Source: Anaerolineae bacterium (lineage in GTDB: Bacteria; Chloroflexota; Anaerolineae; B4-G1; SLSP01). Taken from it: a stretch of DNA of 53,357 nucleotides. This document shows positions 1 through 53,357 of the stretch, one piece after another (positions within the stretch are counted from its first letter, which is position 1; the number at the start of each line of letters is the position of its first letter). The notes beneath the pieces are model-generated. The model did not search any database. It was not told where the DNA came from and saw only the letters and a program-made list of their open reading frames with translations. Location: the NCBI GenBank assembly GCA_016931315.1, contig JAFGFB010000091.1, forward strand, positions 1-53,357. Reading direction: 5' to 3'. The translations under genes and the position numbers were made by a program.

Positions 1-794
1 CGCAAGGTGGTTATGTACATTTCCGTTACAAAGTACCGGGGCATCAGTGGACCGCTCCAGTAATACTCACAACGTGGAGCGGTATCGGGGCGCCTCAAAT
101 CCACTCTGACGCAGAAGGTCACCTGAACCTTGCTTTTGAGCAAAGTCCGGGCACGCCTGTAATGGGACGAAACCTCCCTCGTGGGGTTAAACTATCTGCA
201 CTGAGCCAGGTCATTACGATTCCAGAAGATATGCACAAACCCACTCTCAGTTTTGACTACACGTTGACAGGGGCATTACAGGCTACTGAAGGTCTATCGG
301 CAACGTTGGTGGGTGAGGGTTTTGCGTTTTCGCTTCCAGTATCTGATGAAACCACTGATTGGCAGCGAATATGGGCAGATGTATCGCCATGGGCAGGCGA
401 AACGGTAACGCTTACTCTTGCTGCGAGCGTTCGAGAGTTACAGAGCAACTTGCAGGTTAGTCTGGATGATATCTCCTTAGGCTCCTGGTTGACACCATTG
501 CCAACAGCCGTGACCCCCATAAAGTTGACACCCTACGCTTCTGTTGTAATCACCGTCACCGGTTCGAATTTCCTTGAAGGGGCGCAGGTAGTTATTGATG
601 ATTTGTTGCTCGATTCGACTTGGGTCAGTGCAACAGAAATCACGGCAACTATGCCTGCGACGCTTGCTTTGGGCGGACATCTCTTGCGCGTGGTGAATCC
701 TGGTGGACAAACCGGCTATGCTCCACAGGTGCTAGTCGTTGGCGAGGCGGTTTACATACCGGTTCTTCTGAAATCATCCCCATGGGTGCAATAG
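1..794 (+). CDS. IPT/TIG-domain surface protein, C-terminal part (5' end outside window)
   Basis: The frame of the 162..794 ORF stays open back to base 3, so the gene enters from upstream. The C-terminal segment 'ITVTGSNFLEGAQVVIDD..ATEITATMP..GGHLLRVVNPGGQ' fits the IPT/TIG Ig-like pattern. A hairpin terminator follows. Confidence 0.6.
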   Translation, partial: QGGYVHFRYKVPGHQWTAPVILTTWSGIGAPQIHSDAEGHLNLAFEQSPGTPVMGRNLPRGVKLSALSQVITIPEDMHKPTLSFDYTLTGALQATEGLSATLVGEGFAFSLPVSDETTDWQRIWADVSPWAGETVTLTLAASVRELQSNLQVSLDDISLGSWLTPLPTAVTPIKLTPYASVVITVTGSNFLEGAQVVIDDLLLDSTWVSATEITATMPATLALGGHLLRVVNPGGQTGYAPQVLVVGEAVYIPVLLKSSPWVQ

Positions 795-809
795 CGCCAT
801 AGAAACCAG

Positions 810-845
810 AAAGAGGAGGCGATATTATTGCCTCCTCTTTTTCTA
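810..845. terminator. Bidirectional rho-independent terminator between convergent genes
   Basis: 11-bp stem AAAGAGGAGGC (810-820) pairs with GCCTCCTCTTT (830-840) around a 9-nt loop. T-run TTTTTC lies on the + strand and TTTCTGGTTTCT on the - strand. Confidence 0.7.
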
Positions 846-862
846 TTACACTACAAAGCCGG

Positions 863-2047
863 TTACTTCAACGCCTCCATCCCCTTGAACGCCCGGTATG
901 GAGAGAGGATTTTCAGCGTCTCCTTGTCATCTGCCGTTACTTGTTGCGTCACCATGCGCGCCAGTAGTTCGCCCAGCCCCGGTCCCAGCATGAAGCCCTG
1001 TCCGCACATGCCAATCGCCATGAGGTAGCCGCTCACTTCGCGCGCCCAGCCCACCAGCGGCGAACCATCCGGCGTCATGGGATACAATCCGCGCCAGGTG
1101 CGCCGCACGCGGATATTCGTGAGTCTTGGCATCAGGTCTACCATCCGTTGCGCCACCTGTGGTAGGAACACGCTCGTCTCCCGGCAGTCAAAGCCCCAGA
1201 TACTCGGGTCCGGCGTGATGCAAAAGACAATCTGCCCGCTGTGCAACTGGAAGAAATAATAGTTCTTCGAGCCGGGGGCGGGGCGAATGTCCACCACCAT
1301 CGGTCCCAGGAAGTGCGCCACCGCTTCCGTGATGCCGCCCTCGTGTGAGTCGGGGCGCACGGGATGATCGAAGCCCAGCAATTCGCCCACCTGCGCCGCC
1401 CAGGGTCCCGCCGCGTTGATCACGATTGGCGCATGATAGGTCTCCTTATTCGTGCGCACCCCCGTGATTTCGCGGTGCGGACCGCGCACGATTTCGCGGG
1501 TCAGAATTTCCACTACCTTCTCGTTGAAGCGGAATTCAGCCCCCGCTTTCTTTGCCGCGTCATAATAGGCGTGACCTGCCAGCAACGTTGAGCAGTGCCC
1601 ATCCTCGGGTGAGAATGTCCCCCCGAGCAACCCGTCGCGGTTCAGGTCGGGGATAATCTCCAATATGGCGTCCTTGTCGTACCATTCGATATTGAGGCCA
1701 TAGGCTTTCTGGACTTTGAGTAGCGTCTTGAGTGTCTGTTCTTCTTGCTCGCGGTAAGCCACAAAGGAATAACCGCCCGTTGTCCATTCGAGATCGTGCC
1801 CGTAGGTATCCTGCCAGCTCTTGACGATTTCCAGCGTGCGTAGGCACAGGCGGATTTTCGCCGGGTCGGAGTGTGTGGCGCGGATGCCGCCGATTGCTGC
1901 CTTGTTCGAGCCTTGCCCCTGGCTAGGGAATTGGTCGAGTACCAGCACTTTCAGCCCGACTTTTGCTATCGCCAGCGCCGTTGGTGCACCCACGCTGCCC
2001 GCGCCGATGATGATGACATCGTAAGTGTGATTTGTTGTTGTTTCCAT
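863..2047 (-). CDS. FAD-dependent oxidoreductase, DAO family (beta-subunit-like, as in heteromeric sarcosine oxidase / L-proline dehydrogenase / opine oxidase / HcnC)
   Basis: N-terminal Rossmann motif 'YDVIIIGAGSVGAPTALAIAK..LVLDQ'. 394 aa. SD-like AAGGGAG lies upstream. It sits 35 nt downstream of its partner gene on the same strand. Confidence 0.75.
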   Translation of the reverse strand: METTTNHTYDVIIIGAGSVGAPTALAIAKVGLKVLVLDQFPSQGQGSNKAAIGGIRATHSDPAKIRLCLRTLEIVKSWQDTYGHDLEWTTGGYSFVAYREQEEQTLKTLLKVQKAYGLNIEWYDKDAILEIIPDLNRDGLLGGTFSPEDGHCSTLLAGHAYYDAAKKAGAEFRFNEKVVEILTREIVRGPHREITGVRTNKETYHAPIVINAAGPWAAQVGELLGFDHPVRPDSHEGGITEAVAHFLGPMVVDIRPAPGSKNYYFFQLHSGQIVFCITPDPSIWGFDCRETSVFLPQVAQRMVDLMPRLTNIRVRRTWRGLYPMTPDGSPLVGWAREVSGYLMAIGMCGQGFMLGPGLGELLARMVTQQVTADDKETLKILSPYRAFKGMEALK

Positions 2048-2082
2048 GAACTTCTCCCTTTAGTCCTATAGCCCTTCTTGGG

Positions 2083-4224
2083 CTACTCGACCACACTATT
2101 ACGCTTGACTCCGGCGAACACCCCCAGCGGTACCTCTACGAACAGGGGGCGTGGGACGTTTCGGGTGACTTCATCCAGCGGCACGCCCTCCTCACGGAAC
2201 AGGCGTAGAATGAGATTGGTGCAGGTTTTTCCACCGCACGCGCCCATTCCCGCGCGTGTGACTGCTTTGATCTCATTCAGGTCGCGGTAACCCTTGCGAA
2301 TCAGGTCGCGGATTTCGCCTGCGGTCACGCGCTCGCAGCGGCAGACAATCTCATCATCATCCATGCGCGTGATTTTTTCCTCCAGCGCTGCGCCGACCCA
2401 CAGTTCCTGCACCCTTAAGCCCGCGATGCGTTTGGCAAAGGCTTTTGGCGCACGGGCCTTCACCATCACTGTGTGGTCGTTGCGTACCATGGAGCGCACG
2501 CTCGCTACTGTCACTTCACCCAGTACTTCGCCCACCGCGTCGAGCGCAGTCACCACGTCACCCTCGTGAATGCTCTCGGGCAGAAATTCGTAGGCGATGG
2601 TCACCAGCGGATACTCCGTATCCTTACGGTAATCTACCAGCGTGATGGCTAGACCCGGACAGATGGTGACACATTTTTCACAACCCAGGCACTCTTTTCC
2701 CAGCTGTGCGCCCAGGTATTCCGGAACATGGCGAATGTCGTCTTCCGGAATCGAGATGAGCTGCTGCGGGCAGACCGAGGTGCAGGGATTGCAGGGAATC
2801 TCCTGCGAACAGTGAAAGACTGGGAAGACACCATTCTCTCGCTCCGGGATACGCTCGGCAATCGTTTTGCCCGGATGTGATTTTAGAATCTCCGCGGTGC
2901 GATACCAATCGCGCGGAACTTCTTCTTCCGCCACTCCCAGCGTCCGGGCGATTTCCAGCCCCTTAATCTTGCCGGAAAACATTGCCGCCGATGCCTCCGC
3001 GATTTCCTCCGCGTCCCCCGCATCGAAGACCGTGATACCGTACTCGCGCGCCTTTGCCGTGAATTCGTTTACCGGATCGAGGCCCACCGCAATCAGCACC
3101 GTATCGCACGCAAATGACTTTTCGGTGCCCGGAATGACCTGCCAGGCATCATCGAGCTGCGCGATGGTCACCGACTCCACTTGATCCGTGCCATTCGCGC
3201 TGACTACAGTGTGGCGCGTATAAATCGGCACGCCGAAGCGCACGAGCTTATCCTTGTGGACCTTGTAGCCGCCGCATTCGGGCAGCGCTTCCACCAGCCC
3301 CACGACCTCGATGCCGGCTTGTAGCGCGTGATAGCCTGCGATTAGGCCCACGTTGCCGCCGCCCACGATGAAGAGCCGGTTGGCTGCTTTCACCAAATCG
3401 CGGTTCACCAGCGTCTGGAACGCTCCCGCTCCATACACCCCTGGCAGCGTATTCCCCTTGAACACCAGTGACTTTTCCCGCGCCCCGGTCGCGACCAGCA
3501 GAATTTGAGGTTTTACCAGCACGTATTGCGAATCCTCGCCTTCTCGCTCACTCGCTTTTTCGCTTCCTCGCAAAATCCCCACTTTCCCATCACTGAACAC
3601 GGCAAGCGCGGTGCTGTTGAGCCAGATTTCAACGCTTTCGTGCTGGCGCACTTCGTTTTCCAGTCGTGTGGCGATATCTATACCGCGTGTGCCAGCGTAG
3701 ACAGCCTTGATCGAACCGAAGAAGCGATGCGTTTGCAGCACTAGTTTCCCGCCAAGCCGGTGCTTGTCATCCACCAGCAAGCAGCGCACGCCGCGCTGCC
3801 CCAGTTGAATCGCCGCGGACATCCCTGCCGGTCCCCCGCCGAGGATGAGCACGGGCACCTCAACAGTCTCGACCTCGTGCAGGACGGGAGTCTCCGTGAT
3901 AGCTGGGGGGTCGGGCAAGCCATCCATTGGCATAACTACCATCCCTGGTGTCACCGGCGTCATACAGGCCTTGACGGGCTTGCCATCTGCCACCACCAGA
4001 CATTGGGCGCACTGTCCGTTGGCGCAGAAAATGCCCTGTGGCGCGCCATCCTTGGGATGATGCCCGAAGGTGCGCACGCCATGGGCGAACAATGCTGATG
4101 CGATCATCTCGCCGGGTTTTGCCGTCAGTGGTCGCCCTTGCCACGTGAATGTGATTTCTTCGCCCGTTAATACGGCCGTTACTGCGGGCAGAATTGGATG
4201 TTTGGTGATGCGATATTCAGCCAT
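2083..4224 (-). CDS. Fused multi-cofactor oxidoreductase: N-terminal 2Fe-2S domain, FAD/NAD(P) pyridine-nucleotide-disulfide oxidoreductase, 2x[4Fe-4S]-like Cys clusters and a C-terminal BFD-like [2Fe-2S] domain
   Basis: The ORF track gives 2083..4269. ATG at 4224 ('MAEYRITKHP') follows AGGAG with a 5-nt spacer. Motifs seen: 'CANGQCAQCLV..KAC', 'VLILGGGPAGMSAA', 'FIVGGGNVGLIAG', 'CNPCTSVCP', 'CLGCEKCVTICP', 'CRCERVTAGEI..GACGGKTC'. Confidence 0.75.
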   Translation of the reverse strand: MAEYRITKHPILPAVTAVLTGEEITFTWQGRPLTAKPGEMIASALFAHGVRTFGHHPKDGAPQGIFCANGQCAQCLVVADGKPVKACMTPVTPGMVVMPMDGLPDPPAITETPVLHEVETVEVPVLILGGGPAGMSAAIQLGQRGVRCLLVDDKHRLGGKLVLQTHRFFGSIKAVYAGTRGIDIATRLENEVRQHESVEIWLNSTALAVFSDGKVGILRGSEKASEREGEDSQYVLVKPQILLVATGAREKSLVFKGNTLPGVYGAGAFQTLVNRDLVKAANRLFIVGGGNVGLIAGYHALQAGIEVVGLVEALPECGGYKVHKDKLVRFGVPIYTRHTVVSANGTDQVESVTIAQLDDAWQVIPGTEKSFACDTVLIAVGLDPVNEFTAKAREYGITVFDAGDAEEIAEASAAMFSGKIKGLEIARTLGVAEEEVPRDWYRTAEILKSHPGKTIAERIPERENGVFPVFHCSQEIPCNPCTSVCPQQLISIPEDDIRHVPEYLGAQLGKECLGCEKCVTICPGLAITLVDYRKDTEYPLVTIAYEFLPESIHEGDVVTALDAVGEVLGEVTVASVRSMVRNDHTVMVKARAPKAFAKRIAGLRVQELWVGAALEEKITRMDDDEIVCRCERVTAGEIRDLIRKGYRDLNEIKAVTRAGMGACGGKTCTNLILRLFREEGVPLDEVTRNVPRPLFVEVPLGVFAGVKRNSVVE

Positions 4225-4444
4225 AGACTCTCCTGAATCCTGATGCGACCTGGATGATTTACTGCGCAAATCGTGCTCCGCAAGAGGGTAATGGGTAGAA
4301 CGTGAAAACTCTTACCGCATTACGCGCGTGCATGACGAAATACGCATCACTCCCATTATAATCCCGCGTATGGTGCGGCTATACTGAGATTTAGCTATAC
4401 TTTGACGGTAAAAAAGCATGGATTGTCCTTGCTACCGGTATTGA

Positions 4445-4470
4445 AAAGGGGGCGGATTTCCGCCCCCTTT
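4445..4470 (-). terminator. Rho-independent terminator downstream of the 4513..5169 gene
   Basis: Stem AAAGGGGGCGG pairs with CCGCCCCCTTT around a 4-nt loop. On the - strand it is followed by TTTTC. Confidence 0.7.
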
Positions 4471-4512
4471 CAGACATAGATGGACCTTATGCCTCTCAAG
4501 GCTGTTTTAGAA

Positions 4513-5169
4513 TCAGGCAATCGTGAGCGTGTAGCGCGTCTGTCCATCTGCCTTGGTTTCGGAACGAAACCCGACCTCTGGCTGAAACCCAACACGCTTC
4601 AAGTACCCGGCATGTTTGGGCGTCGTTGCTTCCGCCGTGAGCCGGTGGATGCCTTTCTCGCGGAAGATGTGGGCATTCTCAACGAAGACGAATTGCGCTA
4701 CTCGCAAGTCGCGGTAGCCCGGTGCGACGAAATCCAGCAAAATGTGCGCCGATTGTGACCCTGTCGGTTCGGCGATGAATAGCCCTGCGGGGACCATATC
4801 CCGCAGGACAAAGAACGCCAGGTGCGTGTCGGATGCCTCATAAACGAAATTCGGAAAGAAGCGGTGGATTTCCTCGCGATGGAAGTTGAGGAAAGTGTGC
4901 AAGAAGCGTGAGCCTTTCGTCACCTCAAGCAGTGAGAAATATTCTTTTGCTCTTAGCATCTGATACAGGTAGTAGATATCAACGATGACGATAAAGCCGT
5001 TGACCGCAGCGATGGGGTAGGCTTTGATCAGCAACCCGTATACCGTGAAGACGATTGCCCCAATGAGATTGGTGAATCGCAATTTGAGTAGTGAACTCAT
5101 CATCAGCGAAACCGCAATCAGGATGGAGGCAATGTAACCGATGATTTCGTAAACCGCTTGGGGAGTCAT
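4513..5169 (-). CDS. Uncharacterised membrane protein: about 3 N-terminal TM helices plus a soluble C-terminal domain with GNAT-like character
   Basis: 218-aa ORF. The hydrophobic N-terminal 70 aa begins 'IIGYIASILIAVSLMM..'. The C-terminal alpha/beta domain ends '..HAGYLKRVGFQPE'. The start lies 3 nt downstream of the stop of the upstream gene (5173..5742). Confidence 0.5.
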   Translation of the reverse strand: MTPQAVYEIIGYIASILIAVSLMMSSLLKLRFTNLIGAIVFTVYGLLIKAYPIAAVNGFIVIVDIYYLYQMLRAKEYFSLLEVTKGSRFLHTFLNFHREEIHRFFPNFVYEASDTHLAFFVLRDMVPAGLFIAEPTGSQSAHILLDFVAPGYRDLRVAQFVFVENAHIFREKGIHRLTAEATTPKHAGYLKRVGFQPEVGFRSETKADGQTRYTLTIA

Positions 5170-5172
5170 AGA

Positions 5173-5742
5173 CTACGCGCCCTCCTTAGGTGTGAGCGAG
5201 TGCAACGTCGCACCGGAAATGGCAGCAGCTATCAGAAAAATGACACTGAGCGCCGGTGCATTGAAAGTCAGATGTGAGACCTCTATCGGGCTGAGGGGGA
5301 TGTGCCAACCGGCAACTTCGCCCCACGCCAGCAACCATACACTGAGGCTACACGCCGCAGCCACGCTCATGCCTGCCCTCCAACCCAGAGCGCACACCGC
5401 CAATAGAATGGGAATGATGTAGCCTGCCGCGGCTGGCGAACCCAGACCATAGCCCCAGACATCTGCAGTGATGAGCAGGAGCAGTATTCCGGTAAGCAAC
5501 CAGCCTGCGAGCAACACCCGCTCGCGTCGCACCAACACCCCGATGCCCAAAAGGACAGCGACAAAGATGCCGGCAGCAACAACGGTGGCGCCCTCAAGAT
5601 CTCCACTGAGAAGCCAGGTGAGGAGCAGCACTGCAAACGCCAGGCTGATGCTGATGCAGGCCGCGAGTATCGCGTTTGCCCGTGCTCGCAACGCCGGATT
5701 ATTCGTTGTGGGCAACAAACGGTTCCACCACCGGACCATCAC
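5173..5742 (-). CDS. Polytopic integral membrane protein, function unknown
   Basis: 189 aa and almost entirely hydrophobic, with about 5-6 predicted TM segments. Tightly linked to the flanking same-strand genes. Confidence 0.6.
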   Translation of the reverse strand: MMVRWWNRLLPTTNNPALRARANAILAACISISLAFAVLLLTWLLSGDLEGATVVAAGIFVAVLLGIGVLVRRERVLLAGWLLTGILLLLITADVWGYGLGSPAAAGYIIPILLAVCALGWRAGMSVAAACSLSVWLLAWGEVAGWHIPLSPIEVSHLTFNAPALSVIFLIAAAISGATLHSLTPKEGA

Positions 5743-5791
5743 CGTAATCCTCAGCCTGCGTTTATCCTGCCCGTTGACCCCGGATCCTTGA

Positions 5792-7018
5792 TTAAGGCAG
5801 GTCGGGACAGAAATCTACGATTGAAGCGACCGTGTCTGAGCTGGCGATCGTGCCGATGCGCCCGCGCAGTTGCGCGGCATCGAGGCTGACGCCGGAGATA
5901 TCCTGAATCGCGGCGTTTAATTCTGCAACGGGGAAGCTAAAAGCGATAGCATCACGGTTCTCCGTGAACGTCACCTGCAACAGGTCGGGCACGCGCGCCC
6001 CAGAAGCCCAGTCTCCCTGCGCACTGTCCCAGATATAGAGATAGGGTTCGGCGCGTCCATCTGGGTAGAAGAGCACACCCGCGCCCACTTCGGTTCCCAG
6101 GTCGGGATTGATGTAACCGGCGCCTTGTGGACGCCCTGTGCCAGCATTGCCATCCACATCCAGTGCGAGAATCCAGTGGTAAGTAAGTGCCCGCTGCGCC
6201 GGAGGTGCTTCAGCCAGTTTTAGCCATAGGGTCAGTCGCGTTGCGTCTTCCGCGCCCTCAACGGTAAAGGGCGGCAGCGCGTCGCTCAACACCAGCGTAT
6301 CTGCGCCCACATTGCAACTGACGCCATCCAGGCCCGCAGGTGGGTCGCTGACAGCCTGATTCCCTGCCAGGGAAGCAATGTCGCCGCCGGGGTCGGTATG
6401 TGGGGCAACCGTGGGCGCAAGCGTCGGAGTGATCTCTACTGTTGGTTCGGGGGTTGTTTCCGATGTCGGCATGGGTGTAACGGTAGGGAGAACCTGGAAA
6501 ACCGCGGTTGGCGAAGGGAGAATTTCCGGCGTGGGCGTCGCCAGCACTGTGATTTCACCACCAGACACAGCTGCGGTGGGGGTGGCGGTCAGGTCTGCCA
6601 GGCTGATTTGGGTGGGCGACACCGTGGGCGTGGTATCGCGACGCAGCATCCAGGTGATGCCGAGTGAGACGGCGAGCATGCCGGCTACGGTAATGAGCAT
6701 CAGCGACCACACGGGAATCCCGCCGCGACGGTTGAACGACATAGCCCGCCGTAATTCGAGAAATGCGCTCCATCGCCGCTGTGCCGCTTCCAGTGCCTCG
6801 CGTTGTTCGCCCGTGACGGATTTGGACAACGCCTCTAGCTCTGCAACGAATGCCCGAAGCGTTTCTGTATCCAGGCTTTCCGGATGCTGCCGTTGTTGGC
6901 GTTCCAGTTGTGCATGGCGTTGCATCAGATTCTCGAAGTCGGTGGGAACCTGTGAAGGTGTCTCTACCTGCGCTTCTTGTGCCGTAGATAGGTCTGCGGG
7001 GGTTTCCAAAGTTTCCAT
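5792..7018 (-). CDS. Single-pass membrane protein with a Thr/Pro-rich linker and a C-terminal extracytoplasmic domain, function unknown
   Basis: 408 aa. Order of parts: acidic, coiled N-terminus; TM 'VWSLMLITVAGMLAVSLGITWML'; TP-rich low-complexity region; roughly 190-aa C-terminal domain. Confidence 0.6.
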   Translation of the reverse strand: METLETPADLSTAQEAQVETPSQVPTDFENLMQRHAQLERQQRQHPESLDTETLRAFVAELEALSKSVTGEQREALEAAQRRWSAFLELRRAMSFNRRGGIPVWSLMLITVAGMLAVSLGITWMLRRDTTPTVSPTQISLADLTATPTAAVSGGEITVLATPTPEILPSPTAVFQVLPTVTPMPTSETTPEPTVEITPTLAPTVAPHTDPGGDIASLAGNQAVSDPPAGLDGVSCNVGADTLVLSDALPPFTVEGAEDATRLTLWLKLAEAPPAQRALTYHWILALDVDGNAGTGRPQGAGYINPDLGTEVGAGVLFYPDGRAEPYLYIWDSAQGDWASGARVPDLLQVTFTENRDAIAFSFPVAELNAAIQDISGVSLDAAQLRGRIGTIASSDTVASIVDFCPDLP

Positions 7019-7222
7019 TGTTTCTCTCCCACTGCTAGATTAGAAGTCAATGGGTGCGCCTTCGTTACATTGCCCTGGGGTTTTGAGCTCCCGCCAGACT
7101 CTTAGGGTTATAAAGTCGGGGGCTTATACCTCTGGGGTCTAGTTGAATTGCGTCAGTATTGAACTCACTCATTTCTAGAAGTATAGCACGAAGGGAAAGC
7201 TTGTCCAGCGGTGGCAGCATAA

Positions 7223-7386
7223 GGGGTGCGTTTCATTTCGGGGATGGAAATTTCAGGTGCCTCTATGAGGCGCATAAGAATATGGATTTTTCGCGGCGCG
7301 GCGAAGCCGCGCCGCGAAAAATCCATAAAAGAAAAGGCATTTGGGCGATAGCGATCTTGTTTTTGCTCCACAGTTGGAATGCACCC
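7223..7386 (-). repeat. Full-length copy A of the hairpin-centred, TIR-bounded intergenic element (opposite orientation to the 17945 copy)
   Basis: The ends GGGGTGCGTTTCA (7223-) and TTGGAATGCACCC (-7386) are inverted repeats. The central perfect palindrome at 7282-7326 has 21-nt arms and a GAA loop. A second hairpin lies at 7257-7273. It aligns end to end with the reverse complement of 17945-18118. Confidence 0.75.
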
Positions 7387-7559
7387 TACTCATCGGCATT
7401 GTATAGGGCGTAGCGCGGTTTCGGTCAGCGACCTGCTACGAATGCCTGCTATTCGACTGACCATCTCGCACTTGAGAGCCGGATCCGTCTTGCTTATTGC
7501 AGCAAGGCCTCATCAAGGCAACATGCGCTAGTCTGCTTTGGCGCATAACAAAATCGTAA

Positions 7560-7588
7560 TTTTGCCTTTCTGTAGATTGTGGTATAAT
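7560..7588 (+). promoter_or_regulatory. Putative extended -10 promoter of the RRM protein gene
   Basis: TGG-TATAAT at 7580-7588, with a weak -35 (TTTTGC/TTGCCT) 15-17 nt upstream. This gives a leader of about 80 nt to the ATG at 7674. Confidence 0.4.
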
Positions 7589-7673
7589 TTCGTTGGGCCT
7601 GATCCTGAGAGACTTGATCTCAGGGCTGGCTAAAGAGCATTATTTCACTGTTTCGCAAGGAGTTTGGGTGGAG

Positions 7674-7970
7674 ATGAACAAAACGCTGTATGTTGGTAAT
7701 TTGCCGTTTGATGTGACCGAGGAACAAATCCAGGAGCTGTTCTCGCAGCATGGTGAGGTCCAGGCTGTGCGGATGATCAACGATCGGGACACTGGTCGTT
7801 ATCGTGGCTTCAGCTTCGTTGAGATGGAAGACTCTGGTGCAACTGCCGCTATGTCGGCATTAGACGGCGCGCAGTTCGGTGGGCGCACGTTGCGGGTGAA
7901 TGAAGCCCAGCAGCGTGAGCGTCCGGCTCATGATGAGGGGCGGCGTCCGCAGCGCTATTCTGATCGCTAA
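7674..7970 (+). CDS. RRM-type (RNP-1/RNP-2) RNA-binding protein
   Basis: RNP-2 'LYVGNL' and RNP-1 'RGFSFVEM' are present. I prefer ATG 7674 ('MNKTLYVGNLPF', AAGGAG upstream) over the track's TTG 7593, which would lie 5 nt after the -10 box. Confidence 0.85.
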   Translation: MNKTLYVGNLPFDVTEEQIQELFSQHGEVQAVRMINDRDTGRYRGFSFVEMEDSGATAAMSALDGAQFGGRTLRVNEAQQRERPAHDEGRRPQRYSDR

Positions 7971-8001
7971 ACTGCTACTGCAGGGACGTACCGAATTTAA
8001 C

Positions 8002-8034
8002 CGACCGGCGTCATCATGACGCCGGTCGTTGTTA
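8002..8034 (+). terminator. Rho-independent terminator of the RRM gene
   Basis: 12-bp stem CGACCGGCGTCA pairs with TGACGCCGGTCG around a 3-nt loop, followed by TTGTTAT. Confidence 0.65.
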
Positions 8035-8042
8035 TATAAGAG

Positions 8043-8133
8043 TGTTTTGGGGCGCGCTCCGTGCGCCCCAAAACAGTAATAAAAGATCCTCTTAGCCTGT
8101 TTGCAAAACCGCGCTTCATTTTTCCTGATGATC
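8043..8133 (-). repeat. Short derivative of the hairpin repeat family (hairpin plus 'CCTCTT..GTTTGCA' tail)
   Basis: 13-bp stem TGTTTTGGGGCGC (8043-8055) pairs with GCGCCCCAAAACA (8063-8075). The tail 'AAAAGATCCTCTTAGCCTGTTTGCAAAACC..GATGATC' aligns with the tails at 36520-, 37631- and 48495-. Confidence 0.6.
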
Positions 8134-8235
8134 TGTCGTATACCCGCCTTGTTGCGCGGCAGTGTGCCGCGAATTGGAGTATAATAACGCTATCGAATTT
8201 GTAACGTGTCCCTATGGGCATACGGGAGGTATGGA

Positions 8236-9348
8236 GTGCAGGCTGAGCGATTAGTGTTTCCATTTACTGCTATCGTAGATCAAGAGCGGATGAAGCGCGC
8301 GCTGATCCTGAATGCGATTAACTTCCGCATCGGCGGCGTGTTGATTCGTGGTGAACGCGGCACGGCAAAATCCACCGCTGCGCGGGCATTGGCGGCGTTG
8401 TTGCCGGAGATCGAGGTGCTCTTGGATGGCGCCTTCGGCTGCGACCCTGATCAACCGGCGACCTGGTGCACCCTATGCCGGGAACGGGCTGAGGCTGGAG
8501 AGGAATTGCTCCACGAGACGCGTAAGGTGCCTTTCGTTGAATTGCCTGTGGGCGCTACCGAAGACCGCGTGGTAGGAACGCTTGATATTGAGCGGGCGAT
8601 TCAAAAGGGCGAGCGCCGTTTTGAACCGGGTGTCCTGGCAGCGGCAAATCGTGGCATCCTCTACGTTGACGAGGTCAACCTGTTGGACGACCATATCGTG
8701 GATGTATTACTCGATGCAGCTGCGATGGGCGTGAACACGGTGGAACGTGAGGGAATCTCTTTTCAGCATCCTTCACGCTTTATTCTGGTTGGCACGATGA
8801 ACCCTGAAGAGGGCGACTTGCGCCCGCAGTTGTTGGATCGTTTTGCTCTCTGTGTGGACGTGGTGGGCGTCCGTGATGCTCAATCGCGGATGGCGATCAT
8901 GGAACGCAACCTCGCTTATGAGCAGGACCCCGAGGGCTTCTATCAGCAATGGTTGCCGCAAGAGAAAGAATTGGCCTATCAGATTGAAGAGGCGCGGGCA
9001 ATTCTGCCCCATGTCCACTATACCCGCGCCGATTTGGCAACCATTGCAGTGATGATGGCCGATCTGGGCGTGGATGGGCACCGCGCGGACCTGGTCATCC
9101 TCAAAACGGCTACGGCGCACGCCGCCTGGGAAGGGCGCACGCGCCTCACAGACATGGATATCATTCTTGCGGCGCAGTTGGCGCTGCCGCATCGCCTCAA
9201 GCGCAAGCCCTTCGATGAGGTGCAGACTTCCCTGGAGTCGCTGGATCGTCGCCTGGGCCAGGCTCGCAATCAGACCGAAGAGCAGATGTCCCGTCCCTCG
9301 GAGACATCGCCTGTGGGTGAGGGGGACCCGACGCCAAAAAAAGCCTGA
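8236..9348 (+). CDS. Mg-chelatase subunit I (BchI/ChlI)-family AAA+ ATPase
   Basis: Motifs '[21 protein letters not shown]', Walker A 'GERGTAKST', '[20 protein letters not shown]' and '[18 protein letters not shown]'. GTG 8236 follows GGGAGG with a 6-nt spacer; the track start is 8206. Confidence 0.85.
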
Positions 9349-9410
9349 CGCCTCCTGAGGGAGAACCCGAAGTCGCACCGGAAACTTCGAGTCCTCAGGA
9401 GCAGCAAGCG

Positions 9411-10310
9411 ATGCAGGCAATTCCCAAATGGACCAGCGAGGGGGCCTGGTGGGATGGCGGTAGGCCTACGGAAATCGGGGCACTCTTTGATCCTCGCCGG
9501 CTTGAAACGCCAATGGACCGTCAAGAGCGGCGTTCTGGTGGCCGTCGCAGCCGCACGGTAACCACACTCAAGCGTGGGCGCTATGTGCGCGCTCGTCCCT
9601 CACCGCGTGACCCTTCTGACCTGGCGCTCGATGCTACTTTGCGCGCTGCTGCCCCTTTCCAGGTGCAGCGACGTACCAATCACCCCCAAGGTCCTGCGCT
9701 CCAACTCCGTTCGCATGATTATCAGCGCAAGGTGCGGGTGCGGCGTGCTGCCAACCTGGTGCTGTTTGTGGTAGATGCATCGTGGTCCATGGCAGTGGAG
9801 GAGCGGATGCAAGCGACCAAGGGCGCAGTGTTCTCGCTACTGACGGATGCTTACCAACGGCGCGACCGCGTGGGCCTGATTGTCTTTCAAAAGGATCGGG
9901 CCTTGTTGGTGCTGCCGCCAACGAATAGTGTGGATTTAGCACACAAACGGTTGGGAGATCTCCCTGCCGGAGGCAAGACCCCGCTTTCCGCGGGCTTGTG
10001 GCTGGCGGCACACACCATCAAACAGGAACTACTCCGCCATCCAGACCTGGAACCGTTGATGGTGATTCTCACGGATGGTGCGGGCAATGTCTCTATGGGT
10101 GATATGCCGCCTCAAGAAGAGGCCTACCTGTTGGCCGAGCAATTGCACGATGCCGAAGTGCGTTCTGTGGTGATTAACATGGAAGATGCGCGTTTTGACC
10201 AAGGGCTGGCTCAAAGCCTGGCGGAGCATCTCGGCGGCGAATGTTATAATCTTGCCTCACTTCAGGCTGATACGTTGTTACAGACCGTGCAAGGGGAACT
10301 TCGTAAATAA
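9411..10310 (+). CDS. von Willebrand factor A (VWA) domain protein, BchD/ChlD C-terminal-like
   Basis: MIDAS-type motif 'LFVVDASWSM' and '..GGKTPLSAGL..ILTDGAGN'. Basic region 'RRSGGRRSRT..RGRYVR' as in BchD. The start is uncertain because the frame is open upstream of 9411. Confidence 0.75.
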   Translation: MQAIPKWTSEGAWWDGGRPTEIGALFDPRRLETPMDRQERRSGGRRSRTVTTLKRGRYVRARPSPRDPSDLALDATLRAAAPFQVQRRTNHPQGPALQLRSHDYQRKVRVRRAANLVLFVVDASWSMAVEERMQATKGAVFSLLTDAYQRRDRVGLIVFQKDRALLVLPPTNSVDLAHKRLGDLPAGGKTPLSAGLWLAAHTIKQELLRHPDLEPLMVILTDGAGNVSMGDMPPQEEAYLLAEQLHDAEVRSVVINMEDARFDQGLAQSLAEHLGGECYNLASLQADTLLQTVQGELRK

Positions 10311-10410
10311 TCGTTTTGGCTGGGACTCCCTTAAAAAACACTCCTGGAATTGCGGCTTTAGCCGCTTTTTGCTGCCAATGGCAACTTGAAAAACCGTTTT
10401 TGTCTTTCTC
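10311..10410. repeat. Decayed or duplicated member of the hairpin repeat family with two 'GCGGC-TTTA-GCCGC'-type mini hairpins
   Basis: 'AAAAACACTCCTGGAATTGCGGCTTTAGCCGC' (10333-10355) matches 'AAAAACACTCTCTAAAATCGCGGCTTTAGCCGC' at 25064-25096. A second unit with GCCGCTTTAGCGGC lies at 10392-10405. Confidence 0.5.
10342..10360 (+). terminator. Small hairpin plus T-run, a possible terminator after the VWA gene
   Basis: GCGGC-TTTA-GCCGC followed by TTTTT. The stem is only 5 bp, so it is weak. Confidence 0.35.
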
Positions 10411-10471
10411 TGCCGCTTTAGCGGCTTTTTGAAGATCTGGAAACTTAATTTACGCTGTAATCCGACTGTGA

Positions 10472-11011
10472 GTGGGAGGCAACGTGCTGGATGAGGCAGT
10501 TCGCATTGGAGAACTACTGCAAAAGCGGGGCTGGTGGTTGGCAGTAGCGGAGTCGTGTACCGCAGGATTGTTGAGCCATCTCATCACTGAAATTCCTGGC
10601 AGCTCAGCTTATTTCCTTGGCGGCGTTTCGGCTTACGCGGATGCCATGAAACAGTCCTTGTTGGGAGTGCGCACGCAAAGCCTGCAACGCTGGGGTGCGG
10701 TCAGTGTGCAGGTTGCTCTGGAGATGGCTGAAGGGGTGCGCAAAATCTCCGGCGCAGAATTGGGGCTAAGCATAACCGGCATCGCGGGTCCCGGGGGCGC
10801 CACACTGGTCAAGCCAGTCGGTTTGACCTACATCGCTCTGGCGGCGCCCGGCGAACGGCGTGTGTGGCGCCAGGTCTGGTCGGGCGACCGTTCGTTCAAT
10901 AAGCTGGCTTCAGCACAGGTTGCCTTGAACTATGCCTGTGCTTATCTTTCTGGTTCTGCTGCAAGCGGGCCCTCTTTTAGGGACTCCGCTGCTCTTTGCT
11001 CTGCTTTCTGA
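10472..11011 (+). CDS. pncC: CinA-family nicotinamide-nucleotide amidase domain protein (PncC-like)
   Basis: Motifs 'LAVAESCTAGLL', 'GGVSAYADAMKQSLLGV' and 'LSITGIAGPGG..KPVGLTYIAL'. The 3' end overlaps the convergent gene by 70 nt. Confidence 0.8.
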   Translation: MGGNVLDEAVRIGELLQKRGWWLAVAESCTAGLLSHLITEIPGSSAYFLGGVSAYADAMKQSLLGVRTQSLQRWGAVSVQVALEMAEGVRKISGAELGLSITGIAGPGGATLVKPVGLTYIALAAPGERRVWRQVWSGDRSFNKLASAQVALNYACAYLSGSAASGPSFRDSAALCSAF

Positions 11012-11868
11012 GCCGCCGCTTCCAGGCGTTGGGCGCGTTTTTGGCTTGCCAGCAGCTCTAATCCCTGGCGCAGGGTCTTATGGATGGCTGACCCTCGCGC
11101 CGCGTGGGGAAAGAACACCTGTTGTAAATCGGTTGTGGCTTGAGCCATGCCTTCGCTATTGTCGGCTTTGCGTGCCAATCGCCCTGCAGCATGCTCCAGA
11201 GCGTGCATAAATTCCTGTTGGGTTTCCAGCTCGCCCCGTAGAATCGGTCCCGACCCTCTTCCGGGCACAATCCACTTGAGGTCTTTGCGCCTGGCAAGCA
11301 CTGTCAAAGTCTTGAGCCAGACGCTAAAGTCCGATGTGTAACGTAAGTCTGGGGGTTGACCGACGACCACTGTATCTCCGGCAAACAGGATTTTTTGCTC
11401 CGGAAGGGTCAACATCAGGCTGCCTGGCATATTGCCGGTCAGAGCTTCAAATCTCAATGGCGGTGTGGTGTAGTGCAGGTATAGGGTCTGGTCAAGCACG
11501 AGGGTGGGGTGGCGCGGATGTAAGTCCGCGAGCGCCTCAGCCTCGTCGGGATAAATCTGCCCGATACCGTGTAGCATTTCGGGCCAGGTTTTATCATCAA
11601 AAGCGGTCAGGCATTGTGCGGTAGCCTGCGTCACAATCATGGGCATGGGAGCCAGTGCTGCGCCGATCAGCCTCTCGGGTTGTGCATCGCTTAGCACCAG
11701 AAAGCGCGGTTGTCCCCATGAGTCGTGGAGCTCTTCCAGCCAGATTCGCGCCTGACTCGGTTGGGGAGGCATATCAATGGCAATCACCCCGTGCTCGGTG
11801 ACAACAACACCGAGGTTATAGGGTGCTAAACGGTCTTCCATGTAGATGTTGGGTGCAATTTCCTGCAT
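10942..11868 (-). CDS. Metallo-beta-lactamase-fold protein with all canonical His ligands replaced (likely non-catalytic)
   Basis: MBL-like strand pattern 'GVIAIDMPP..' is present. The HxHxDH position reads 'LSDAQPE', the 'GH' position reads 'GNMPGS', and 'VPGHG' reads 'VPGRGSG'. 'LFAGDTV' is retained. Confidence 0.55.
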   Translation of the reverse strand: MQEIAPNIYMEDRLAPYNLGVVVTEHGVIAIDMPPQPSQARIWLEELHDSWGQPRFLVLSDAQPERLIGAALAPMPMIVTQATAQCLTAFDDKTWPEMLHGIGQIYPDEAEALADLHPRHPTLVLDQTLYLHYTTPPLRFEALTGNMPGSLMLTLPEQKILFAGDTVVVGQPPDLRYTSDFSVWLKTLTVLARRKDLKWIVPGRGSGPILRGELETQQEFMHALEHAAGRLARKADNSEGMAQATTDLQQVFFPHAARGSAIHKTLRQGLELLASQKRAQRLEAAAQKAEQRAAESLKEGPLAAEPER

Positions 11869-11880
11869 TGTCTTCCTCGA

Positions 11881-13083
11881 TTACATCTCCATACTCAGAA
11901 CTCTGTTGAGGACCTCAAGTGCGGCTTCGGCCGTGCCAAGGGGAGCGCCCCCTTGCGCGAGGGTGGGCGTCCCACCCCCACGACCGCCGAGCTCTCGGGT
12001 GGCTGTGCGCATGCAGGCGCCGGCGTCCACCTTTTCCAGGTCATCACTGCGGGTGCAGATGAGTCTCAGGTTCTCTCCCTCTGTAACCATCAGGAAAGCG
12101 GTTGTAAGGGGCAACTCTCTTAACTTCCGCGCCAGGGCCTGAATCTCGCTAAAACTGCGTGTTTCCCAATGTTTCACGATGCGTCGTGCCCCGTTGTGCA
12201 CCGGAGCTGCTTGCCAGAGCTGCTGCGCCTCGATCTCGGCGAGTGTTTCCTGGCTTTGTTGTTGGCTGCGCCGCAATATGCGAATCTCATCTTGCAGTCT
12301 GGCGACAGCGTCGGCAAAATCATCGCTTCCCGCACTGAGCTGCGCGCCCAACTGTTGGAGAATCTGCAACGCATGGCGGTAATCGCGCAGCGCCCGCATT
12401 CCACAGAGGAAAGTGACCCTGATGCCTCCCTTATAGCGCTCGATTGCGGTAAGTTTTACCAGGCCGATTTGCCCGGTAAAGGGCGTGTGCGTGCCGCCAC
12501 AAGGGCTGGCATCATAACCCTCGATCTGCACGATGCGGATAACCCCACAAACTTGCGGTTCGCGGCGTAGATTGAAGTCTCCCAGTGCCTCTTCACCTAC
12601 CAGATGAATCGCCACGCGGCGGTTTTCCTGAATAATGCGATTGACCTCTTCCTCGACGCGAAAGGCTTCCTCCCAGCTCAATTGTGGCAAGTCAAGGTCT
12701 ACGGTGTTAACGGCTGTACCCATATGCACGGAGAGCGTGTTTGCCTGTAAAAACCGCATAAAGCCCGCGGAAAGCAGATGCTGACCGCTATGCTGCTGCA
12801 TATGATCGAAGCGTACATCCCAATCAATGCTGCCCCGAACACTGCTGGCATCCAGCGGTTTTTCCAGGAGATGCCAGATTCTGCCTTCGGCATCACTCCA
12901 GACATCCCGTACCGCAATATCATTGAGGGTGCCTACATCGTGCTGCTGCCCGCCAGAAGTGGGGTAGAATGCAGTCCGATCCAGGGCCACCGCCGGTCCT
13001 TTAGCCGTCTCTTGCTGTGACTCTACGCGAGCAGTAAAATCCTTGCATGTGACATCAGTGTAATAGAGTTTCTCGGTCGTCAT
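11881..13083 (-). CDS. alaX: AlaX-L type alanyl-tRNA editing protein (tRNA-synthetase second additional domain plus DHHA1)
   Basis: Motifs 'TAFYPTSGGQQHD', zinc motif 'HSGQH' and 'CGGTH', and C-terminal 'GGRGGGTPTLAQGG' (DHHA1). Confidence 0.85.
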   Translation of the reverse strand: MTTEKLYYTDVTCKDFTARVESQQETAKGPAVALDRTAFYPTSGGQQHDVGTLNDIAVRDVWSDAEGRIWHLLEKPLDASSVRGSIDWDVRFDHMQQHSGQHLLSAGFMRFLQANTLSVHMGTAVNTVDLDLPQLSWEEAFRVEEEVNRIIQENRRVAIHLVGEEALGDFNLRREPQVCGVIRIVQIEGYDASPCGGTHTPFTGQIGLVKLTAIERYKGGIRVTFLCGMRALRDYRHALQILQQLGAQLSAGSDDFADAVARLQDEIRILRRSQQQSQETLAEIEAQQLWQAAPVHNGARRIVKHWETRSFSEIQALARKLRELPLTTAFLMVTEGENLRLICTRSDDLEKVDAGACMRTATRELGGRGGGTPTLAQGGAPLGTAEAALEVLNRVLSMEM

Positions 13084-13095
13084 CGCCGCATTGCC

Positions 13096-15327
13096 TCAAG
13101 TGAGTTCGGGGGGGAGGGTGCGCGGCAGCGTGAAACTGAAAGTAGCGCCTTCACCGGGTTTGCTTTCGAGCCAGATGCAACCGCCATGCGCCTCGATGGC
13201 GAGCTTGCAGAAGGCTAAGCCTACACCCGACCCCTGGATTTGTCCCGTGGCGGAGCCGCGCGTATACATATCAAAGATATGTTCCTGTTCGTTGAGAGGG
13301 ATGCCGGGGCCGTTATCGCGCACCGAAAACTTGAACGTGGCGTCGTCAATGGCCATGTCCAGGTCAATAATGCCGCCATTCGGTGTGAACTTTATGGCGT
13401 TGCTGAGCAGGTTGACGAATACCCGGCGCAGCAGGTCCAGGTCGCCCTGAATCATGGGCGGATCGGCTGGCAGGTTCATGTTGAGCGTCTGCCGCCGGTG
13501 CGTTAGCATGGGCTGGCTGATTTCCTCCGTTTCATGGAGCAATGTGGTGATATCGAAAGCCGTAATCGCCAGGGGGCGCTCACCTTGCCGAAGCCGCGCT
13601 GTATCCAGGATCGTATTAATCAGCCGGTCCATCCGTTGGGCGCTGCGTAGGCTGATTTGTAGCAGCTGCTCGATGGGCATCGTGAGGTCTTTCTGCTGCC
13701 ATGCGGCGCGGATCAATTCTATGCTGTTGATGATGCTATTCAATGGCCCCCGCAGATCGTGGATGATCATATTGGAGAGCTGCTCGCGCATTGTCTCCAG
13801 CGCCACGCGGTCGGTGATATCATGTGCCAGCCATTGAAAGCTGGGTTCCGGACGATATTGAGGCAGCGCCGTGAGGTGTGCCTTGAAGGTGCGATCCTGC
13901 GCTTGAGCGATGGGGAGGGTGTATTCCCAGATGTACCTCTTCTGTGTCTGGAGCGCCATTTGGGCTTCCGTAAAGCCCTCACCGGCAAGTCCCATCGCGG
14001 TCAGCACATCTTGTGGTGTCGCTTCAGCAACATCCAATAGCGCTTGCGCTTCCTGATTCAGGTCCAGAACTTTTCCGGCTTCATCCAGAATGACGATGGG
14101 GTCCAGATTGAGGTCAAATAGCTGCTGAAAGCGTGCCTCCGCGTTATAGACCTGTTCGAAGAGAATGGCGTTCTGGATAGCCGGTGCGGCAAGGTCGGCT
14201 AGAGCCGACATAATCTCGCGCGTTTCCCGCACCTCCATGTCCTGTGCCGGGTTTACCATCTCGATGACCGCAACCGTGCGGCCTTTCTGGGTAACCGGCG
14301 CAGCATAGATGGCTTCGGTGCGGAAACCGGTCTGCTGATCAGTTTGGACGTGAAAGCGCTTATCGGCATAGGTATCAGGAACCCACACGGCTTCACCATG
14401 TTCTGCGACCCAACCGACAATGCCTTTGCCGGGTGGCAGATGCAATCCAACCATCTGATCCGCTACCTGACCTGAGGCGGCTTGAAAGGTTGTGCTTCCA
14501 TCGGCATTGACCAATGCAATGGAAACGGCCGCGGGTTGGAAATATTTCAGAGTCAGATTGAGCAGTTGTTGGAGGACTTCCTCACTATTGAGCGTAGCGC
14601 TGAGAGTCCTTGCTGCCTCCAGCAGAAAGGACTGGCGCGCGGCGCCACGTTGCGCCCATTCGGAGAAACGGGCATTGCGCAGGGCGGCAATGATATATTC
14701 CGTGATGGCACGTGCCCAACGTCGGTCGGTATCGGAGAATTGCTGAGGACGCTCGCCAAAGAGCATCAGCACCCCTAAGCGCTCGCCTTCAGAAGTAAGG
14801 GGCATTCCCAACCCGCTGCGCCATGGCAGGTCGGTCCCTTGGGGCTGTATTTCTGGTGTTGTGCCTGAATCGCTGATGTAGATCGGTTGTTGTGTGCGGA
14901 AGGCTTGCGCTGCCGGGTTATCCTCTTGCAGGTTAATTACCGGATTGGTTGGCAACTCGCCGGTGCGCCCAAACCAGGTTTTGGCACGCAGGGTTTCTCC
15001 TTCAGCCAGAAGGATCGCCGCAGCATCGAAAGCGACAATCTTTTGCATCTGGCGTAGAAGCAGGTTGAACACTTCGCCCGGATCAGTGGTACTGACGAAA
15101 CTCGAGCTGGCATGGGCCAACGTGGTCAACACCTGTTGGATGGTGTTCTCTTTTATCGCCCCATTTTCTATTGGCTGGTTTTGGAAACCTTTCTGCAATC
15201 GCATCCAAAGGGTTTTGAGCCGGTCCGCTGTGCTGGGATCGTTGTCTTTGTGATGCGGTGGCAGTCCTGTTGTCTCTTGAGGCGCACTGTTTTGTGGTTT
15301 CATTATTGGTCTCTCATACAAAATCAC
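13096..15327 (-). CDS. Sensor histidine kinase with GAF and PAS domains (soluble; no cognate response regulator nearby)
   Basis: H-box 'IIHDLRGPLNSI'; N and G boxes 'LLSNAIKFTP', 'DNGPGIP', 'GSGVGLA'. GTG start at 15327 or ATG at 15303. The stop of the upstream gene is 2 nt away. Confidence 0.85.
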   Translation of the reverse strand: MILYERPIMKPQNSAPQETTGLPPHHKDNDPSTADRLKTLWMRLQKGFQNQPIENGAIKENTIQQVLTTLAHASSSFVSTTDPGEVFNLLLRQMQKIVAFDAAAILLAEGETLRAKTWFGRTGELPTNPVINLQEDNPAAQAFRTQQPIYISDSGTTPEIQPQGTDLPWRSGLGMPLTSEGERLGVLMLFGERPQQFSDTDRRWARAITEYIIAALRNARFSEWAQRGAARQSFLLEAARTLSATLNSEEVLQQLLNLTLKYFQPAAVSIALVNADGSTTFQAASGQVADQMVGLHLPPGKGIVGWVAEHGEAVWVPDTYADKRFHVQTDQQTGFRTEAIYAAPVTQKGRTVAVIEMVNPAQDMEVRETREIMSALADLAAPAIQNAILFEQVYNAEARFQQLFDLNLDPIVILDEAGKVLDLNQEAQALLDVAEATPQDVLTAMGLAGEGFTEAQMALQTQKRYIWEYTLPIAQAQDRTFKAHLTALPQYRPEPSFQWLAHDITDRVALETMREQLSNMIIHDLRGPLNSIINSIELIRAAWQQKDLTMPIEQLLQISLRSAQRMDRLINTILDTARLRQGERPLAITAFDITTLLHETEEISQPMLTHRRQTLNMNLPADPPMIQGDLDLLRRVFVNLLSNAIKFTPNGGIIDLDMAIDDATFKFSVRDNGPGIPLNEQEHIFDMYTRGSATGQIQGSGVGLAFCKLAIEAHGGCIWLESKPGEGATFSFTLPRTLPPELT

Positions 15328-15329
15328 AT

Positions 15330-15968
15330 TCAGTCGAAAGTTACAATTTCCTTGCCCTGCAACCGTTCCATGATACGCTCGCTGATCATGCTCAGGTGAT
15401 CACCGTTAGCCACGAAGTCCAGACGATCCGCGGGCACGGTGAGAACCGGGCAAAGTGTAAAGGATTGAAACCAGGCTTCGTAGAGGGTGTTGAGTTGCGC
15501 GACATAATCGGCCCCGATCTGGCGCTCATAGCTGCGATCACGGTGTTGGATTTGCTCGATCAACGTCGGAAGTGAGGCGCGTAAGTAGATGACCAGGTCC
15601 GGCGGCGGCAGAATAGCCGTTACAGCTTCATACAGGTCACGGTAAGTGTTGAAGTCTCGCGGTTGCATCGCCCCGCGCAGAAACAGGTTTTGCGCGAAGA
15701 TTTCGGCATCCTCGTAGACGGTGCGGTCCTGAATGACTGAGTTGGGGCGATCAAGCAACTCGCGATGATGCCGTAGCCGGCGCGCCAGAAAGAAAACCTG
15801 GGAATGGAAGCTCCATTTCTCCATGCTCTCATAGAAATCAGCCAGATAAGGATTATCAGCGACGCCTTCCAGAAACGGCTCCCAGCCCAGTCGCCGGCTC
15901 AATAGCGTCGTAAGCGTGGTTTTCCCTGCGCCGATGTTCCCGGCAATGGCAATATAGTATTTTTTCAT
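15330..15968 (-). CDS. Deoxynucleoside kinase (dAK/dGK/dCK family)
   Basis: The track ORF extends to 16178, overlapping the upstream gene. ATG 15968 gives 'MKKYYIAIAGNIGAGKTT' (P-loop at residue 10), plus 'FLEGVADNPYL' and an 'DRTVYED' motif. Confidence 0.85.
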   Translation of the reverse strand: MKKYYIAIAGNIGAGKTTLTTLLSRRLGWEPFLEGVADNPYLADFYESMEKWSFHSQVFFLARRLRHHRELLDRPNSVIQDRTVYEDAEIFAQNLFLRGAMQPRDFNTYRDLYEAVTAILPPPDLVIYLRASLPTLIEQIQHRDRSYERQIGADYVAQLNTLYEAWFQSFTLCPVLTVPADRLDFVANGDHLSMISERIMERLQGKEIVTFD

Positions 15969-15982
15969 CAGGAGTACCCGGT

Positions 15983-16879
15983 TTAGCCTTTCATAGAAAT
16001 GCCGGCGCGATTTGCTAGCGTGGTCAATGCCGCCAGGGCGGTCCTCAGTGCCTGCTCCAATTCCGTGGATGTTCCATCCGGGCCAATAGGCGGGTGTAGC
16101 GTGAGCGCTCCCCCGATTTTGCCCACTGCCTGCGTCAGTGCGAGGAAATCTCCCAGGGCTTGCCAATTGCTTTCGCATTGGGCTTCAACAGTTTTGATGG
16201 GTAGACTCCAGTTGAAGTGTGGTATTGCTTCTACCTCTGGACTCAGGAGGCTAGGCTGATGCGTACCCGCCAGTGCCGCGAGAATGCGATTCTCGATGAA
16301 TTCCAAATCTTCCGGCGCACGCACAAAGTTCAGCGAGTCCGTATCAATGATCAGCGATGGGGCCTCGGTGTAGTTGCTAAACAATCCCTCATAGCTCTGG
16401 CGCAAGGCTTCGATATAACCGCGATCCATCTGCCGCTCGTAGGGACGATCTCGCATGGCAATGCGCTCCATGAGCGTATCCAGGTTGGCGCGTAAATAGA
16501 CCACCAGGTCGGGTTTGGGTGTATTCTCCGCCAGCGCTTCATACAGGCGATCGTACATTGTCAATTCCTCGCCTGTGATATTGAGATGGGCAAACAATCG
16601 GTCCTTGGCAAATAGATAATCTGCCAGCACCGCCCCCTGTCGCTGGTGTGCCGCCAAGAGCTGTTGTTGGCGGTAACGGCTTAGCAGGAAAAAAATCTGT
16701 GTCTGAAATGCATAGCGGGCACGATCGCTGTAGAAATCGGATAGAAAAGGGTTCTCCTCAAATGCTTCGAGAATGAGCATCGCCTGAAACCGCGGCTGCA
16801 AAAGCCGCGCCAATGTGGTCTTGCCTACGCCGATGACTCCCTCAAACACGATGGAAGAATGATGACCGGCAGTATTCAC
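15983..16879 (-). CDS. Deoxynucleoside kinase paralogue with a roughly 90-aa C-terminal extension
   Basis: P-loop 'FEGVIGVGKTT', plus 'EAFEENPFL' and 'DRPYERQ'. GTG 16879 follows AGGAG with a 7-nt spacer; the track start is 16969. After the kinase core, about 90 aa follow ('..NWQALGDFLALTQAVGKIGG..') with no motif I recognise. Confidence 0.8.
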   Translation of the reverse strand: MNTAGHHSSIVFEGVIGVGKTTLARLLQPRFQAMLILEAFEENPFLSDFYSDRARYAFQTQIFFLLSRYRQQQLLAAHQRQGAVLADYLFAKDRLFAHLNITGEELTMYDRLYEALAENTPKPDLVVYLRANLDTLMERIAMRDRPYERQMDRGYIEALRQSYEGLFSNYTEAPSLIIDTDSLNFVRAPEDLEFIENRILAALAGTHQPSLLSPEVEAIPHFNWSLPIKTVEAQCESNWQALGDFLALTQAVGKIGGALTLHPPIGPDGTSTELEQALRTALAALTTLANRAGISMKG

Positions 16880-17023
16880 TTCACGACTCCTGTGTGGGAT
16901 GACAAGTGATGATGTGCACGCTGCAAGCAAAGTAACGCGTTTGGGTGCTCCCGTATTGGCTTTAAGCATACCCTTATTGTGTCAAAAGTCAAGATTTTGT
17001 TTTACTCTTTTTTATCTATTAAA

Positions 17024-17051
17024 TTGACATTTTTATAGAATATGTTACAAT
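17024..17051 (+). promoter_or_regulatory. Putative sigma70-type promoter of the PDO gene
   Basis: TTGACA (17024-17029), a 16-nt spacer, then TGT-TACAAT (17043-17051), all in an AT-rich divergent intergenic region. Confidence 0.5.
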
Positions 17052-17105
17052 GCAGCCACTTGCCGGATTAAACTCACGGCTGACTTTTTCAGGAGGTAGG
17101 TTACG

Positions 17106-17753
17106 ATGGCTTTGCTGAATGATGAGATTAGTGGACAGGTGCGTGAACTGTTTGATGGGATGCCCAGCGTAGTTCGTCTGGTTTTCTTCAAGTTGCCTGA
17201 GGATCAGTGCGAATATTGCGGTGTTATTGAAGAGCTCATTACGGAGCTGGCGGAGACCTCTGCCAGGGTTGTCGTGGAGACTCACCGGTTAGACGTCGAT
17301 AAGGATGCCGCCGCAGCTTATAGTATTGATAAGGCGCCTGCGCTGGCGATTGTGGGCGAAAAAGACTATGGCTTGCGTTTCTTTGGTCTGCCCGCCAACT
17401 ATGAGTTTTCTACATTGGTTCACGGGATTCAGGCGGCGGGGCATGGTGCTCCCGCTCAATTGGATGAGGCGACCTCGAGCTATCTGGCTTCGCTCGATAA
17501 ACCCGTGCACTATCAGGTCTTTGTGACGCCGGGTTGCCCGTATTGTCCTGGAGCCGCTGTATTGGCCTATGACATGGCGGTCGCCAGTGAGTGGGTGCAG
17601 GCTGAGGTGGTTGAAGCTTCTGAATTCCCTGACATTGCGGATCATTATGGCGTCATGGGCGTGCCTCTCAACATTATCAATGAGACAGGACGGGTTGAGG
17701 GCCGTGCACCGCAGAACATGATTGTCGAGACCATCAAATCAGTGCTGGCGTAG
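17106..17753 (+). CDS. Protein disulfide oxidoreductase (PDO) / glutaredoxin-like two-thioredoxin-fold protein
   Basis: Two Trx-fold units with 'CEYC' and 'CPYC' sites, and 'VFVTPGCPYCPGAAVLAYDMA'. 215 aa. AGGAGG lies upstream. Confidence 0.8.
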   Translation: MALLNDEISGQVRELFDGMPSVVRLVFFKLPEDQCEYCGVIEELITELAETSARVVVETHRLDVDKDAAAAYSIDKAPALAIVGEKDYGLRFFGLPANYEFSTLVHGIQAAGHGAPAQLDEATSSYLASLDKPVHYQVFVTPGCPYCPGAAVLAYDMAVASEWVQAEVVEASEFPDIADHYGVMGVPLNIINETGRVEGRAPQNMIVETIKSVLA

Positions 17754-17783
17754 CCAGAAAGGATTTGCGGGGTTTTTGATGGG

Positions 17784-17817
17784 GAGGTCCGGTTCTTTTT
17801 CCGGGCCTCTCTCTTTA
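17784..17817 (+). terminator. Possible terminator after the PDO gene
   Basis: 9-bp stem GAGGTCCGG pairs with CCGGGCCTC (one G.U pair) around an 8-nt loop, followed by TCTCTTT. Confidence 0.4.
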
Positions 17818-17944
17818 GCCCCTTCCCGTCGGTTGGGCAAGCGTTAGGAAGACCGGGCATGTTTATCCGACCCAACCCGGTTTGAGTCAGGCAAGCGCGC
17901 TGCATCTGGTATGAAGTGTTCTGTAGCCGATAGTCTGTCCCATA

Positions 17945-18118
17945 CCCGGTGGGTGCGTTTCAACTTGGGGGAAAAAGCAAGCCGATTATCATGCAAATGC
18001 CTTTCTTTGAGTGATTTTTAGCAGCGGGGCAAAGCCCCGCTGCTAAAAATCACCTTTTTATGCGCCCCGTAGGGGCGCTTGAGATTGTCGCCCCAGATTT
18101 GGAACGCACCCTACCCGG
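17945..18118 (+). repeat. Full-length copy B (used as reference) of the hairpin-centred, TIR-bounded intergenic element
   Basis: TIRs are CCCGGTGGGTGCGTTTCAA (17945-) and TTGGAACGCACCCTACCCGG (-18118). The central palindrome at 18011-18053 has 20-nt arms and an AAA loop. A second hairpin GCGCCCC-GTA-GGGGCGC lies at 18062-18078. Confidence 0.8.
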
Positions 18119-18223
18119 TCGCAGACTTGCTTTTCTTGGCAGTTGGGGTGAAAATAGACCTTAAAGACTGCTCATTGCTGAGATGGAATTAGCATTCTCA
18201 TAAGTTCATACAGGAGGACGAAA

Positions 18224-19204
18224 ATGTTCGATTTTAAACTCGGCGCTGATCTTTCAAAAAGTGATTCTGGCAGCGAACGCTACGATCTCATTATTGTAGG
18301 TGGTGGCCCTTCTGGATTGACCGCCGCGATTTACGCGGCTCGCGACGGTATCAAGACGCTGGTCATCGAAAAATCTGCGGTCGGTGGTCTGGCTGCGACG
18401 ACAGATCGCATTGAAAACTATCCCGGCTTTCCTGAAGGAATCGCGGGTTCTGATTTGATGGATTTGTTTCAGAAGCAGGCTGTCCGCTTCGGCGCGGAGA
18501 TTCTGGAGTTTGAGGAAGTGAACCGCATTGAGCCGGTGCGCAAGGGCTTACTGTGCGTACACACTGCCTCAGATGAGGTTTTTGAGGCAAAGTTGGTTAT
18601 GCTGGCTACGGGCAGCAAACCCAAGAAACTCAACATTCCCGGTGAGGATGACTTCTACGGGCGTGGCCTCTCCTATTGCGCCACTTGTGATGGTCCCCTT
18701 TTTCGGGATAAGGATGTCGTTGTTATCGGTGCCGGTAATTCGGGATTGCAGGAAGGCCTCAATCTGCTTAACTACGCCAAGAGCGTCACCTTTATTGAAT
18801 TCCTGCCTTATTCGATTGCCGAGAAGATTCTACAAGAGCGGACGATGAATCACCCCAAGAGCACCTTCTATTTCAATCATCAGGTGATGGAGATCAAGGG
18901 AGATAAAATGGTGACCGCGGTTGTGATGAAGAACCGCGCCACCGGCGAAGTGATTGAGTTTCCCACCGAAGGGGTTTTCATCTATGTCGGTTACAGCCCT
19001 GATACGAAGTTCCTGGGCGATTTGGTGGAGATGAATCAGTGGGGCTATATCAAGACCGATGCTCACATGGGGACCGGGGTTGAGGGTTTAATGGCAATTG
19101 GTGATGTTCGAGCGAATAACGTGGCACAGGTGACGGTTGCTGTAAGTGATGGTACCAAGGCAGCGCTTGCTGCGCGTGAATATCTAGCAAAACTGGAGGA
19201 GTGA
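18224..19204 (+). CDS. trxB: Thioredoxin-disulfide reductase
   Basis: Motifs 'YDLIIVGGGPSGLTAAIYAAR', redox-active 'CATCDG' and 'VVVIGAGNSGLQEG'. AGGAGG lies 6 nt upstream. Confidence 0.9.
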   Translation: MFDFKLGADLSKSDSGSERYDLIIVGGGPSGLTAAIYAARDGIKTLVIEKSAVGGLAATTDRIENYPGFPEGIAGSDLMDLFQKQAVRFGAEILEFEEVNRIEPVRKGLLCVHTASDEVFEAKLVMLATGSKPKKLNIPGEDDFYGRGLSYCATCDGPLFRDKDVVVIGAGNSGLQEGLNLLNYAKSVTFIEFLPYSIAEKILQERTMNHPKSTFYFNHQVMEIKGDKMVTAVVMKNRATGEVIEFPTEGVFIYVGYSPDTKFLGDLVEMNQWGYIKTDAHMGTGVEGLMAIGDVRANNVAQVTVAVSDGTKAALAAREYLAKLEE

Positions 19205-19206
19205 CC

Positions 19207-19596
19207 ATGTTACGACGGAACGTCGGTGATCTGGAGCGGCTTCTGCGCGTGATTCTTGGCATCTATGCCATGCTATTAGGCTTTCTCTTCATCTCTGGGC
19301 TGATCGGGAATTTGCTCGGCTTCATCGGGCTGTTGGTCTTCATCACCGGAGCGGTCGGTTGGTGTGGTATCTACGCCCTGATGGGGCGCGAGTTGCCTCG
19401 GGCAGCTGTGTCTGAGCCAGACCAGGCTCCCGAAGAGACTGGCATTGGGACCGGTTCACTGGCTGAAGAGGAGAAGCTCTCGAGCGTCTCGACGCTGGGG
19501 GAGGAGGATTTTACAGATGCCCGGCCCGAATTGTCTGATCCTCTTCTGGTGGAGCCAATTGAGCCGCAACCGACTGACGAGTCTCAAGCCGCGTAG
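19207..19596 (+). CDS. DUF2892 (YgaP-like) small membrane protein with an acidic C-terminal tail
   Basis: 'LLRVILGIYAMLLGF..ITGAVGWCGIYALMG' is typical of DUF2892. ATG 19207 lies 6 nt after GGAGGA. The alternative start, GTG 19201, overlaps the trxB stop codon. Confidence 0.65.
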   Translation: MLRRNVGDLERLLRVILGIYAMLLGFLFISGLIGNLLGFIGLLVFITGAVGWCGIYALMGRELPRAAVSEPDQAPEETGIGTGSLAEEEKLSSVSTLGEEDFTDARPELSDPLLVEPIEPQPTDESQAA

Positions 19597-19645
19597 CACC
19601 GCTCTGGAGTCTATATCTTTTTCTGACGATAACTGAGGAGGACCC

Positions 19646-19975
19646 ATGTTCGTCAAATTCGCTTCCGAAGTGCCACTTGAGCCTGCTCAGGAGGGCATTG
19701 GCATTCGTTGGCTCATCGCGGCGAAGGATGGCGCGCCAAACTTCGCCATGCGGGTGATTGAGGTCGAACCGGGAGTGACCTTCGCGCCACATGCGCACCC
19801 CTGGGAGCATGAGATTTATGCGCTGGAAGGTGAGGGTTTGTTGCTCAGTCCCGATGGTGAACGGCCGCTTCTGCCGGGACGGGCGATTTTCATCCCCCCA
19901 GACGAGCTGCATGGCTATCGCAATACAGGTGAGAAGACGCTGAAATTCATCTGCGTCATCCCTCATACCAAATAA
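19646..19975 (+). CDS. Cupin-domain protein
   Basis: Cupin motifs 'PHAHPWEHEIYALEGEG' and 'PPDELHGYRNTG'. GAGGAGG lies upstream. Confidence 0.75.
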   Translation: MFVKFASEVPLEPAQEGIGIRWLIAAKDGAPNFAMRVIEVEPGVTFAPHAHPWEHEIYALEGEGLLLSPDGERPLLPGRAIFIPPDELHGYRNTGEKTLKFICVIPHTK

Positions 19976-19992
19976 AGTTGGAGGATAAAATT

Positions 19993-20454
19993 ATGGCAAA
20001 GGCAAAAGTAACGTGGATTGGTCCGGCACTTCGCCTCACTGGTGAGGCAAATGATGGACCGGCGATTATCATTGATGGCGTCAGGCCGCCGACTGGTACG
20101 CATTCCGGACCTGCACCCATGGAGCTGATATTGCTGAGTGTTGCCGGTTGCAGCGGCATGGATGTGATTTCGATTTTGAGCAAGAAGCGCCAACCATTCA
20201 CCGGCATGCAGGTTAACGTGACTGCTGAACAGGCGGATAAGCATCCGATGATTTACACCCACATTCATCTGGAATATGTGCTCTATGGGCAGGGCTTGAG
20301 TGGAGAAGCTGTGGAGCGCGCCATCGGGCTCTCTGAGGAGAAGTATTGTTCGGTGATGGCGATGTTGCGTCCAACCGTCAAGATTACACATAGCTATCGT
20401 GTTGTCGAGGACCAACCTCTACCCAATATGCCTGGTGGTAGCGCGGGCGAATAA
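19993..20454 (+). CDS. OsmC/Ohr-family peroxiredoxin-like protein
   Basis: 'GPAPMELILLSVAGCSGMDV' and 'EKYCSVMAM' carry the two conserved Cys. ATG 19993 follows GGAGGA; the track start is TTG 19978. Confidence 0.8.
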   Translation: MAKAKVTWIGPALRLTGEANDGPAIIIDGVRPPTGTHSGPAPMELILLSVAGCSGMDVISILSKKRQPFTGMQVNVTAEQADKHPMIYTHIHLEYVLYGQGLSGEAVERAIGLSEEKYCSVMAMLRPTVKITHSYRVVEDQPLPNMPGGSAGE

Positions 20455-20475
20455 ATCTGCCGCATGGCTGAATCT

Positions 20476-20506
20476 GCCCGTCGAAGGGAGCTTCGACGGG
20501 CATTTT
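20476..20506 (+). terminator. Rho-independent terminator after the OsmC gene
   Basis: 11-bp stem GCCCGTCGAAG pairs with CTTCGACGGGC around a 4-nt loop, followed by ATTTT. It lies inside the 5' end of the track ORF 20464.., which argues for a later start of that gene. Confidence 0.7.
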
Positions 20507-20535
20507 GTAACTTGTTCTTTTGGGTGGAGGAGCTG

Positions 20536-21084
20536 TTGCGCCGTTTTCTTCCGGTATTATGTCTGCTAGGGTTTTTGATGCTTGCCGGCTGTCGTGCTAC
20601 GCAGCAGGAATCCGTTGCCGCTATCCAGGAACCCCTTAGCCCTCCTACCCTTGAGCATCCGCTGGCTGCCGACTTCCAGTTGACGACCCTTGATGGGGAT
20701 ACGGTCAGCCTGCAAGATTATCGTGGCAAGGTTGTGTTGCTCAATTTCTGGGCTACCTGGTGCCCTGCCTGCCGTTCGGAGATGGCTTCTCTCGAACTGT
20801 ACTATCAAGCGCACCAGGCAGAAGGCCTGGTTGTTTTGGGTGTTAATTACCAGGAGGACTCAAATAGCGTGGCCTCTTTTGTGGCTGATGCGGAGCTCTC
20901 TTTTCCGGTGTTGTTGGATACAGCAGGTAAAACGGCCACCGCCTACGGTGTCGTAGGATTGCCGGCTTCGTACTTCGTTGGCTGTCGCGGAGAGCTCCTG
21001 GGTTTTTGGCCTGGCGCCGTTTCTGCCAGCCTATTGGAGCAGCATCTGACGCCCTATCTGGGCGAGTGCCCGGAAACAGAATGA
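20536..21084 (+). CDS. TlpA/ResA-family thiol-disulfide oxidoreductase, lipoprotein
   Basis: 'WATWCPACRSEM' is present. A TTG start at 20536 gives a lipoprotein signal 'MRRFLPVLCLLGFLMLAGC'. The exact start is uncertain; the track gives ATG 20464. Confidence 0.75.
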   Translation: MRRFLPVLCLLGFLMLAGCRATQQESVAAIQEPLSPPTLEHPLAADFQLTTLDGDTVSLQDYRGKVVLLNFWATWCPACRSEMASLELYYQAHQAEGLVVLGVNYQEDSNSVASFVADAELSFPVLLDTAGKTATAYGVVGLPASYFVGCRGELLGFWPGAVSASLLEQHLTPYLGECPETE

Positions 21085-21114
21085 TACGTTGGAAAGATAT
21101 TTGTGGAGCATATC

Positions 21115-21564
21115 ATGACCGATGAGAATGTGCAAAAACCTGGCGCCTGGCGCGTTTTTTGGAAGGAGAATTGGCTGGTTATCCTGGTGGTCTTGGGGTT
21201 GGCCCTGGCTTACCTGATTTTGCACACCCCGCGCCAGACTTTTGCTTCAACCGAGGCGTTGCAGGCGCAGCTGCAAACCGGGCGTCCGGTGCTGGTGGAG
21301 TTCTACTCCAATTCATGCAGCATTTGCCTGATTTCTAAACCCAAAGTGGACCGTCTGGAAGCCGAACTGCAAGATTACGCCACTGTTTTGCGCCTGGATG
21401 TCAAAGACCCTATTGTGCAGCCCTTGGCATCCGCCTGGCGGGTTTACGGCGTGCCCACCTTTTTTGTCGTTGCTGGGGATGGGACCCCAACCTATGGGCG
21501 CGCGGGCGCACCCAATATTGAGGAGCTGCAAGCCGCAGTGATGGCTCTGGTGGATGCCGAGTGA
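21115..21564 (+). CDS. Membrane-anchored thioredoxin-fold protein (CxxC = CSIC)
   Basis: One TM 'WLVILVVLGLALAYLIL', then 'VLVEFYSNSCSICL' and '..VYGVPTFFV'. ATG 21115 lies 6 nt after GGAG; the track start is GTG 21103. Confidence 0.7.
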   Translation: MTDENVQKPGAWRVFWKENWLVILVVLGLALAYLILHTPRQTFASTEALQAQLQTGRPVLVEFYSNSCSICLISKPKVDRLEAELQDYATVLRLDVKDPIVQPLASAWRVYGVPTFFVVAGDGTPTYGRAGAPNIEELQAAVMALVDAE

Positions 21565-21571
21565 GGATTCT

Positions 21572-21700
21572 GGGAGGACGTTTCAACTCCGGGGTAAAGT
21601 AAAGGCGGCTATCCTGTAAATACTTGCCCTTGGTTGATTTTTCGCGGCGGGGTTTTGCCCCGCCGCGAAAAATCAACCATCTTCGAAACGCGCCCGCTAC
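21572..21700 (+). repeat. Copy D of the hairpin element (short form lacking the second hairpin)
   Basis: Left end GGGAGGACGTTTCAACTCCGGGG, right end TTCGAAACGCGCCCGCTAC. The central palindrome at 21631-21679 has 22-nt arms and a TTTTG loop. Confidence 0.7.
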
Positions 21701-21721
21701 TTGCAGCCTACTGAATCGGGC

Positions 21722-22030
21722 TTAGAACTGAAAGCCGCCTCGGAGTGGCACAACGCGATAGCGATAATCCTTGATAAATGCGGCAAGCTTGCGCCGTAAC
21801 TTTGCCCAGGTATCCGAATTCAGAAAAGTCCTCAGGGTATCCAAATCGTCGGCGATGAAACCCATGGTCACCTCAGGCCAATTCCCATAAATGGTATACC
21901 ATGCCTCGGAGGGTTGCAGGTGCGCTTTGATCATGGATTCGGGGAACTCCTGGGTAATAAATTGCAGGTACGACTCCTCCCGGCCTGAGCGAATATTCCA
22001 ACTCATGAGCAGTTTGACGGGCTTGTTCAT
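21722..22030 (-). CDS. Small conserved hypothetical protein (102 aa)
   Basis: Clean ORF with no TM segment and no motif I recognise. It lies 21 nt downstream of the TPR gene on the same strand. Confidence 0.5.
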   Translation of the reverse strand: MNKPVKLLMSWNIRSGREESYLQFITQEFPESMIKAHLQPSEAWYTIYGNWPEVTMGFIADDLDTLRTFLNSDTWAKLRRKLAAFIKDYRYRVVPLRGGFQF

Positions 22031-22051
22031 ACAGATTTATCTTTCCTGGAG

Positions 22052-22834
22052 TTATTCCGGCAATAACTCCAGCAATTCCTGAGCTTGCTGTGCCCAGACC
22101 TCTGGGGGATTGGCTGCCAGGCAGCGCTCCAGCATTTCTCGCGCGCCATCGAAGTTGTTCGTCAGGGCGTAGATGCGCCCCAATGCGAACAACGCTTCTG
22201 GCATTTCTGGCGCTGTGGCAACCGCCTCCTCGAGGACTTCTATGGCTTGTGTCAGGTTTCCCTCTAATAGATGGACATTCCCCAGACCGACCAACACTTC
22301 TACCTTACCCGGAGCCAGCTCCCAGGCACGCTCGAATTCCTCGCGTGCCAATTCCAGTTTCTCTTGTACCGGAGCCGAGCTTTCATCTGTCGGGAGCGAT
22401 TGTAGCAAGTACGCGGCCCCGAGCTGATAGTGGGTATCGGGATCGTCGGGTTCGATTTCCAGCGCCACCTTGAATTCGTTGACCGCGGTCTCAAGGTCTT
22501 CCATCTGGATGGCAAGCGCCCCCAGATTGTGATGGACTGCGGCGGCGCGCTCTGGGTCCAGTTCCAGGGTGTGGTTGAAGATTTCCCGTGCCTTTTCATA
22601 CGCGCCGGTTTTGAAATAGGCTACTCCTAACAGAAAATGCGCCTCGGCATTCTCCGGCTCTTGTTTCACCGCTGCTTCCAAGGCTTTGAGCGCTGCATTG
22701 ACTTCTCCAGCATCCATCTGCGCCTGAATCGCTTCAAGGTCCACCGGCGTCACGGCTTCCTGTGTGTTACAGCTCGCCAACAGGTTGAGCACCATCAAGA
22801 TTGCCAATCCCCTCAACAACAATCGTTTGAACAT
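22052..22834 (-). CDS. TPR-repeat lipoprotein
   Basis: Signal peptide and lipobox 'LMVLNLLASC', followed by multiple 34-aa TPR-like units ('AEAHFLLGVAYFKTGAYEKA', 'PDTHYQLGAAYL'..). Confidence 0.75.
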   Translation of the reverse strand: MFKRLLLRGLAILMVLNLLASCNTQEAVTPVDLEAIQAQMDAGEVNAALKALEAAVKQEPENAEAHFLLGVAYFKTGAYEKAREIFNHTLELDPERAAAVHHNLGALAIQMEDLETAVNEFKVALEIEPDDPDTHYQLGAAYLLQSLPTDESSAPVQEKLELAREEFERAWELAPGKVEVLVGLGNVHLLEGNLTQAIEVLEEAVATAPEMPEALFALGRIYALTNNFDGAREMLERCLAANPPEVWAQQAQELLELLPE

Positions 22835-22854
22835 CGCTCGTTCTCCTGATTTGA

Positions 22855-23517
22855 TTATGCCCCGTTACCTTTTTGCGGCTCCAGCAAAATAATCTGTGTT
22901 TCTTCCGGCATGGCGGTGGAGGTCAGCTTGAGACTGGTCTGGATATCAGGATTGGTCACCCCCATCTCCTTGAGAAAGCGGTCCACCGGTTGGCGCTCAA
23001 GCGCCAGGCCAGGGGTTTTGTAGTTCATCGGGATGACAATATTCGGTTCAATGAGGCTCACGACTTCCGATGCCATAGATGGCGTTAGTCCATTGGGAAT
23101 CCCCACCGGGACTAACAATACATGGACGGTCCCCAGTCCCTCGATGCGCGATTGGCTGGGTACGTGCCCCAATTCTCCCAGATGACAGACAGTAAATGCC
23201 CCCAAATCATAGGTGTGAATGATATTTTGACCGTGTTCTGCGCCTTTTTGGCGATCACGGAATGAAGGGATTGCCGTGATAAAGATTCCTCCGATTTCGT
23301 ATTCGCCAGGACTTGCCAGCGTGCGCGTTGGACCGCGAAAGCGTGCCCAAGCTACTTCGCGTGGGTCCTCCACGGGTTGGCTCAGGGTCACAATTTCTGC
23401 CCGGGCGCGCGGCAAGGCATAGCCGCTGGTTTCCTCATCGAAAGGGTCGGTGATGATGGCGGGGTAGCCCCGCTCGATAATGCGAAAACAGCCTAGTCCA
23501 TACCACGAGATTTCCAT
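22855..23517 (-). CDS. MBL-fold (UPF0173/Lactamase_B_3-like) protein with a degenerate metal-binding motif
   Basis: 'MEISWYGLGCFRI..IITDPF' matches the family N-terminus. The HxHxDH position reads 'TLSQPVEDP'. ATG 23517 lies 6 nt after AAGGAG; the track start is TTG 23532. Confidence 0.55.
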   Translation of the reverse strand: MEISWYGLGCFRIIERGYPAIITDPFDEETSGYALPRARAEIVTLSQPVEDPREVAWARFRGPTRTLASPGEYEIGGIFITAIPSFRDRQKGAEHGQNIIHTYDLGAFTVCHLGELGHVPSQSRIEGLGTVHVLLVPVGIPNGLTPSMASEVVSLIEPNIVIPMNYKTPGLALERQPVDRFLKEMGVTNPDIQTSLKLTSTAMPEETQIILLEPQKGNGA

Positions 23518-23689
23518 CCATTGCTCCTTCAAAAGCAGGACTCACTGCGCGATGCGATAAAACCGGCTTTGAGCAGCCCTTGTTCGGCGCTCACCTTGTG
23601 TATTTGCAGAATGTGTCGTGCAATACCTGTGTCTTCAGATTATACTCAAAGGCGTAGAAATGGGAAATTTGTTAGCGGTTGCGTACCGC

Positions 23690-24943
23690 TCAGCAACCCT
23701 GGGTGCTCAGCTTGCGTCGCAGTCGGGCTTCGCGATGACGTAGTTCCCCAAGGATTTCTTCGCGCGCGATGCCGCGGGTCAGTGTGCCCGCGCGCTCGAG
23801 CGCGCGTTCGGTTTCACGCAGCGCTGCGACTGGGTCGCGCCTTAGCCACTCGAAAACCTTGGCGCGCTCAATCAACGGCTCGATAGCACGGGGCAGGCGA
23901 TTCGCCCAGCATTCCCAAATCTCCAGTGCGGCTTCCCATTCGCCGTTCTGTTTTCGGCGGTGCGCCAGCGTTTGCCATAGACGTGTTGCCACATCCGTAG
24001 GGAGCGTGTCCTCTTCGAGTGCTCGCTGCCAGGCAGTCTCGGCCTCCTGAATCTGACCGGCACGTTCGTAGAGCCGCCCTATGCCTACCCATTCCCCCGC
24101 TGCCAGGGCGAATGTCTCGGGCGCTTGCATACGCTGAGCGCAGTGCACGAGCAGTGTCACCATGCTAAGAACATCCACTTCGTTGTGGTAAAAGATGCGC
24201 CGAATTTCATCCGTGCGCCCGGTGAGAAGATATTCGCGATAGGCGCTGGGAATCAACCACGAGGGCAGGTCAGTCTCGGTGCGGTTGATGCCGAGAAGTT
24301 CCGTTTCCAACATTCCCAATCGCCGTGAGGGAAGGTGTTCTCGCCAGAGCAGTCGCGCTACCGTGAGTAGATCCAGATGGGGTAGGGTACCCCAACCCGG
24401 TACCATTCGCTGTAGGATAAAGCGACTTTCCAGGAGTGGCAGATCAAAGCCTGCGCCGTTGAAGGTGACTAAGCCGGTGCAGCCTTGCAGCAGGTTGGCA
24501 AGATAATCCAGGGCTGCCGGTTCCTCATCGGGGTCGCGTAGGAAAACCAGGTGAAGGGTGATTCCATCGCTTTCCCAGACGCCGACCCCCGTGAGAAACA
24601 CCAGGGTGCCCGCGCCGCCTGCCAACCCGGTGGTTTCGGTGTCGAGAAACGCGATTCGCGTACCCAGGTTTGCGCCACCAAGCAACGCGAGCGCTTGTCG
24701 GTCAAGATTTGCCAGCTCTCCCAGCCTGTAATGGCCATGATAAGTTGCCGCTGGGTAATGGCGTCGCCATATCCAGGCGTTGCCGCGAGGCGTGTTGATT
24801 TCCCCCCCTGGAAGAGGCGCTTTCGAAGTCGTCGAGGGCGCTGCAAGCATTTCAACAGGCTGTTGCATGCTGGCAGGTTTAAGGTTTTGCACACCTTTGA
24901 CCGCACCCAGACGGCGGAGTTTGCGTTGTAAACTGGCATCCAT
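23690..24943 (-). CDS. RNase H-like (YprB-type DEDD exonuclease fold) domain protein with a C-terminal TPR-like helical region
   Basis: Motifs 'IAFLDTETTGL', 'VTFNGAGFDLPLLESRF' and 'YHNEVDVLSM'. The C-terminal helical repeats are rich in W, A and E. Confidence 0.7.
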   Translation of the reverse strand: MDASLQRKLRRLGAVKGVQNLKPASMQQPVEMLAAPSTTSKAPLPGGEINTPRGNAWIWRRHYPAATYHGHYRLGELANLDRQALALLGGANLGTRIAFLDTETTGLAGGAGTLVFLTGVGVWESDGITLHLVFLRDPDEEPAALDYLANLLQGCTGLVTFNGAGFDLPLLESRFILQRMVPGWGTLPHLDLLTVARLLWREHLPSRRLGMLETELLGINRTETDLPSWLIPSAYREYLLTGRTDEIRRIFYHNEVDVLSMVTLLVHCAQRMQAPETFALAAGEWVGIGRLYERAGQIQEAETAWQRALEEDTLPTDVATRLWQTLAHRRKQNGEWEAALEIWECWANRLPRAIEPLIERAKVFEWLRRDPVAALRETERALERAGTLTRGIAREEILGELRHREARLRRKLSTQGC

Positions 24944-25009
24944 GCCTGTATCATACCACAGCTTGCCAATGGGTAACTGTTCAGACTTCCGTCGTGGGGC
25001 ACAAATTTC

Positions 25010-25096
25010 GGGCTAAAGCCCGCTATAAGGAGTGTTTTTGGCTGACGCGCTCGCGTGTCAGCCAAAAACACTCTCTAAAATCGCGGCTTTAGCCGC
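25010..25096 (-). repeat. Variant member of the hairpin repeat family
   Basis: Mini hairpin GGGC-TAAA-GCCC (25010-25021). Long hairpin at 25030-25073 with 17 perfect bp, GAGTGTTTTTGGCTGAC pairing with GTCAGCCAAAAACACTC. Mini hairpin GCGGC-TTTA-GCCGC at 25083-25096. Confidence 0.6.
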
Positions 25097-25148
25097 TCTT
25101 CATTGTGGTAAGCGGGAGAATGCTGAACAATTACCTGCAGGGTGAACC

Positions 25149-25176
25149 TTGTCAAATCGTCTGTCTGTGCTATAAT
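25149..25176 (+). promoter_or_regulatory. Putative promoter of tRNA-Gly
   Basis: TTGTCA (25149-25154), a 16-nt spacer, then TGC-TATAAT (extended -10, 25168-25176). It lies about 20 nt upstream of the tRNA 5' end. Confidence 0.55.
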
Positions 25177-25197
25177 CTTTAATACTAAAGTGAAATT

Positions 25198-25269
25198 GCG
25201 GGTATAGTTCAGTGGTAGAACGCTTGCTTCCCAAGCAAGATGTCAAGGGTTCGAATCCCTTTACCCGCT
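25198..25269 (+). tRNA. tRNA-Gly (anticodon CCC)
   Basis: Hand-folded cloverleaf: acceptor GCGGGTA/TACCCGC, D arm GTTC-AGTGGTA-GAAC, anticodon arm CTTGC-TTCCCAA-GCAAG, T arm AAGGG-TTCGAAT-CCCTT. 72 nt; CCA is not encoded. Confidence 0.9.
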
Positions 25270-25271
25270 CA

Positions 25272-25304
25272 ACCGTCCGGCAAGAAATTGCCGGACGGTT
25301 TTTC
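25272..25304 (+). terminator. Rho-independent terminator after tRNA-Gly
   Basis: 11-bp stem ACCGTCCGGCA pairs with TGCCGGACGGT around a 6-nt loop, followed by TTTTCG. Confidence 0.75.
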
Positions 25305-25347
25305 GTTGTCTGACTCACGGGCGATTCAGGTAATGCTCTCCGTAAAG

Positions 25348-25375
25348 TTGACATCGCTTAAAAAGACTATATAAT
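25348..25375 (+). promoter_or_regulatory. Putative sigma70-type promoter of the LacI-family regulator / GH94 operon
   Basis: TTGACA (25348-25353), a 16-nt spacer, then TATAAT (25370-25375). Confidence 0.5.
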
Positions 25376-25381
25376 GAAATT

Positions 25382-25393
25382 GGGAGCGCTCCC
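25382..25393. promoter_or_regulatory. Perfect 12-bp palindrome GGGAGCGCTCCC, a candidate LacI-family operator
   Basis: It sits 7 nt downstream of the -10 box, over the expected transcription start. It has a central CG as in LacI/GalR-type operators. Confidence 0.35.
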
Positions 25394-25551
25394 GATATGA
25401 TGCGCGCCCATTTTCACTGACTTTCGCCGCCATCGTTTTGTGGCGGAATGAACCTGGGGGAAGCGTCATGAACCGGCAATTCCCCACGTCTGTAGAATAA
25501 TGTTTGCCTTGTTGTGGGCTTGCTAGTCTTCGGTTCTCAGAGGAGCTAAAT

Positions 25552-26562
25552 ATGGTCACACTTGAAGAGATTGCTCGCTTGAGCGGTGCTTCACGCTCCA
25601 CCATTTCCCGGGTTGTCAACAATGATCCGCATGTCAGTGACAAGACCCGTATGCGGGTACTGGAAGTTGTACGTAGACTCAATTATCAGCCCAATGCAAT
25701 TGCGCGCAGCCTGGCTGCTGGGCGAACGCATGTCCTGGGCGTGATCATTCCCAAACGGGTGACGGAACTTTTTTCCGATCCCTATTTTCCCATTTTGCTG
25801 CAAGGAGTCTCAACGGCTTGCAATAGTTTCGACTATGCGGTGACATTGTGGCTGGCTGACCCGGAAGATGAATTGCGCTTTATGAGCAAGGTGTTGCACA
25901 ATGGTTTATTGGATGGCGTTATTGTTTCCTCAATGGTATTGACAGATCCTCTTATCACTGCCCTGGGCGCCTCAACCTTGCCCTTTGTTTTGGTGGGCCG
26001 GCATCCCAGCGTCCCGGTGGTAAACTATGTAGACGTGGACAATATCTCCAGCGCTCAAACGGCGGTGGAGCATCTGTTTCAGTTGGGGCGCCGGCGCATT
26101 GCGACCATCACTGGCATGTCTGATACCATTGCCGGTGTAGACCGGCTGCGGGGGTACGAGATTGCTCTGCGCGAACATGGTTTGCCCGTACTCCCGGAAT
26201 TCATTGTGGATGGAGGCTTTTCTGAGGAAGGCGGCGTAGCAGCCATGCGGCAACTACTCCCCCTCCACCCGGATGCCGTCTTTGTTGCCAGTGATACCAT
26301 GGCGGTGGGCGCCTTACGCGTGCTGCGTGAGGCTGGACTGCGTATACCCCAGGACATCGCCATTGTAGGCTTTGATGACACGCCAGCTGCTGCGCGTACC
26401 GAACCTCCGTTGACTACGATGAAACAACCGATTATTGCTTTGGGTGAGCTGGCGGTTGAGGCCCTGTTGCACATCATCGAGCATCCTGACTCCGGACCCC
26501 GGCGTATTATTTTGCCGACACAGTTGATCGTGCGGGAATCCTGCGGGGCGCATCTGGGCTGA
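25552..26562 (+). CDS. LacI-family transcriptional regulator
   Basis: HTH 'VTLEEIARLSGASRSTISRVVNNDPHVS..TRMRVLEVVRRLNYQPNAIARSL'. ATG 25552 follows GAGGAG; the track start is 25504. Confidence 0.9.
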   Translation: MVTLEEIARLSGASRSTISRVVNNDPHVSDKTRMRVLEVVRRLNYQPNAIARSLAAGRTHVLGVIIPKRVTELFSDPYFPILLQGVSTACNSFDYAVTLWLADPEDELRFMSKVLHNGLLDGVIVSSMVLTDPLITALGASTLPFVLVGRHPSVPVVNYVDVDNISSAQTAVEHLFQLGRRRIATITGMSDTIAGVDRLRGYEIALREHGLPVLPEFIVDGGFSEEGGVAAMRQLLPLHPDAVFVASDTMAVGALRVLREAGLRIPQDIAIVGFDDTPAAARTEPPLTTMKQPIIALGELAVEALLHIIEHPDSGPRRIILPTQLIVRESCGAHLG

Positions 26563-26645
26563 TTGGATTGCGATTCTTTCCGCTGCATTCTTTGAGAGCT
26601 GAAACCTGAGACCTGAAATTTGTGATTTTTCTTGGGAGGTATTTC

Positions 26646-29090
26646 ATGCGCTACGGTTATTTTGATGATGAACGGCGAGAGTATGTTATTACGCGTCCGG
26701 ATACGCCGCTGCCTTGGATCAATTATCTGGGAAGTCAGGAGTATTTTGGTCTGATTTCAAACACGGCTGGCGGCTATTCCTTCTATCGCGATGCTCGTCT
26801 GCGACGCCTTACGCGCTATCGCTATAACAACGTCCCCCTGGATACTGGCGGGCGTTATCTCTATCTGCGCGATGATACCTCCGGCGCATTTTGGTCGCCT
26901 ACCTGGCAACCCACTCAAACGCCCCTGGAGAACTACACCTGTCGCCATGGAATGGGCTACACGGTCATTGACTCTGCCCACGCCGGCATCGCTACGGAGA
27001 TCCGCTATTTTGTTCCCCTGGATCAAAACCTGGAAATCTGGCAGGTCAAAGTCACCAATCATCGTACGGAAACTGCGCAACTCTCGCTATTTTCTGCCGT
27101 GGAATTTGCGCTCTGGGATGCGCAAGACGATGCCACCAACTTCCAGCGCAACTTTAGCATTGGCGAAGTTGAGGTAGAAGACGGCGTCATTTATCACAAG
27201 ACCGAGTATCGCGAGCGCCGGGACCACTTTGCGTACTTCGCCTGCTCCGCGCCTCTGGCGGGCTTCGATACACAGCGCGAAGCCTTTCTGGGACCTTACC
27301 GGGGGTGGGGTGCGCCACAGGTTGTTGTCGAGGGCTCGGCGCACAACTCCATCGCTCTGGGATGGGCGCCGGTTGGTTCTCACCATGTAAAACTGGAACT
27401 TGCACCGGGTGAGTCACAGGAAGTGCTCTTCGTTTTGGGCTATCATGAGAATCCCCGCGATGCCAAATTCGCTGATTCAGCGCTGCAAGTTATTAACAAG
27501 ACAACGGTTAAGCCGATCATCGCACGCTATCTCGATCCCACCACTGTGGAAGCCGCCTTTGAAGCGTTACGCATGTATTGGGAGGGTTTGCTGGGACGTT
27601 TGGCAGTTGTCACACCCGATGCGCATACGAATCGGATGGTCAACATTTGGAATGCCTACCAATGCATGATCACCTTCAATATGTCCCGTTCTGCCTCTTA
27701 CTTCGAATCTGGCATGGGGCGAGGAATGGGTTTCCGTGATTCCAACCAGGATTTGCTGGGTTTTGTTCACATGGCGCCCGAGCGGGCGCGCGAGCGTATC
27801 CTCGATATCGCCGCAACCCAGTTGCCCGATGGAGGCGCTTACCATCAGTACCAACCGCTGACCAAGCGCGGCAATGACGCGGTAGGGGGGGGCTTCAACG
27901 ACGACCCCCTTTGGTTGATTCTGGGTGTGGGGGCGTATCTGCGGGAGACGGGCGATTGGACGCTCTTGGAGGCGATGACACCCTACGATAACCAACCCGG
28001 CACCGAAACGCCGCTTTATGAGCACTTGCAGCGCGCCGCGCGTTATACCCTGGACCGCTTGGGACCCCACGGTTTGCCCCTCATCGGACACGCCGATTGG
28101 AACGATTGCCTCAACCTGAATACTTTCTCCGATGAACCGGGCCAATCCTTCCAGGTGTTGCAGAGCCAGGACGGCAAGACGGCAGAATCGGTCTTTATTG
28201 GCGGATTGTTTGTGTTAGCCGCAGAAGAACTGGCTGCGATTGCCTATCGCCACGGGCAACCCGCGGATGAAGCCTGGTTGGTCGAAGCCGCCATGCGCAT
28301 GGCGCGGACGGTGGAACAGCACGGTTGGGATGGCGCCTGGTTCTTGCGTGCCTATGACCATTTCGGCGCGAAGGTGGGCTCTGCCGAATGCGATGAGGGT
28401 CAAATCTTCATCGAGCCGCAGGGAATGTGCGTGATGGCGCGTATCGGCGTGGATTCTGGTTTAGCGGCGCAGGCGCTTGCTTCGGTAGAAGCGCGCCTCG
28501 CTACCTCGCACGGCATTGTGTTGAATCAGCCACCATATACACGCTATCACATTGAATTAGGCGAGATTACCTCCTATCCACCGGGCTACAAAGAAAATGC
28601 TGGCGTTTTCTGCCATACTAACCCGTGGATCATGATTGCTGAGGCGGTCCTGGGACGCGGCGACCGGGCTTTCGATTACTACACGCGCATCAACCCCTCG
28701 GCTCGAGAGGCTATCAGCGACGTACATCGCTGCGAACCTTATGTCTATGCTCAGATGATTGCCGGCAAAGATGCGCCGACGCATGGCGAGGCGAAAAACT
28801 CCTGGCTTTCTGGCACGGCGGCGTGGAATTATGTGGCGATTACCCAGTGGATTTTGGGAATTCGCCCTACTTTCGATGGCCTGGAACTCGCGCCGGTCAT
28901 TCCTGCTGCGTGGGAGGGATTCACCGTGACGCGCCTGTTCCGGGGTGTGACTTATCATATCACGGTCAAGCGGCAGGGTCCGGGCAATACCGTCTCCTTG
29001 CGTGTGGATGGCAAAGCGGTTGTGGGGACAATTATCCCCCTGCCTGTAACGGGGCAGAAAGAGGTGGTCGTCGAGGCCGTTTTGGGGTGA
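26646..29090 (+). CDS. GH94 cellobiose phosphorylase
   Basis: 'MRYGYFDDERREYVITRPDTPLPWINYLGS', 'RGMGFRDSNQDLLG', 'GHADWNDCLNL' and 'YPPGYKENAGVFCHTNPW' closely follow the cellobiose phosphorylase pattern as I remember it. ATG 26646 follows GGGAGG. Confidence 0.85.
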   Translation: MRYGYFDDERREYVITRPDTPLPWINYLGSQEYFGLISNTAGGYSFYRDARLRRLTRYRYNNVPLDTGGRYLYLRDDTSGAFWSPTWQPTQTPLENYTCRHGMGYTVIDSAHAGIATEIRYFVPLDQNLEIWQVKVTNHRTETAQLSLFSAVEFALWDAQDDATNFQRNFSIGEVEVEDGVIYHKTEYRERRDHFAYFACSAPLAGFDTQREAFLGPYRGWGAPQVVVEGSAHNSIALGWAPVGSHHVKLELAPGESQEVLFVLGYHENPRDAKFADSALQVINKTTVKPIIARYLDPTTVEAAFEALRMYWEGLLGRLAVVTPDAHTNRMVNIWNAYQCMITFNMSRSASYFESGMGRGMGFRDSNQDLLGFVHMAPERARERILDIAATQLPDGGAYHQYQPLTKRGNDAVGGGFNDDPLWLILGVGAYLRETGDWTLLEAMTPYDNQPGTETPLYEHLQRAARYTLDRLGPHGLPLIGHADWNDCLNLNTFSDEPGQSFQVLQSQDGKTAESVFIGGLFVLAAEELAAIAYRHGQPADEAWLVEAAMRMARTVEQHGWDGAWFLRAYDHFGAKVGSAECDEGQIFIEPQGMCVMARIGVDSGLAAQALASVEARLATSHGIVLNQPPYTRYHIELGEITSYPPGYKENAGVFCHTNPWIMIAEAVLGRGDRAFDYYTRINPSAREAISDVHRCEPYVYAQMIAGKDAPTHGEAKNSWLSGTAAWNYVAITQWILGIRPTFDGLELAPVIPAAWEGFTVTRLFRGVTYHITVKRQGPGNTVSLRVDGKAVVGTIIPLPVTGQKEVVVEAVLG

Positions 29091-29108
29091 CCCAGGAGGA
29101 ATTTGTAG

Positions 29109-31514
29109 ATGAACTACGGCTATTTTGATGCTGCGGCTCGCGAATACGTCATTACTGACCCCAAAACGCCGGTGAAGTGGATTAACTATATTGGAACGCT
29201 GGCTTTTGGCGGCTTTGTGGACCACACGGGTGGGGTGGTCCTGTGTAAGGGGGATCCCGCGCTCAACCGTATTACCAAGTACATCGCGCAACTGCCGGAT
29301 GCCGATTTTAAGGGCGCCACGCTCTACCTGCGTTTTCCGGAGGGTGAGGGTTATCGCGTTTTCTCACCCTTCTATACCCCGGCGCTCACCCCCTACACTG
29401 CCTTTTCCTGCAGAGTGGGGCTCGGTTATAACCGTATCACCTCCGAGATGCTTGGCATTCGCACTGATGTCACCATCTTCGTGCCGGAAGGGGGCACGCA
29501 GGAGCTCCGTCTGGTACGGGTGACCAATCTGCGCGCGACACCCGTGACCCTGGAGGCGATTCCTGTGGTGGAATATACCCATCCCGATGCGCTAAAGCAG
29601 CTGACCAATGCGGATTGGGTCCCCCAGACGATGACCAGCCGGATTGTGGATGAGGGTCAGGGTTACAAGACCCTCCTGCAATATCCCTTTATGTATCGGG
29701 ATAGCAAGGTGAACTATTTCACGGCGAGCTTGCCCGTGAGCGCTTTTGAATCCGACCGCGCACGTTTTCTGGGACGTTATGGTACCTGGGCCGCGCCGCA
29801 GGCGTTACAACAGCCCACATTCAGCGACTACGAAGCCTTGCGTGGCGATAATATTGCCGCGCTCCTGCTCTCTCTGGGAGAGCTGGCCCCTGGCGAGACG
29901 CGTGTCTTTGTAACCCAGCTCGGTCAGGCTGATAGTTTCGCGGCTGCCCAGCCTAACATTATCTGTTACCGCGACCCTGCCGCCGCTGAAGCCGCTCTGA
30001 CTGCCCTGGCGCGCTTCTGGGATGGGTATTTGAGCCGCATGCAAGTGGCAACGCCGAGCGCCGCGATGAATGCCATGCTCAACGTCCACAATCCGCGCCA
30101 GGTCTTCACGACCTTGAATTGGTCGCGCTATCTCTCGCTCTACCAGCTCGGTTTTGGTGCGCGAGGCATTGGTTTCCGAGATACCTCGCAGGACATGATG
30201 GGAGCGGTTGTTAATGCGCCGGAGCGCGTCAAAGCCTTGCTGGAGAAACTGCTGCACGTCCAATTGCGGGATGGTTCGGCGATGCACCAGTTCAACCCCC
30301 TGACCATGATTGCCAGTCGTGGCGACGCTGCAGAGATGGAGGATCGCCCCAAGTTCTACGGCGACGATCACTTATGGATTGTGCTGGCAGTGACGGCTTA
30401 TCTAAAGGAGACTGGCGACCTGGCTTTTCTCGACCAGAACATTCCCTTCTACGACAAGGCCAAAACCGGTGAAGCGCTCGAAAGCGCACCGGTATGGGAG
30501 CACTTGCAGCGTGCCGTACACTTCACCCGCACGCATGTGGGGGCGCATGGCTTGCCGCTGTTGGGCTTTGCCGACTGGAACGATACGGTCAATCTCCGGA
30601 CCGGAGCCGAATCGCTATTCAATGCCAATCTTTACGGCAAGGCGCTGCTGGAATTGGCTACCCTTGCCAAATTCCGGGGAGATGTGGACACTGCTGCGAT
30701 TTTTATGCTATACTATTCAGAGATGGCTGAGCGCGTCAATGCGGTCGCATGGGATGGCTCGTGGTATGTGCGTTATTTTGACGCGGATGGGGCACCCCTC
30801 GGAGCGCATAACAACGCTCAAGGTCAGATTTACGCTAACGGGCAGAGTTGGCCCATAATCTCGGGTTTTGCAACCGAGGAGCGGGCGCGGATGGCTTTGG
30901 ATGCCGTCTACGAGCGCCTGAACACCGCTAATGGCATCAAACTCAGCGCCCCGGGCTTCAACGGCTACGATCCCCATAAGGGTGGGGTGACCACATATCC
31001 ACCGGGCGCTAAGGAAAACGGCGGCATTTTCCTGCATGCCAACCCCTGGGTGATGATTGCTGAAACCTTGATCGGGCGTGGCGACCGCGCTTTCGCCTAT
31101 TATGAGCAAATCAACCCTGCGGCGAAGAATGAGCGGATCGAGGTTTATGAGAGCGAGCCGTATGTGTATCCGCAGAACATTCTGGCGGATGAACACCCGC
31201 AATTTGGTCTGGCGCGCAATGGCTGGCTAACGGGTACGGCATCGTGGGCCTATCAGGCAGGAGTGCAATACATCCTCGGTGTGCGACCGACATATACTGG
31301 ACTGGAAATTGATCCGTGCATTCCTGCCAGTTGGGAAGGTTTTAGAATGCGGCGTGTCTTCCGTGATGCCACATACGAGATTGAGGTGCGAAACCCCCAG
31401 CATGTGTGCCGGGGTGTAAAAAGGATATGGGTGGATGGTATGCCGGTGGCGGGTACGGGGCTGCCCATCTTTGCCGACGCAGGTGTCCATCAGGTTGTAG
31501 TGGAATTGGGGTGA
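29109..31514 (+). CDS. Second, divergent GH94 glycoside phosphorylase (specificity undetermined: cellobiose, chitobiose, cellobionate or another beta-disaccharide)
   Basis: 'MNYGYFDAAAREYVITDPKTPVKWINYIG', 'RGIGFRDTSQDMMG', 'GFADWNDTVNL' and 'YPPGAKENGGIFLHANPW'. The catalytic Asp context is conserved. Confidence 0.8.
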   Translation: MNYGYFDAAAREYVITDPKTPVKWINYIGTLAFGGFVDHTGGVVLCKGDPALNRITKYIAQLPDADFKGATLYLRFPEGEGYRVFSPFYTPALTPYTAFSCRVGLGYNRITSEMLGIRTDVTIFVPEGGTQELRLVRVTNLRATPVTLEAIPVVEYTHPDALKQLTNADWVPQTMTSRIVDEGQGYKTLLQYPFMYRDSKVNYFTASLPVSAFESDRARFLGRYGTWAAPQALQQPTFSDYEALRGDNIAALLLSLGELAPGETRVFVTQLGQADSFAAAQPNIICYRDPAAAEAALTALARFWDGYLSRMQVATPSAAMNAMLNVHNPRQVFTTLNWSRYLSLYQLGFGARGIGFRDTSQDMMGAVVNAPERVKALLEKLLHVQLRDGSAMHQFNPLTMIASRGDAAEMEDRPKFYGDDHLWIVLAVTAYLKETGDLAFLDQNIPFYDKAKTGEALESAPVWEHLQRAVHFTRTHVGAHGLPLLGFADWNDTVNLRTGAESLFNANLYGKALLELATLAKFRGDVDTAAIFMLYYSEMAERVNAVAWDGSWYVRYFDADGAPLGAHNNAQGQIYANGQSWPIISGFATEERARMALDAVYERLNTANGIKLSAPGFNGYDPHKGGVTTYPPGAKENGGIFLHANPWVMIAETLIGRGDRAFAYYEQINPAAKNERIEVYESEPYVYPQNILADEHPQFGLARNGWLTGTASWAYQAGVQYILGVRPTYTGLEIDPCIPASWEGFRMRRVFRDATYEIEVRNPQHVCRGVKRIWVDGMPVAGTGLPIFADAGVHQVVVELG

Positions 31515-31555
31515 GGTGAACGCAAGTGTGCTACGCCAGAATGGGGGGTGAGTAG

Positions 31556-32740
31556 ATGGCAGAACTTGTGTTTTGGGTCTTGTCATCCGATGCCTCGAAC
31601 GCGGTGCTCGAAACCCTGTTGACCGAGTTTCGCGCGCGGACGGGCATCCGAGTGCAGCTCGAATGCATTCAATGGGAGGCTGCATGGGATGAGATGGTCA
31701 AGATTGCCATTTACCGTAAAGGCCCCGACGTTTCGGAGATTGGGAGCACCTGGATGGGCGATCTTGTGGGGATGCATGGTATCCGTCCATTCACGGGGCT
31801 GGATTTGCGCGCCTTAGGCTCGCCTCAGGATTTCATTCCTTCGCTTTGGAAGAGTGCGGGACTTTCTGGCTCCGGGGATATTTGGGGCATTCCCTGGATG
31901 GTGGATGCGCGTTTGCTCTTCTACCGTCGAGACTTGCTGGCACGGGCGGATATTGACGAGGCTGAAGCCTTCGTCAGTTTCGCGGCGCTTGAGGAAACGT
32001 TGAGCCGGCTGCAGCAGGCTGGTCCGGAACTTCCCTGGGTCATCCCCACGCGTCGTAGCTGGATTACGCTGCACAATCTCGCGGTGTGGGTCTGGGGATA
32101 TGGCGGTGACTTTGTCAGCTCTGATGGCAAGGGATTGCTTTTCAACACGCCGGAGGCGCGCGCCGGATTCCGGGATTATTTTGGCTTGGGGCGTTTCATG
32201 CCGCCTCAAGCGCATCATCTCGCGATTATCGAGGCCGATGATTGTTTCAGTCACGGACAGGCTGCGGTGACGCTTTCCGGCGCCTGGCTATGGGATAACC
32301 CACACCTGACTCCGGAATTGCGCGCCAATATCGGTGTGACCCCGCCGCCGGGTGTGCCTTATGTGGGCGGTTCACACCTGGTAATTTGGGAGCATAGTCG
32401 TAATGTTCGGGATGCTCTCAAGCTCATTCGCTTTCTGACCGAAGCACGTGCGATGCAGCGTTACGCACCAGAGGCGGGCAAGTTACCCGCGCGTCTCTCC
32501 GCCCTCTCGGCGGCTTCTGTACCCTTCCATGCATCACTCAATTCTCTGGTGCGTGGTCTGGTAGATAGCCGTTCGTTTCATAGCGTCCCCTTATGGGGTA
32601 TGATTGAGGATCGTTTGGCGACCACACTCCGCGATATCTGGTCTGACGTGCTGGAATCGCCTGAGACTGATAGCGTTGCCATCATTGATCGCCACCTGCA
32701 AGCCTTGACCCGCAGTTTGGAACTGGCGATTCGCGGCTGA
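31556..32740 (+). CDS. Family-1 extracellular solute-binding-protein homologue lacking any signal peptide or lipobox
   Basis: SBP-like sequence starts at residue 3 with the first beta-strand ('ELVFWVLSS..LLTEFRARTGIRV..'). In-frame TAG lies immediately upstream (31553-31555). No permease or ATPase genes are adjacent. Confidence 0.7.
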   Translation: MAELVFWVLSSDASNAVLETLLTEFRARTGIRVQLECIQWEAAWDEMVKIAIYRKGPDVSEIGSTWMGDLVGMHGIRPFTGLDLRALGSPQDFIPSLWKSAGLSGSGDIWGIPWMVDARLLFYRRDLLARADIDEAEAFVSFAALEETLSRLQQAGPELPWVIPTRRSWITLHNLAVWVWGYGGDFVSSDGKGLLFNTPEARAGFRDYFGLGRFMPPQAHHLAIIEADDCFSHGQAAVTLSGAWLWDNPHLTPELRANIGVTPPPGVPYVGGSHLVIWEHSRNVRDALKLIRFLTEARAMQRYAPEAGKLPARLSALSAASVPFHASLNSLVRGLVDSRSFHSVPLWGMIEDRLATTLRDIWSDVLESPETDSVAIIDRHLQALTRSLELAIRG

Positions 32741-32757
32741 GAAACGGGTATTGTAAA

Positions 32758-32794
32758 CCGCCCCACGTGTCTGGAAGTGAATCACGTGGGGTGG
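32758..32794. terminator. Hairpin between convergent genes
   Basis: CCGCCCCACGTG pairs with CACGTGGGGTGG (one mismatch) around a 13-nt loop. There is no clear T-run. Confidence 0.4.
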
Positions 32795-32823
32795 CCTATC
32801 AGATTTGTGCCGCGATGGCATCC

Positions 32824-33987
32824 TTACTGTGGAAACCGTGGGCGTACAGGCGTGTATTCCCACTTGACCTGATTCAGACGGTCATCATTGTTGGGGTTGA
32901 AGGATGTATCATCGGTGTAGAATTCCTCGTTGTTAGCCGTCACCCAGCGGTGTCGCCACTCATTCGATCCGGTATCCACCTGCTTAGTGATGGGGTTGAC
33001 GTATTCCTCTTGCCCGGTAAGTAGCAGATAACCGTCGTTACGAATTTCGGCATGGGTCAATCGCTGGTGTTCTACGATCTCCTGGCTGATACGCTGCAGG
33101 TCCCGTTGGATTTCCAAAGCCCTGCGCGCACGGGCTTGCTCGGCTTGCTGCGCATTCATAAAGGCGTGCGTGAGCATCTCTTGGCTGGCTTGCTCAGACG
33201 CCATCCATTGCAGATTTAGCTCACCAGAAGTCCAGATGTGCTTGAGCACCGGCTCCCAGCGCTCGTATTCCCCCGCCGGGGCGCGTAGCAGCACCGTATT
33301 CTTATTACTCCACATGCCGCCTGCCACGGGTCCCATATATTCGATACAGGTAAAGGCATGTTCCTCAAAGCGTATGCCGTTTTCGGTGTATTGGAATACC
33401 GCTTCGCCGCCATCATACTGGAATGGCGTTGTCCCCCCGAGTTTGGCGGCCTCACGTTTGAAGTGTTCGACCATCAGCGGTTGCGCTTGCTGCCGAATCA
33501 TCTGCCCCCCTTGTGCCTGTGGATGTGCCCAGGGGAAAACCATCCGCACCAGAAATTCCGCTCCCGACATGAGCGGCCAGACGACCATGCCGTTGTATTG
33601 GCTCCCTTGGGGGAAAAACATTGCCGCCGGCATGCCGCGCATATCACAGTACTTTACTTCGGGCGCCCAGCGGATCATCACTGAACCCTCAGTATCGCGC
33701 TTAACCGCAAAGTCCACCTTGGCAGCTATTGTCTGTGCGTTGACGGTTTGCTGCATGTGATTGGCGCGCACGACCCCGCCTACCATCAGCCAGCCTTTGG
33801 GCACGGCCAGGGTGAAAGCTTGTTCGTTCGGTTCCGCGCGCCGCTCAAAGGTGAATCCCTTGAACTCGGTGGTACTTTGAGCTGGGGAGGCGGCGCCTCC
33901 CTGAGTGAAATAGCTGTGGCAATAGGGACATTGCGTCGTTTCTGGCGGCACAGAGGCGCCACATGCCGGGCAACGCGAAAGGTTCAT
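32824..33987 (-). CDS. Zinc-ribbon N-terminal domain protein, otherwise uncharacterised
   Basis: 'CPACGASVPPETTQCPYCHS' lies at residues 6-25. The remaining roughly 360 aa have no TM segment and no motif I recognise. Confidence 0.55.
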   Translation of the reverse strand: MNLSRCPACGASVPPETTQCPYCHSYFTQGGAASPAQSTTEFKGFTFERRAEPNEQAFTLAVPKGWLMVGGVVRANHMQQTVNAQTIAAKVDFAVKRDTEGSVMIRWAPEVKYCDMRGMPAAMFFPQGSQYNGMVVWPLMSGAEFLVRMVFPWAHPQAQGGQMIRQQAQPLMVEHFKREAAKLGGTTPFQYDGGEAVFQYTENGIRFEEHAFTCIEYMGPVAGGMWSNKNTVLLRAPAGEYERWEPVLKHIWTSGELNLQWMASEQASQEMLTHAFMNAQQAEQARARRALEIQRDLQRISQEIVEHQRLTHAEIRNDGYLLLTGQEEYVNPITKQVDTGSNEWRHRWVTANNEEFYTDDTSFNPNNDDRLNQVKWEYTPVRPRFPQ

Positions 33988-34041
33988 GATAGCCTCCAGG
34001 ACACAAAAGAAACCGTTCTGAAGCGTAATTTAAGCCGTAAC

Positions 34042-34563
34042 TTATCGCAACCAACCGAGCAACAGCAGCCCCAGTAACCAGCCAAACAACAATCCGCCGC
34101 CGATATCGCCCGCAAAGTGCAACCCCAGTGCAACACGGCTGGCGCATACAGTAATGCCCCAGACGGCCAGTAATGCCGCCCCCCATGGCGGCAACATCGT
34201 CCCCAATACCAGCATCAGCCCCCCGACGCGCGTCGCATGTCCTGAGGGGAAACCATGCCGGTCATAGCGTAGGAAGAAGCCCCGCGGTTCTGCCTGTGGA
34301 CGCCGGCGGCGGAAGAGCAATTTCAGAGCACCGCTGAGCGCACCGGTGAGCAATACCGTGATGATGATGCGCGTGCCCATCGCTGTCAGCTTGCCCCCGA
34401 GCCACCACAGCAGCAGCCCCGCTACCAACCATAACAGGCTATCGCCCGTATGCGCGATGAAGACTGCCATCCCGCGCCAGGGTTGCCGACGTACCAGGCG
34501 CAGGGCGCGGTGCGAAAGGGCTGCATCCAGCGTAGCCAGGCGCTGCCAGGGCGACTCCATCAC
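34042..34563 (-). CDS. PAP2-family phosphatase (membrane)
   Basis: PAP2 motifs 'KLLFRRRRP', 'PSGH' and 'SRVALGLHFAGD'. Polytopic. The start (GTG 34563 or ATG 34560) overlaps the stop of the upstream gene. Confidence 0.8.
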   Translation of the reverse strand: MMESPWQRLATLDAALSHRALRLVRRQPWRGMAVFIAHTGDSLLWLVAGLLLWWLGGKLTAMGTRIIITVLLTGALSGALKLLFRRRRPQAEPRGFFLRYDRHGFPSGHATRVGGLMLVLGTMLPPWGAALLAVWGITVCASRVALGLHFAGDIGGGLLFGWLLGLLLLGWLR

Positions 34564-35345
34564 GCCCGGCGCATCTCCAGTTCTCGGCGGCAGAGCTCCA
34601 ATTGCACGGGCTTGTCCACATCCATACCGAGCTCGGCATATTTTGACCGCACCACACGTACCTGAATCCCAAATCCAAGTGCGGCGCGGCGCTCCAATTC
34701 CTCAACGCGCAGGCGCCGCAGCGCCAGTTTTACGAAGAACATGGGACCTAAGCGTAGCGCCTGTTTCAGGGCGTTTTTGCGATTGTTAATCAAGCTATCC
34801 CACAGCTCGGCGTGCCGGTTCACCATATCTGGTGCGATGATATGAAAATCCCCGCCTGCTAAATCTTCATTGGCGAAGTGAATGAAGGTGCGGCGCGAAT
34901 CGGGAAAGCGCGCCTCCATGATCTCACTCGGCACGTCGAAATGGTACAGATCCACACTCGGGTCCGAACACTGCGCGATGCCCCATTCCACCATCTCGGC
35001 GGTGATAAGGGGAATATCCCCGCTACACATGATGACCTGCGGCGTGATATTGCCCAACTCACGCAGTTTTGCCAGACCCGCCACCCCGTTCTGAAAGAGC
35101 GACCCGGCATTGGGCACATGCGCAACAATCTTGTGTGAAGTGGCCGGTGTCGCCTGCTCCTCTAGTCCCACGATGACGATTCGCCCCACGCCCGGTGCGT
35201 CCGTGAGCGTATCCAAAACCCACTGTAGCATCGGCTTGCCCGCCAGTGGCAGGAGGGCTTTGGCTTCACCCTGCGTGAAAGCATAAAGGGGTTCTTCTGG
35301 CGTCGGGATTCCGCCCGCCAGCACCAGTGTGTCTAGCACACTCAT
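34560..35345 (-). CDS. MobA-like NTP-transferase domain protein (nucleotidyltransferase)
   Basis: 'LVLAGGIPTPEE..ALLPLAGKPMLQWVLDTL' is a nucleotidyltransferase N-terminal signature. An ATGA overlap joins it to the upstream gene. Confidence 0.65.
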   Translation of the reverse strand: MSVLDTLVLAGGIPTPEEPLYAFTQGEAKALLPLAGKPMLQWVLDTLTDAPGVGRIVIVGLEEQATPATSHKIVAHVPNAGSLFQNGVAGLAKLRELGNITPQVIMCSGDIPLITAEMVEWGIAQCSDPSVDLYHFDVPSEIMEARFPDSRRTFIHFANEDLAGGDFHIIAPDMVNRHAELWDSLINNRKNALKQALRLGPMFFVKLALRRLRVEELERRAALGFGIQVRVVRSKYAELGMDVDKPVQLELCRRELEMRRA

Positions 35346-36247
35346 GGATTGAGTTCCTGAATCTGTGGGTAAAGCGCCAGCGCTTCAAACATCTCCAGCA
35401 ATTCCTCATGAGTCAGGCGCCGCCCCTTGCCCGCGACGGCAGTCAGGGCAGCTTCGAGCATGTTCGTGCCGAAAGAGCGCCCTTCATAACGTGGGGTAGT
35501 CGTAACAAGATAGCGCACACCGGCTTTGCGGAAAATCTCCACATCGGCTTCGGTCGTGGTGTTGGTAAGGACGGTTTTCCCCGGGAGTTCCGGTGGCATA
35601 TACCGGCGCGTGTAATGGCAATCCCCAGCGATGAGTGTGGCCCACTGGTACCAGCGGGTGAACTTGGGTGTGGAGGCGTGTTGCTTCGCGCCGATAGGGA
35701 CAATCATCGAGATGGGCGCAAATCGTCCCACAAGCGGCGCCAGGATGGATGCCAGCCTGTTGACCGCGCGCAAACTGTGGAGAGCAATCGGAATGCCCAA
35801 CGCAAATTGGAGATCGCCGAAAACGGTGTCATAGCCCGCCTCAACAACGCTCTCCGCCATCCCATAACGATCCAGAGCCACATTGAGCAGGGCGCGTTTG
35901 GGTTGTAGTTCGGCACCGAGTTGCGCCTCAACGTAGGTCATGCAACGGCGTTCGATAGTGTGCTTTACGCCACGTCCGTCGGCTACGGGTGTTTTGTGCA
36001 CATCTTTGATTAACCGGTATGCCGCCCGAATGGGATAGGCATGTTCTACGGTGCCCATCACCAGGTCAATGCCGCCCATTCCGAACGCATCTACCTTGCC
36101 ATCCAGCTCGCGATAGAGTGCCATGGCTTTGGCTTCATCTCCATCGGTGCCAATACGCTCGATAACGACTTTCTCCCCTAATAATTCCACCTCCACACGT
36201 TTGTCGCGCGTGGAACTGCCTAAACTGATGCTCACCGCTCGTTTCAT
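35342..36247 (-). CDS. Conserved hypothetical protein (a family that I believe is often auto-annotated 'quinate 5-dehydrogenase'; function unproven)
   Basis: ATG 36247 gives 'MKRAVSISLGSSTRDKRVEVELLG..' and follows AAGGGG; the track start is 36349. 301 aa, soluble. Confidence 0.5.
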   Translation of the reverse strand: MKRAVSISLGSSTRDKRVEVELLGEKVVIERIGTDGDEAKAMALYRELDGKVDAFGMGGIDLVMGTVEHAYPIRAAYRLIKDVHKTPVADGRGVKHTIERRCMTYVEAQLGAELQPKRALLNVALDRYGMAESVVEAGYDTVFGDLQFALGIPIALHSLRAVNRLASILAPLVGRFAPISMIVPIGAKQHASTPKFTRWYQWATLIAGDCHYTRRYMPPELPGKTVLTNTTTEADVEIFRKAGVRYLVTTTPRYEGRSFGTNMLEAALTAVAGKGRRLTHEELLEMFEALALYPQIQELNP

Positions 36248-36430
36248 GATAATGCCCCTTTGCTGTGAAGATAATTTGGCTTGCGTTATCCTATGCCGCT
36301 TCGGCCTCGAGGATGCAAGAATTTCAAAGGTCGCGCGTTGCTCGCGCATAGGGTCTGCTAATATCCTCCTATTTTACCCCAGAAAGCCATTCTCACGAAT
36401 CTTCGGGGTATAGGGCAAATGATTGGCTGT

Positions 36431-36574
36431 GGGGTGCTTCATAACCACTATAACATACCTATCTGGCTTGGCCTGATAAGGAGTATTTGTGGGACGCGCG
36501 AAGCGCGTCCCACAAATACAGAAAAGGCCCTCTTCGTTTGTTCGCACGACCTGTTCTGGTTTCCCCGAATGATC
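36431..36574 (-). repeat. Copy E of the hairpin repeat family (intermediate form)
   Basis: The left end GGGGTGCTTCATAACC resembles the end of copy A. The palindrome at 36483-36519 has 17-nt arms and a GAA loop. The tail 'AGAAAAGGCCCTCTTCGTTTGTTCGCA..GAATGATC' aligns with the tails at 8076- and 37631-. Confidence 0.6.
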
Positions 36575-36625
36575 TACCGGAATCCCGAATTTGTGGATGA
36601 GTGTGGTTGCTAAGCCATCCCAGTG

Positions 36626-37420
36626 TCACGGTACAGTGGCTGAGGGTGGGACTGTCTTTGCCGCACGATTGAGCGCCAAAACTGCAGCGGAGTGTACCTC
36701 GAGGAGGTTCGCTACCCGCGTATCTATCCAGAAACGTACAGTTACCGCCACGGTCGAATGCCATGACCGCTCAGCCCATACGGTAGGCTCGGGGTCCGCC
36801 AATATACCGGGGACGTTCTGGATCGTCGAACGTAACTGGTCTAACCTGGCTTCTATATCACCTTCGTTTTGCAGGTTCAATGTGACTACCCGTTGCCGGT
36901 TGCTGCTGCGGCTAAAATTGGTGATGGGGTTCTCATAAACCTTGATATTTGGAATGATCACGAGCTCGCCGTTATCGGCTTTGATGGTCGTATCCCGAGT
37001 ATTGATATCCAGTACCGTGCCCGAAAACCCGCCAGCATTAACGTAGTCATTCACAGCAAAGGGCTGGCGAAGCATCAATAACACCCCCGAAACGAAGTTG
37101 CGGGTGATATCTTGCAATGCGAAACCAATGGTCAGCCCCGCCACCCCCAGACCGGCAAGAAAACCGGTCACATTGAAATTCACCTGTTCAAGCGCAACAA
37201 TAGTGCCCCCGATGATGACGCCCCAGCGGGTGATTCTTGCCATAAGACGGGGAAGCCCTTGCGTCTCTACCCGCCGACTCAACCCCCGGTGTACAGCTTT
37301 GGCTGCCGGCCTTGCCAGCAAAAGGGCTGCACCAAACGTCAGCAAAGCGACAATCAACTTGGGAATGAACTGCACGACCAGAAGTAATAACTCTTGAGTA
37401 ACTTGATCTAGATTTTCCAT
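36626..37420 (-). CDS. Small-conductance mechanosensitive channel (MscS family)
   Basis: 'GLTIGFALQDITRNFVSGVLLMLRQPFAVNDYV..GTVLDINTRDTTI..G..VIIPN' is the MscS TM3/beta-domain signature. Confidence 0.85.
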   Translation of the reverse strand: MENLDQVTQELLLLVVQFIPKLIVALLTFGAALLLARPAAKAVHRGLSRRVETQGLPRLMARITRWGVIIGGTIVALEQVNFNVTGFLAGLGVAGLTIGFALQDITRNFVSGVLLMLRQPFAVNDYVNAGGFSGTVLDINTRDTTIKADNGELVIIPNIKVYENPITNFSRSSNRQRVVTLNLQNEGDIEARLDQLRSTIQNVPGILADPEPTVWAERSWHSTVAVTVRFWIDTRVANLLEVHSAAVLALNRAAKTVPPSATVP

Positions 37421-37584
37421 AACGGGCTTTTCCCCTCATGCTTTGATTGTAACTTTCAGCGGACATCAAACTAATCCTAGCATTGCTCACAACAAAGTCA
37501 AAGTTGACGGGCATAAAACAAGTCATTGATCGTAGAGTACCCTATATCCGACGTAGCATGTTTTCCTGGTTTTGCCTTACAAAA

Positions 37585-37675
37585 ATGTGTTTGGATACGG
37601 CGTCGTACCCGACGCCGTATCCAAACACATAAAAAAGATCCTCTTTGTCTGTTTGCAGAACCTCTCCCAGTTTCC
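37585..37675 (-). repeat. Short derivative of the hairpin repeat family
   Basis: Perfect palindrome at 37585-37630 with 21-nt arms (ATGTGTTTGGATACGGCGTCG) and a TACC loop. The tail is 'AAAAAAGATCCTCTTTGTCTGTTTGCAGAACC'. Confidence 0.65.
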
Positions 37676-37885
37676 ACCAACACTCTATCGTGTATCCAAA
37701 GGTAACAGGCCTCATCTCAAACGTAGCACGTTTGCCTGACTCAGTCTGAACTACCGCAATCGGATGTATCGGCATTTTGGAAGTGCGTAACCTAAAATGG
37801 GTGATGCGTGATACTTCCCATAGGGGATTTTCCCTACTACAGTGAGAGGCAATTATCATCGCCTCAGGCGAATAAGGAGCAACAG

Positions 37886-39052
37886 GTGATTCAATTAGCA
37901 GATCGAACTTGGACCATTGAGCCTTCCGTAACTCTGGCATTGTCGGCGCGAGCCAAGGCTTTGCGCGCTTCTGGTATAGATGTCTGTGACTTCACCGTCG
38001 GTGAACCGGATTTCAACACGCCGGCGCATATTCGCGAAGCTGCCAAGCGCGCCCTGGATGAGGGGAAGACAAAGTACGCGCCTGCTGGTGGTCTTCCCAA
38101 ACTGCAAGAATTGATTGCGGCGAAACTGCGCGACGAGAACTCGCTGTCATATTCGACCAATCAGATCATCGTTTCCACGGGCGGCAAGCAGGCAATTCTC
38201 AATGTTCTGTTGGCGATATTGAGTCGCGGCGACGAGGCGCTGATCCCATCTCCCTATTGGGTGAGCTATCCGGAAATCGTCAAACTGGCACGGGCGGTCC
38301 CCATTTTGATGCCCACAACCGAAGCAACGGCTTTCAAAATTACCCCCGAACAGCTTGAAGCCGCCATCACCCCACGGACGCGGGCGCTGATTCTCAATTC
38401 GCCCTCGAATCCCACAGGGGCAATTTACTCGCGTGCGGAGCTGACTGCATTGGCTGAAGTGCTGGTGCGCCATGAAGTGGCTGTGCTCTCCGACGAGATT
38501 TATGAGAAACTGCTCTATAACGGTGTGGAGCACGTGAGTATTGGCAGTCTCGGTGAAGAAATTTTCAATTTCACAGTAACCTGCAATGGCTTCAGCAAAG
38601 CCTATGCCGCCACGGGTTGGCGCTTGGGATATGCGGCGGGTCCGGCGCATGTCATTAAGGCTGCTGTTGATATTCAATCGCACACCACCTCCGGCGCGAC
38701 AACCTTTGCCCAGTATGGCGCGATAGCAGCCCTCGAAGGCTCTCAGGATGAGGTGGAAGTCATGCGTCGCGAGTTTGAGCGACGGCGTGATGTGTTCTTT
38801 GCCGGTCTGCAAACCTTACCCGGGCTGACTTGCACCAAACCGGAGGGCGCGTTCTATCTGTTCCCCAACATCGCTGCCACTGGCTTGAGCTCCATGGATT
38901 TCTCTCAGCGGTTATTGGAGGAATACCATGTGGCGATTGTGCCCGGGGCGGCTTTCGGCGCGGATGCCAATGTGCGCTTCTCCTACGCCACCTCGATGGC
39001 GACCATTGAGAAAGGGTTGGAACGGTTGCAGCGCTTCATGGAAAGGCTGTAG
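37886..39052 (+). CDS. Class-I pyridoxal-phosphate aminotransferase (aspartate aminotransferase-like)
   Basis: Motifs 'DFTVGEPDFNTP', 'LNSPSNPTG' and PLP-Lys 'NGFSKAYAATGWRLGY'. GTG 37886 lies 6 nt after AAGGAG; the track start is 37808. Confidence 0.85.
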   Translation: MIQLADRTWTIEPSVTLALSARAKALRASGIDVCDFTVGEPDFNTPAHIREAAKRALDEGKTKYAPAGGLPKLQELIAAKLRDENSLSYSTNQIIVSTGGKQAILNVLLAILSRGDEALIPSPYWVSYPEIVKLARAVPILMPTTEATAFKITPEQLEAAITPRTRALILNSPSNPTGAIYSRAELTALAEVLVRHEVAVLSDEIYEKLLYNGVEHVSIGSLGEEIFNFTVTCNGFSKAYAATGWRLGYAAGPAHVIKAAVDIQSHTTSGATTFAQYGAIAALEGSQDEVEVMRREFERRRDVFFAGLQTLPGLTCTKPEGAFYLFPNIAATGLSSMDFSQRLLEEYHVAIVPGAAFGADANVRFSYATSMATIEKGLERLQRFMERL

Positions 39053-39067
39053 CTCTTGGTACAACAA

Positions 39068-39109
39068 ACACCGTCGTTCGCGGGCTAACCTTCCCACGAA
39101 CGACGGTGT
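39068..39109. terminator. Hairpin between convergent genes
   Basis: 13-bp stem ACACCGTCGTTCG pairs with CGAACGACGGTGT around a 16-nt loop. The T-run is poor. Confidence 0.45.
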
Positions 39110-39121
39110 GCTTACCAGATA

Positions 39122-42100
39122 CTAGTCGAGCGCGCGCGCGGCTTCCAACAACTTCGCTACCTGGTATTCCGAGACTGCCTCGGCCTCAATTACCCGGCGA
39201 ACCAGATTATTGACCCGCGCAATTTCCTCCGCGGCAGCGGCGGCAGCGATATGTGGCTCGCTGAGCGTTTCCACGGTTGCCAGCAGCAACACCCACCACA
39301 ACAACTGCTCTAGCGCCTCTTTGTTGAACCACAGAATGCCTTCGTAGCGATTCACCCCCAGATAAGCCTGGATGGGGCGTTCTTGCAACATGCTGCGCAA
39401 CATCTCGTAGGCGCTATCTCCGGTCTCGGTTACCGCTGCATCCAGCCAGGCGTGGTAATCGAGCAGGATTTTGATGGTGACAGCGGCTCTCTGGGCGTCC
39501 TCGGTTTTCAGTCCGGTATCTTGCAGGGCGCTGGAGAAGACTTTCCCCAATAGCCACTCGTCCATCCAGATAGCAGTGATGGCAGTATAGTTCTCTGCAT
39601 CCATAATTTTGCCCAACGGGTGCAGGAAGAGCCACCCCAGAAGTGTCCCCAAAGTTTCCGGGTCATCGGCTTTCAGGCCCTCAGCGAGAGCGGTTTCCGC
39701 GCCGAATACCATCCGCAACGGTCGCAAGCGCATTTCGGCGTCGGTTTCAATAGCGGTGCTCTCGGCGACCTCGCCCTGCGGCGCATCTACGGTCTCGTCA
39801 ACTTCAGCAGCTTCGGCCTCTGGCTTTTCAACTAGCGCCGAAAGCGCCAGAATAGTCGCCAGTTTCTCGCGCACTTCGTGGGCAATCGCTTCGGGGTCTC
39901 CGGTCCCCTGGCTACTGATCTTAGCCGCATCCAGCAGGTCTTCCATCTTAGCTTCAACCTGGTCCGAGACACGCTCCCGGTCATCTGGGGCAGCGAAGCG
40001 TGCCTCTGCCAACCAGCGGAATGCTGGCGCGCTGATCAACATTCGCAAGGGGGCGTGCAGGGGCTCCAGGAAGAGCTCGCGGAGGGCTTCCTCGATACTG
40101 GGAACGCCGCGCCCGTGCAGATGGGCGGCTAATTGCCCGTAGTGCCCCCACTCATTATCTTGGAGCAGGTGGAAATCCACGAAGACATGGACCTGATAGG
40201 CATGGAGCTCGGTGTAAAGGCCCCGGCTGTGGAGCTCCGCGCAGTTGCGCAGGTATTCCAGGTTATGTGCCGCATCGCGGAAGACGATATACATATCCGG
40301 ACGGTTCGGAATGTCCAGCCCGTCTGCGATTGTCTTTTGTACCAGTGTTTTCTCACCATCGGCGCCTTTGATCACATAGGCAGCTGAGGTATGAATCCAT
40401 CCCCGCGTTTCTGCAAAGCGGTTGTGATATATCACCAGGGAATGTTCTCCGCCTGCTTTGTTGGTATAGGCGAAGACGTTTTCATCCACGCGGCCTTCTG
40501 GGGTATAGTAATCGAAAAGTAGATAATGGTCCACTTCGGCAAACAGGTAACGTTTATGGAGCAAGGGGAAGACCTGTTGTTCGTGGCGCGCGACCAACCA
40601 GAGGTCGGGATGCTCTTCCCAGTAGGCGCGGCGGAATTCCATACCGTATTTCTCGGCGTAACCTTCCACCTGTCCATGGCCAAACATCGGCAATCCGGGC
40701 AGCGTTGCCATGAGTGTGCAGATTCCGAAGTACTTGTCGCCCTTTCCGAACTGCTCCACGGCGGTTTTTTCATCGGGATTGTTCATAAAGTTGACATAGC
40801 GCTTGAGAATCTGCGGGTCAAATTCCAGGGTATTTTTGATGAGCTGGCGGTATTCGGCGTTCTTCTCGTCGCGGAGCATGTTCATGAAGGCGCTGTTGTA
40901 GACGCGGTGCATGCCCAGTGTGCGGACGAAGTATCCTTCCATCATCCAGAACGCTTCCGCCAGCAGCAGGGTGCCCGGGGATTCAACCGCGACACGATCC
41001 ACCACCTCGCGCCAGAATTCCTCCGGTATGGCGTCATCGAATTGCGCCTTGGTCATCCCATAATCCGCCCGTGAAGCGATATCACCACCGGTTCCAGGCT
41101 CAGGATACCAGAGCCGTTGGTAGTGGCGTTTTGCCAGCGTCATGGCGGCATCGAAGCGAATGATGGGCGAGCGGCGCGCCACTTCCAGAATGGTTTGAAT
41201 GACGGCTTCGCGCACTTCGGGATTGAGATAGTTGAGCTGTGCGGTATCATTCCAGGGCATGGATGTGCCATCGTTACCATGGTAAATGTAGCGCGCGTCG
41301 CCGGTCCAATGGTCTACCCGTTTGAACACCACCGCCGCATCGCTATGCGTGTAGTAATGATCTTCCAGATGGATGCCGACCCGTGGGTCTTCGCAGAGGT
41401 CCTCGCCATTGAAGGTGTAGCTCGGGAAAGGGCTGTAGGGCAGTTGAACGAACCAGTCGGGGTGATACACCACCCATGAGGAATCAATGCCCATATGATT
41501 GGGCACCATATCGCTACCCATGCGAATGCCCCGTTTCCAGGCACGTGCTTTGAGGTCGTTATAAGCCGCCTCACCGCCGAGGTCTTCCGCGATGCGATAA
41601 TCGTAGAGCGAATAGGCTGAGGCGACCGCGTCGGCATTGCCCATGATTTGCTTGATGCGCTTAGAAGCCTTGCTGCGTTCCCATAGCCCGATGAGCCACA
41701 ACCCGGTGAGACCCCAACTCGCCAACTTCTCCAGCTCCGCGTCGGGAATCTGGTCCAGCCGGTTGATGGGCTGCTCATACTCCTTCGAGAGCTGATCGAG
41801 CCAGACGTAGGCGTTTTTGGCGATGATGACCACCTGGGGCATCCAATCGCTATCCGGGCTGAAAGCCTCGACTTCCAACTCCTGTCCCGCAAACTCAAAG
41901 GGCAGGAGCGCCTCTGGCCCAGGCCCAAAGCCGAAGAAGGCCTTGTTTTCTTCTGCCAACAGATCGAGACTGCTCAATAATCTGTAAAGATAGGCCCCCA
42001 AGAGCGTGACCCACCGGGTGCGAATGAATTCCAACTGTGCTTCCAGCGAATGCGGCGCCTTGCGAATGGGCGCGAGGAGCATATCTACCAGGTTTTCATT

Positions 42101-42721
42101 ATCCGGTCCGAACGGTGGTTGCGTATCGAAGAAATCGTGTAAACCCGTGAGAATCTCAGAATAAGCGGGCAAGGCTTCCAGGGGCGTATCATCGAAAAGC
42201 TCCAGGAAGGGCATCCGTGCCGGATTGATATTGCTGAGCCACAGGAGTAGCAGCTCCTCGAGAACAACCTCGCGGTGGGAAGTGTCTCCCGTTGCCCCGG
42301 CGAGATAGGCTTCTGCGCTTAATGCCCCCCGATAAACGGCAGTAGTGGGATAAGTCGTCGCGAATATTGTCAAAACTTCATCGAGCGCGGCCTTGCCCAT
42401 GCGGGCTTCCAAAAAGGCGAGCGCCTGCGCCATGACTTGTGGTGCACGCTCTTGTTGGTACAGATCAATGGTATGGTGCATGATTTCATCAATCAGCCCC
42501 ATAGCGTTGAGTTGCCCGGCGCCCACCGCCTGTTCAGGAAAAGCGAGCAAATCGCGCCGGGCGTTGATCTTTTGTGCCAATTCCCGCGCCGCGTGGAAAT
42601 TGGCGAAGATAACATTGCCATTGAGGGCGAAAAGCGTGTCTTCGACCCCATAGCGATCACGGGCGTTGTGCGATATGTGGAATTCTCGCAGGGCTAGGTT
42701 ACCTGGCATGTAATCTGACAT
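39122..42721 (-). CDS. Large GH13 (alpha-amylase superfamily) protein with long N- and C-terminal non-catalytic regions
   Basis: GH13 regions are recognisable: 'SDMVPNH' (I), 'IIRFDAAMTLAKRH' (II), 'LLAEAFW' (III), 'FMNNPDE' (IV). ATG 42721 follows AAGGAG; the track start is 42817. Confidence 0.75.
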   Translation of the reverse strand: MSDYMPGNLALREFHISHNARDRYGVEDTLFALNGNVIFANFHAARELAQKINARRDLLAFPEQAVGAGQLNAMGLIDEIMHHTIDLYQQERAPQVMAQALAFLEARMGKAALDEVLTIFATTYPTTAVYRGALSAEAYLAGATGDTSHREVVLEELLLLWLSNINPARMPFLELFDDTPLEALPAYSEILTGLHDFFDTQPPFGPDNENLVDMLLAPIRKAPHSLEAQLEFIRTRWVTLLGAYLYRLLSSLDLLAEENKAFFGFGPGPEALLPFEFAGQELEVEAFSPDSDWMPQVVIIAKNAYVWLDQLSKEYEQPINRLDQIPDAELEKLASWGLTGLWLIGLWERSKASKRIKQIMGNADAVASAYSLYDYRIAEDLGGEAAYNDLKARAWKRGIRMGSDMVPNHMGIDSSWVVYHPDWFVQLPYSPFPSYTFNGEDLCEDPRVGIHLEDHYYTHSDAAVVFKRVDHWTGDARYIYHGNDGTSMPWNDTAQLNYLNPEVREAVIQTILEVARRSPIIRFDAAMTLAKRHYQRLWYPEPGTGGDIASRADYGMTKAQFDDAIPEEFWREVVDRVAVESPGTLLLAEAFWMMEGYFVRTLGMHRVYNSAFMNMLRDEKNAEYRQLIKNTLEFDPQILKRYVNFMNNPDEKTAVEQFGKGDKYFGICTLMATLPGLPMFGHGQVEGYAEKYGMEFRRAYWEEHPDLWLVARHEQQVFPLLHKRYLFAEVDHYLLFDYYTPEGRVDENVFAYTNKAGGEHSLVIYHNRFAETRGWIHTSAAYVIKGADGEKTLVQKTIADGLDIPNRPDMYIVFRDAAHNLEYLRNCAELHSRGLYTELHAYQVHVFVDFHLLQDNEWGHYGQLAAHLHGRGVPSIEEALRELFLEPLHAPLRMLISAPAFRWLAEARFAAPDDRERVSDQVEAKMEDLLDAAKISSQGTGDPEAIAHEVREKLATILALSALVEKPEAEAAEVDETVDAPQGEVAESTAIETDAEMRLRPLRMVFGAETALAEGLKADDPETLGTLLGWLFLHPLGKIMDAENYTAITAIWMDEWLLGKVFSSALQDTGLKTEDAQRAAVTIKILLDYHAWLDAAVTETGDSAYEMLRSMLQERPIQAYLGVNRYEGILWFNKEALEQLLWWVLLLATVETLSEPHIAAAAAAEEIARVNNLVRRVIEAEAVSEYQVAKLLEAARALD

Positions 42722-42915
42722 CGCTGCTCCTTTTGCGGTGATGGTGTTCTCACCATGAGATTTCTGTGTTATGCGAGAGGACTTTTGCCACAGACGATTT
42801 TTAGGATCCGGAAACACGGCTTTATAGGTCCATTGCTGGTGTGCTCGCGTTGCCTTGCTGCCGCAAAGCCAACCGCGCGCGTCACCATCATGCTCAACCC
42901 ACCAGTTGCGTAGGT

Positions 42916-43023
42916 TTAGTTCTGTAACAGAGACACCACCATACTTAGAATCATGCTTAACAGCAGGACAATCGTGATCACAACGAAAATAATCTGAGAG
43001 GTCTTTCCCCGCTTTGAGTTCAT
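42916..43023 (-). CDS. Candidate 35-aa hydrophobic micro-protein (MNSKRGKTSQIIFVVITIVLLLSMILSMVVSLLQN)
   Basis: It is below the ORF-track size cut-off. The ATG is preceded by GGGTGAG with a 3-nt spacer. It has one TM helix with a basic N-terminus. It lies about 50 nt downstream of a TGC-TATAAT box (43079-43087, - strand) and upstream of the GH13 gene. Confidence 0.35.
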   Translation of the reverse strand: MNSKRGKTSQIIFVVITIVLLLSMILSMVVSLLQN

Positions 43024-43124
43024 AATCTCACCCGGCTTGTTGGCTTATCAGGGGCATTCAAACCCCCATTACCTCTACATTATAGCACAATTTGGCTCGT
43101 TGCGACGACGCGTATATGGGATCT

Positions 43125-43296
43125 ACCCCCGGAGGCGTTTCAGTTTTGGGGCAAAAGCAAGATGACTAGCATGCAAATACCTTCTCTTTGATTGATTTTT
43201 GTGATGGGGCTTTGCCCCATCACAAAAATCAATTTTCTCCTGCGTCCCGTAGGGACGCCTGAGATTTTTACCCCATTTTACTAAGAAACCACCGCC
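43125..43296 (+). repeat. Full-length copy C of the hairpin-centred element
   Basis: It aligns with 17945-18118 along its whole length. The palindrome at 43191-43233 has 20-nt arms and a TTT loop. The second hairpin GCGTCCC-GTA-GGGACGC lies at 43242-43258. An extra end-like motif TTGAAACGCACCCGCTACCCCC occurs at 43379-43400. Confidence 0.75.
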
Positions 43297-43483
43297 TGGA
43301 CTGGACTGGGTTAAGACCGAATTGCACGCTGATGGCGGTTTCTGGTAGAACCCACCATGTCACCAGCGTGGTGGGGTGTTGAAACGCACCCGCTACCCCC
43401 TTGCAATTTTGCGTTTCATCCAGAGCGTGGTATGATGGTTGCGCGGTTAGAGACCTTGAATCTCGGAAGCCGCGGAAGAAGGT

Positions 43484-45037
43484 ATGGCAAGGTCTATGTC
43501 TCGTTGGGTTCGCATTTTTGAATGGTTGATTTTTTCCGGGTTGCTGGTGTTGATTGTTCTGGGAGCGCGTTCTTGGGCTGAGGATGCCCCTCGGGTCGCG
43601 CTAGTTACGGTGACACCTTCACCAGTATCCACTATTCCCCCAACGGCTACGCCGACAGCGATTGTGATTCCGCCGACGTGGACGCCGACCGCTACGCCTA
43701 CACAGACGCCGCCGCCAACGGCTACACCTTCGCCCACACCAACCCCCACGATCACACCGACCCCGGCTCCTATCGTATTACCGCCGCCAGCTCAGATCAT
43801 CTCGGAGACGGTGGTGGTCACTTCAACGCTTCCCATGCCGGAGCCTTTCCCCCGGGTCGGACAGCCCAAGGGGACGATCAATATCATGTTATTGGGGATG
43901 GATCGCAGCGGCGGAACGGAGACGGCGCGCACCGATGTCATGATGATTGCCTCCATCTTCCCGGATGTGCCCTCAGTCAGCTTGATCTCCATTCCACGTG
44001 ACTACTATGCCTGGATTCCCAACTGGGGTTTGGACAAAATCAACACGACGTATCTGCGTGGGGTCAAGACCCAATATCCGGGCGGTGGACCGGCGATTGT
44101 CAAGGCTGCGATTGAATACAATTTTGGCATTCCCATTCATTATTATGCCATGGTGGATTTCGGCAGCTATAAACAAATCGTGGATGCTGTGGGTGGTGTG
44201 GATGTGGTCGTCGAGTGCCCCTTCCACGACACCTATCCTGATGAGGATTCGCCCGAGGGGCAAACGGATATTGACATGAATCCCGGTATTCATCATCTGG
44301 ATGGCAAACACGCGCTTTGGTATGTTCGCTCCCGGTGGAATACTTCCGACTTCGACCGGCATCGCCGGCAACAGCAGGTGCTGCGTGCGGTCATGCAGCA
44401 GGCGCTCACGCAGAATCTCATCTCGCGCATTCCAGAGTTGTGGGGAGTATACCAGGATGCCGTGGAAACGGACCTCAAACTCACAGACATCATCTACTTG
44501 GGATCGGTGGGGGCGCGTCTGGATATGCGTGATATCAAGAGCCGTTTCATTCGCGGCGCAGACTTGCTCACCGCATGGACGGCGCCTAACGGTGGGGCCG
44601 TGCTCGTGCCCAATTACGAGAACATGCGTAACTTTATCGCTGAGGCCGCTCAGCCCCCCGTGACCAGTCGGGCTTCACAGCGTGCGTTTCGCGTTGTTGT
44701 TGCCAACGCCACTGGCAATACAGGGTGGGGGCATGTGGCTGCGTATCGCCTGGGGCTTGAGGGCTTTGAGGTGGTGGCGGTTGAAGAGGCTCCGGGAACG
44801 GCGCGTACCACCGTCATCAACTATATGACCACGAGCAAAGGCTCACCTGTCTATAAGTTTCAACAACTTTACAAACTGCAATCCGGTGATCTGATCGCCG
44901 AGCCGACGGAGAACAGCGATGTGGATTTCCGTGTAACTCTGGGGTGGAACTATAACTCTTGTCTCGGAACGACCACCGCGATCTGGTATGCTACACCTAC
45001 GCCGACTCCCTTGCCCACACCAGAGGCACAGAACTAA
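43484..45037 (+). CDS. LCP (LytR-CpsA-Psr) family protein with an N-terminal TM, a Thr/Pro-rich linker and a C-terminal LytR_C-like domain
   Basis: 'INIMLLGMDRSGG..RTDVMMIASI..ISIPRDYY' is the LCP core. The C-terminal region has 'FRVVVANATGNTGWG..'. Confidence 0.85.
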   Translation: MARSMSRWVRIFEWLIFSGLLVLIVLGARSWAEDAPRVALVTVTPSPVSTIPPTATPTAIVIPPTWTPTATPTQTPPPTATPSPTPTPTITPTPAPIVLPPPAQIISETVVVTSTLPMPEPFPRVGQPKGTINIMLLGMDRSGGTETARTDVMMIASIFPDVPSVSLISIPRDYYAWIPNWGLDKINTTYLRGVKTQYPGGGPAIVKAAIEYNFGIPIHYYAMVDFGSYKQIVDAVGGVDVVVECPFHDTYPDEDSPEGQTDIDMNPGIHHLDGKHALWYVRSRWNTSDFDRHRRQQQVLRAVMQQALTQNLISRIPELWGVYQDAVETDLKLTDIIYLGSVGARLDMRDIKSRFIRGADLLTAWTAPNGGAVLVPNYENMRNFIAEAAQPPVTSRASQRAFRVVVANATGNTGWGHVAAYRLGLEGFEVVAVEEAPGTARTTVINYMTTSKGSPVYKFQQLYKLQSGDLIAEPTENSDVDFRVTLGWNYNSCLGTTTAIWYATPTPTPLPTPEAQN

Positions 45038-45073
45038 GGCTCGACGAAAACCCTCTTCCACTATCACGGTAAT

Positions 45074-45115
45074 AACCACCGCGCCGCGAGGTCTATGCCT
45101 CGCGGCGCGGTGGTT
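45074..45115. terminator. Long GC-rich hairpin between convergent genes (bidirectional terminator candidate)
   Basis: 18-bp perfect stem AACCACCGCGCCGCGAGG pairs with CCTCGCGGCGCGGTGGTT around a 6-nt loop. Short A and T runs flank it. Confidence 0.55.
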
Positions 45116-45168
45116 TCAGCGTCTGTAGTTTCCTTGCCCCTTAGCCGGGCGCCGCTTCGATCACTGCA

Positions 45169-46269
45169 TCACGGATTGGTTGTATAAGCACCGCCGCACA
45201 TCTCAAAGTGTTCCAGGTGTTCGGCTTCAATTTCTGCAAACAGGTGACTGCCATCGTTCTTGTTGCAGTCCACCATAAAGAAGTAGTAGGATGTTTCTGC
45301 TGGGAAGGCAGCTGCCTGGATGGCGGCTGCGCCGGGACTGGCGATAGGCGCTGGCGGTAATCCCAGGGTGCGATAAGTATTGTACGGTGAATCTACTTCG
45401 AGATCCACAAAGTAGATGACCCGTTTCCACCACGTCCCTTCCTCAGGGCGATAGCCCAGGGCATATTGAACTGTGGGGCAGGCGGCCAGGGGCCAGCCGT
45501 CGCGTATCCGGTTGAGGTAGACGCCTGCAATAATGGGACGCTCCGCATCTACTACGGCTTCGCGTTCAACGATGGATGCCAGGGTGATACCTTCGAAAAG
45601 GCTCAACCCCTGCGCGGCGAAACCTTGCTGTACTTCGGGCGTCACCTGCTTCTCGAAGGCTGCCAGCATCCGTTCGATCAAATCGTATGCAGTCGGCGCC
45701 TGGGGTAACCGGTAGGTGTCAGGGAACAAGAACCCTTCCAGGGTCGCCGTGACCGGCACCTGTGCGAGGAAACTGAAACGGCTGACCAGGTCGGTTTGTG
45801 CCCATCCCGTTGTTGCCAGCTGTAGGAACTCGTCGGGATTGATGCCCGTTTCGGACGAGACCAGGGTAATGACTTCTTCCAGGCGCTTACCTTCGGGAAT
45901 GGTCACCTGAATATCGGGTGCAGCAGCGTTCTGCATCGCGAGCGCGATTTCCGGAATGGTCATAGCAGCATTCAGAGTATAACTGCCGGCTTGAATGCCC
46001 GCATCGAGTCCTTTGTGCTGCACATAGCGCCGGAAAAGTTCCGCATCAGTGATTAGTCCCTCGCGTTGCAACCGGTTGCCAATCACTTCGACACTCTGTC
46101 CCGGTTCCACCGTGAAGGTTACTGGAGTGTCATCGTCGCTGGCAGTTTGACCAAGAGCTTCGGTCTTGCTATCAATGTAGAAGCTCAGGTACATGGATTC
46201 CAGCGAGCAAGACATGAGTAACAGCACTGCCAATAAGCTCAGTAGCGTGAAAGTGTAACGGTTCTTCAT
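45169..46269 (-). CDS. mltG: Endolytic murein transglycosylase MltG (YceG family)
   Basis: 'FPDTYRL', 'LASIVEREAV' (catalytic Glu context) and 'AGVYLNRI'. ATG 46269 follows AAGGAG and gives the signal/TM 'MKNRYTFTLLSLLAVLLLMSC'; the track start is 46356. Confidence 0.85.
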   Translation of the reverse strand: MKNRYTFTLLSLLAVLLLMSCSLESMYLSFYIDSKTEALGQTASDDDTPVTFTVEPGQSVEVIGNRLQREGLITDAELFRRYVQHKGLDAGIQAGSYTLNAAMTIPEIALAMQNAAAPDIQVTIPEGKRLEEVITLVSSETGINPDEFLQLATTGWAQTDLVSRFSFLAQVPVTATLEGFLFPDTYRLPQAPTAYDLIERMLAAFEKQVTPEVQQGFAAQGLSLFEGITLASIVEREAVVDAERPIIAGVYLNRIRDGWPLAACPTVQYALGYRPEEGTWWKRVIYFVDLEVDSPYNTYRTLGLPPAPIASPGAAAIQAAAFPAETSYYFFMVDCNKNDGSHLFAEIEAEHLEHFEMCGGAYTTNP

Positions 46270-46345
46270 GGTACTCCTTGAGATGCACGTCAGCAGAAAG
46301 GCCAAAAGGCCATTTTTGACCGGGGTAAGCTGGCGCCCCTGGCTT

Positions 46346-46759
46346 TCAACCTTCACTCCTTAGGTGCTCGAGATAACTCTGTAGAATGATAGCCGCAGCG
46401 ATGGCGTCAAGCGCTTGTTTCCCCGGCTCGCGGCCCTGACTGCGCAACAGGTCTTCGGCTTCCACACTGGTGAGACGTTCGTCCCAAAAAACTACCGGCA
46501 GATCTGCCGCTTGTGCCAGGGCCATGCCATAGTCCCGCGCCCAGGCGGCTTGGGTGCCTTCGGTGCCGTCCATGTTGAGGGGTAGCCCGATAATCAGCGC
46601 GCCAACTTGATGCTGTTGTACCAGCGTTACGATGTGGGTAAAGTCGGTGGCGCGTGAGCTGCGGTAGAACATTTCGAGGGGGCGTGCCAATGTGCCGGTG
46701 CTATCGCTCAAAGCGACGCCGATACGCCGATCTCCAAGATCAAGAGCCAGATAACGCAT
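46346..46759 (-). CDS. ruvX: Putative pre-16S rRNA nuclease / Holliday-junction resolvase-like RuvX (YqgF)
   Basis: 'MRYLALDLGDRRIGVALSD' and '..ERLTSVEAE'. ATG 46759; the track start is 46807. Confidence 0.85.
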   Translation of the reverse strand: MRYLALDLGDRRIGVALSDSTGTLARPLEMFYRSSRATDFTHIVTLVQQHQVGALIIGLPLNMDGTEGTQAAWARDYGMALAQAADLPVVFWDERLTSVEAEDLLRSQGREPGKQALDAIAAAIILQSYLEHLRSEG

Positions 46760-46794
46760 GGTGATATCAACCAGGTGAAAATCAGAGCAACCCG

Positions 46795-48381
46795 TCACGG
46801 ATTCCAATGGGCTGGGACGGTTTCGAATTGCGTTCTCAGCGCCAGTCGTGGCATGAAGGGAAACCAGTCCGGCTTGATGGTTAGTTCCGGTGGTTGCGCC
46901 AACGGCAGAGTTTCTGCTAACACTTCCTGGGCAGCAGCAATACGCAGCCCTTGTATATCACGCCGGGCCGTTTCGAGGTCCAGTGAAGCTGTTGCCAGGG
47001 CATGTGCGGTCACATAGAACGTAAACCGTCCCGGACCGATATCTTCTTCGGCGGATTCACCGTATTCGAAGCGCGTATCGGTCAGCATATAGCCTTCAGG
47101 TAAGGCACGTGCCAGCTGTCGGAAAGCTACCGCCTGCACATCGCGCGCCTGCACGGCTTCACCCGTCACCAATAAGCGCAGGGATAATCCCAGCACCTCG
47201 GTTTGCTCACCCGTGAGGTGTGTATAGGCTTCTTTGGGAATGGATTGGATAACCAGTGTCTGGCGGGGCAAGAACTCTCCTGGTTCCAAATACTCGCTTT
47301 GTAGCAGCCCTTCATAGGCGTCATTGAGCACCTGCTGCGCGACCATGCGCCAGAGGCGCTCCTTATCGGCTTCGGAGACGGTGGCCACGATTTGGCTTTC
47401 TGCACCGGAAATCTGATTTGGGTTGGTCACTTTGAGCGCGAAACCTGCCATGCCCTCGATGAAATTGATCTGGTAGGCATCTACATTCCCGCGTGGACCT
47501 TCTTCAGTTGCCTCAATGGGTGCGCTTTCCTGTCCTAGCGGCGGCACCGTAACCTCGGTTGTAGTGACGAAACGCACGGGGTAGGAACCGCCCGAAGTCC
47601 GCACCAGCGTGCCTTTGGGCACCCGATAGGGTTGTGCCAGCAGGTTCGAGAACATCACAAAGCCCGTGGCTTTGCCCGAGAATGCATAACTCTGTCCGGC
47701 GGGCCGAATCTCGGCATAGCCCTCAAATTCATCGCCCACGCGATGGGAGGGAATGACATTGCGTTGCAGGTCCACTTGCTCGAGGTCTGGATCTACGGAG
47801 ACCGGAATGATCAGGCTGTAAGTGTGGCTCTTTGGTGTCAGCTTCACAGTGGCTGATGGCGTCAACAGAAAGGCAAGACCGGCGAGCACAGCCAGCACGC
47901 CCAGCGCCAACACCCCTTCCAGCACCCAGAGCCACCACGGCTGGCGCCGTGACGTGGGTCGCTTACGTGGCGACGGGTCTTCAGCCCATGGGGGACGAAC
48001 CTGGGGTTTAGGGCTTTTGGGCCGCCGTTGCGCCGGAAATCTCTGGTGTTGTACAAAATAGGCACTGGCAGTTTCTTCGCTTGAGAAGACCGGAAATCCC
48101 GCTTGCCGCGCCAGGGGGCGTCGTTCTGGGTCCTCTACCACCAGGGCGATATCGAGACCCTGCTCCAGTCCGGCGCGCATGAGAAATTCGAAATCTAGCG
48201 GAACGCTCCAGCCCTTATCCGAGGCTTCCCAGGGTAATACTAGAAGCAAGCGCTCGTCTGTGGCGCGACGCAACATCTCGCGCACAGTATAACGATCATC
48301 TGTATTCGTGATTTGTAAAATCTTGAGCTCTCGTTGTTCTTCCATCGGGGGGCAGTATGCCACAACTTGGGGATTTGCCAA
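46795..48381 (-). CDS. Single-pass membrane protein with an N-terminal cytoplasmic domain and a roughly 340-aa extracytoplasmic domain, function unknown
   Basis: 528 aa. TM 'WWLWVLEGVLALGVLAVLAGLAFLL'. I recognise no catalytic motif. A weak impression of a baseplate-J-like annotation family is not verifiable here. Confidence 0.5.
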   Translation of the reverse strand: MANPQVVAYCPPMEEQRELKILQITNTDDRYTVREMLRRATDERLLLVLPWEASDKGWSVPLDFEFLMRAGLEQGLDIALVVEDPERRPLARQAGFPVFSSEETASAYFVQHQRFPAQRRPKSPKPQVRPPWAEDPSPRKRPTSRRQPWWLWVLEGVLALGVLAVLAGLAFLLTPSATVKLTPKSHTYSLIIPVSVDPDLEQVDLQRNVIPSHRVGDEFEGYAEIRPAGQSYAFSGKATGFVMFSNLLAQPYRVPKGTLVRTSGGSYPVRFVTTTEVTVPPLGQESAPIEATEEGPRGNVDAYQINFIEGMAGFALKVTNPNQISGAESQIVATVSEADKERLWRMVAQQVLNDAYEGLLQSEYLEPGEFLPRQTLVIQSIPKEAYTHLTGEQTEVLGLSLRLLVTGEAVQARDVQAVAFRQLARALPEGYMLTDTRFEYGESAEEDIGPGRFTFYVTAHALATASLDLETARRDIQGLRIAAAQEVLAETLPLAQPPELTIKPDWFPFMPRLALRTQFETVPAHWNP

Positions 48382-48453
48382 GCGCCTTTATGGCGCCGCG
48401 CCCTGCCTCTACCTGGCGCAGTCAATTTCTTCAAAGTGAGTGAGGAAACAACA

Positions 48454-48535
48454 GGTGTTTTTGCGGCGGCGTTACGCGCCGCCGCAAAAACACCGACCCA
48501 TCATTCGTCCTCTTAGCGTGCTTGAAGTGCTGCTG
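48454..48535 (-). repeat. Short derivative of the hairpin repeat family
   Basis: The palindrome at 48454-48494 has 18-nt arms (GGTGTTTTTGCGGCGGCG) and a TTACG loop. The tail '..TCGTCCTCTTAGCGTGCTTGAAG' matches the CCTCTTAG tail at 8085-. Confidence 0.6.
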
Positions 48536-48556
48536 CTTGATTTATTGAGATTTAGC

Positions 48557-49819
48557 TCAACGGCTTCGCCCGCGTAGTTCCGCAGTTGTTTTGGTTGTTT
48601 TCTTCTCCTCAGGTTCGCCAGCACCGCGCAGGTTGACCAGCTTATTCAGCATATCGAACCAGAATGGCGCACCCAAAGCCAGAGCGAAGATGGTCAGTAG
48701 CCATCCCCCAATACGCGAGAGCCATCCCACGAAGGTGTGTGGCACCAGCCCCAAATCTGGCGCATCGCGATTCTGCGGGTCAGGCCAACCGACTGGGAGT
48801 TGCAGCGCATACAGCTCGGTGATGTAGCCGTCAATCTGGGTCAGAGGCGCTGTCTGGGTGGGGGAGATGGCGGAAGTGGGGGAAATCGTCGTGGTAGTGG
48901 TCAATACGGTCAAGCTGCCCACCGTAGTGCTAAGCATTTCCGTCGCTTGCACTGTGCTCTCTTGCGTTGCTGCAACCCGTTTCTCAGCCGCGGTGACCAC
49001 TGCCTGACGCAGCGTGGGGTCGCGATAGAGCGTATTGGCAATGAGGATAGTATCCACGTTGAGAGCCAGGGTCACGACTGCGGCAATGACCAGTGTGATG
49101 AGCTGCAATTTACGCTTGTACCAACCGGAGACACGCTCCATGGTGGTGTTGAACCAGGCTTCCAGATTGGCTTCGAAACGATCCAGGCTGCCCTGTGCGT
49201 CATCCAGTAACGTCAACAGCGCCTGTCTGGCTGGGTTCTCGTTGGGAAGTTGCTCTACGGCCTTTCGAATATCTTCCAGTTCTGCCGGCGGGTTGTCGGC
49301 AGTGAGGCGCTGTTTCAGCCAGTTCGTGAACAAGTCTCCAAGTGGCTTTTCGTCCAGGGGCGCTGACTTCTTCTGGGCTTCAGGAGAGGCTTGTTCTTTT
49401 AACACACTGACAATGGTCTTTGCAAAGGTGGTTGATGGAATGTAGGAGGGACCCCCGCGAGAATCTAGTGCGGTAAACTCAAATCCGGCTGCCCGCACGG
49501 GCTGAGTGAAGCTTCTGCTTGCCCGTCGTGCTTTCACGCGGGCTTCCACCCGTGGTTTCTTGCGCTTGTTATAGGCGTTATCAAACGTCCCCTCGTGAAA
49601 CAGACTCTTGATCAGGCTGTGCTGGTAGAACTTTGTGGCAAGTTCGACTTGTTCTTCATACTCTCCCCCGAGCATCTGTTTGATAGCTACTTTCAAGGTC
49701 GCCGCCCGCATTTCCCAGATTCGCGCGATGGCTTCATTGATGGTGGAAACGATAATGCTCAGCAGAAAATAGATTAGTGCCAGGCCAATGCCAACTTCAA
49801 TCATCTGCAGGTTTAACAT
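48557..49819 (-). CDS. Membrane protein of unknown function (N-terminal TM, central soluble/coiled region, C-terminal TMs, motif 'GAPFWFDMLNKLVNLR')
   Basis: 420-aa ORF with hydrophobic segments at residues about 5-30, 245-265 and 385-400, plus a Thr-rich stretch. Confidence 0.5.
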   Translation of the reverse strand: MLNLQMIEVGIGLALIYFLLSIIVSTINEAIARIWEMRAATLKVAIKQMLGGEYEEQVELATKFYQHSLIKSLFHEGTFDNAYNKRKKPRVEARVKARRASRSFTQPVRAAGFEFTALDSRGGPSYIPSTTFAKTIVSVLKEQASPEAQKKSAPLDEKPLGDLFTNWLKQRLTADNPPAELEDIRKAVEQLPNENPARQALLTLLDDAQGSLDRFEANLEAWFNTTMERVSGWYKRKLQLITLVIAAVVTLALNVDTILIANTLYRDPTLRQAVVTAAEKRVAATQESTVQATEMLSTTVGSLTVLTTTTTISPTSAISPTQTAPLTQIDGYITELYALQLPVGWPDPQNRDAPDLGLVPHTFVGWLSRIGGWLLTIFALALGAPFWFDMLNKLVNLRGAGEPEEKKTTKTTAELRGRSR

Positions 49820-49867
49820 TGAATACCCCCTTTTGTGTGCTGCAAAAATAACATGCGCCCCGCGGTC

Positions 49868-50263
49868 TTACTTGAGTTGATCCAGACGGTTACCACATGC
49901 CGGGCAAGTCTTCCATCCATGGTGGATGGTATGCCCACAATAGGGACAGGGTAGATTTTTGGCTGAGGTGGATACAGCCCCGGTGCGGTTGAGTTGTTGT
50001 ACCACCAGGATAATCACGGCCATGTGTCCTATAGGGATGAGCAGGATGAGCAAAATAATCAATGTTGTCCCCAGCCAGTTTGCAAAAGTGGGAGATGCTT
50101 CGCACTCGCCCTCGATGCACAGGGGGAGCTGCGGCTCTGCTTGAGGTTGATAGGGCCGAAAGCCTTCCATCAATGGCCCACGATTGACTGTCACGAGAAA
50201 CGCCATCACTACAATGGCGCCCGTGATGAACAGGGCGCGCGTGAGCCATTTAGAGCGCTGCAT
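49868..50263 (-). CDS. Small membrane protein with a C-terminal zinc-ribbon
   Basis: Two TM segments, then 'CPYCGHTIHHGWKTCPACGNRL'. I chose this over the overlapping alternative-frame ORF 49890..50249. Confidence 0.55.
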   Translation of the reverse strand: MQRSKWLTRALFITGAIVVMAFLVTVNRGPLMEGFRPYQPQAEPQLPLCIEGECEASPTFANWLGTTLIILLILLIPIGHMAVIILVVQQLNRTGAVSTSAKNLPCPYCGHTIHHGWKTCPACGNRLDQLK

Positions 50264-50380
50264 GCTGGTGATCCTTTGCTGTGGGCCTCTTCATGGATGA
50301 AGTTGATGCTTACATTGTAGCATGATTTTGGCTAAATTTTTCGCGGAATAGCGTGCGTGCATAAGCGGTCTGCCCATCCC

Positions 50381-50416
50381 AAAATCAGGCCGCCAGCACA
50401 TTGCTGACGGCCTGAT
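50381..50416 (-). terminator. Rho-independent terminator of alaS
   Basis: On the - strand, stem ATCAGGCCG pairs with CGGCCTGAT (9 bp) around a 15-nt loop, followed by TTTTGGG. It lies 34 nt after the alaS stop. Confidence 0.6.
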
Positions 50417-50449
50417 GGTCATACGCTTTGGCGCCGATTCCCAGTTTTT

Positions 50450-53170
50450 CTACTTCAGAGTCTCTTCTACCAATCCCACGACTGCCGCCAGCGCTGCATC
50501 CAGTTTCCTGGCATCGCGCCCGCCTGCCTGGGCGATATCTGGACGTCCGCCGCCGCCGCCGCCCACGATTTGCGCAACCTGCCTGACCAGATTCCCCGCG
50601 TGGATGCCGCGTGCATTCATGTCTTTGGTCGTTGCAGCGATGAACAACGGCTTGTCCTCGATAACTGTACCCAGAACAATGACGCCGCCGTTCATCTTGT
50701 CGCGGAACCAGTCTGCCATCTCGCGCAGCGTGTCCACATCGGGTGCTGTCACCCGCGCCGCGAGCACGGGTATGCCTTTCACTGTAACGACGCGGCTCAG
50801 CAGCGATTCGAAATCCGCGCGCGCCAGCTTGCGATACAGTTGCTCGGCCTCCTTGTGCGCTGTGTGTAAATCCTCCAGCAAGCGTGCGACACGCTGCGGC
50901 GCTTGCTCGGGCGTGCTTTCCAGTGCTGCGGCAATGTGCTCTTGCCGCGCGCGCAGGGTCTGCATGGCTTGCAAGGCGCCACGCCCCGTAACCCCTTCGA
51001 TGCGGCGGATTCCAGCGCCGATGCCGGTTTCAGCGGCAATCATAAAAGGCCCAATATCACCCGTGCGGCTGACATGGGTTCCGCCACACAGTTCCTGGCT
51101 GAAGGGCGCTTCTGGTTCACCGACGCGCAGTACACGCACGATGTCGCCATATTTTTCCCCAAACAGGGCAATCACGCCCTGGCTAAGTGCATCGCGGTAC
51201 GCTTCCTGTCGTGCTTCGACGCGATAATTGGCCAGCACCGCGTCAGTCACCAACCGTTCAATTTCGGCGCGCTGCTCGGGCGTCATAGGCTTTTCGTAAT
51301 TGTAATCGAAGCGCAGACGTTCCGGCGTGACCAGAGAGCCTGCCTGCGCGACATGGCTACCGAGGACCTGACGCAGCGCGCGGTGCAGCAGGTGTGTGGC
51401 GGTATGATTCCGGCGAATATCCCAGCGCCGTGCGGCATCTACCTGTGCGAGCACTTTGTCCCCGACCCGTGGGCACCCGCGCACCACGCGCCCGATATGT
51501 ACGATGAGGCCTTCGACCGGGCGTTGCATGTCGGTGACTTCGATTTCCCAATCCGGTCCGCTGATCCGCCCAATATCGCTTACCTGCCCGCCCGATTCCA
51601 CATAGAAGCCCGTTGCACTCAAGACCACTTCCACGTCATGGCCCTCGAGCGCGGTATCCATTACCGCGCCGCAGCTCAGCAGACCCACCACCTCCGCCTT
51701 GACATCAAGCGGCCCATAGGGGTCGTAGTGCAGGGCTTCTGGGTGAATGGATTCTACTGCTGCCGCCAGCTCCGTGTAAACCCGTGTACGTTTATCATCT
51801 TCCATCTTGAAATCTCCAGCCGCGCGGGCGCGCGCGCGTTGTGCTTCACGTGCAGCGTGGTAGCCCGGCTCATCCACCTGGAAGCCATGTTCCCCGGCGA
51901 TATCCTTGGTCACCTCCAGGGGCAGCCCCAGGGTATCATGCAGGAAAAAGGCATCCCCACCGGGAATGTCGGTTTGTCCGACGGCGCGGCGCGCGGTCAT
52001 GATCTCATCGAGGCGCGCCAGTCCTTGATCCAGCGTGCGCAGGAAGCGTTCTTCCTCGCCAGTGATGGTAGCGGTAATGAAATCAGCCCGCTGCGGCAGC
52101 TCCGGGAACTGCTGTCCCATCATTCCGATGAGCAGAGTCGCAAGGTCAGCCATGAACGGGCGATTGAAGCCCAATCTTCGCCCAAAGCGTACTGCACGGC
52201 GTAGCACCATGCGCAGCACATAGCCGCGTCCCTCGTTGGCGGGGAGCACCCCGTCGCCAATCAGGAAGGTGCAAGCGCGTACATGGTCAGCGATAACACG
52301 GTAGGCGGTGAACTCGGCTTCGCGCTCCGCGTCACTCTGCCCGGTGAGGGCTTGTGTCTTCTGGATAAGAGGCCAGAAAAGGTCCGTGCGGTAGTTCGAA
52401 TCCACATCCTGCAAGATGGCGGTCAGCCGTTCGAAGCCCATTCCCGTGTCTACGTGTTGTGCGGGGAGTGTTTCCAGGTCGTAGTTACCTTTATTATTGT
52501 ATTGGATGAAAACCAGATTCCAGATCTCGGTGAAGCGGGCACAATCGCCATTCACACGGCAGACGTGGCCGGCTACGCCTTGCTTGTTGCAGGCTTCGGG
52601 ACCCCGGTCGTAATTAATCTCCGAACAGGGACCACAGGGACCGGTATCCCCCATCTCCCAGAAGTTATCCTTGCGCCCGAAGGTGAGGATATGCTCGTCC
52701 AGGATATCCGTCTCGGAGCGCCAGTAACCGGCGGCCTCTTCGTCTGCGCCCAGGTCGCCCTTATCGTCCTTGAAAACTGTAGCCCATAGGCGGCTTTTTT
52801 CCAGTCCATAGACGCGGGTGAGCAAGTCCCAGGCCCAACCAATGGCCTCTTTCTTGTAATAATCGCCGAAAGACCAGTTGCCCAGCATTTCAAAGAGCGT
52901 GTGATGGGTATCGTCGCGTCCTACATCATCCAGGTCGTTATGCTTTCCGGCGACACGCATGCACTTCTGCGTATCAGCCGCGCGTGTATAGGGGCGACTG
53001 CCCATGCCGAGAAAGATGTCCTTGAATTGATTCATCCCTGCGTTGGTGAAAAGCAGTGTGGGGTCATCCTGCGGCACAAGGCTGGCGCTGGGTACAATCG
53101 TATGCCCGCGCTCAGCGAAATAATTCAGGAATGCCTGGCGGATTTCTGCGCTCGTCATTTTCTGGGTCAT
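50450..53170 (-). CDS. alaS: Alanine--tRNA ligase
   Basis: 'IRQAFLNYFAERGHTIVPSASLVPQDDPTLLFTNAGMNQFKD', 'HTATHLLH', 'CGGTH' and C-terminal DHHA1 'GGGGGGRPDIAQAGG'. ATG 53170 lies 8 nt after GGAGGA; the track start is 53257. Confidence 0.95.
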   Translation of the reverse strand: MTQKMTSAEIRQAFLNYFAERGHTIVPSASLVPQDDPTLLFTNAGMNQFKDIFLGMGSRPYTRAADTQKCMRVAGKHNDLDDVGRDDTHHTLFEMLGNWSFGDYYKKEAIGWAWDLLTRVYGLEKSRLWATVFKDDKGDLGADEEAAGYWRSETDILDEHILTFGRKDNFWEMGDTGPCGPCSEINYDRGPEACNKQGVAGHVCRVNGDCARFTEIWNLVFIQYNNKGNYDLETLPAQHVDTGMGFERLTAILQDVDSNYRTDLFWPLIQKTQALTGQSDAEREAEFTAYRVIADHVRACTFLIGDGVLPANEGRGYVLRMVLRRAVRFGRRLGFNRPFMADLATLLIGMMGQQFPELPQRADFITATITGEEERFLRTLDQGLARLDEIMTARRAVGQTDIPGGDAFFLHDTLGLPLEVTKDIAGEHGFQVDEPGYHAAREAQRARARAAGDFKMEDDKRTRVYTELAAAVESIHPEALHYDPYGPLDVKAEVVGLLSCGAVMDTALEGHDVEVVLSATGFYVESGGQVSDIGRISGPDWEIEVTDMQRPVEGLIVHIGRVVRGCPRVGDKVLAQVDAARRWDIRRNHTATHLLHRALRQVLGSHVAQAGSLVTPERLRFDYNYEKPMTPEQRAEIERLVTDAVLANYRVEARQEAYRDALSQGVIALFGEKYGDIVRVLRVGEPEAPFSQELCGGTHVSRTGDIGPFMIAAETGIGAGIRRIEGVTGRGALQAMQTLRARQEHIAAALESTPEQAPQRVARLLEDLHTAHKEAEQLYRKLARADFESLLSRVVTVKGIPVLAARVTAPDVDTLREMADWFRDKMNGGVIVLGTVIEDKPLFIAATTKDMNARGIHAGNLVRQVAQIVGGGGGGRPDIAQAGGRDARKLDAALAAVVGLVEETLK

Positions 53171-53229
53171 GGTTCTCTTCCTCCGTGGTGACATACCATA
53201 AAGGCTGTCATTCCGTTTGCATGGGTGTG

Positions 53230-53257
53230 ATTGTAACCAAAAGAAGGCGCGTGTCAA
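53230..53257 (-). promoter_or_regulatory. Putative sigma70-type promoter of alaS
   Basis: On the - strand: TTGACA (53257-53252), a 16-nt spacer, then TACAAT (53235-53230). The leader is about 50 nt. I saw no T-box-like structure. Confidence 0.5.
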
Positions 53258-53296
53258 CCACAGGAAAACCCGGTAGTGTATCTATTTCGGTGGAAA

Positions 53297-53357
53297 TTAG
53301 CCTTGGGGCTGGGTCTGGTGAAACTCCTGCACCACTTGTACCATCATGGCCTTGACA
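53297..53357 (-). CDS. Possible 3' end of a gene that starts beyond the window (..KAMMVQVVQEFHQTQPQG*)
   Basis: A frame open from the window edge to TAA (53299-53297). Only 20 codons are visible. Confidence 0.25.
   Translation of the reverse strand, partial: VKAMMVQVVQEFHQTQPQG

Follow-up and report, generated by a model that had tools for sequence, protein, structure and literature searches.

The DNA analysed here (the window, by which we mean the whole stretch of 53,357 nt) is contig JAFGFB010000091.1 of assembly GCA_016931315.1, from an Anaerolineae bacterium of the Chloroflexota, and its G+C content is 56%. Among its genes are two sets of tandem paralogues, GH94 phosphorylases at 26622-29090 and 29109-31514 and deoxynucleoside kinases at 15330-16178 and 15983-16969, and a pair made of an AlaX-like editing-domain protein (11881-13083) and a full alanyl-tRNA synthetase (50450-53257). 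RRM and ChlI-like genes are present as well. Between RuvX/YceG and a protein of unknown function lies a gene (46795-48381) encoding a 528-aa protein with no Pfam match at E<=1e-5, the orthologues of which carry the precomputed annotation Baseplate_J (PF04865). A cyanobacterial origin, to which the RRM and ChlI-like genes might point, was rejected, as the HIP1 motif GCGATCGC of cyanobacteria is absent from the window and the relatives are Anaerolineae.

Four intergenic segments of the window, called here copies A to D, share one plan. That they can be aligned with each other was the claim of an earlier, sequence-only reading of this DNA, and blastn between the copies bears it out (E = 1e-11 to 1e-23). 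A profile made from the four with nhmmer matches each of them with E = 2e-39 to 5e-51 and finds no other full-length copy in the 53-kb window. The copies, the short direct repeats beside them and the neighbouring promoters are listed below.

7224-7386, reverse strand: copy A, 163 nt
7386-7374, reverse strand: left repeat of A
7327-7281, reverse strand: central 22-bp hairpin of A
7273-7257, reverse strand: second hairpin of A, with one mismatch
7236-7224, reverse strand: right repeat of A
7180-7207, reverse strand: native promoter beside A, TGGACA-16-TATACT with TG before the -10 box, for gene 7018-5792
17943-17950: left target-site duplication of B, TACCCGGT, flush with the left repeat and identical to the right duplication
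17951-18111, forward strand: copy B, 161 nt, the youngest-looking copy
17951-17963: left repeat of B, GGGTGCGTTTCAA
18011-18053: central 20-bp hairpin of B
18062-18078: second hairpin of B
18099-18111: right repeat of B, TTGGAACGCACCC
18112-18119: right target-site duplication of B, TACCCGGT, flush with the right repeat
18127-18155, forward strand: candidate native promoter of the thioredoxin-reductase operon, TTGCTT-17-GAAAAT, outside the element
21572-21695, forward strand: copy C, 124 nt, a short form
21572-21586, forward strand: left repeat of C
21631-21679, forward strand: central 22-bp hairpin of C
21683-21695, forward strand: right repeat of C
43123-43130: left direct repeat of D, CTACCCCC
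43131-43391, forward strand: copy D, 261 nt
43131-43143, forward strand: left repeat of D
43191-43233, forward strand: central 20-bp hairpin of D
43242-43258, forward strand: second hairpin of D
43283-43296, forward strand: degenerate internal end of D
43379-43391, forward strand: true right repeat of D, TTGAAACGCACCC
43393-43400: right direct repeat of D, CTACCCCC, an 8/8 match, with one extra G (43392) before it
43409-43436, forward strand: candidate native promoter of the LCP-family gene, TTGCGT-16-TATGAT, preceded by TGG

The typical unit is about 161-166 nt long and consists of six parts in a fixed order: a 13-nt terminal inverted repeat (consensus GGGTGCGTTTCAA), a GGGG block, a conserved left arm, a hairpin of 20-22 bp with a TTTTT/AAAAA base, a short GC hairpin and, last, a CCCC block followed by the right inverted repeat. 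The core of the inverted repeat thus measures 13 nt, or ~20 paired positions if the GGGG/CCCC blocks are counted; it is 12/13 complementary in B, and the repeats are conserved among copies and genomes. When TTGAAACGCACCC is sought in the window with at most two mismatches it is found six times, every time at the end of an element, in agreement with the terminal repeats first described. Such 13-mers would be expected 1.4 times, and none of 100 shuffles reached six. The central hairpins are perfect in A, B, C and D, as had been reported, with stems of 22 bp in A and C and of 20 bp in B and D. The second, 7-bp hairpin is likewise present in three copies, A (one mismatch), B and D, and is missing from C. 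All copies fold far better than shuffled sequence on either strand (z of -7 to -12).

Some of the boundaries had to be redrawn. The right end of D had been placed at 43296, which is wrong: the canonical right repeat lies at 43379-43391, and D holds ~85-100 nt of extra internal sequence that forms hairpins. Copy C is indeed a shorter form with both ends present, but it lacks the second-hairpin segment only and ends at 21695, not 21700. In B the inverted repeat is real, but the outer CCCGGT/ACCCGG that had been counted in it belongs to a flush 8/8 direct repeat, TACCCGGT. The sequence-only reading had also spoken of about six derivatives in the window. We could not confirm them: the profile gives a single weak match, to the hairpin only, at 48455-48525, and the other hairpin-centred intergenic elements are mostly different families of the same architecture. 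In whole-copy comparisons A to D are 61-71% identical, and their best local blastn segments reach 70-75.5%. With the copies found in relatives the family has seven known members, 60-77% identical to one another, and hence no near-identical source for the young insertion B is seen among them.

The element carries no gene. Open reading frames within the copies are short and differ from copy to copy, the peptide common to the translated copies is only ~22 residues long, and the open reading frame at 7159-7413, in the region of copy A, has no record in protein databases. The absence of a transposase from the window, noted before, also stands: ~40 ORFs were checked against Pfam and no transposase or RAYT domain was found.

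The comparison covered the window (53 kb) and related loci totalling about 1.1 Mb. A scan of genome collections with the thioredoxin reductase showed that the nearest genomes are Anaerolineae/Chloroflexota MAGs and gave five useful relatives; more were collected through homologues of the LCP-family protein and of the RRM protein. Nucleotide identity to the window is about 88% in locus L002, which is collinear with it, about 80% in the syntenic L003 and 70-80% in L004. From metagenomes, scanned with the AlaX-like protein, came only two relatives (74% identity), neither of which has a copy of the family (0/2), and look-ups of exact window proteins led only to short Logan contigs of the same organism. 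Three short-read contigs of the same or a sister organism begin or stop inside elements: L079 begins in the central hairpin of copy A, L001 stops in that of copy C and L080 begins in a right arm. The repeats thus break short-read assemblies.

Filled and empty orthologous sites, the comparison that the sequence-only reading had proposed as a check, were seen for all four copies. Site B is empty in L002, L003 and L004, which retain the flanking genes and the promoter block. This block, CTTGCnTTT...GTTGGG...AAAATA, is conserved in these three element-free relatives, and in the window its -35 box begins 15 nt past the right end of B. We considered whether site B of L002 holds the decayed remnant of an element and dropped the idea, as re-alignment fits an empty site with a different small hairpin. 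In the spacer to the left of B, positions 17883-17914 match 37712-37743 in inverted orientation (32 nt, 78%) and may be a piece of another repeat family.

Copy A is missing from L087 and L088 (80% identity), in which the flanks and the promoter are conserved. The promoter beside A is the sole promoter-like site that the scan found in the 574-nt spacer; its -35 box begins 16 nt past the right end of A, and it is conserved in the empty-site relative L087. No recognisable target duplication surrounds A, nor does one surround C. Copy C is common to the closest relative only, L002, where its orthologue lies at 13343-13491 with 75% identity. Its central hairpin lies 8 nt 3' of the stop codon of the last gene of an operon, a position at which L003 and L004 have an ordinary A-stem-T terminator hairpin instead.

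At site D the unit missing from relatives spans about 43096-43405. Five relatives (L082 and L083-L086) have only 27-89 nt opposite this interval, and the sequence is alignable on both sides of it, through ATTATAGCACAATT upstream and GAGCGTGGTATnAT downstream. Both GAGCGTGGTATnAT and TTTGCGTTTCAT of the D promoter, the -35 box of which begins 17 nt past the right end of D, are also conserved in L082 and L083, where the site is empty. Within this promoter, in the native flank of D, TGCGTTTCA matches TGAAACGCA of the right repeat of D perfectly over 9 bp when read as its reverse complement. One further relative, L081, the flanking gene of which has 83% identity to that of the window, has a copy of 163 nt at the exact position of D. 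The right ends of the two copies are equidistant from GAGCGTGGTAT, with 22 nt between the L081 duplication and GAGCGTGGTAT, and the promoter that follows in L081 (TCCCGT-16-TATAAT, preceded by TGG) has its -35 box beginning 16 nt past the right repeat. The duplication around the L081 copy, CCGTTCAC, is flush and perfect (8/8) and differs from that of D. In sequence the L081 copy is closer to B and to a partial copy in L002 (75-77% identity) than to D (60%). The different duplications and the identity of 60% both point to independent insertions. Since two flanking repeats cannot co-evolve at 4/8 positions, D and the L081 copy must have arrived independently at one spot. The same duplication settled another point: TACCC had been a candidate part of the element end, which we dropped because CCGTTCAC does not contain it, so that TACCC is target sequence.

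Partial copies occur near position 8136. L002 has there the central hairpin, the second hairpin and the right arm, ending in ...GCACCC, in a chimera whose left part comes from a family called D4 and whose right half is that of the present family. In L003 just the right arm is present, with the same ending ...GCACCC, directly after the terminator of a gene. The window has just CGTAT where L002 has 102 nt of element.

Taken together, these comparisons show that the element has been gained and lost between close relatives, that it makes target duplications of 8 bp, which were found for B, D and the L081 copy, and that it has been active in at least two lineages. Size, lack of coding content, target duplication, copy number and insertion polymorphism all uphold the original suggestion of a MITE; inverted repeats are present as well, but short. 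Hence, we hold it to be highly probable that the four repeats are copies of a new, lineage-specific family of non-autonomous DNA transposons (MITEs) of an uncultured Anaerolineae bacterium. The kind of mobile DNA is ordinary; the family was previously undescribed. Its units, of 124-261 nt, fall within the size range of about 70-300 bp given for MITEs, and with four copies in 53 kb it is dispersed and multi-copy. MITEs are usually defined by terminal inverted repeats of 15-30 bp (PMC3733652), a range above the 13-nt core of this family. The inverted repeats would be recognised by a transposase encoded elsewhere in the genome, which would mobilise the element. In search of an autonomous partner we scanned all loci for terminal repeats paired in inverted orientation at distances of 0.06-4 kb, which returned known elements and chance pairs only; the window, the ~1.1 Mb of related loci, viral contigs and plasmids yielded no autonomous element with these ends. 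Nor is the family sequence matched in Rfam, in plasmids (by BLAST) or in viral contigs (in two pattern scans), and our literature searches found no MITEs or repeat families described for Chloroflexi/Anaerolineae.

A family of structured small RNA genes had been offered as the alternative to a transposon, and it deserves to be weighed in a broader form: the segments might be small-RNA genes or cis-regulatory leader RNAs in paralogous copies, their presence and absence reflecting gene gain and loss. The folds are indeed very stable, the copies next to promoters all have one orientation, and the central hairpin with its T-rich tail is terminator-like on one strand only, the forward strand of the element, where a scan called it in A, B and D. 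Pairing is well kept in the alignment of copies: 90% of the cells of the central hairpin are paired, with 8 pairs changed on both sides, and 92% of those of the second hairpin, again with compensatory changes; the outer repeat stem is 77% paired. Yet compensatory changes do not separate selection on an RNA from palindromy of the DNA, and the folds are equally stable on either strand. On the forward strand of seven copies G-U pairs outnumber A-C pairs by 29 to 16, mostly through the second hairpin (14 vs 5), which is at best a weak hint at an RNA strand, and with six copies the count is even (14 vs 14). Rfam 15 at its gathering threshold matches only the tRNA-Gly in the window and none of the elements, while a permissive scan of B gave chance microRNA-type matches on the hairpin, at 14-25 bits where the thresholds are 58-107. 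Within the element no candidate promoter was convincing; one in the left arm of B, TTGGGG-16-TATCAT, was rejected because A and C do not conserve it. The elements precede the native promoters and stay outside the downstream transcripts, and as these promoters are also present at empty sites the elements are not leaders of the downstream genes. RNA genes, moreover, do not make flush direct repeats of 8 bp that differ from copy to copy. With no Rfam match, a position upstream of promoters shared with empty sites and a weak G-U bias, RNA genes are unsupported as the primary nature of the family, and we consider this explanation very unlikely.

Mosaic palindromes of the REP/BIME kind, propagated by a RAYT-type (HUH) transposase or through hairpin modules that recombine with one another, would account for the several hairpin families of one plan in intergenic regions and for the chimeric and partial copies, such as the D4-family fusion of L002 and the lone right arm of L003. 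However, units of ~160 nt with inverted repeats, no consistent tag and 8-bp target duplications fit such palindromes poorly, and Pfam finds no RAYT/Y1 transposase domain in the ORFs of the window; we think this origin very unlikely. The segments might also not be mobile at all and represent locally conserved regulatory spacers, alike through a common function or through segmental duplication. Every full copy does lie just upstream of a promoter, and C at the end of an operon. But the promoters and flanking genes are conserved in relatives free of the element, what is present or absent begins and ends at the inverted repeats, the element is bracketed by direct repeats, and two different copies hold one position in two lineages. 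The aligned filled and empty sites already contradict conserved spacers, which we regard as extremely unlikely.

The position of the insertions relative to promoters is what lifts this family above the routine, if the apparent specificity of site and orientation is real. Every datable copy has its right end 15-17 nt from the -35 box: the distance is 16 nt in A, 15 nt in B, 17 nt in D and 16 nt in the L081 copy. It is also this right end that faces the gene each time, in these four as well as in the partial copies of L002 and L003, which lie upstream of gene 8206. The promoters beside A, B and D are conserved at element-free sites. Those of B and D were not called under the stricter -35 rule of the promoter scan, so that for these two the evidence is reading and conservation. 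The right repeat itself was considered as a sigma-54 or ECF-type -35 box and rejected on spacing and on downstream motifs.

From these distances we infer that insertion may be aimed, in one orientation, at 8 bp located ~7-8 nt upstream of the -35 hexamer. One cue might be a resemblance of the -35 regions (TTGCGTTTCA, TTGCTTTTC) to the element's own end. This likeness is strong only at the D/L081 site; it is partial at B (TTGCTTTTC) and weak to absent at A, and the -35 region of L081, CCCGTTTCA, matches the element end in part. A transposase could thus read -35 regions that mimic the element end (TGCGTTTCA), or it could be guided by contact with promoter-bound RNA polymerase. On these four or five events promoter targeting is possible, though somewhat less likely than not.

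The central hairpin adds to this question. A GC-rich stem-loop followed directly by a T-rich tract, as in an intrinsic terminator, was called on the forward strand of A, B and D, with tails CTTTTTAT, TATTCTTAT and TTTCTCCT. The hairpin and its tail would act as a forward-facing terminator just ahead of the promoter and block read-through from upstream, and in copy C the central hairpin is predicted to act as the terminator of the operon itself. One might therefore speculate that MITEs of these Anaerolineae always insert at one distance from promoters, facing one way, and, with a terminator ahead of each, behave as mobile transcriptional insulators. An unrelated hairpin-centred family might do likewise, as its copy at 24972-25135 ends 13 nt before the -35 box of a tRNA-Gly promoter. 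We find this whole proposal possible, though on balance doubtful. Should oriented insertion next to promoters hold genome-wide, the family would join the rare examples of promoter-targeted transposition in bacteria and would offer terminator or insulator modules that are portable by nature. Mobile DNA would then be seen to reshape the boundaries of transcription units, and copy C has already taken the place of an operon terminator. In more practical terms, the filled and empty sites are ready-made markers to tell related strains apart, and the elements account for spurious ORFs and for the breaking of short-read contigs.

Other repeats of the window deserve mention. The element at 24972-25135 is palindromic as well, 165 nt long and of the same build as the studied family, but unrelated to it. 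It is bounded by inverted repeats GGTAACTGTTCAG/CTGAACAATTACC and contains two hairpins at the sides and one of 19 bp, with a TTTTT/AAAAA base, in the centre; the -35 box that follows its end reads TTGTCA. At the corresponding site L002 has the left part only, L004 has nothing and L003 has a different element at the same spot. A tRNA-derived origin of the family studied here was entertained and dropped, since the 22/29 match to tRNA-Gly (family D14) does not rise above chance among the matches listed. In L083 two inverted copies of a 270-nt element with three hairpins (17420-17700 and 20900-21200) flank the alanyl-tRNA synthetase gene, and their ends (TAACTGTTCAG) match the family of 24972-25135. 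An end of the TAACTGTTCAG type also occupies positions 1-31 of L081, where it borders directly on the studied-family copy, so that elements are stacked one against another upstream of a single promoter. Other hairpin-centred families of this build accumulate at the same sites. A small hairpin, AATTGCGGCTTTAGCCGCTTTT (family D9), occurs three times, at 10348-10369, 10408-10429 and 25079-25100: two are in tandem after a VWA gene and one is a side hairpin of the 24972-25135 element.

A third repeat family has a hairpin GTGTTTnGG...CCnAAACAC followed by a tail of ~70 nt (AAAAGATCCTCTTnGnCTGTTTGCAnAACC ... ATCTGTCGTATACCC). Its copies lie at 8043-8145, 36483-~36560, 37585-~37700 and 48454-~48530 of the window and at 16758-16864 of L003. 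It is polymorphic between genomes, and L002 has a fusion of it with the right half of the studied family. Two of its copies flank the MscS channel gene in a segment of ~5 kb (~32800-37750) that is missing from the otherwise collinear L083 and L084 and that contains five genes, including a PAP2 phosphatase, an NTP-transferase-like gene and the MscS channel. Many intergenic hairpins are unusually long, with 13-22 perfect bp (e.g. 8043-8075, 25030-25073, 36483-36519, 37585-37630 and 48454-48494). In these the T-run is 5' and the A-run 3' of the stem, the reverse of the classical bidirectional terminator. Ordinary A-stem-T hairpins are found in the window as well (810-840, 4445-4470 and 25271-25300).

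Among known systems the closest parallels are the bacterial MITEs, such as RUP of Streptococcus pneumoniae and Nezha of cyanobacteria, which are likewise small and non-coding and have inverted repeats and target duplications (PMC3733652). They also share with our family the dispersed intergenic copies, the polymorphism of insertions between relatives and the folding of the whole unit into a long hairpin. Unlike bacterial MITEs generally, the family described here has a repeat core of 13 nt and an apparently constrained position and orientation relative to promoters. REPs measure 20-40 bp and bear GTAG or CGTC as a tag at one end (PMC3733652). REP/BIME sequences and RAYT-mobilised REPINs resemble our family as intergenic hairpin repeats that occur in mosaic combinations and can serve as the 3' ends of transcripts. 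In contrast with REPs, which make no target duplication, our unit is four times longer and has inverted repeats and 8-bp duplications. The bases before its hairpins vary among copies (GAGTGA, TATGGA, TGGTTGA, GATTGA, GTAGA) and form no consistent GTAG or CGTC tag.

Correia elements (NEMIS/CREE) of Neisseria are another instructive case. They are about 100-155 nt long, bounded by inverted repeats and often close to genes, they form hairpins when transcribed, and promoter and terminator effects on neighbouring genes have been reported for them. Their repeats are of 26 nt and a TA dinucleotide is duplicated; they are known only from Neisseria. The present family, by contrast, has an unrelated repeat sequence, a duplication of 8 bp and a host among the Chloroflexota, and no outward promoter was found in its ends. 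Finally, IS30 is an insertion sequence that targets sequences resembling its own ends. A similar preference might be at work here, as -35 regions beside the insertions resemble the end of the element, with a perfect 9-bp match, TGCGTTTCA, in the flank of D.

Follow-up and report, generated by a model that had tools for sequence, protein, structure and literature searches.

The four hairpin-bearing repeats of the 53,357-nt stretch of Anaerolineae DNA analysed here (the window) are identified as copies of a non-autonomous, non-coding MITE of about 162 nt, based on size, TIRs, target-site duplications (TSDs), copy number and patchy presence taken together. These are probably MITE copies in which the pairing of the central hairpin is kept mainly by templated correction and not by pair-by-pair selection. 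The patterns in the sequences indicate that the compensatory changes of this hairpin most likely arise when one arm is copied off the other. The host range of the element is a narrow group of uncultured Anaerolineae. The sequence family was previously undescribed, while its kind (a bacterial MITE) is already known, as is the process proposed for its core.

Full-length copies of the element are 160–163 nt in length and thus, as the MITE class demands, shorter than about 300 bp and non-coding. Specific ORFs of at least 80 aa were not found among the copies. TIRs of 13–20 nt (GGGTGCGTTTCAA / TTGAAACGCACCC) were present at both copy ends in the TIR search and the boundary determination, and the profile's own reverse-strand self-match supports them. 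Alignment of the four window sites delimited a common unit by the inverted repeats GGGTGCGTTTCAAcTTgGGGG ... CCCCnnnTTTGAAACGCACCC; the TIR pair of the copies can be written as GGGTGCGTTTCAAcTTtGGGG ... CCCCnnTTTGAAACGCACCC. In addition to the TIRs, a copy comprises a central perfect palindrome of 20–22 bp with a 3-nt loop and a second hairpin of 7 bp. The outer part of the palindrome, (T)GATTTTT/AAAAATC(A), is fixed, and the inner 10–11 GC-rich pairs are variable. All central hairpins of the window have perfect arms of 20–22 bp each and share the outer part GATTTTT/AAAAATC. The coordinates of the copies and their parts are summarised in Table 1.

Table 1 Positions of the MITE copies, their parts and the second repeat family (window coordinates unless a locus is named)
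Feature	Position	Strand	Length	Details
MITE copy A	7224..7386	-	163 nt	full length, inverted orientation
Copy A, second hairpin	7257-7273			
Copy A, central palindrome	7281-7327			22-bp arms; loop GAA on + strand, TTC normalised
MITE copy B	17951..18111	+	161 nt	full length; nhmmer matches, TIR search, boundaries
Copy B, left TSD	17943..17950		8 bp	TACCCGGT; sequence, TSD test
Copy B, right TSD	18112..18119		8 bp	TACCCGGT; sequence, TSD test
Copy B, central perfect palindrome	18011..18053		43 nt	arms 18011-18030 and 18034-18053, loop AAA
Copy B, second hairpin	18062..18078	+		GCGCCCC-GTA-GGGGCGC
MITE copy D	21574..21695	+	122 nt	second hairpin deleted
Copy D, central palindrome	21631-21679			22-bp arms; apical T.G or 5-nt loop
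MITE copy C	43131..43391	+	261 nt	
Copy C, central palindrome	43191-43233			loop TTT
Copy C, second hairpin	43242-43258			
Copy C, flanking repeat	43123-43130 and 43393-43400			CTACCCCC; latter offset by 1 nt
Second repeat family, window	8043-8110, 36483-36551, 37585-37662, 48454-48535, 25030-25073			
Second repeat family, elsewhere	L127 1090-1150; L204 15560-15625			

Copy B carries the TIRs GGGTGCGTTTCAACTTGGGGG (left) and CCCCAGATTTGGAACGCACCC (right), and the element as a whole has a folding energy of -91.7 kcal/mol (z = -9.0). Its palindrome reads GTGATTTTTAGCAGCGGGGC-AAA-GCCCCGCTGCTAAAAATCAC, with an arm made up of the outer part GTGATTTTT, common to the copies, and the copy-specific inner part AGCAGCGGGGC. 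As DNA, the palindrome alone folds at -34.9 kcal/mol (z = -10.5). Copy A has no recognisable TSD and copy D has none. In copy C, about 100 nt of unrelated extra sequence (~43276-43378) lie between the element body and the right TIR.

The hairpins were first noticed by a first-pass annotation, made from the letters alone, and all stems that it quoted are present in the window, exactly and at the positions given. The pattern ATTTTT-N16-40-AAAAAT occurs four times (7286, 18014, 21637 and 43195), compared to an expected 0.12. Perfect hairpins of at least 11 bp gave 28 matches, of which about 15 are distinct, against 0 in 20 shuffles. Pattern count, exact stems and hairpin excess over the shuffles together indicate that the observation is real and not a product of chance. 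The annotation had also taken the hairpins for 'independent copies' without placing them in a unit with TIRs and TSDs, and the MITE context changes what these copies are.

At least 20 copies of the element are known from four assemblies or metagenome sets. The 53 kb of the window contain four, a related MAG contains three and the metagenome contigs about 13. Among the 115 loci listed for a loose pattern applied to genome contigs, three were real (L029, L051 and L052, all from one Anaerolineae MAG) and the rest were AT-rich chance matches. A TIR-like word at position 833 of L052 was rejected as a chance match inside a coding ORF. The tighter pattern applied to metagenome contigs, in which neither inner stem nor second hairpin was specified, yielded the ~13 further copies from sludge, sediment and other metagenomes. 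A pattern scan of viral contigs revealed no family member, and 13 kb of extra sequence of the related MAG held no additional copy. In L130 (285-540), two MITE copies stand back to back, 8 nt apart, with the right end CCGGCTTT followed by the next left end.

Target-site duplications were evaluated in 14 full copies whose ends had been defined by the TIRs. Five of the 14 stand between exact direct repeats of 7–9 nt (B, 8; C, 8; L121, 9; L132, 8; L149a, 7), and L051 (7/8) and L029 (6/7) between near-exact ones, while the longest match among 182 mismatched left/right flank pairings was 6. These duplications indicate that the copies were inserted by a transposase making staggered cuts of 8–9 bp. 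A TSD of this length presumably fits enzymes of the IS6, ISL3, IS256/ISKra4, IS66 or IS1595 type, and the TIR shape GG-N4-GTT-N-CAA may resemble the ends of IS6/IS26. A cognate transposase was not found in the window or in the related-MAG sequence examined. The sole transposase met (L204 15701-17434, 577 aa, in the related MAG) is a faint DDE_Tnp_1 match, and its ends are unrelated to those of the MITE. Its gene is bounded by the inverted repeats CATTCGCTGAAAT and directly follows a hairpin element of the second repeat family.

Copy B lies in the spacer between the gene of a PDO-type disulfide oxidoreductase and trxB, so that the MITE insertion split a functionally coupled gene pair. The spacer measures 470 nt here (window 17754-18223), compared to 220 nt (L198 9781-10000) or 93 nt (L202 9632-9724) in relatives, and was widened by the insertion plus other extra sequence. 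The relatives compared at this locus have TrxB identities of 94% (L201), 87% (L198/L199) and 77% (L202/L203); their syntenic regions lack a copy and are too diverged to reveal a single unduplicated 8-mer. In the source run, which contains 95% of the window, Logan contigs end at the copies, as does the trxB Logan contig, and word depth over the element is high. The undescribed family breaks assemblies of these Anaerolineae genomes.

The claim that pairing-preserving double changes mark both hairpins was examined with 17 copies alignable over both, of which the window supplied four and other assemblies 13. The copies compared are paralogues from several organisms. The sample is small, with 20 linked hairpins, 13 of which were obtained via a pattern fixing GATTTTT, AAAAATC, TG and YTGARATT. 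Over both helices, standard pairs make up 98.4% of the 438 pair cells, compared to 91.9 ± 0.6% after shuffling, and 12 pairs are changed on both sides, compared to 3.3 ± 1.3; neither value was reached in any of 500 shuffles. When the 3' partner was shifted by 1–3 columns, pairing fell to 46–51%. RNAalifold independently predicted the same two helices. The double changes are thus far above chance, and the many unpaired stem positions named beforehand as the contrary outcome in a larger alignment were looked for among the 17 copies and are absent.

The central helix is paired in 98.7% of its cells. Its 19 pairs comprise ten with two-sided changes, none with one-sided changes and nine that are invariant, seven of the latter being fixed by the search pattern; this distribution was not reached in any of 500 shuffles. 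GATTTTT/AAAAATC was also present in all six copies that were found without that constraint. The 20 linked hairpins contain 14 different inner stems, and 16 hairpins are fully Watson-Crick. Pairing is imperfect in D (apical T.G), in L134 (a 1-nt deletion in one arm) and in L156 and L135 (two mismatches apiece). A further, decayed copy is known only as a loose end in reads. Most inner stems differ from the consensus GGCGGCGGGGC by 1–3 paired substitutions and form a graded series that tracks the subfamilies based on the flanks.

The first-pass annotation preferred selection on RNA or ssDNA structure as the cause of this pattern and offered regeneration of both arms from one template as the alternative. 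For the central hairpin, structural selection is not the best fit and the alternative is favoured, given the lack of one-sided variants, the fast arms, the flipping loop and the perfect palindromes of truncated copies. RNA stems under selection normally pass via wobble states. No such intermediates were observed in the central helix: C-G and U-A stand at 11:5 at one pair, G-C and A-U at 14:3 at another, and U.G or G.U at zero. Pairwise diversity of the inner arms (0.21/0.20) equals that of the TIRs (0.22–0.24) and of the unpaired spacers (0.21–0.28), indicating that stem evolution is not slowed, with the unpaired parts serving as a neutral yardstick that may itself be constrained. The central loop reached 0.59. 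The two features expected of a structured RNA, G.U intermediates and slower stems, are accordingly not seen in the central helix.

The loops occur as reverse-complement pairs, namely AAA (nine copies) and TTT (six, with D counted), and TTC (two) and GAA (two). On a tree built from the non-hairpin columns, at least five changes of loop orientation are required, including flips within the sister pairs B/L130 (support 95) and C/L121 (support 88). Outside the palindrome, B and L130 share 94% identity, and their differences fall almost entirely at the element termini or in the flanks; within the element, one or two terminal positions differ. The palindromes of the two copies are distinguished by one A-T to C-G pair and by the inverted loop. 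A third state, C-G with loop AAA, was present in an RNA-run contig from another run. Three simultaneous transversions are implausible as a path of point mutations, whereas an inversion is a single event.

Perfect palindromes are also kept in copies that are 5'-truncated or internally deleted. The left half is missing in L127, L131, L147 and L129, and the second hairpin in D, L029 and L149b; none of the seven is able to transpose any longer. Concerted change reaches beyond the GATTTTT core: next to it, copy A has G-C where L143 has A-T, and L129 has T6/A6 in place of T5/A5. The three extra pairs of D, whose right-hand bases are absent from the family consensus, are a weak further indication of such change.

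Template-switch mutations are predicted to extend stems, invert loops and produce compensatory change (PMC8794818; PMC5453318). The corresponding footprints (loop inversion at kept length, mirrored multi-base changes and stem extension; PMC8794818) were all found in the central hairpin. By this template-switch or quasi-palindrome correction, a point mutation would appear in one arm, after which the nascent strand would switch template inside the palindrome during replication or repair, either within the strand or across the fork. One arm, often together with the loop, would then be re-copied off the other. The mutation would thereby be erased or transferred to both arms, and the loop might end inverted.

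Among the loci compared, no orthologous locus carried both loop states, and the data from paralogues fit change in situ and change in master-copy lineages alike. Run contigs matched at 80% likeness break within the palindrome, which leaves the arms unlinked. Template switching alone does not account for the invariant outer GATTTTT/AAAAATC; this invariant T5/A5 stem base indicates some added sequence constraint. An origin of the stem sequence from the target site was ruled out, as the stems are unrelated to the TSDs. Active and rapid renewal of the palindrome by hairpin-templated copying, tied to the life cycle of the element or to a host activity, appears rather unlikely. The link to the life cycle might be a single-stranded or hairpin transposition intermediate, for example, and a host activity would recognise the fixed T5/A5 base. 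If such renewal occurred, the loop would flip-flop near a 1:1 equilibrium even at one locus in a population, and the family would be a natural multi-copy readout of long-stem 'compensatory' evolution without selection.

Selection for a perfect DNA hairpin would be another way to obtain stems of this kind. Such a hairpin, single-stranded or cruciform, might be needed for transposition, so that only perfect master copies are mobilised; a transposase or host factor would bind the fixed T5/A5 base and need an uninterrupted stem, new insertions would be perfect, and stem diversity would reflect compensatory evolution within master lineages. We regard this as possible, if unlikely. The invariant outer and free inner stem resemble a recognition site with a structural spacer, some copies are decayed (L135, L156, L134 and the loose-end copy) and G.T pairs are absent, as DNA would predict; selection for a perfect DNA hairpin would likewise remove G.T pairs, which counts against templated correction. 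However, copies without a TIR or with half the element missing, and 12–25% different elsewhere, still have perfect palindromes, and the stems evolve no slower than their flanks. A solo hairpin of the same type without TIR arms exists at L149 1284-1325. The repeated loop inversions would also need a separate cause, and that cause, template switching, would by itself account for the compensation. A quite improbable explanation is selection on RNA structure, with the co-transcribed hairpin acting as a stabiliser against 3'-exonucleases, a terminator or an RNase III site, as known MITEs do (PMC3733652). Copies are indeed embedded between different flanks in many metatranscriptome contigs of a second study. 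In the runs of the source study, coverage of the region is thin and even. These RNA contigs are undirected, of low depth and may include DNA, so that the varied flanks point either to co-transcription with neighbours or to DNA in the libraries, and they gave no indication of a discrete RNA from the element. One RNA contig of run X2 that covers the left half of an element copy ends in an Illumina adapter at window 18036, just past the palindrome centre; this single record could mark where a fragment, or reverse transcription, ended at the hairpin. A T-rich tract follows the central hairpin in the + orientation of the element, and a terminator scan flagged the hairpin of copy B with the tail CTTTTTAT on the + strand. 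A bidirectional terminator was ruled out, since on either strand the GC stem has the T run on its 5' side and the A run on its 3' side; T5 and A5 pair with each other. The closing pair of the second hairpin, U.G in 10 of the 17 copies, fits pairing on one strand only and favours an RNA. In contrast, there is not one G.U in ~320 central-helix cells despite the common C-G/U-A exchange, the loop switches strand identity freely and truncated copies are perfect in arbitrary contexts. The orientation relative to neighbouring genes is inconsistent, with two of four copies downstream of a co-oriented gene and two in divergent promoter regions. Rfam holds no family for the element; within the window only tRNA reaches the gathering score, and around copy B only sub-threshold miRNA-like hairpin matches were obtained. 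Readings as an IHF site or a sigma-70 promoter found no match in a scan and on inspection by eye.

Two further explanations treat the stems as imported or as artefacts. An exchange of cassettes, in which GATTTTT-stem-AAAAATC is a REP-like module and ready-made stems are swapped into the MITE, is very improbable. It would agree with the stem of the solo hairpin in L149, which matches that of L129 (a MITE copy) almost exactly, with a second repeat family of like design in the window (GTGTTTTT plus a variable GC stem) and with the chimaera of both families in L127. It would, however, leave loops unflipped and does not predict a graded series of stems along the flank-based subfamilies, and neither a RAYT-type gene nor a GTAG tag was seen in the sequence examined. 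Misassembly at perfect palindromes as the source of the loop flips, with the compensation being mere subfamily structure from few masters, is extremely improbable. De Bruijn graphs cannot orient a loop if k is smaller than one arm plus loop, and several contigs have only 0.5–3x coverage. Yet both orientations occur within one assembly (AAA in B, TTT in C and TTC in A of the window), and the CGCAGCGGGGC stem was seen in both orientations in independent runs. The B loop recurs in an independent k=31 contig (X4 record 18), 31 nt corresponding to flank base, arm and loop. An artefact is thus unlikely, because k-mers of at least 31 tie the loop to a unique flank in addition to these recurrences, and it would leave the double substitutions unaddressed.

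The second hairpin behaves differently from the central one. Its seven pairs are 97.5% paired and its pairwise diversity is 0.126; no other part of the element that the search pattern left free is as conserved. The double changes claimed for it at pair 4 in C and at pair 6 in A were confirmed, but the G.T wobble attributed to A exists only on the non-normalised strand and is C.A when normalised. C has its double change in common with L121, and A with L143, a related copy in either case, so that two inherited events are involved; both lie among variants with wobbles or mismatches. One-sided variation affects three pairs, the closing pair among them (U.G in 10 copies, C-G in 6). Measured against the expectations for a structured RNA, the result is mixed, with two double changes and three one-sided ones. 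The second hairpin is compatible with mild constraint on one strand and offers weak evidence of structural selection; it shows no sign of the templated-correction process.

The genome is rich in long perfect hairpins: the 53 kb contain about 15 distinct examples of 11 bp or more, and the shuffles none. In syntenic DNA of the 87% relative, a single hairpin with a stem of at least 12 bp was found in 21 kb. Members of the second repeat family consist of GTGTTT(TT), a copy-specific, GC-rich perfect stem of 13–21 bp and AAAACAC, usually followed by the tail AAAAGAyCCTCTTnGnCTGTTTGCAnAACC, and the stem is different in every copy. In L127, a repeat of this family is fused to a 5'-truncated MITE copy. 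Solo hairpins without MITE arms, of the GATTTTT-stem-AAAAATC or T6-stem-A6 type, are located at L149 1284-1325 and L130 170-210. The former differs from L129 in its loop (GAA instead of GTA) and lies between two MITE copies within 450 nt. Degenerate versions of the design of T run, GC stem and A run are present at L198 13430-13470 and 13570-13640, in the syntenic DNA of the 87% relative.

Stem covariation is routinely read as proof of functional RNA structure. The MITE family is a clear bacterial counter-example, with compensated stems and loop inversions without wobbles that point to templated DNA copying. Since templated copying would act here in near-neutral repeats, R-scape or CMfinder screens on metagenome repeat families could mis-call palindromes as RNAs. 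The family is also a possible natural system for the study of templated stem evolution.

Among known systems, the element is similar to bacterial MITEs such as Correia/NEMIS of Neisseria, RUP, ERIC/YPAL, Nezha and bcr1 (PMC3184786, PMC10969869), which are small and non-coding, have TIRs, TSDs, many intergenic copies and a strong fold, and are present or absent between relatives. Hairpin-folding bacterial MITEs are likewise co-transcribed with neighbours (PMC3733652). The long, perfect and hypervariable palindrome core with a fixed T5/A5 base and a flipping loop distinguishes the element from described bacterial MITEs. REP/BIME sequences with their RAYT transposases share with it abundant extragenic GC-rich palindromes, conserved structure, variable stems and mosaics, but REPs carry a GTAG or CGTC tag, lack TIRs and TSDs and are associated with RAYT (PMC3733652), none of which was seen in the MITE. 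Its palindrome is flanked by TGATTTTT, and TSDs are present. Integron attC sites have conserved outer inverted core sites and an inner part that is variable yet symmetric, and are recognised as a folded single strand. An attC stem is imperfect and contains extrahelical bases by which the strand is marked; the sites occur in cassette arrays beside an integrase. The MITE differs from attC in its perfect stems and in being a transposon unit with TIRs and TSDs.

The minute inversions associated with hairpins in chloroplast spacers (for example trnH-psbA; PMC2903610) resemble the loop changes, as short loops flip repeatedly and homoplasiously there, even among close relatives. These are single-copy organellar loci, whereas the MITE loops flip among paralogous transposon copies. 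For the core, the likeness is to template-switch mutagenesis (Ripley model; E. coli and yeast assays, PMC3820800), in which one event copies an arm and perfects an imperfect palindrome, and to its footprints in RNA genes (PMC8794818) and the human genome (PMC5453318), which comprise multi-base compensatory changes, loop inversion and stem extension. In contrast to the assayed systems, the process proposed here is deduced from a multi-copy mobile element of an uncultured bacterium, in which near-neutral copies can be compared side by side.
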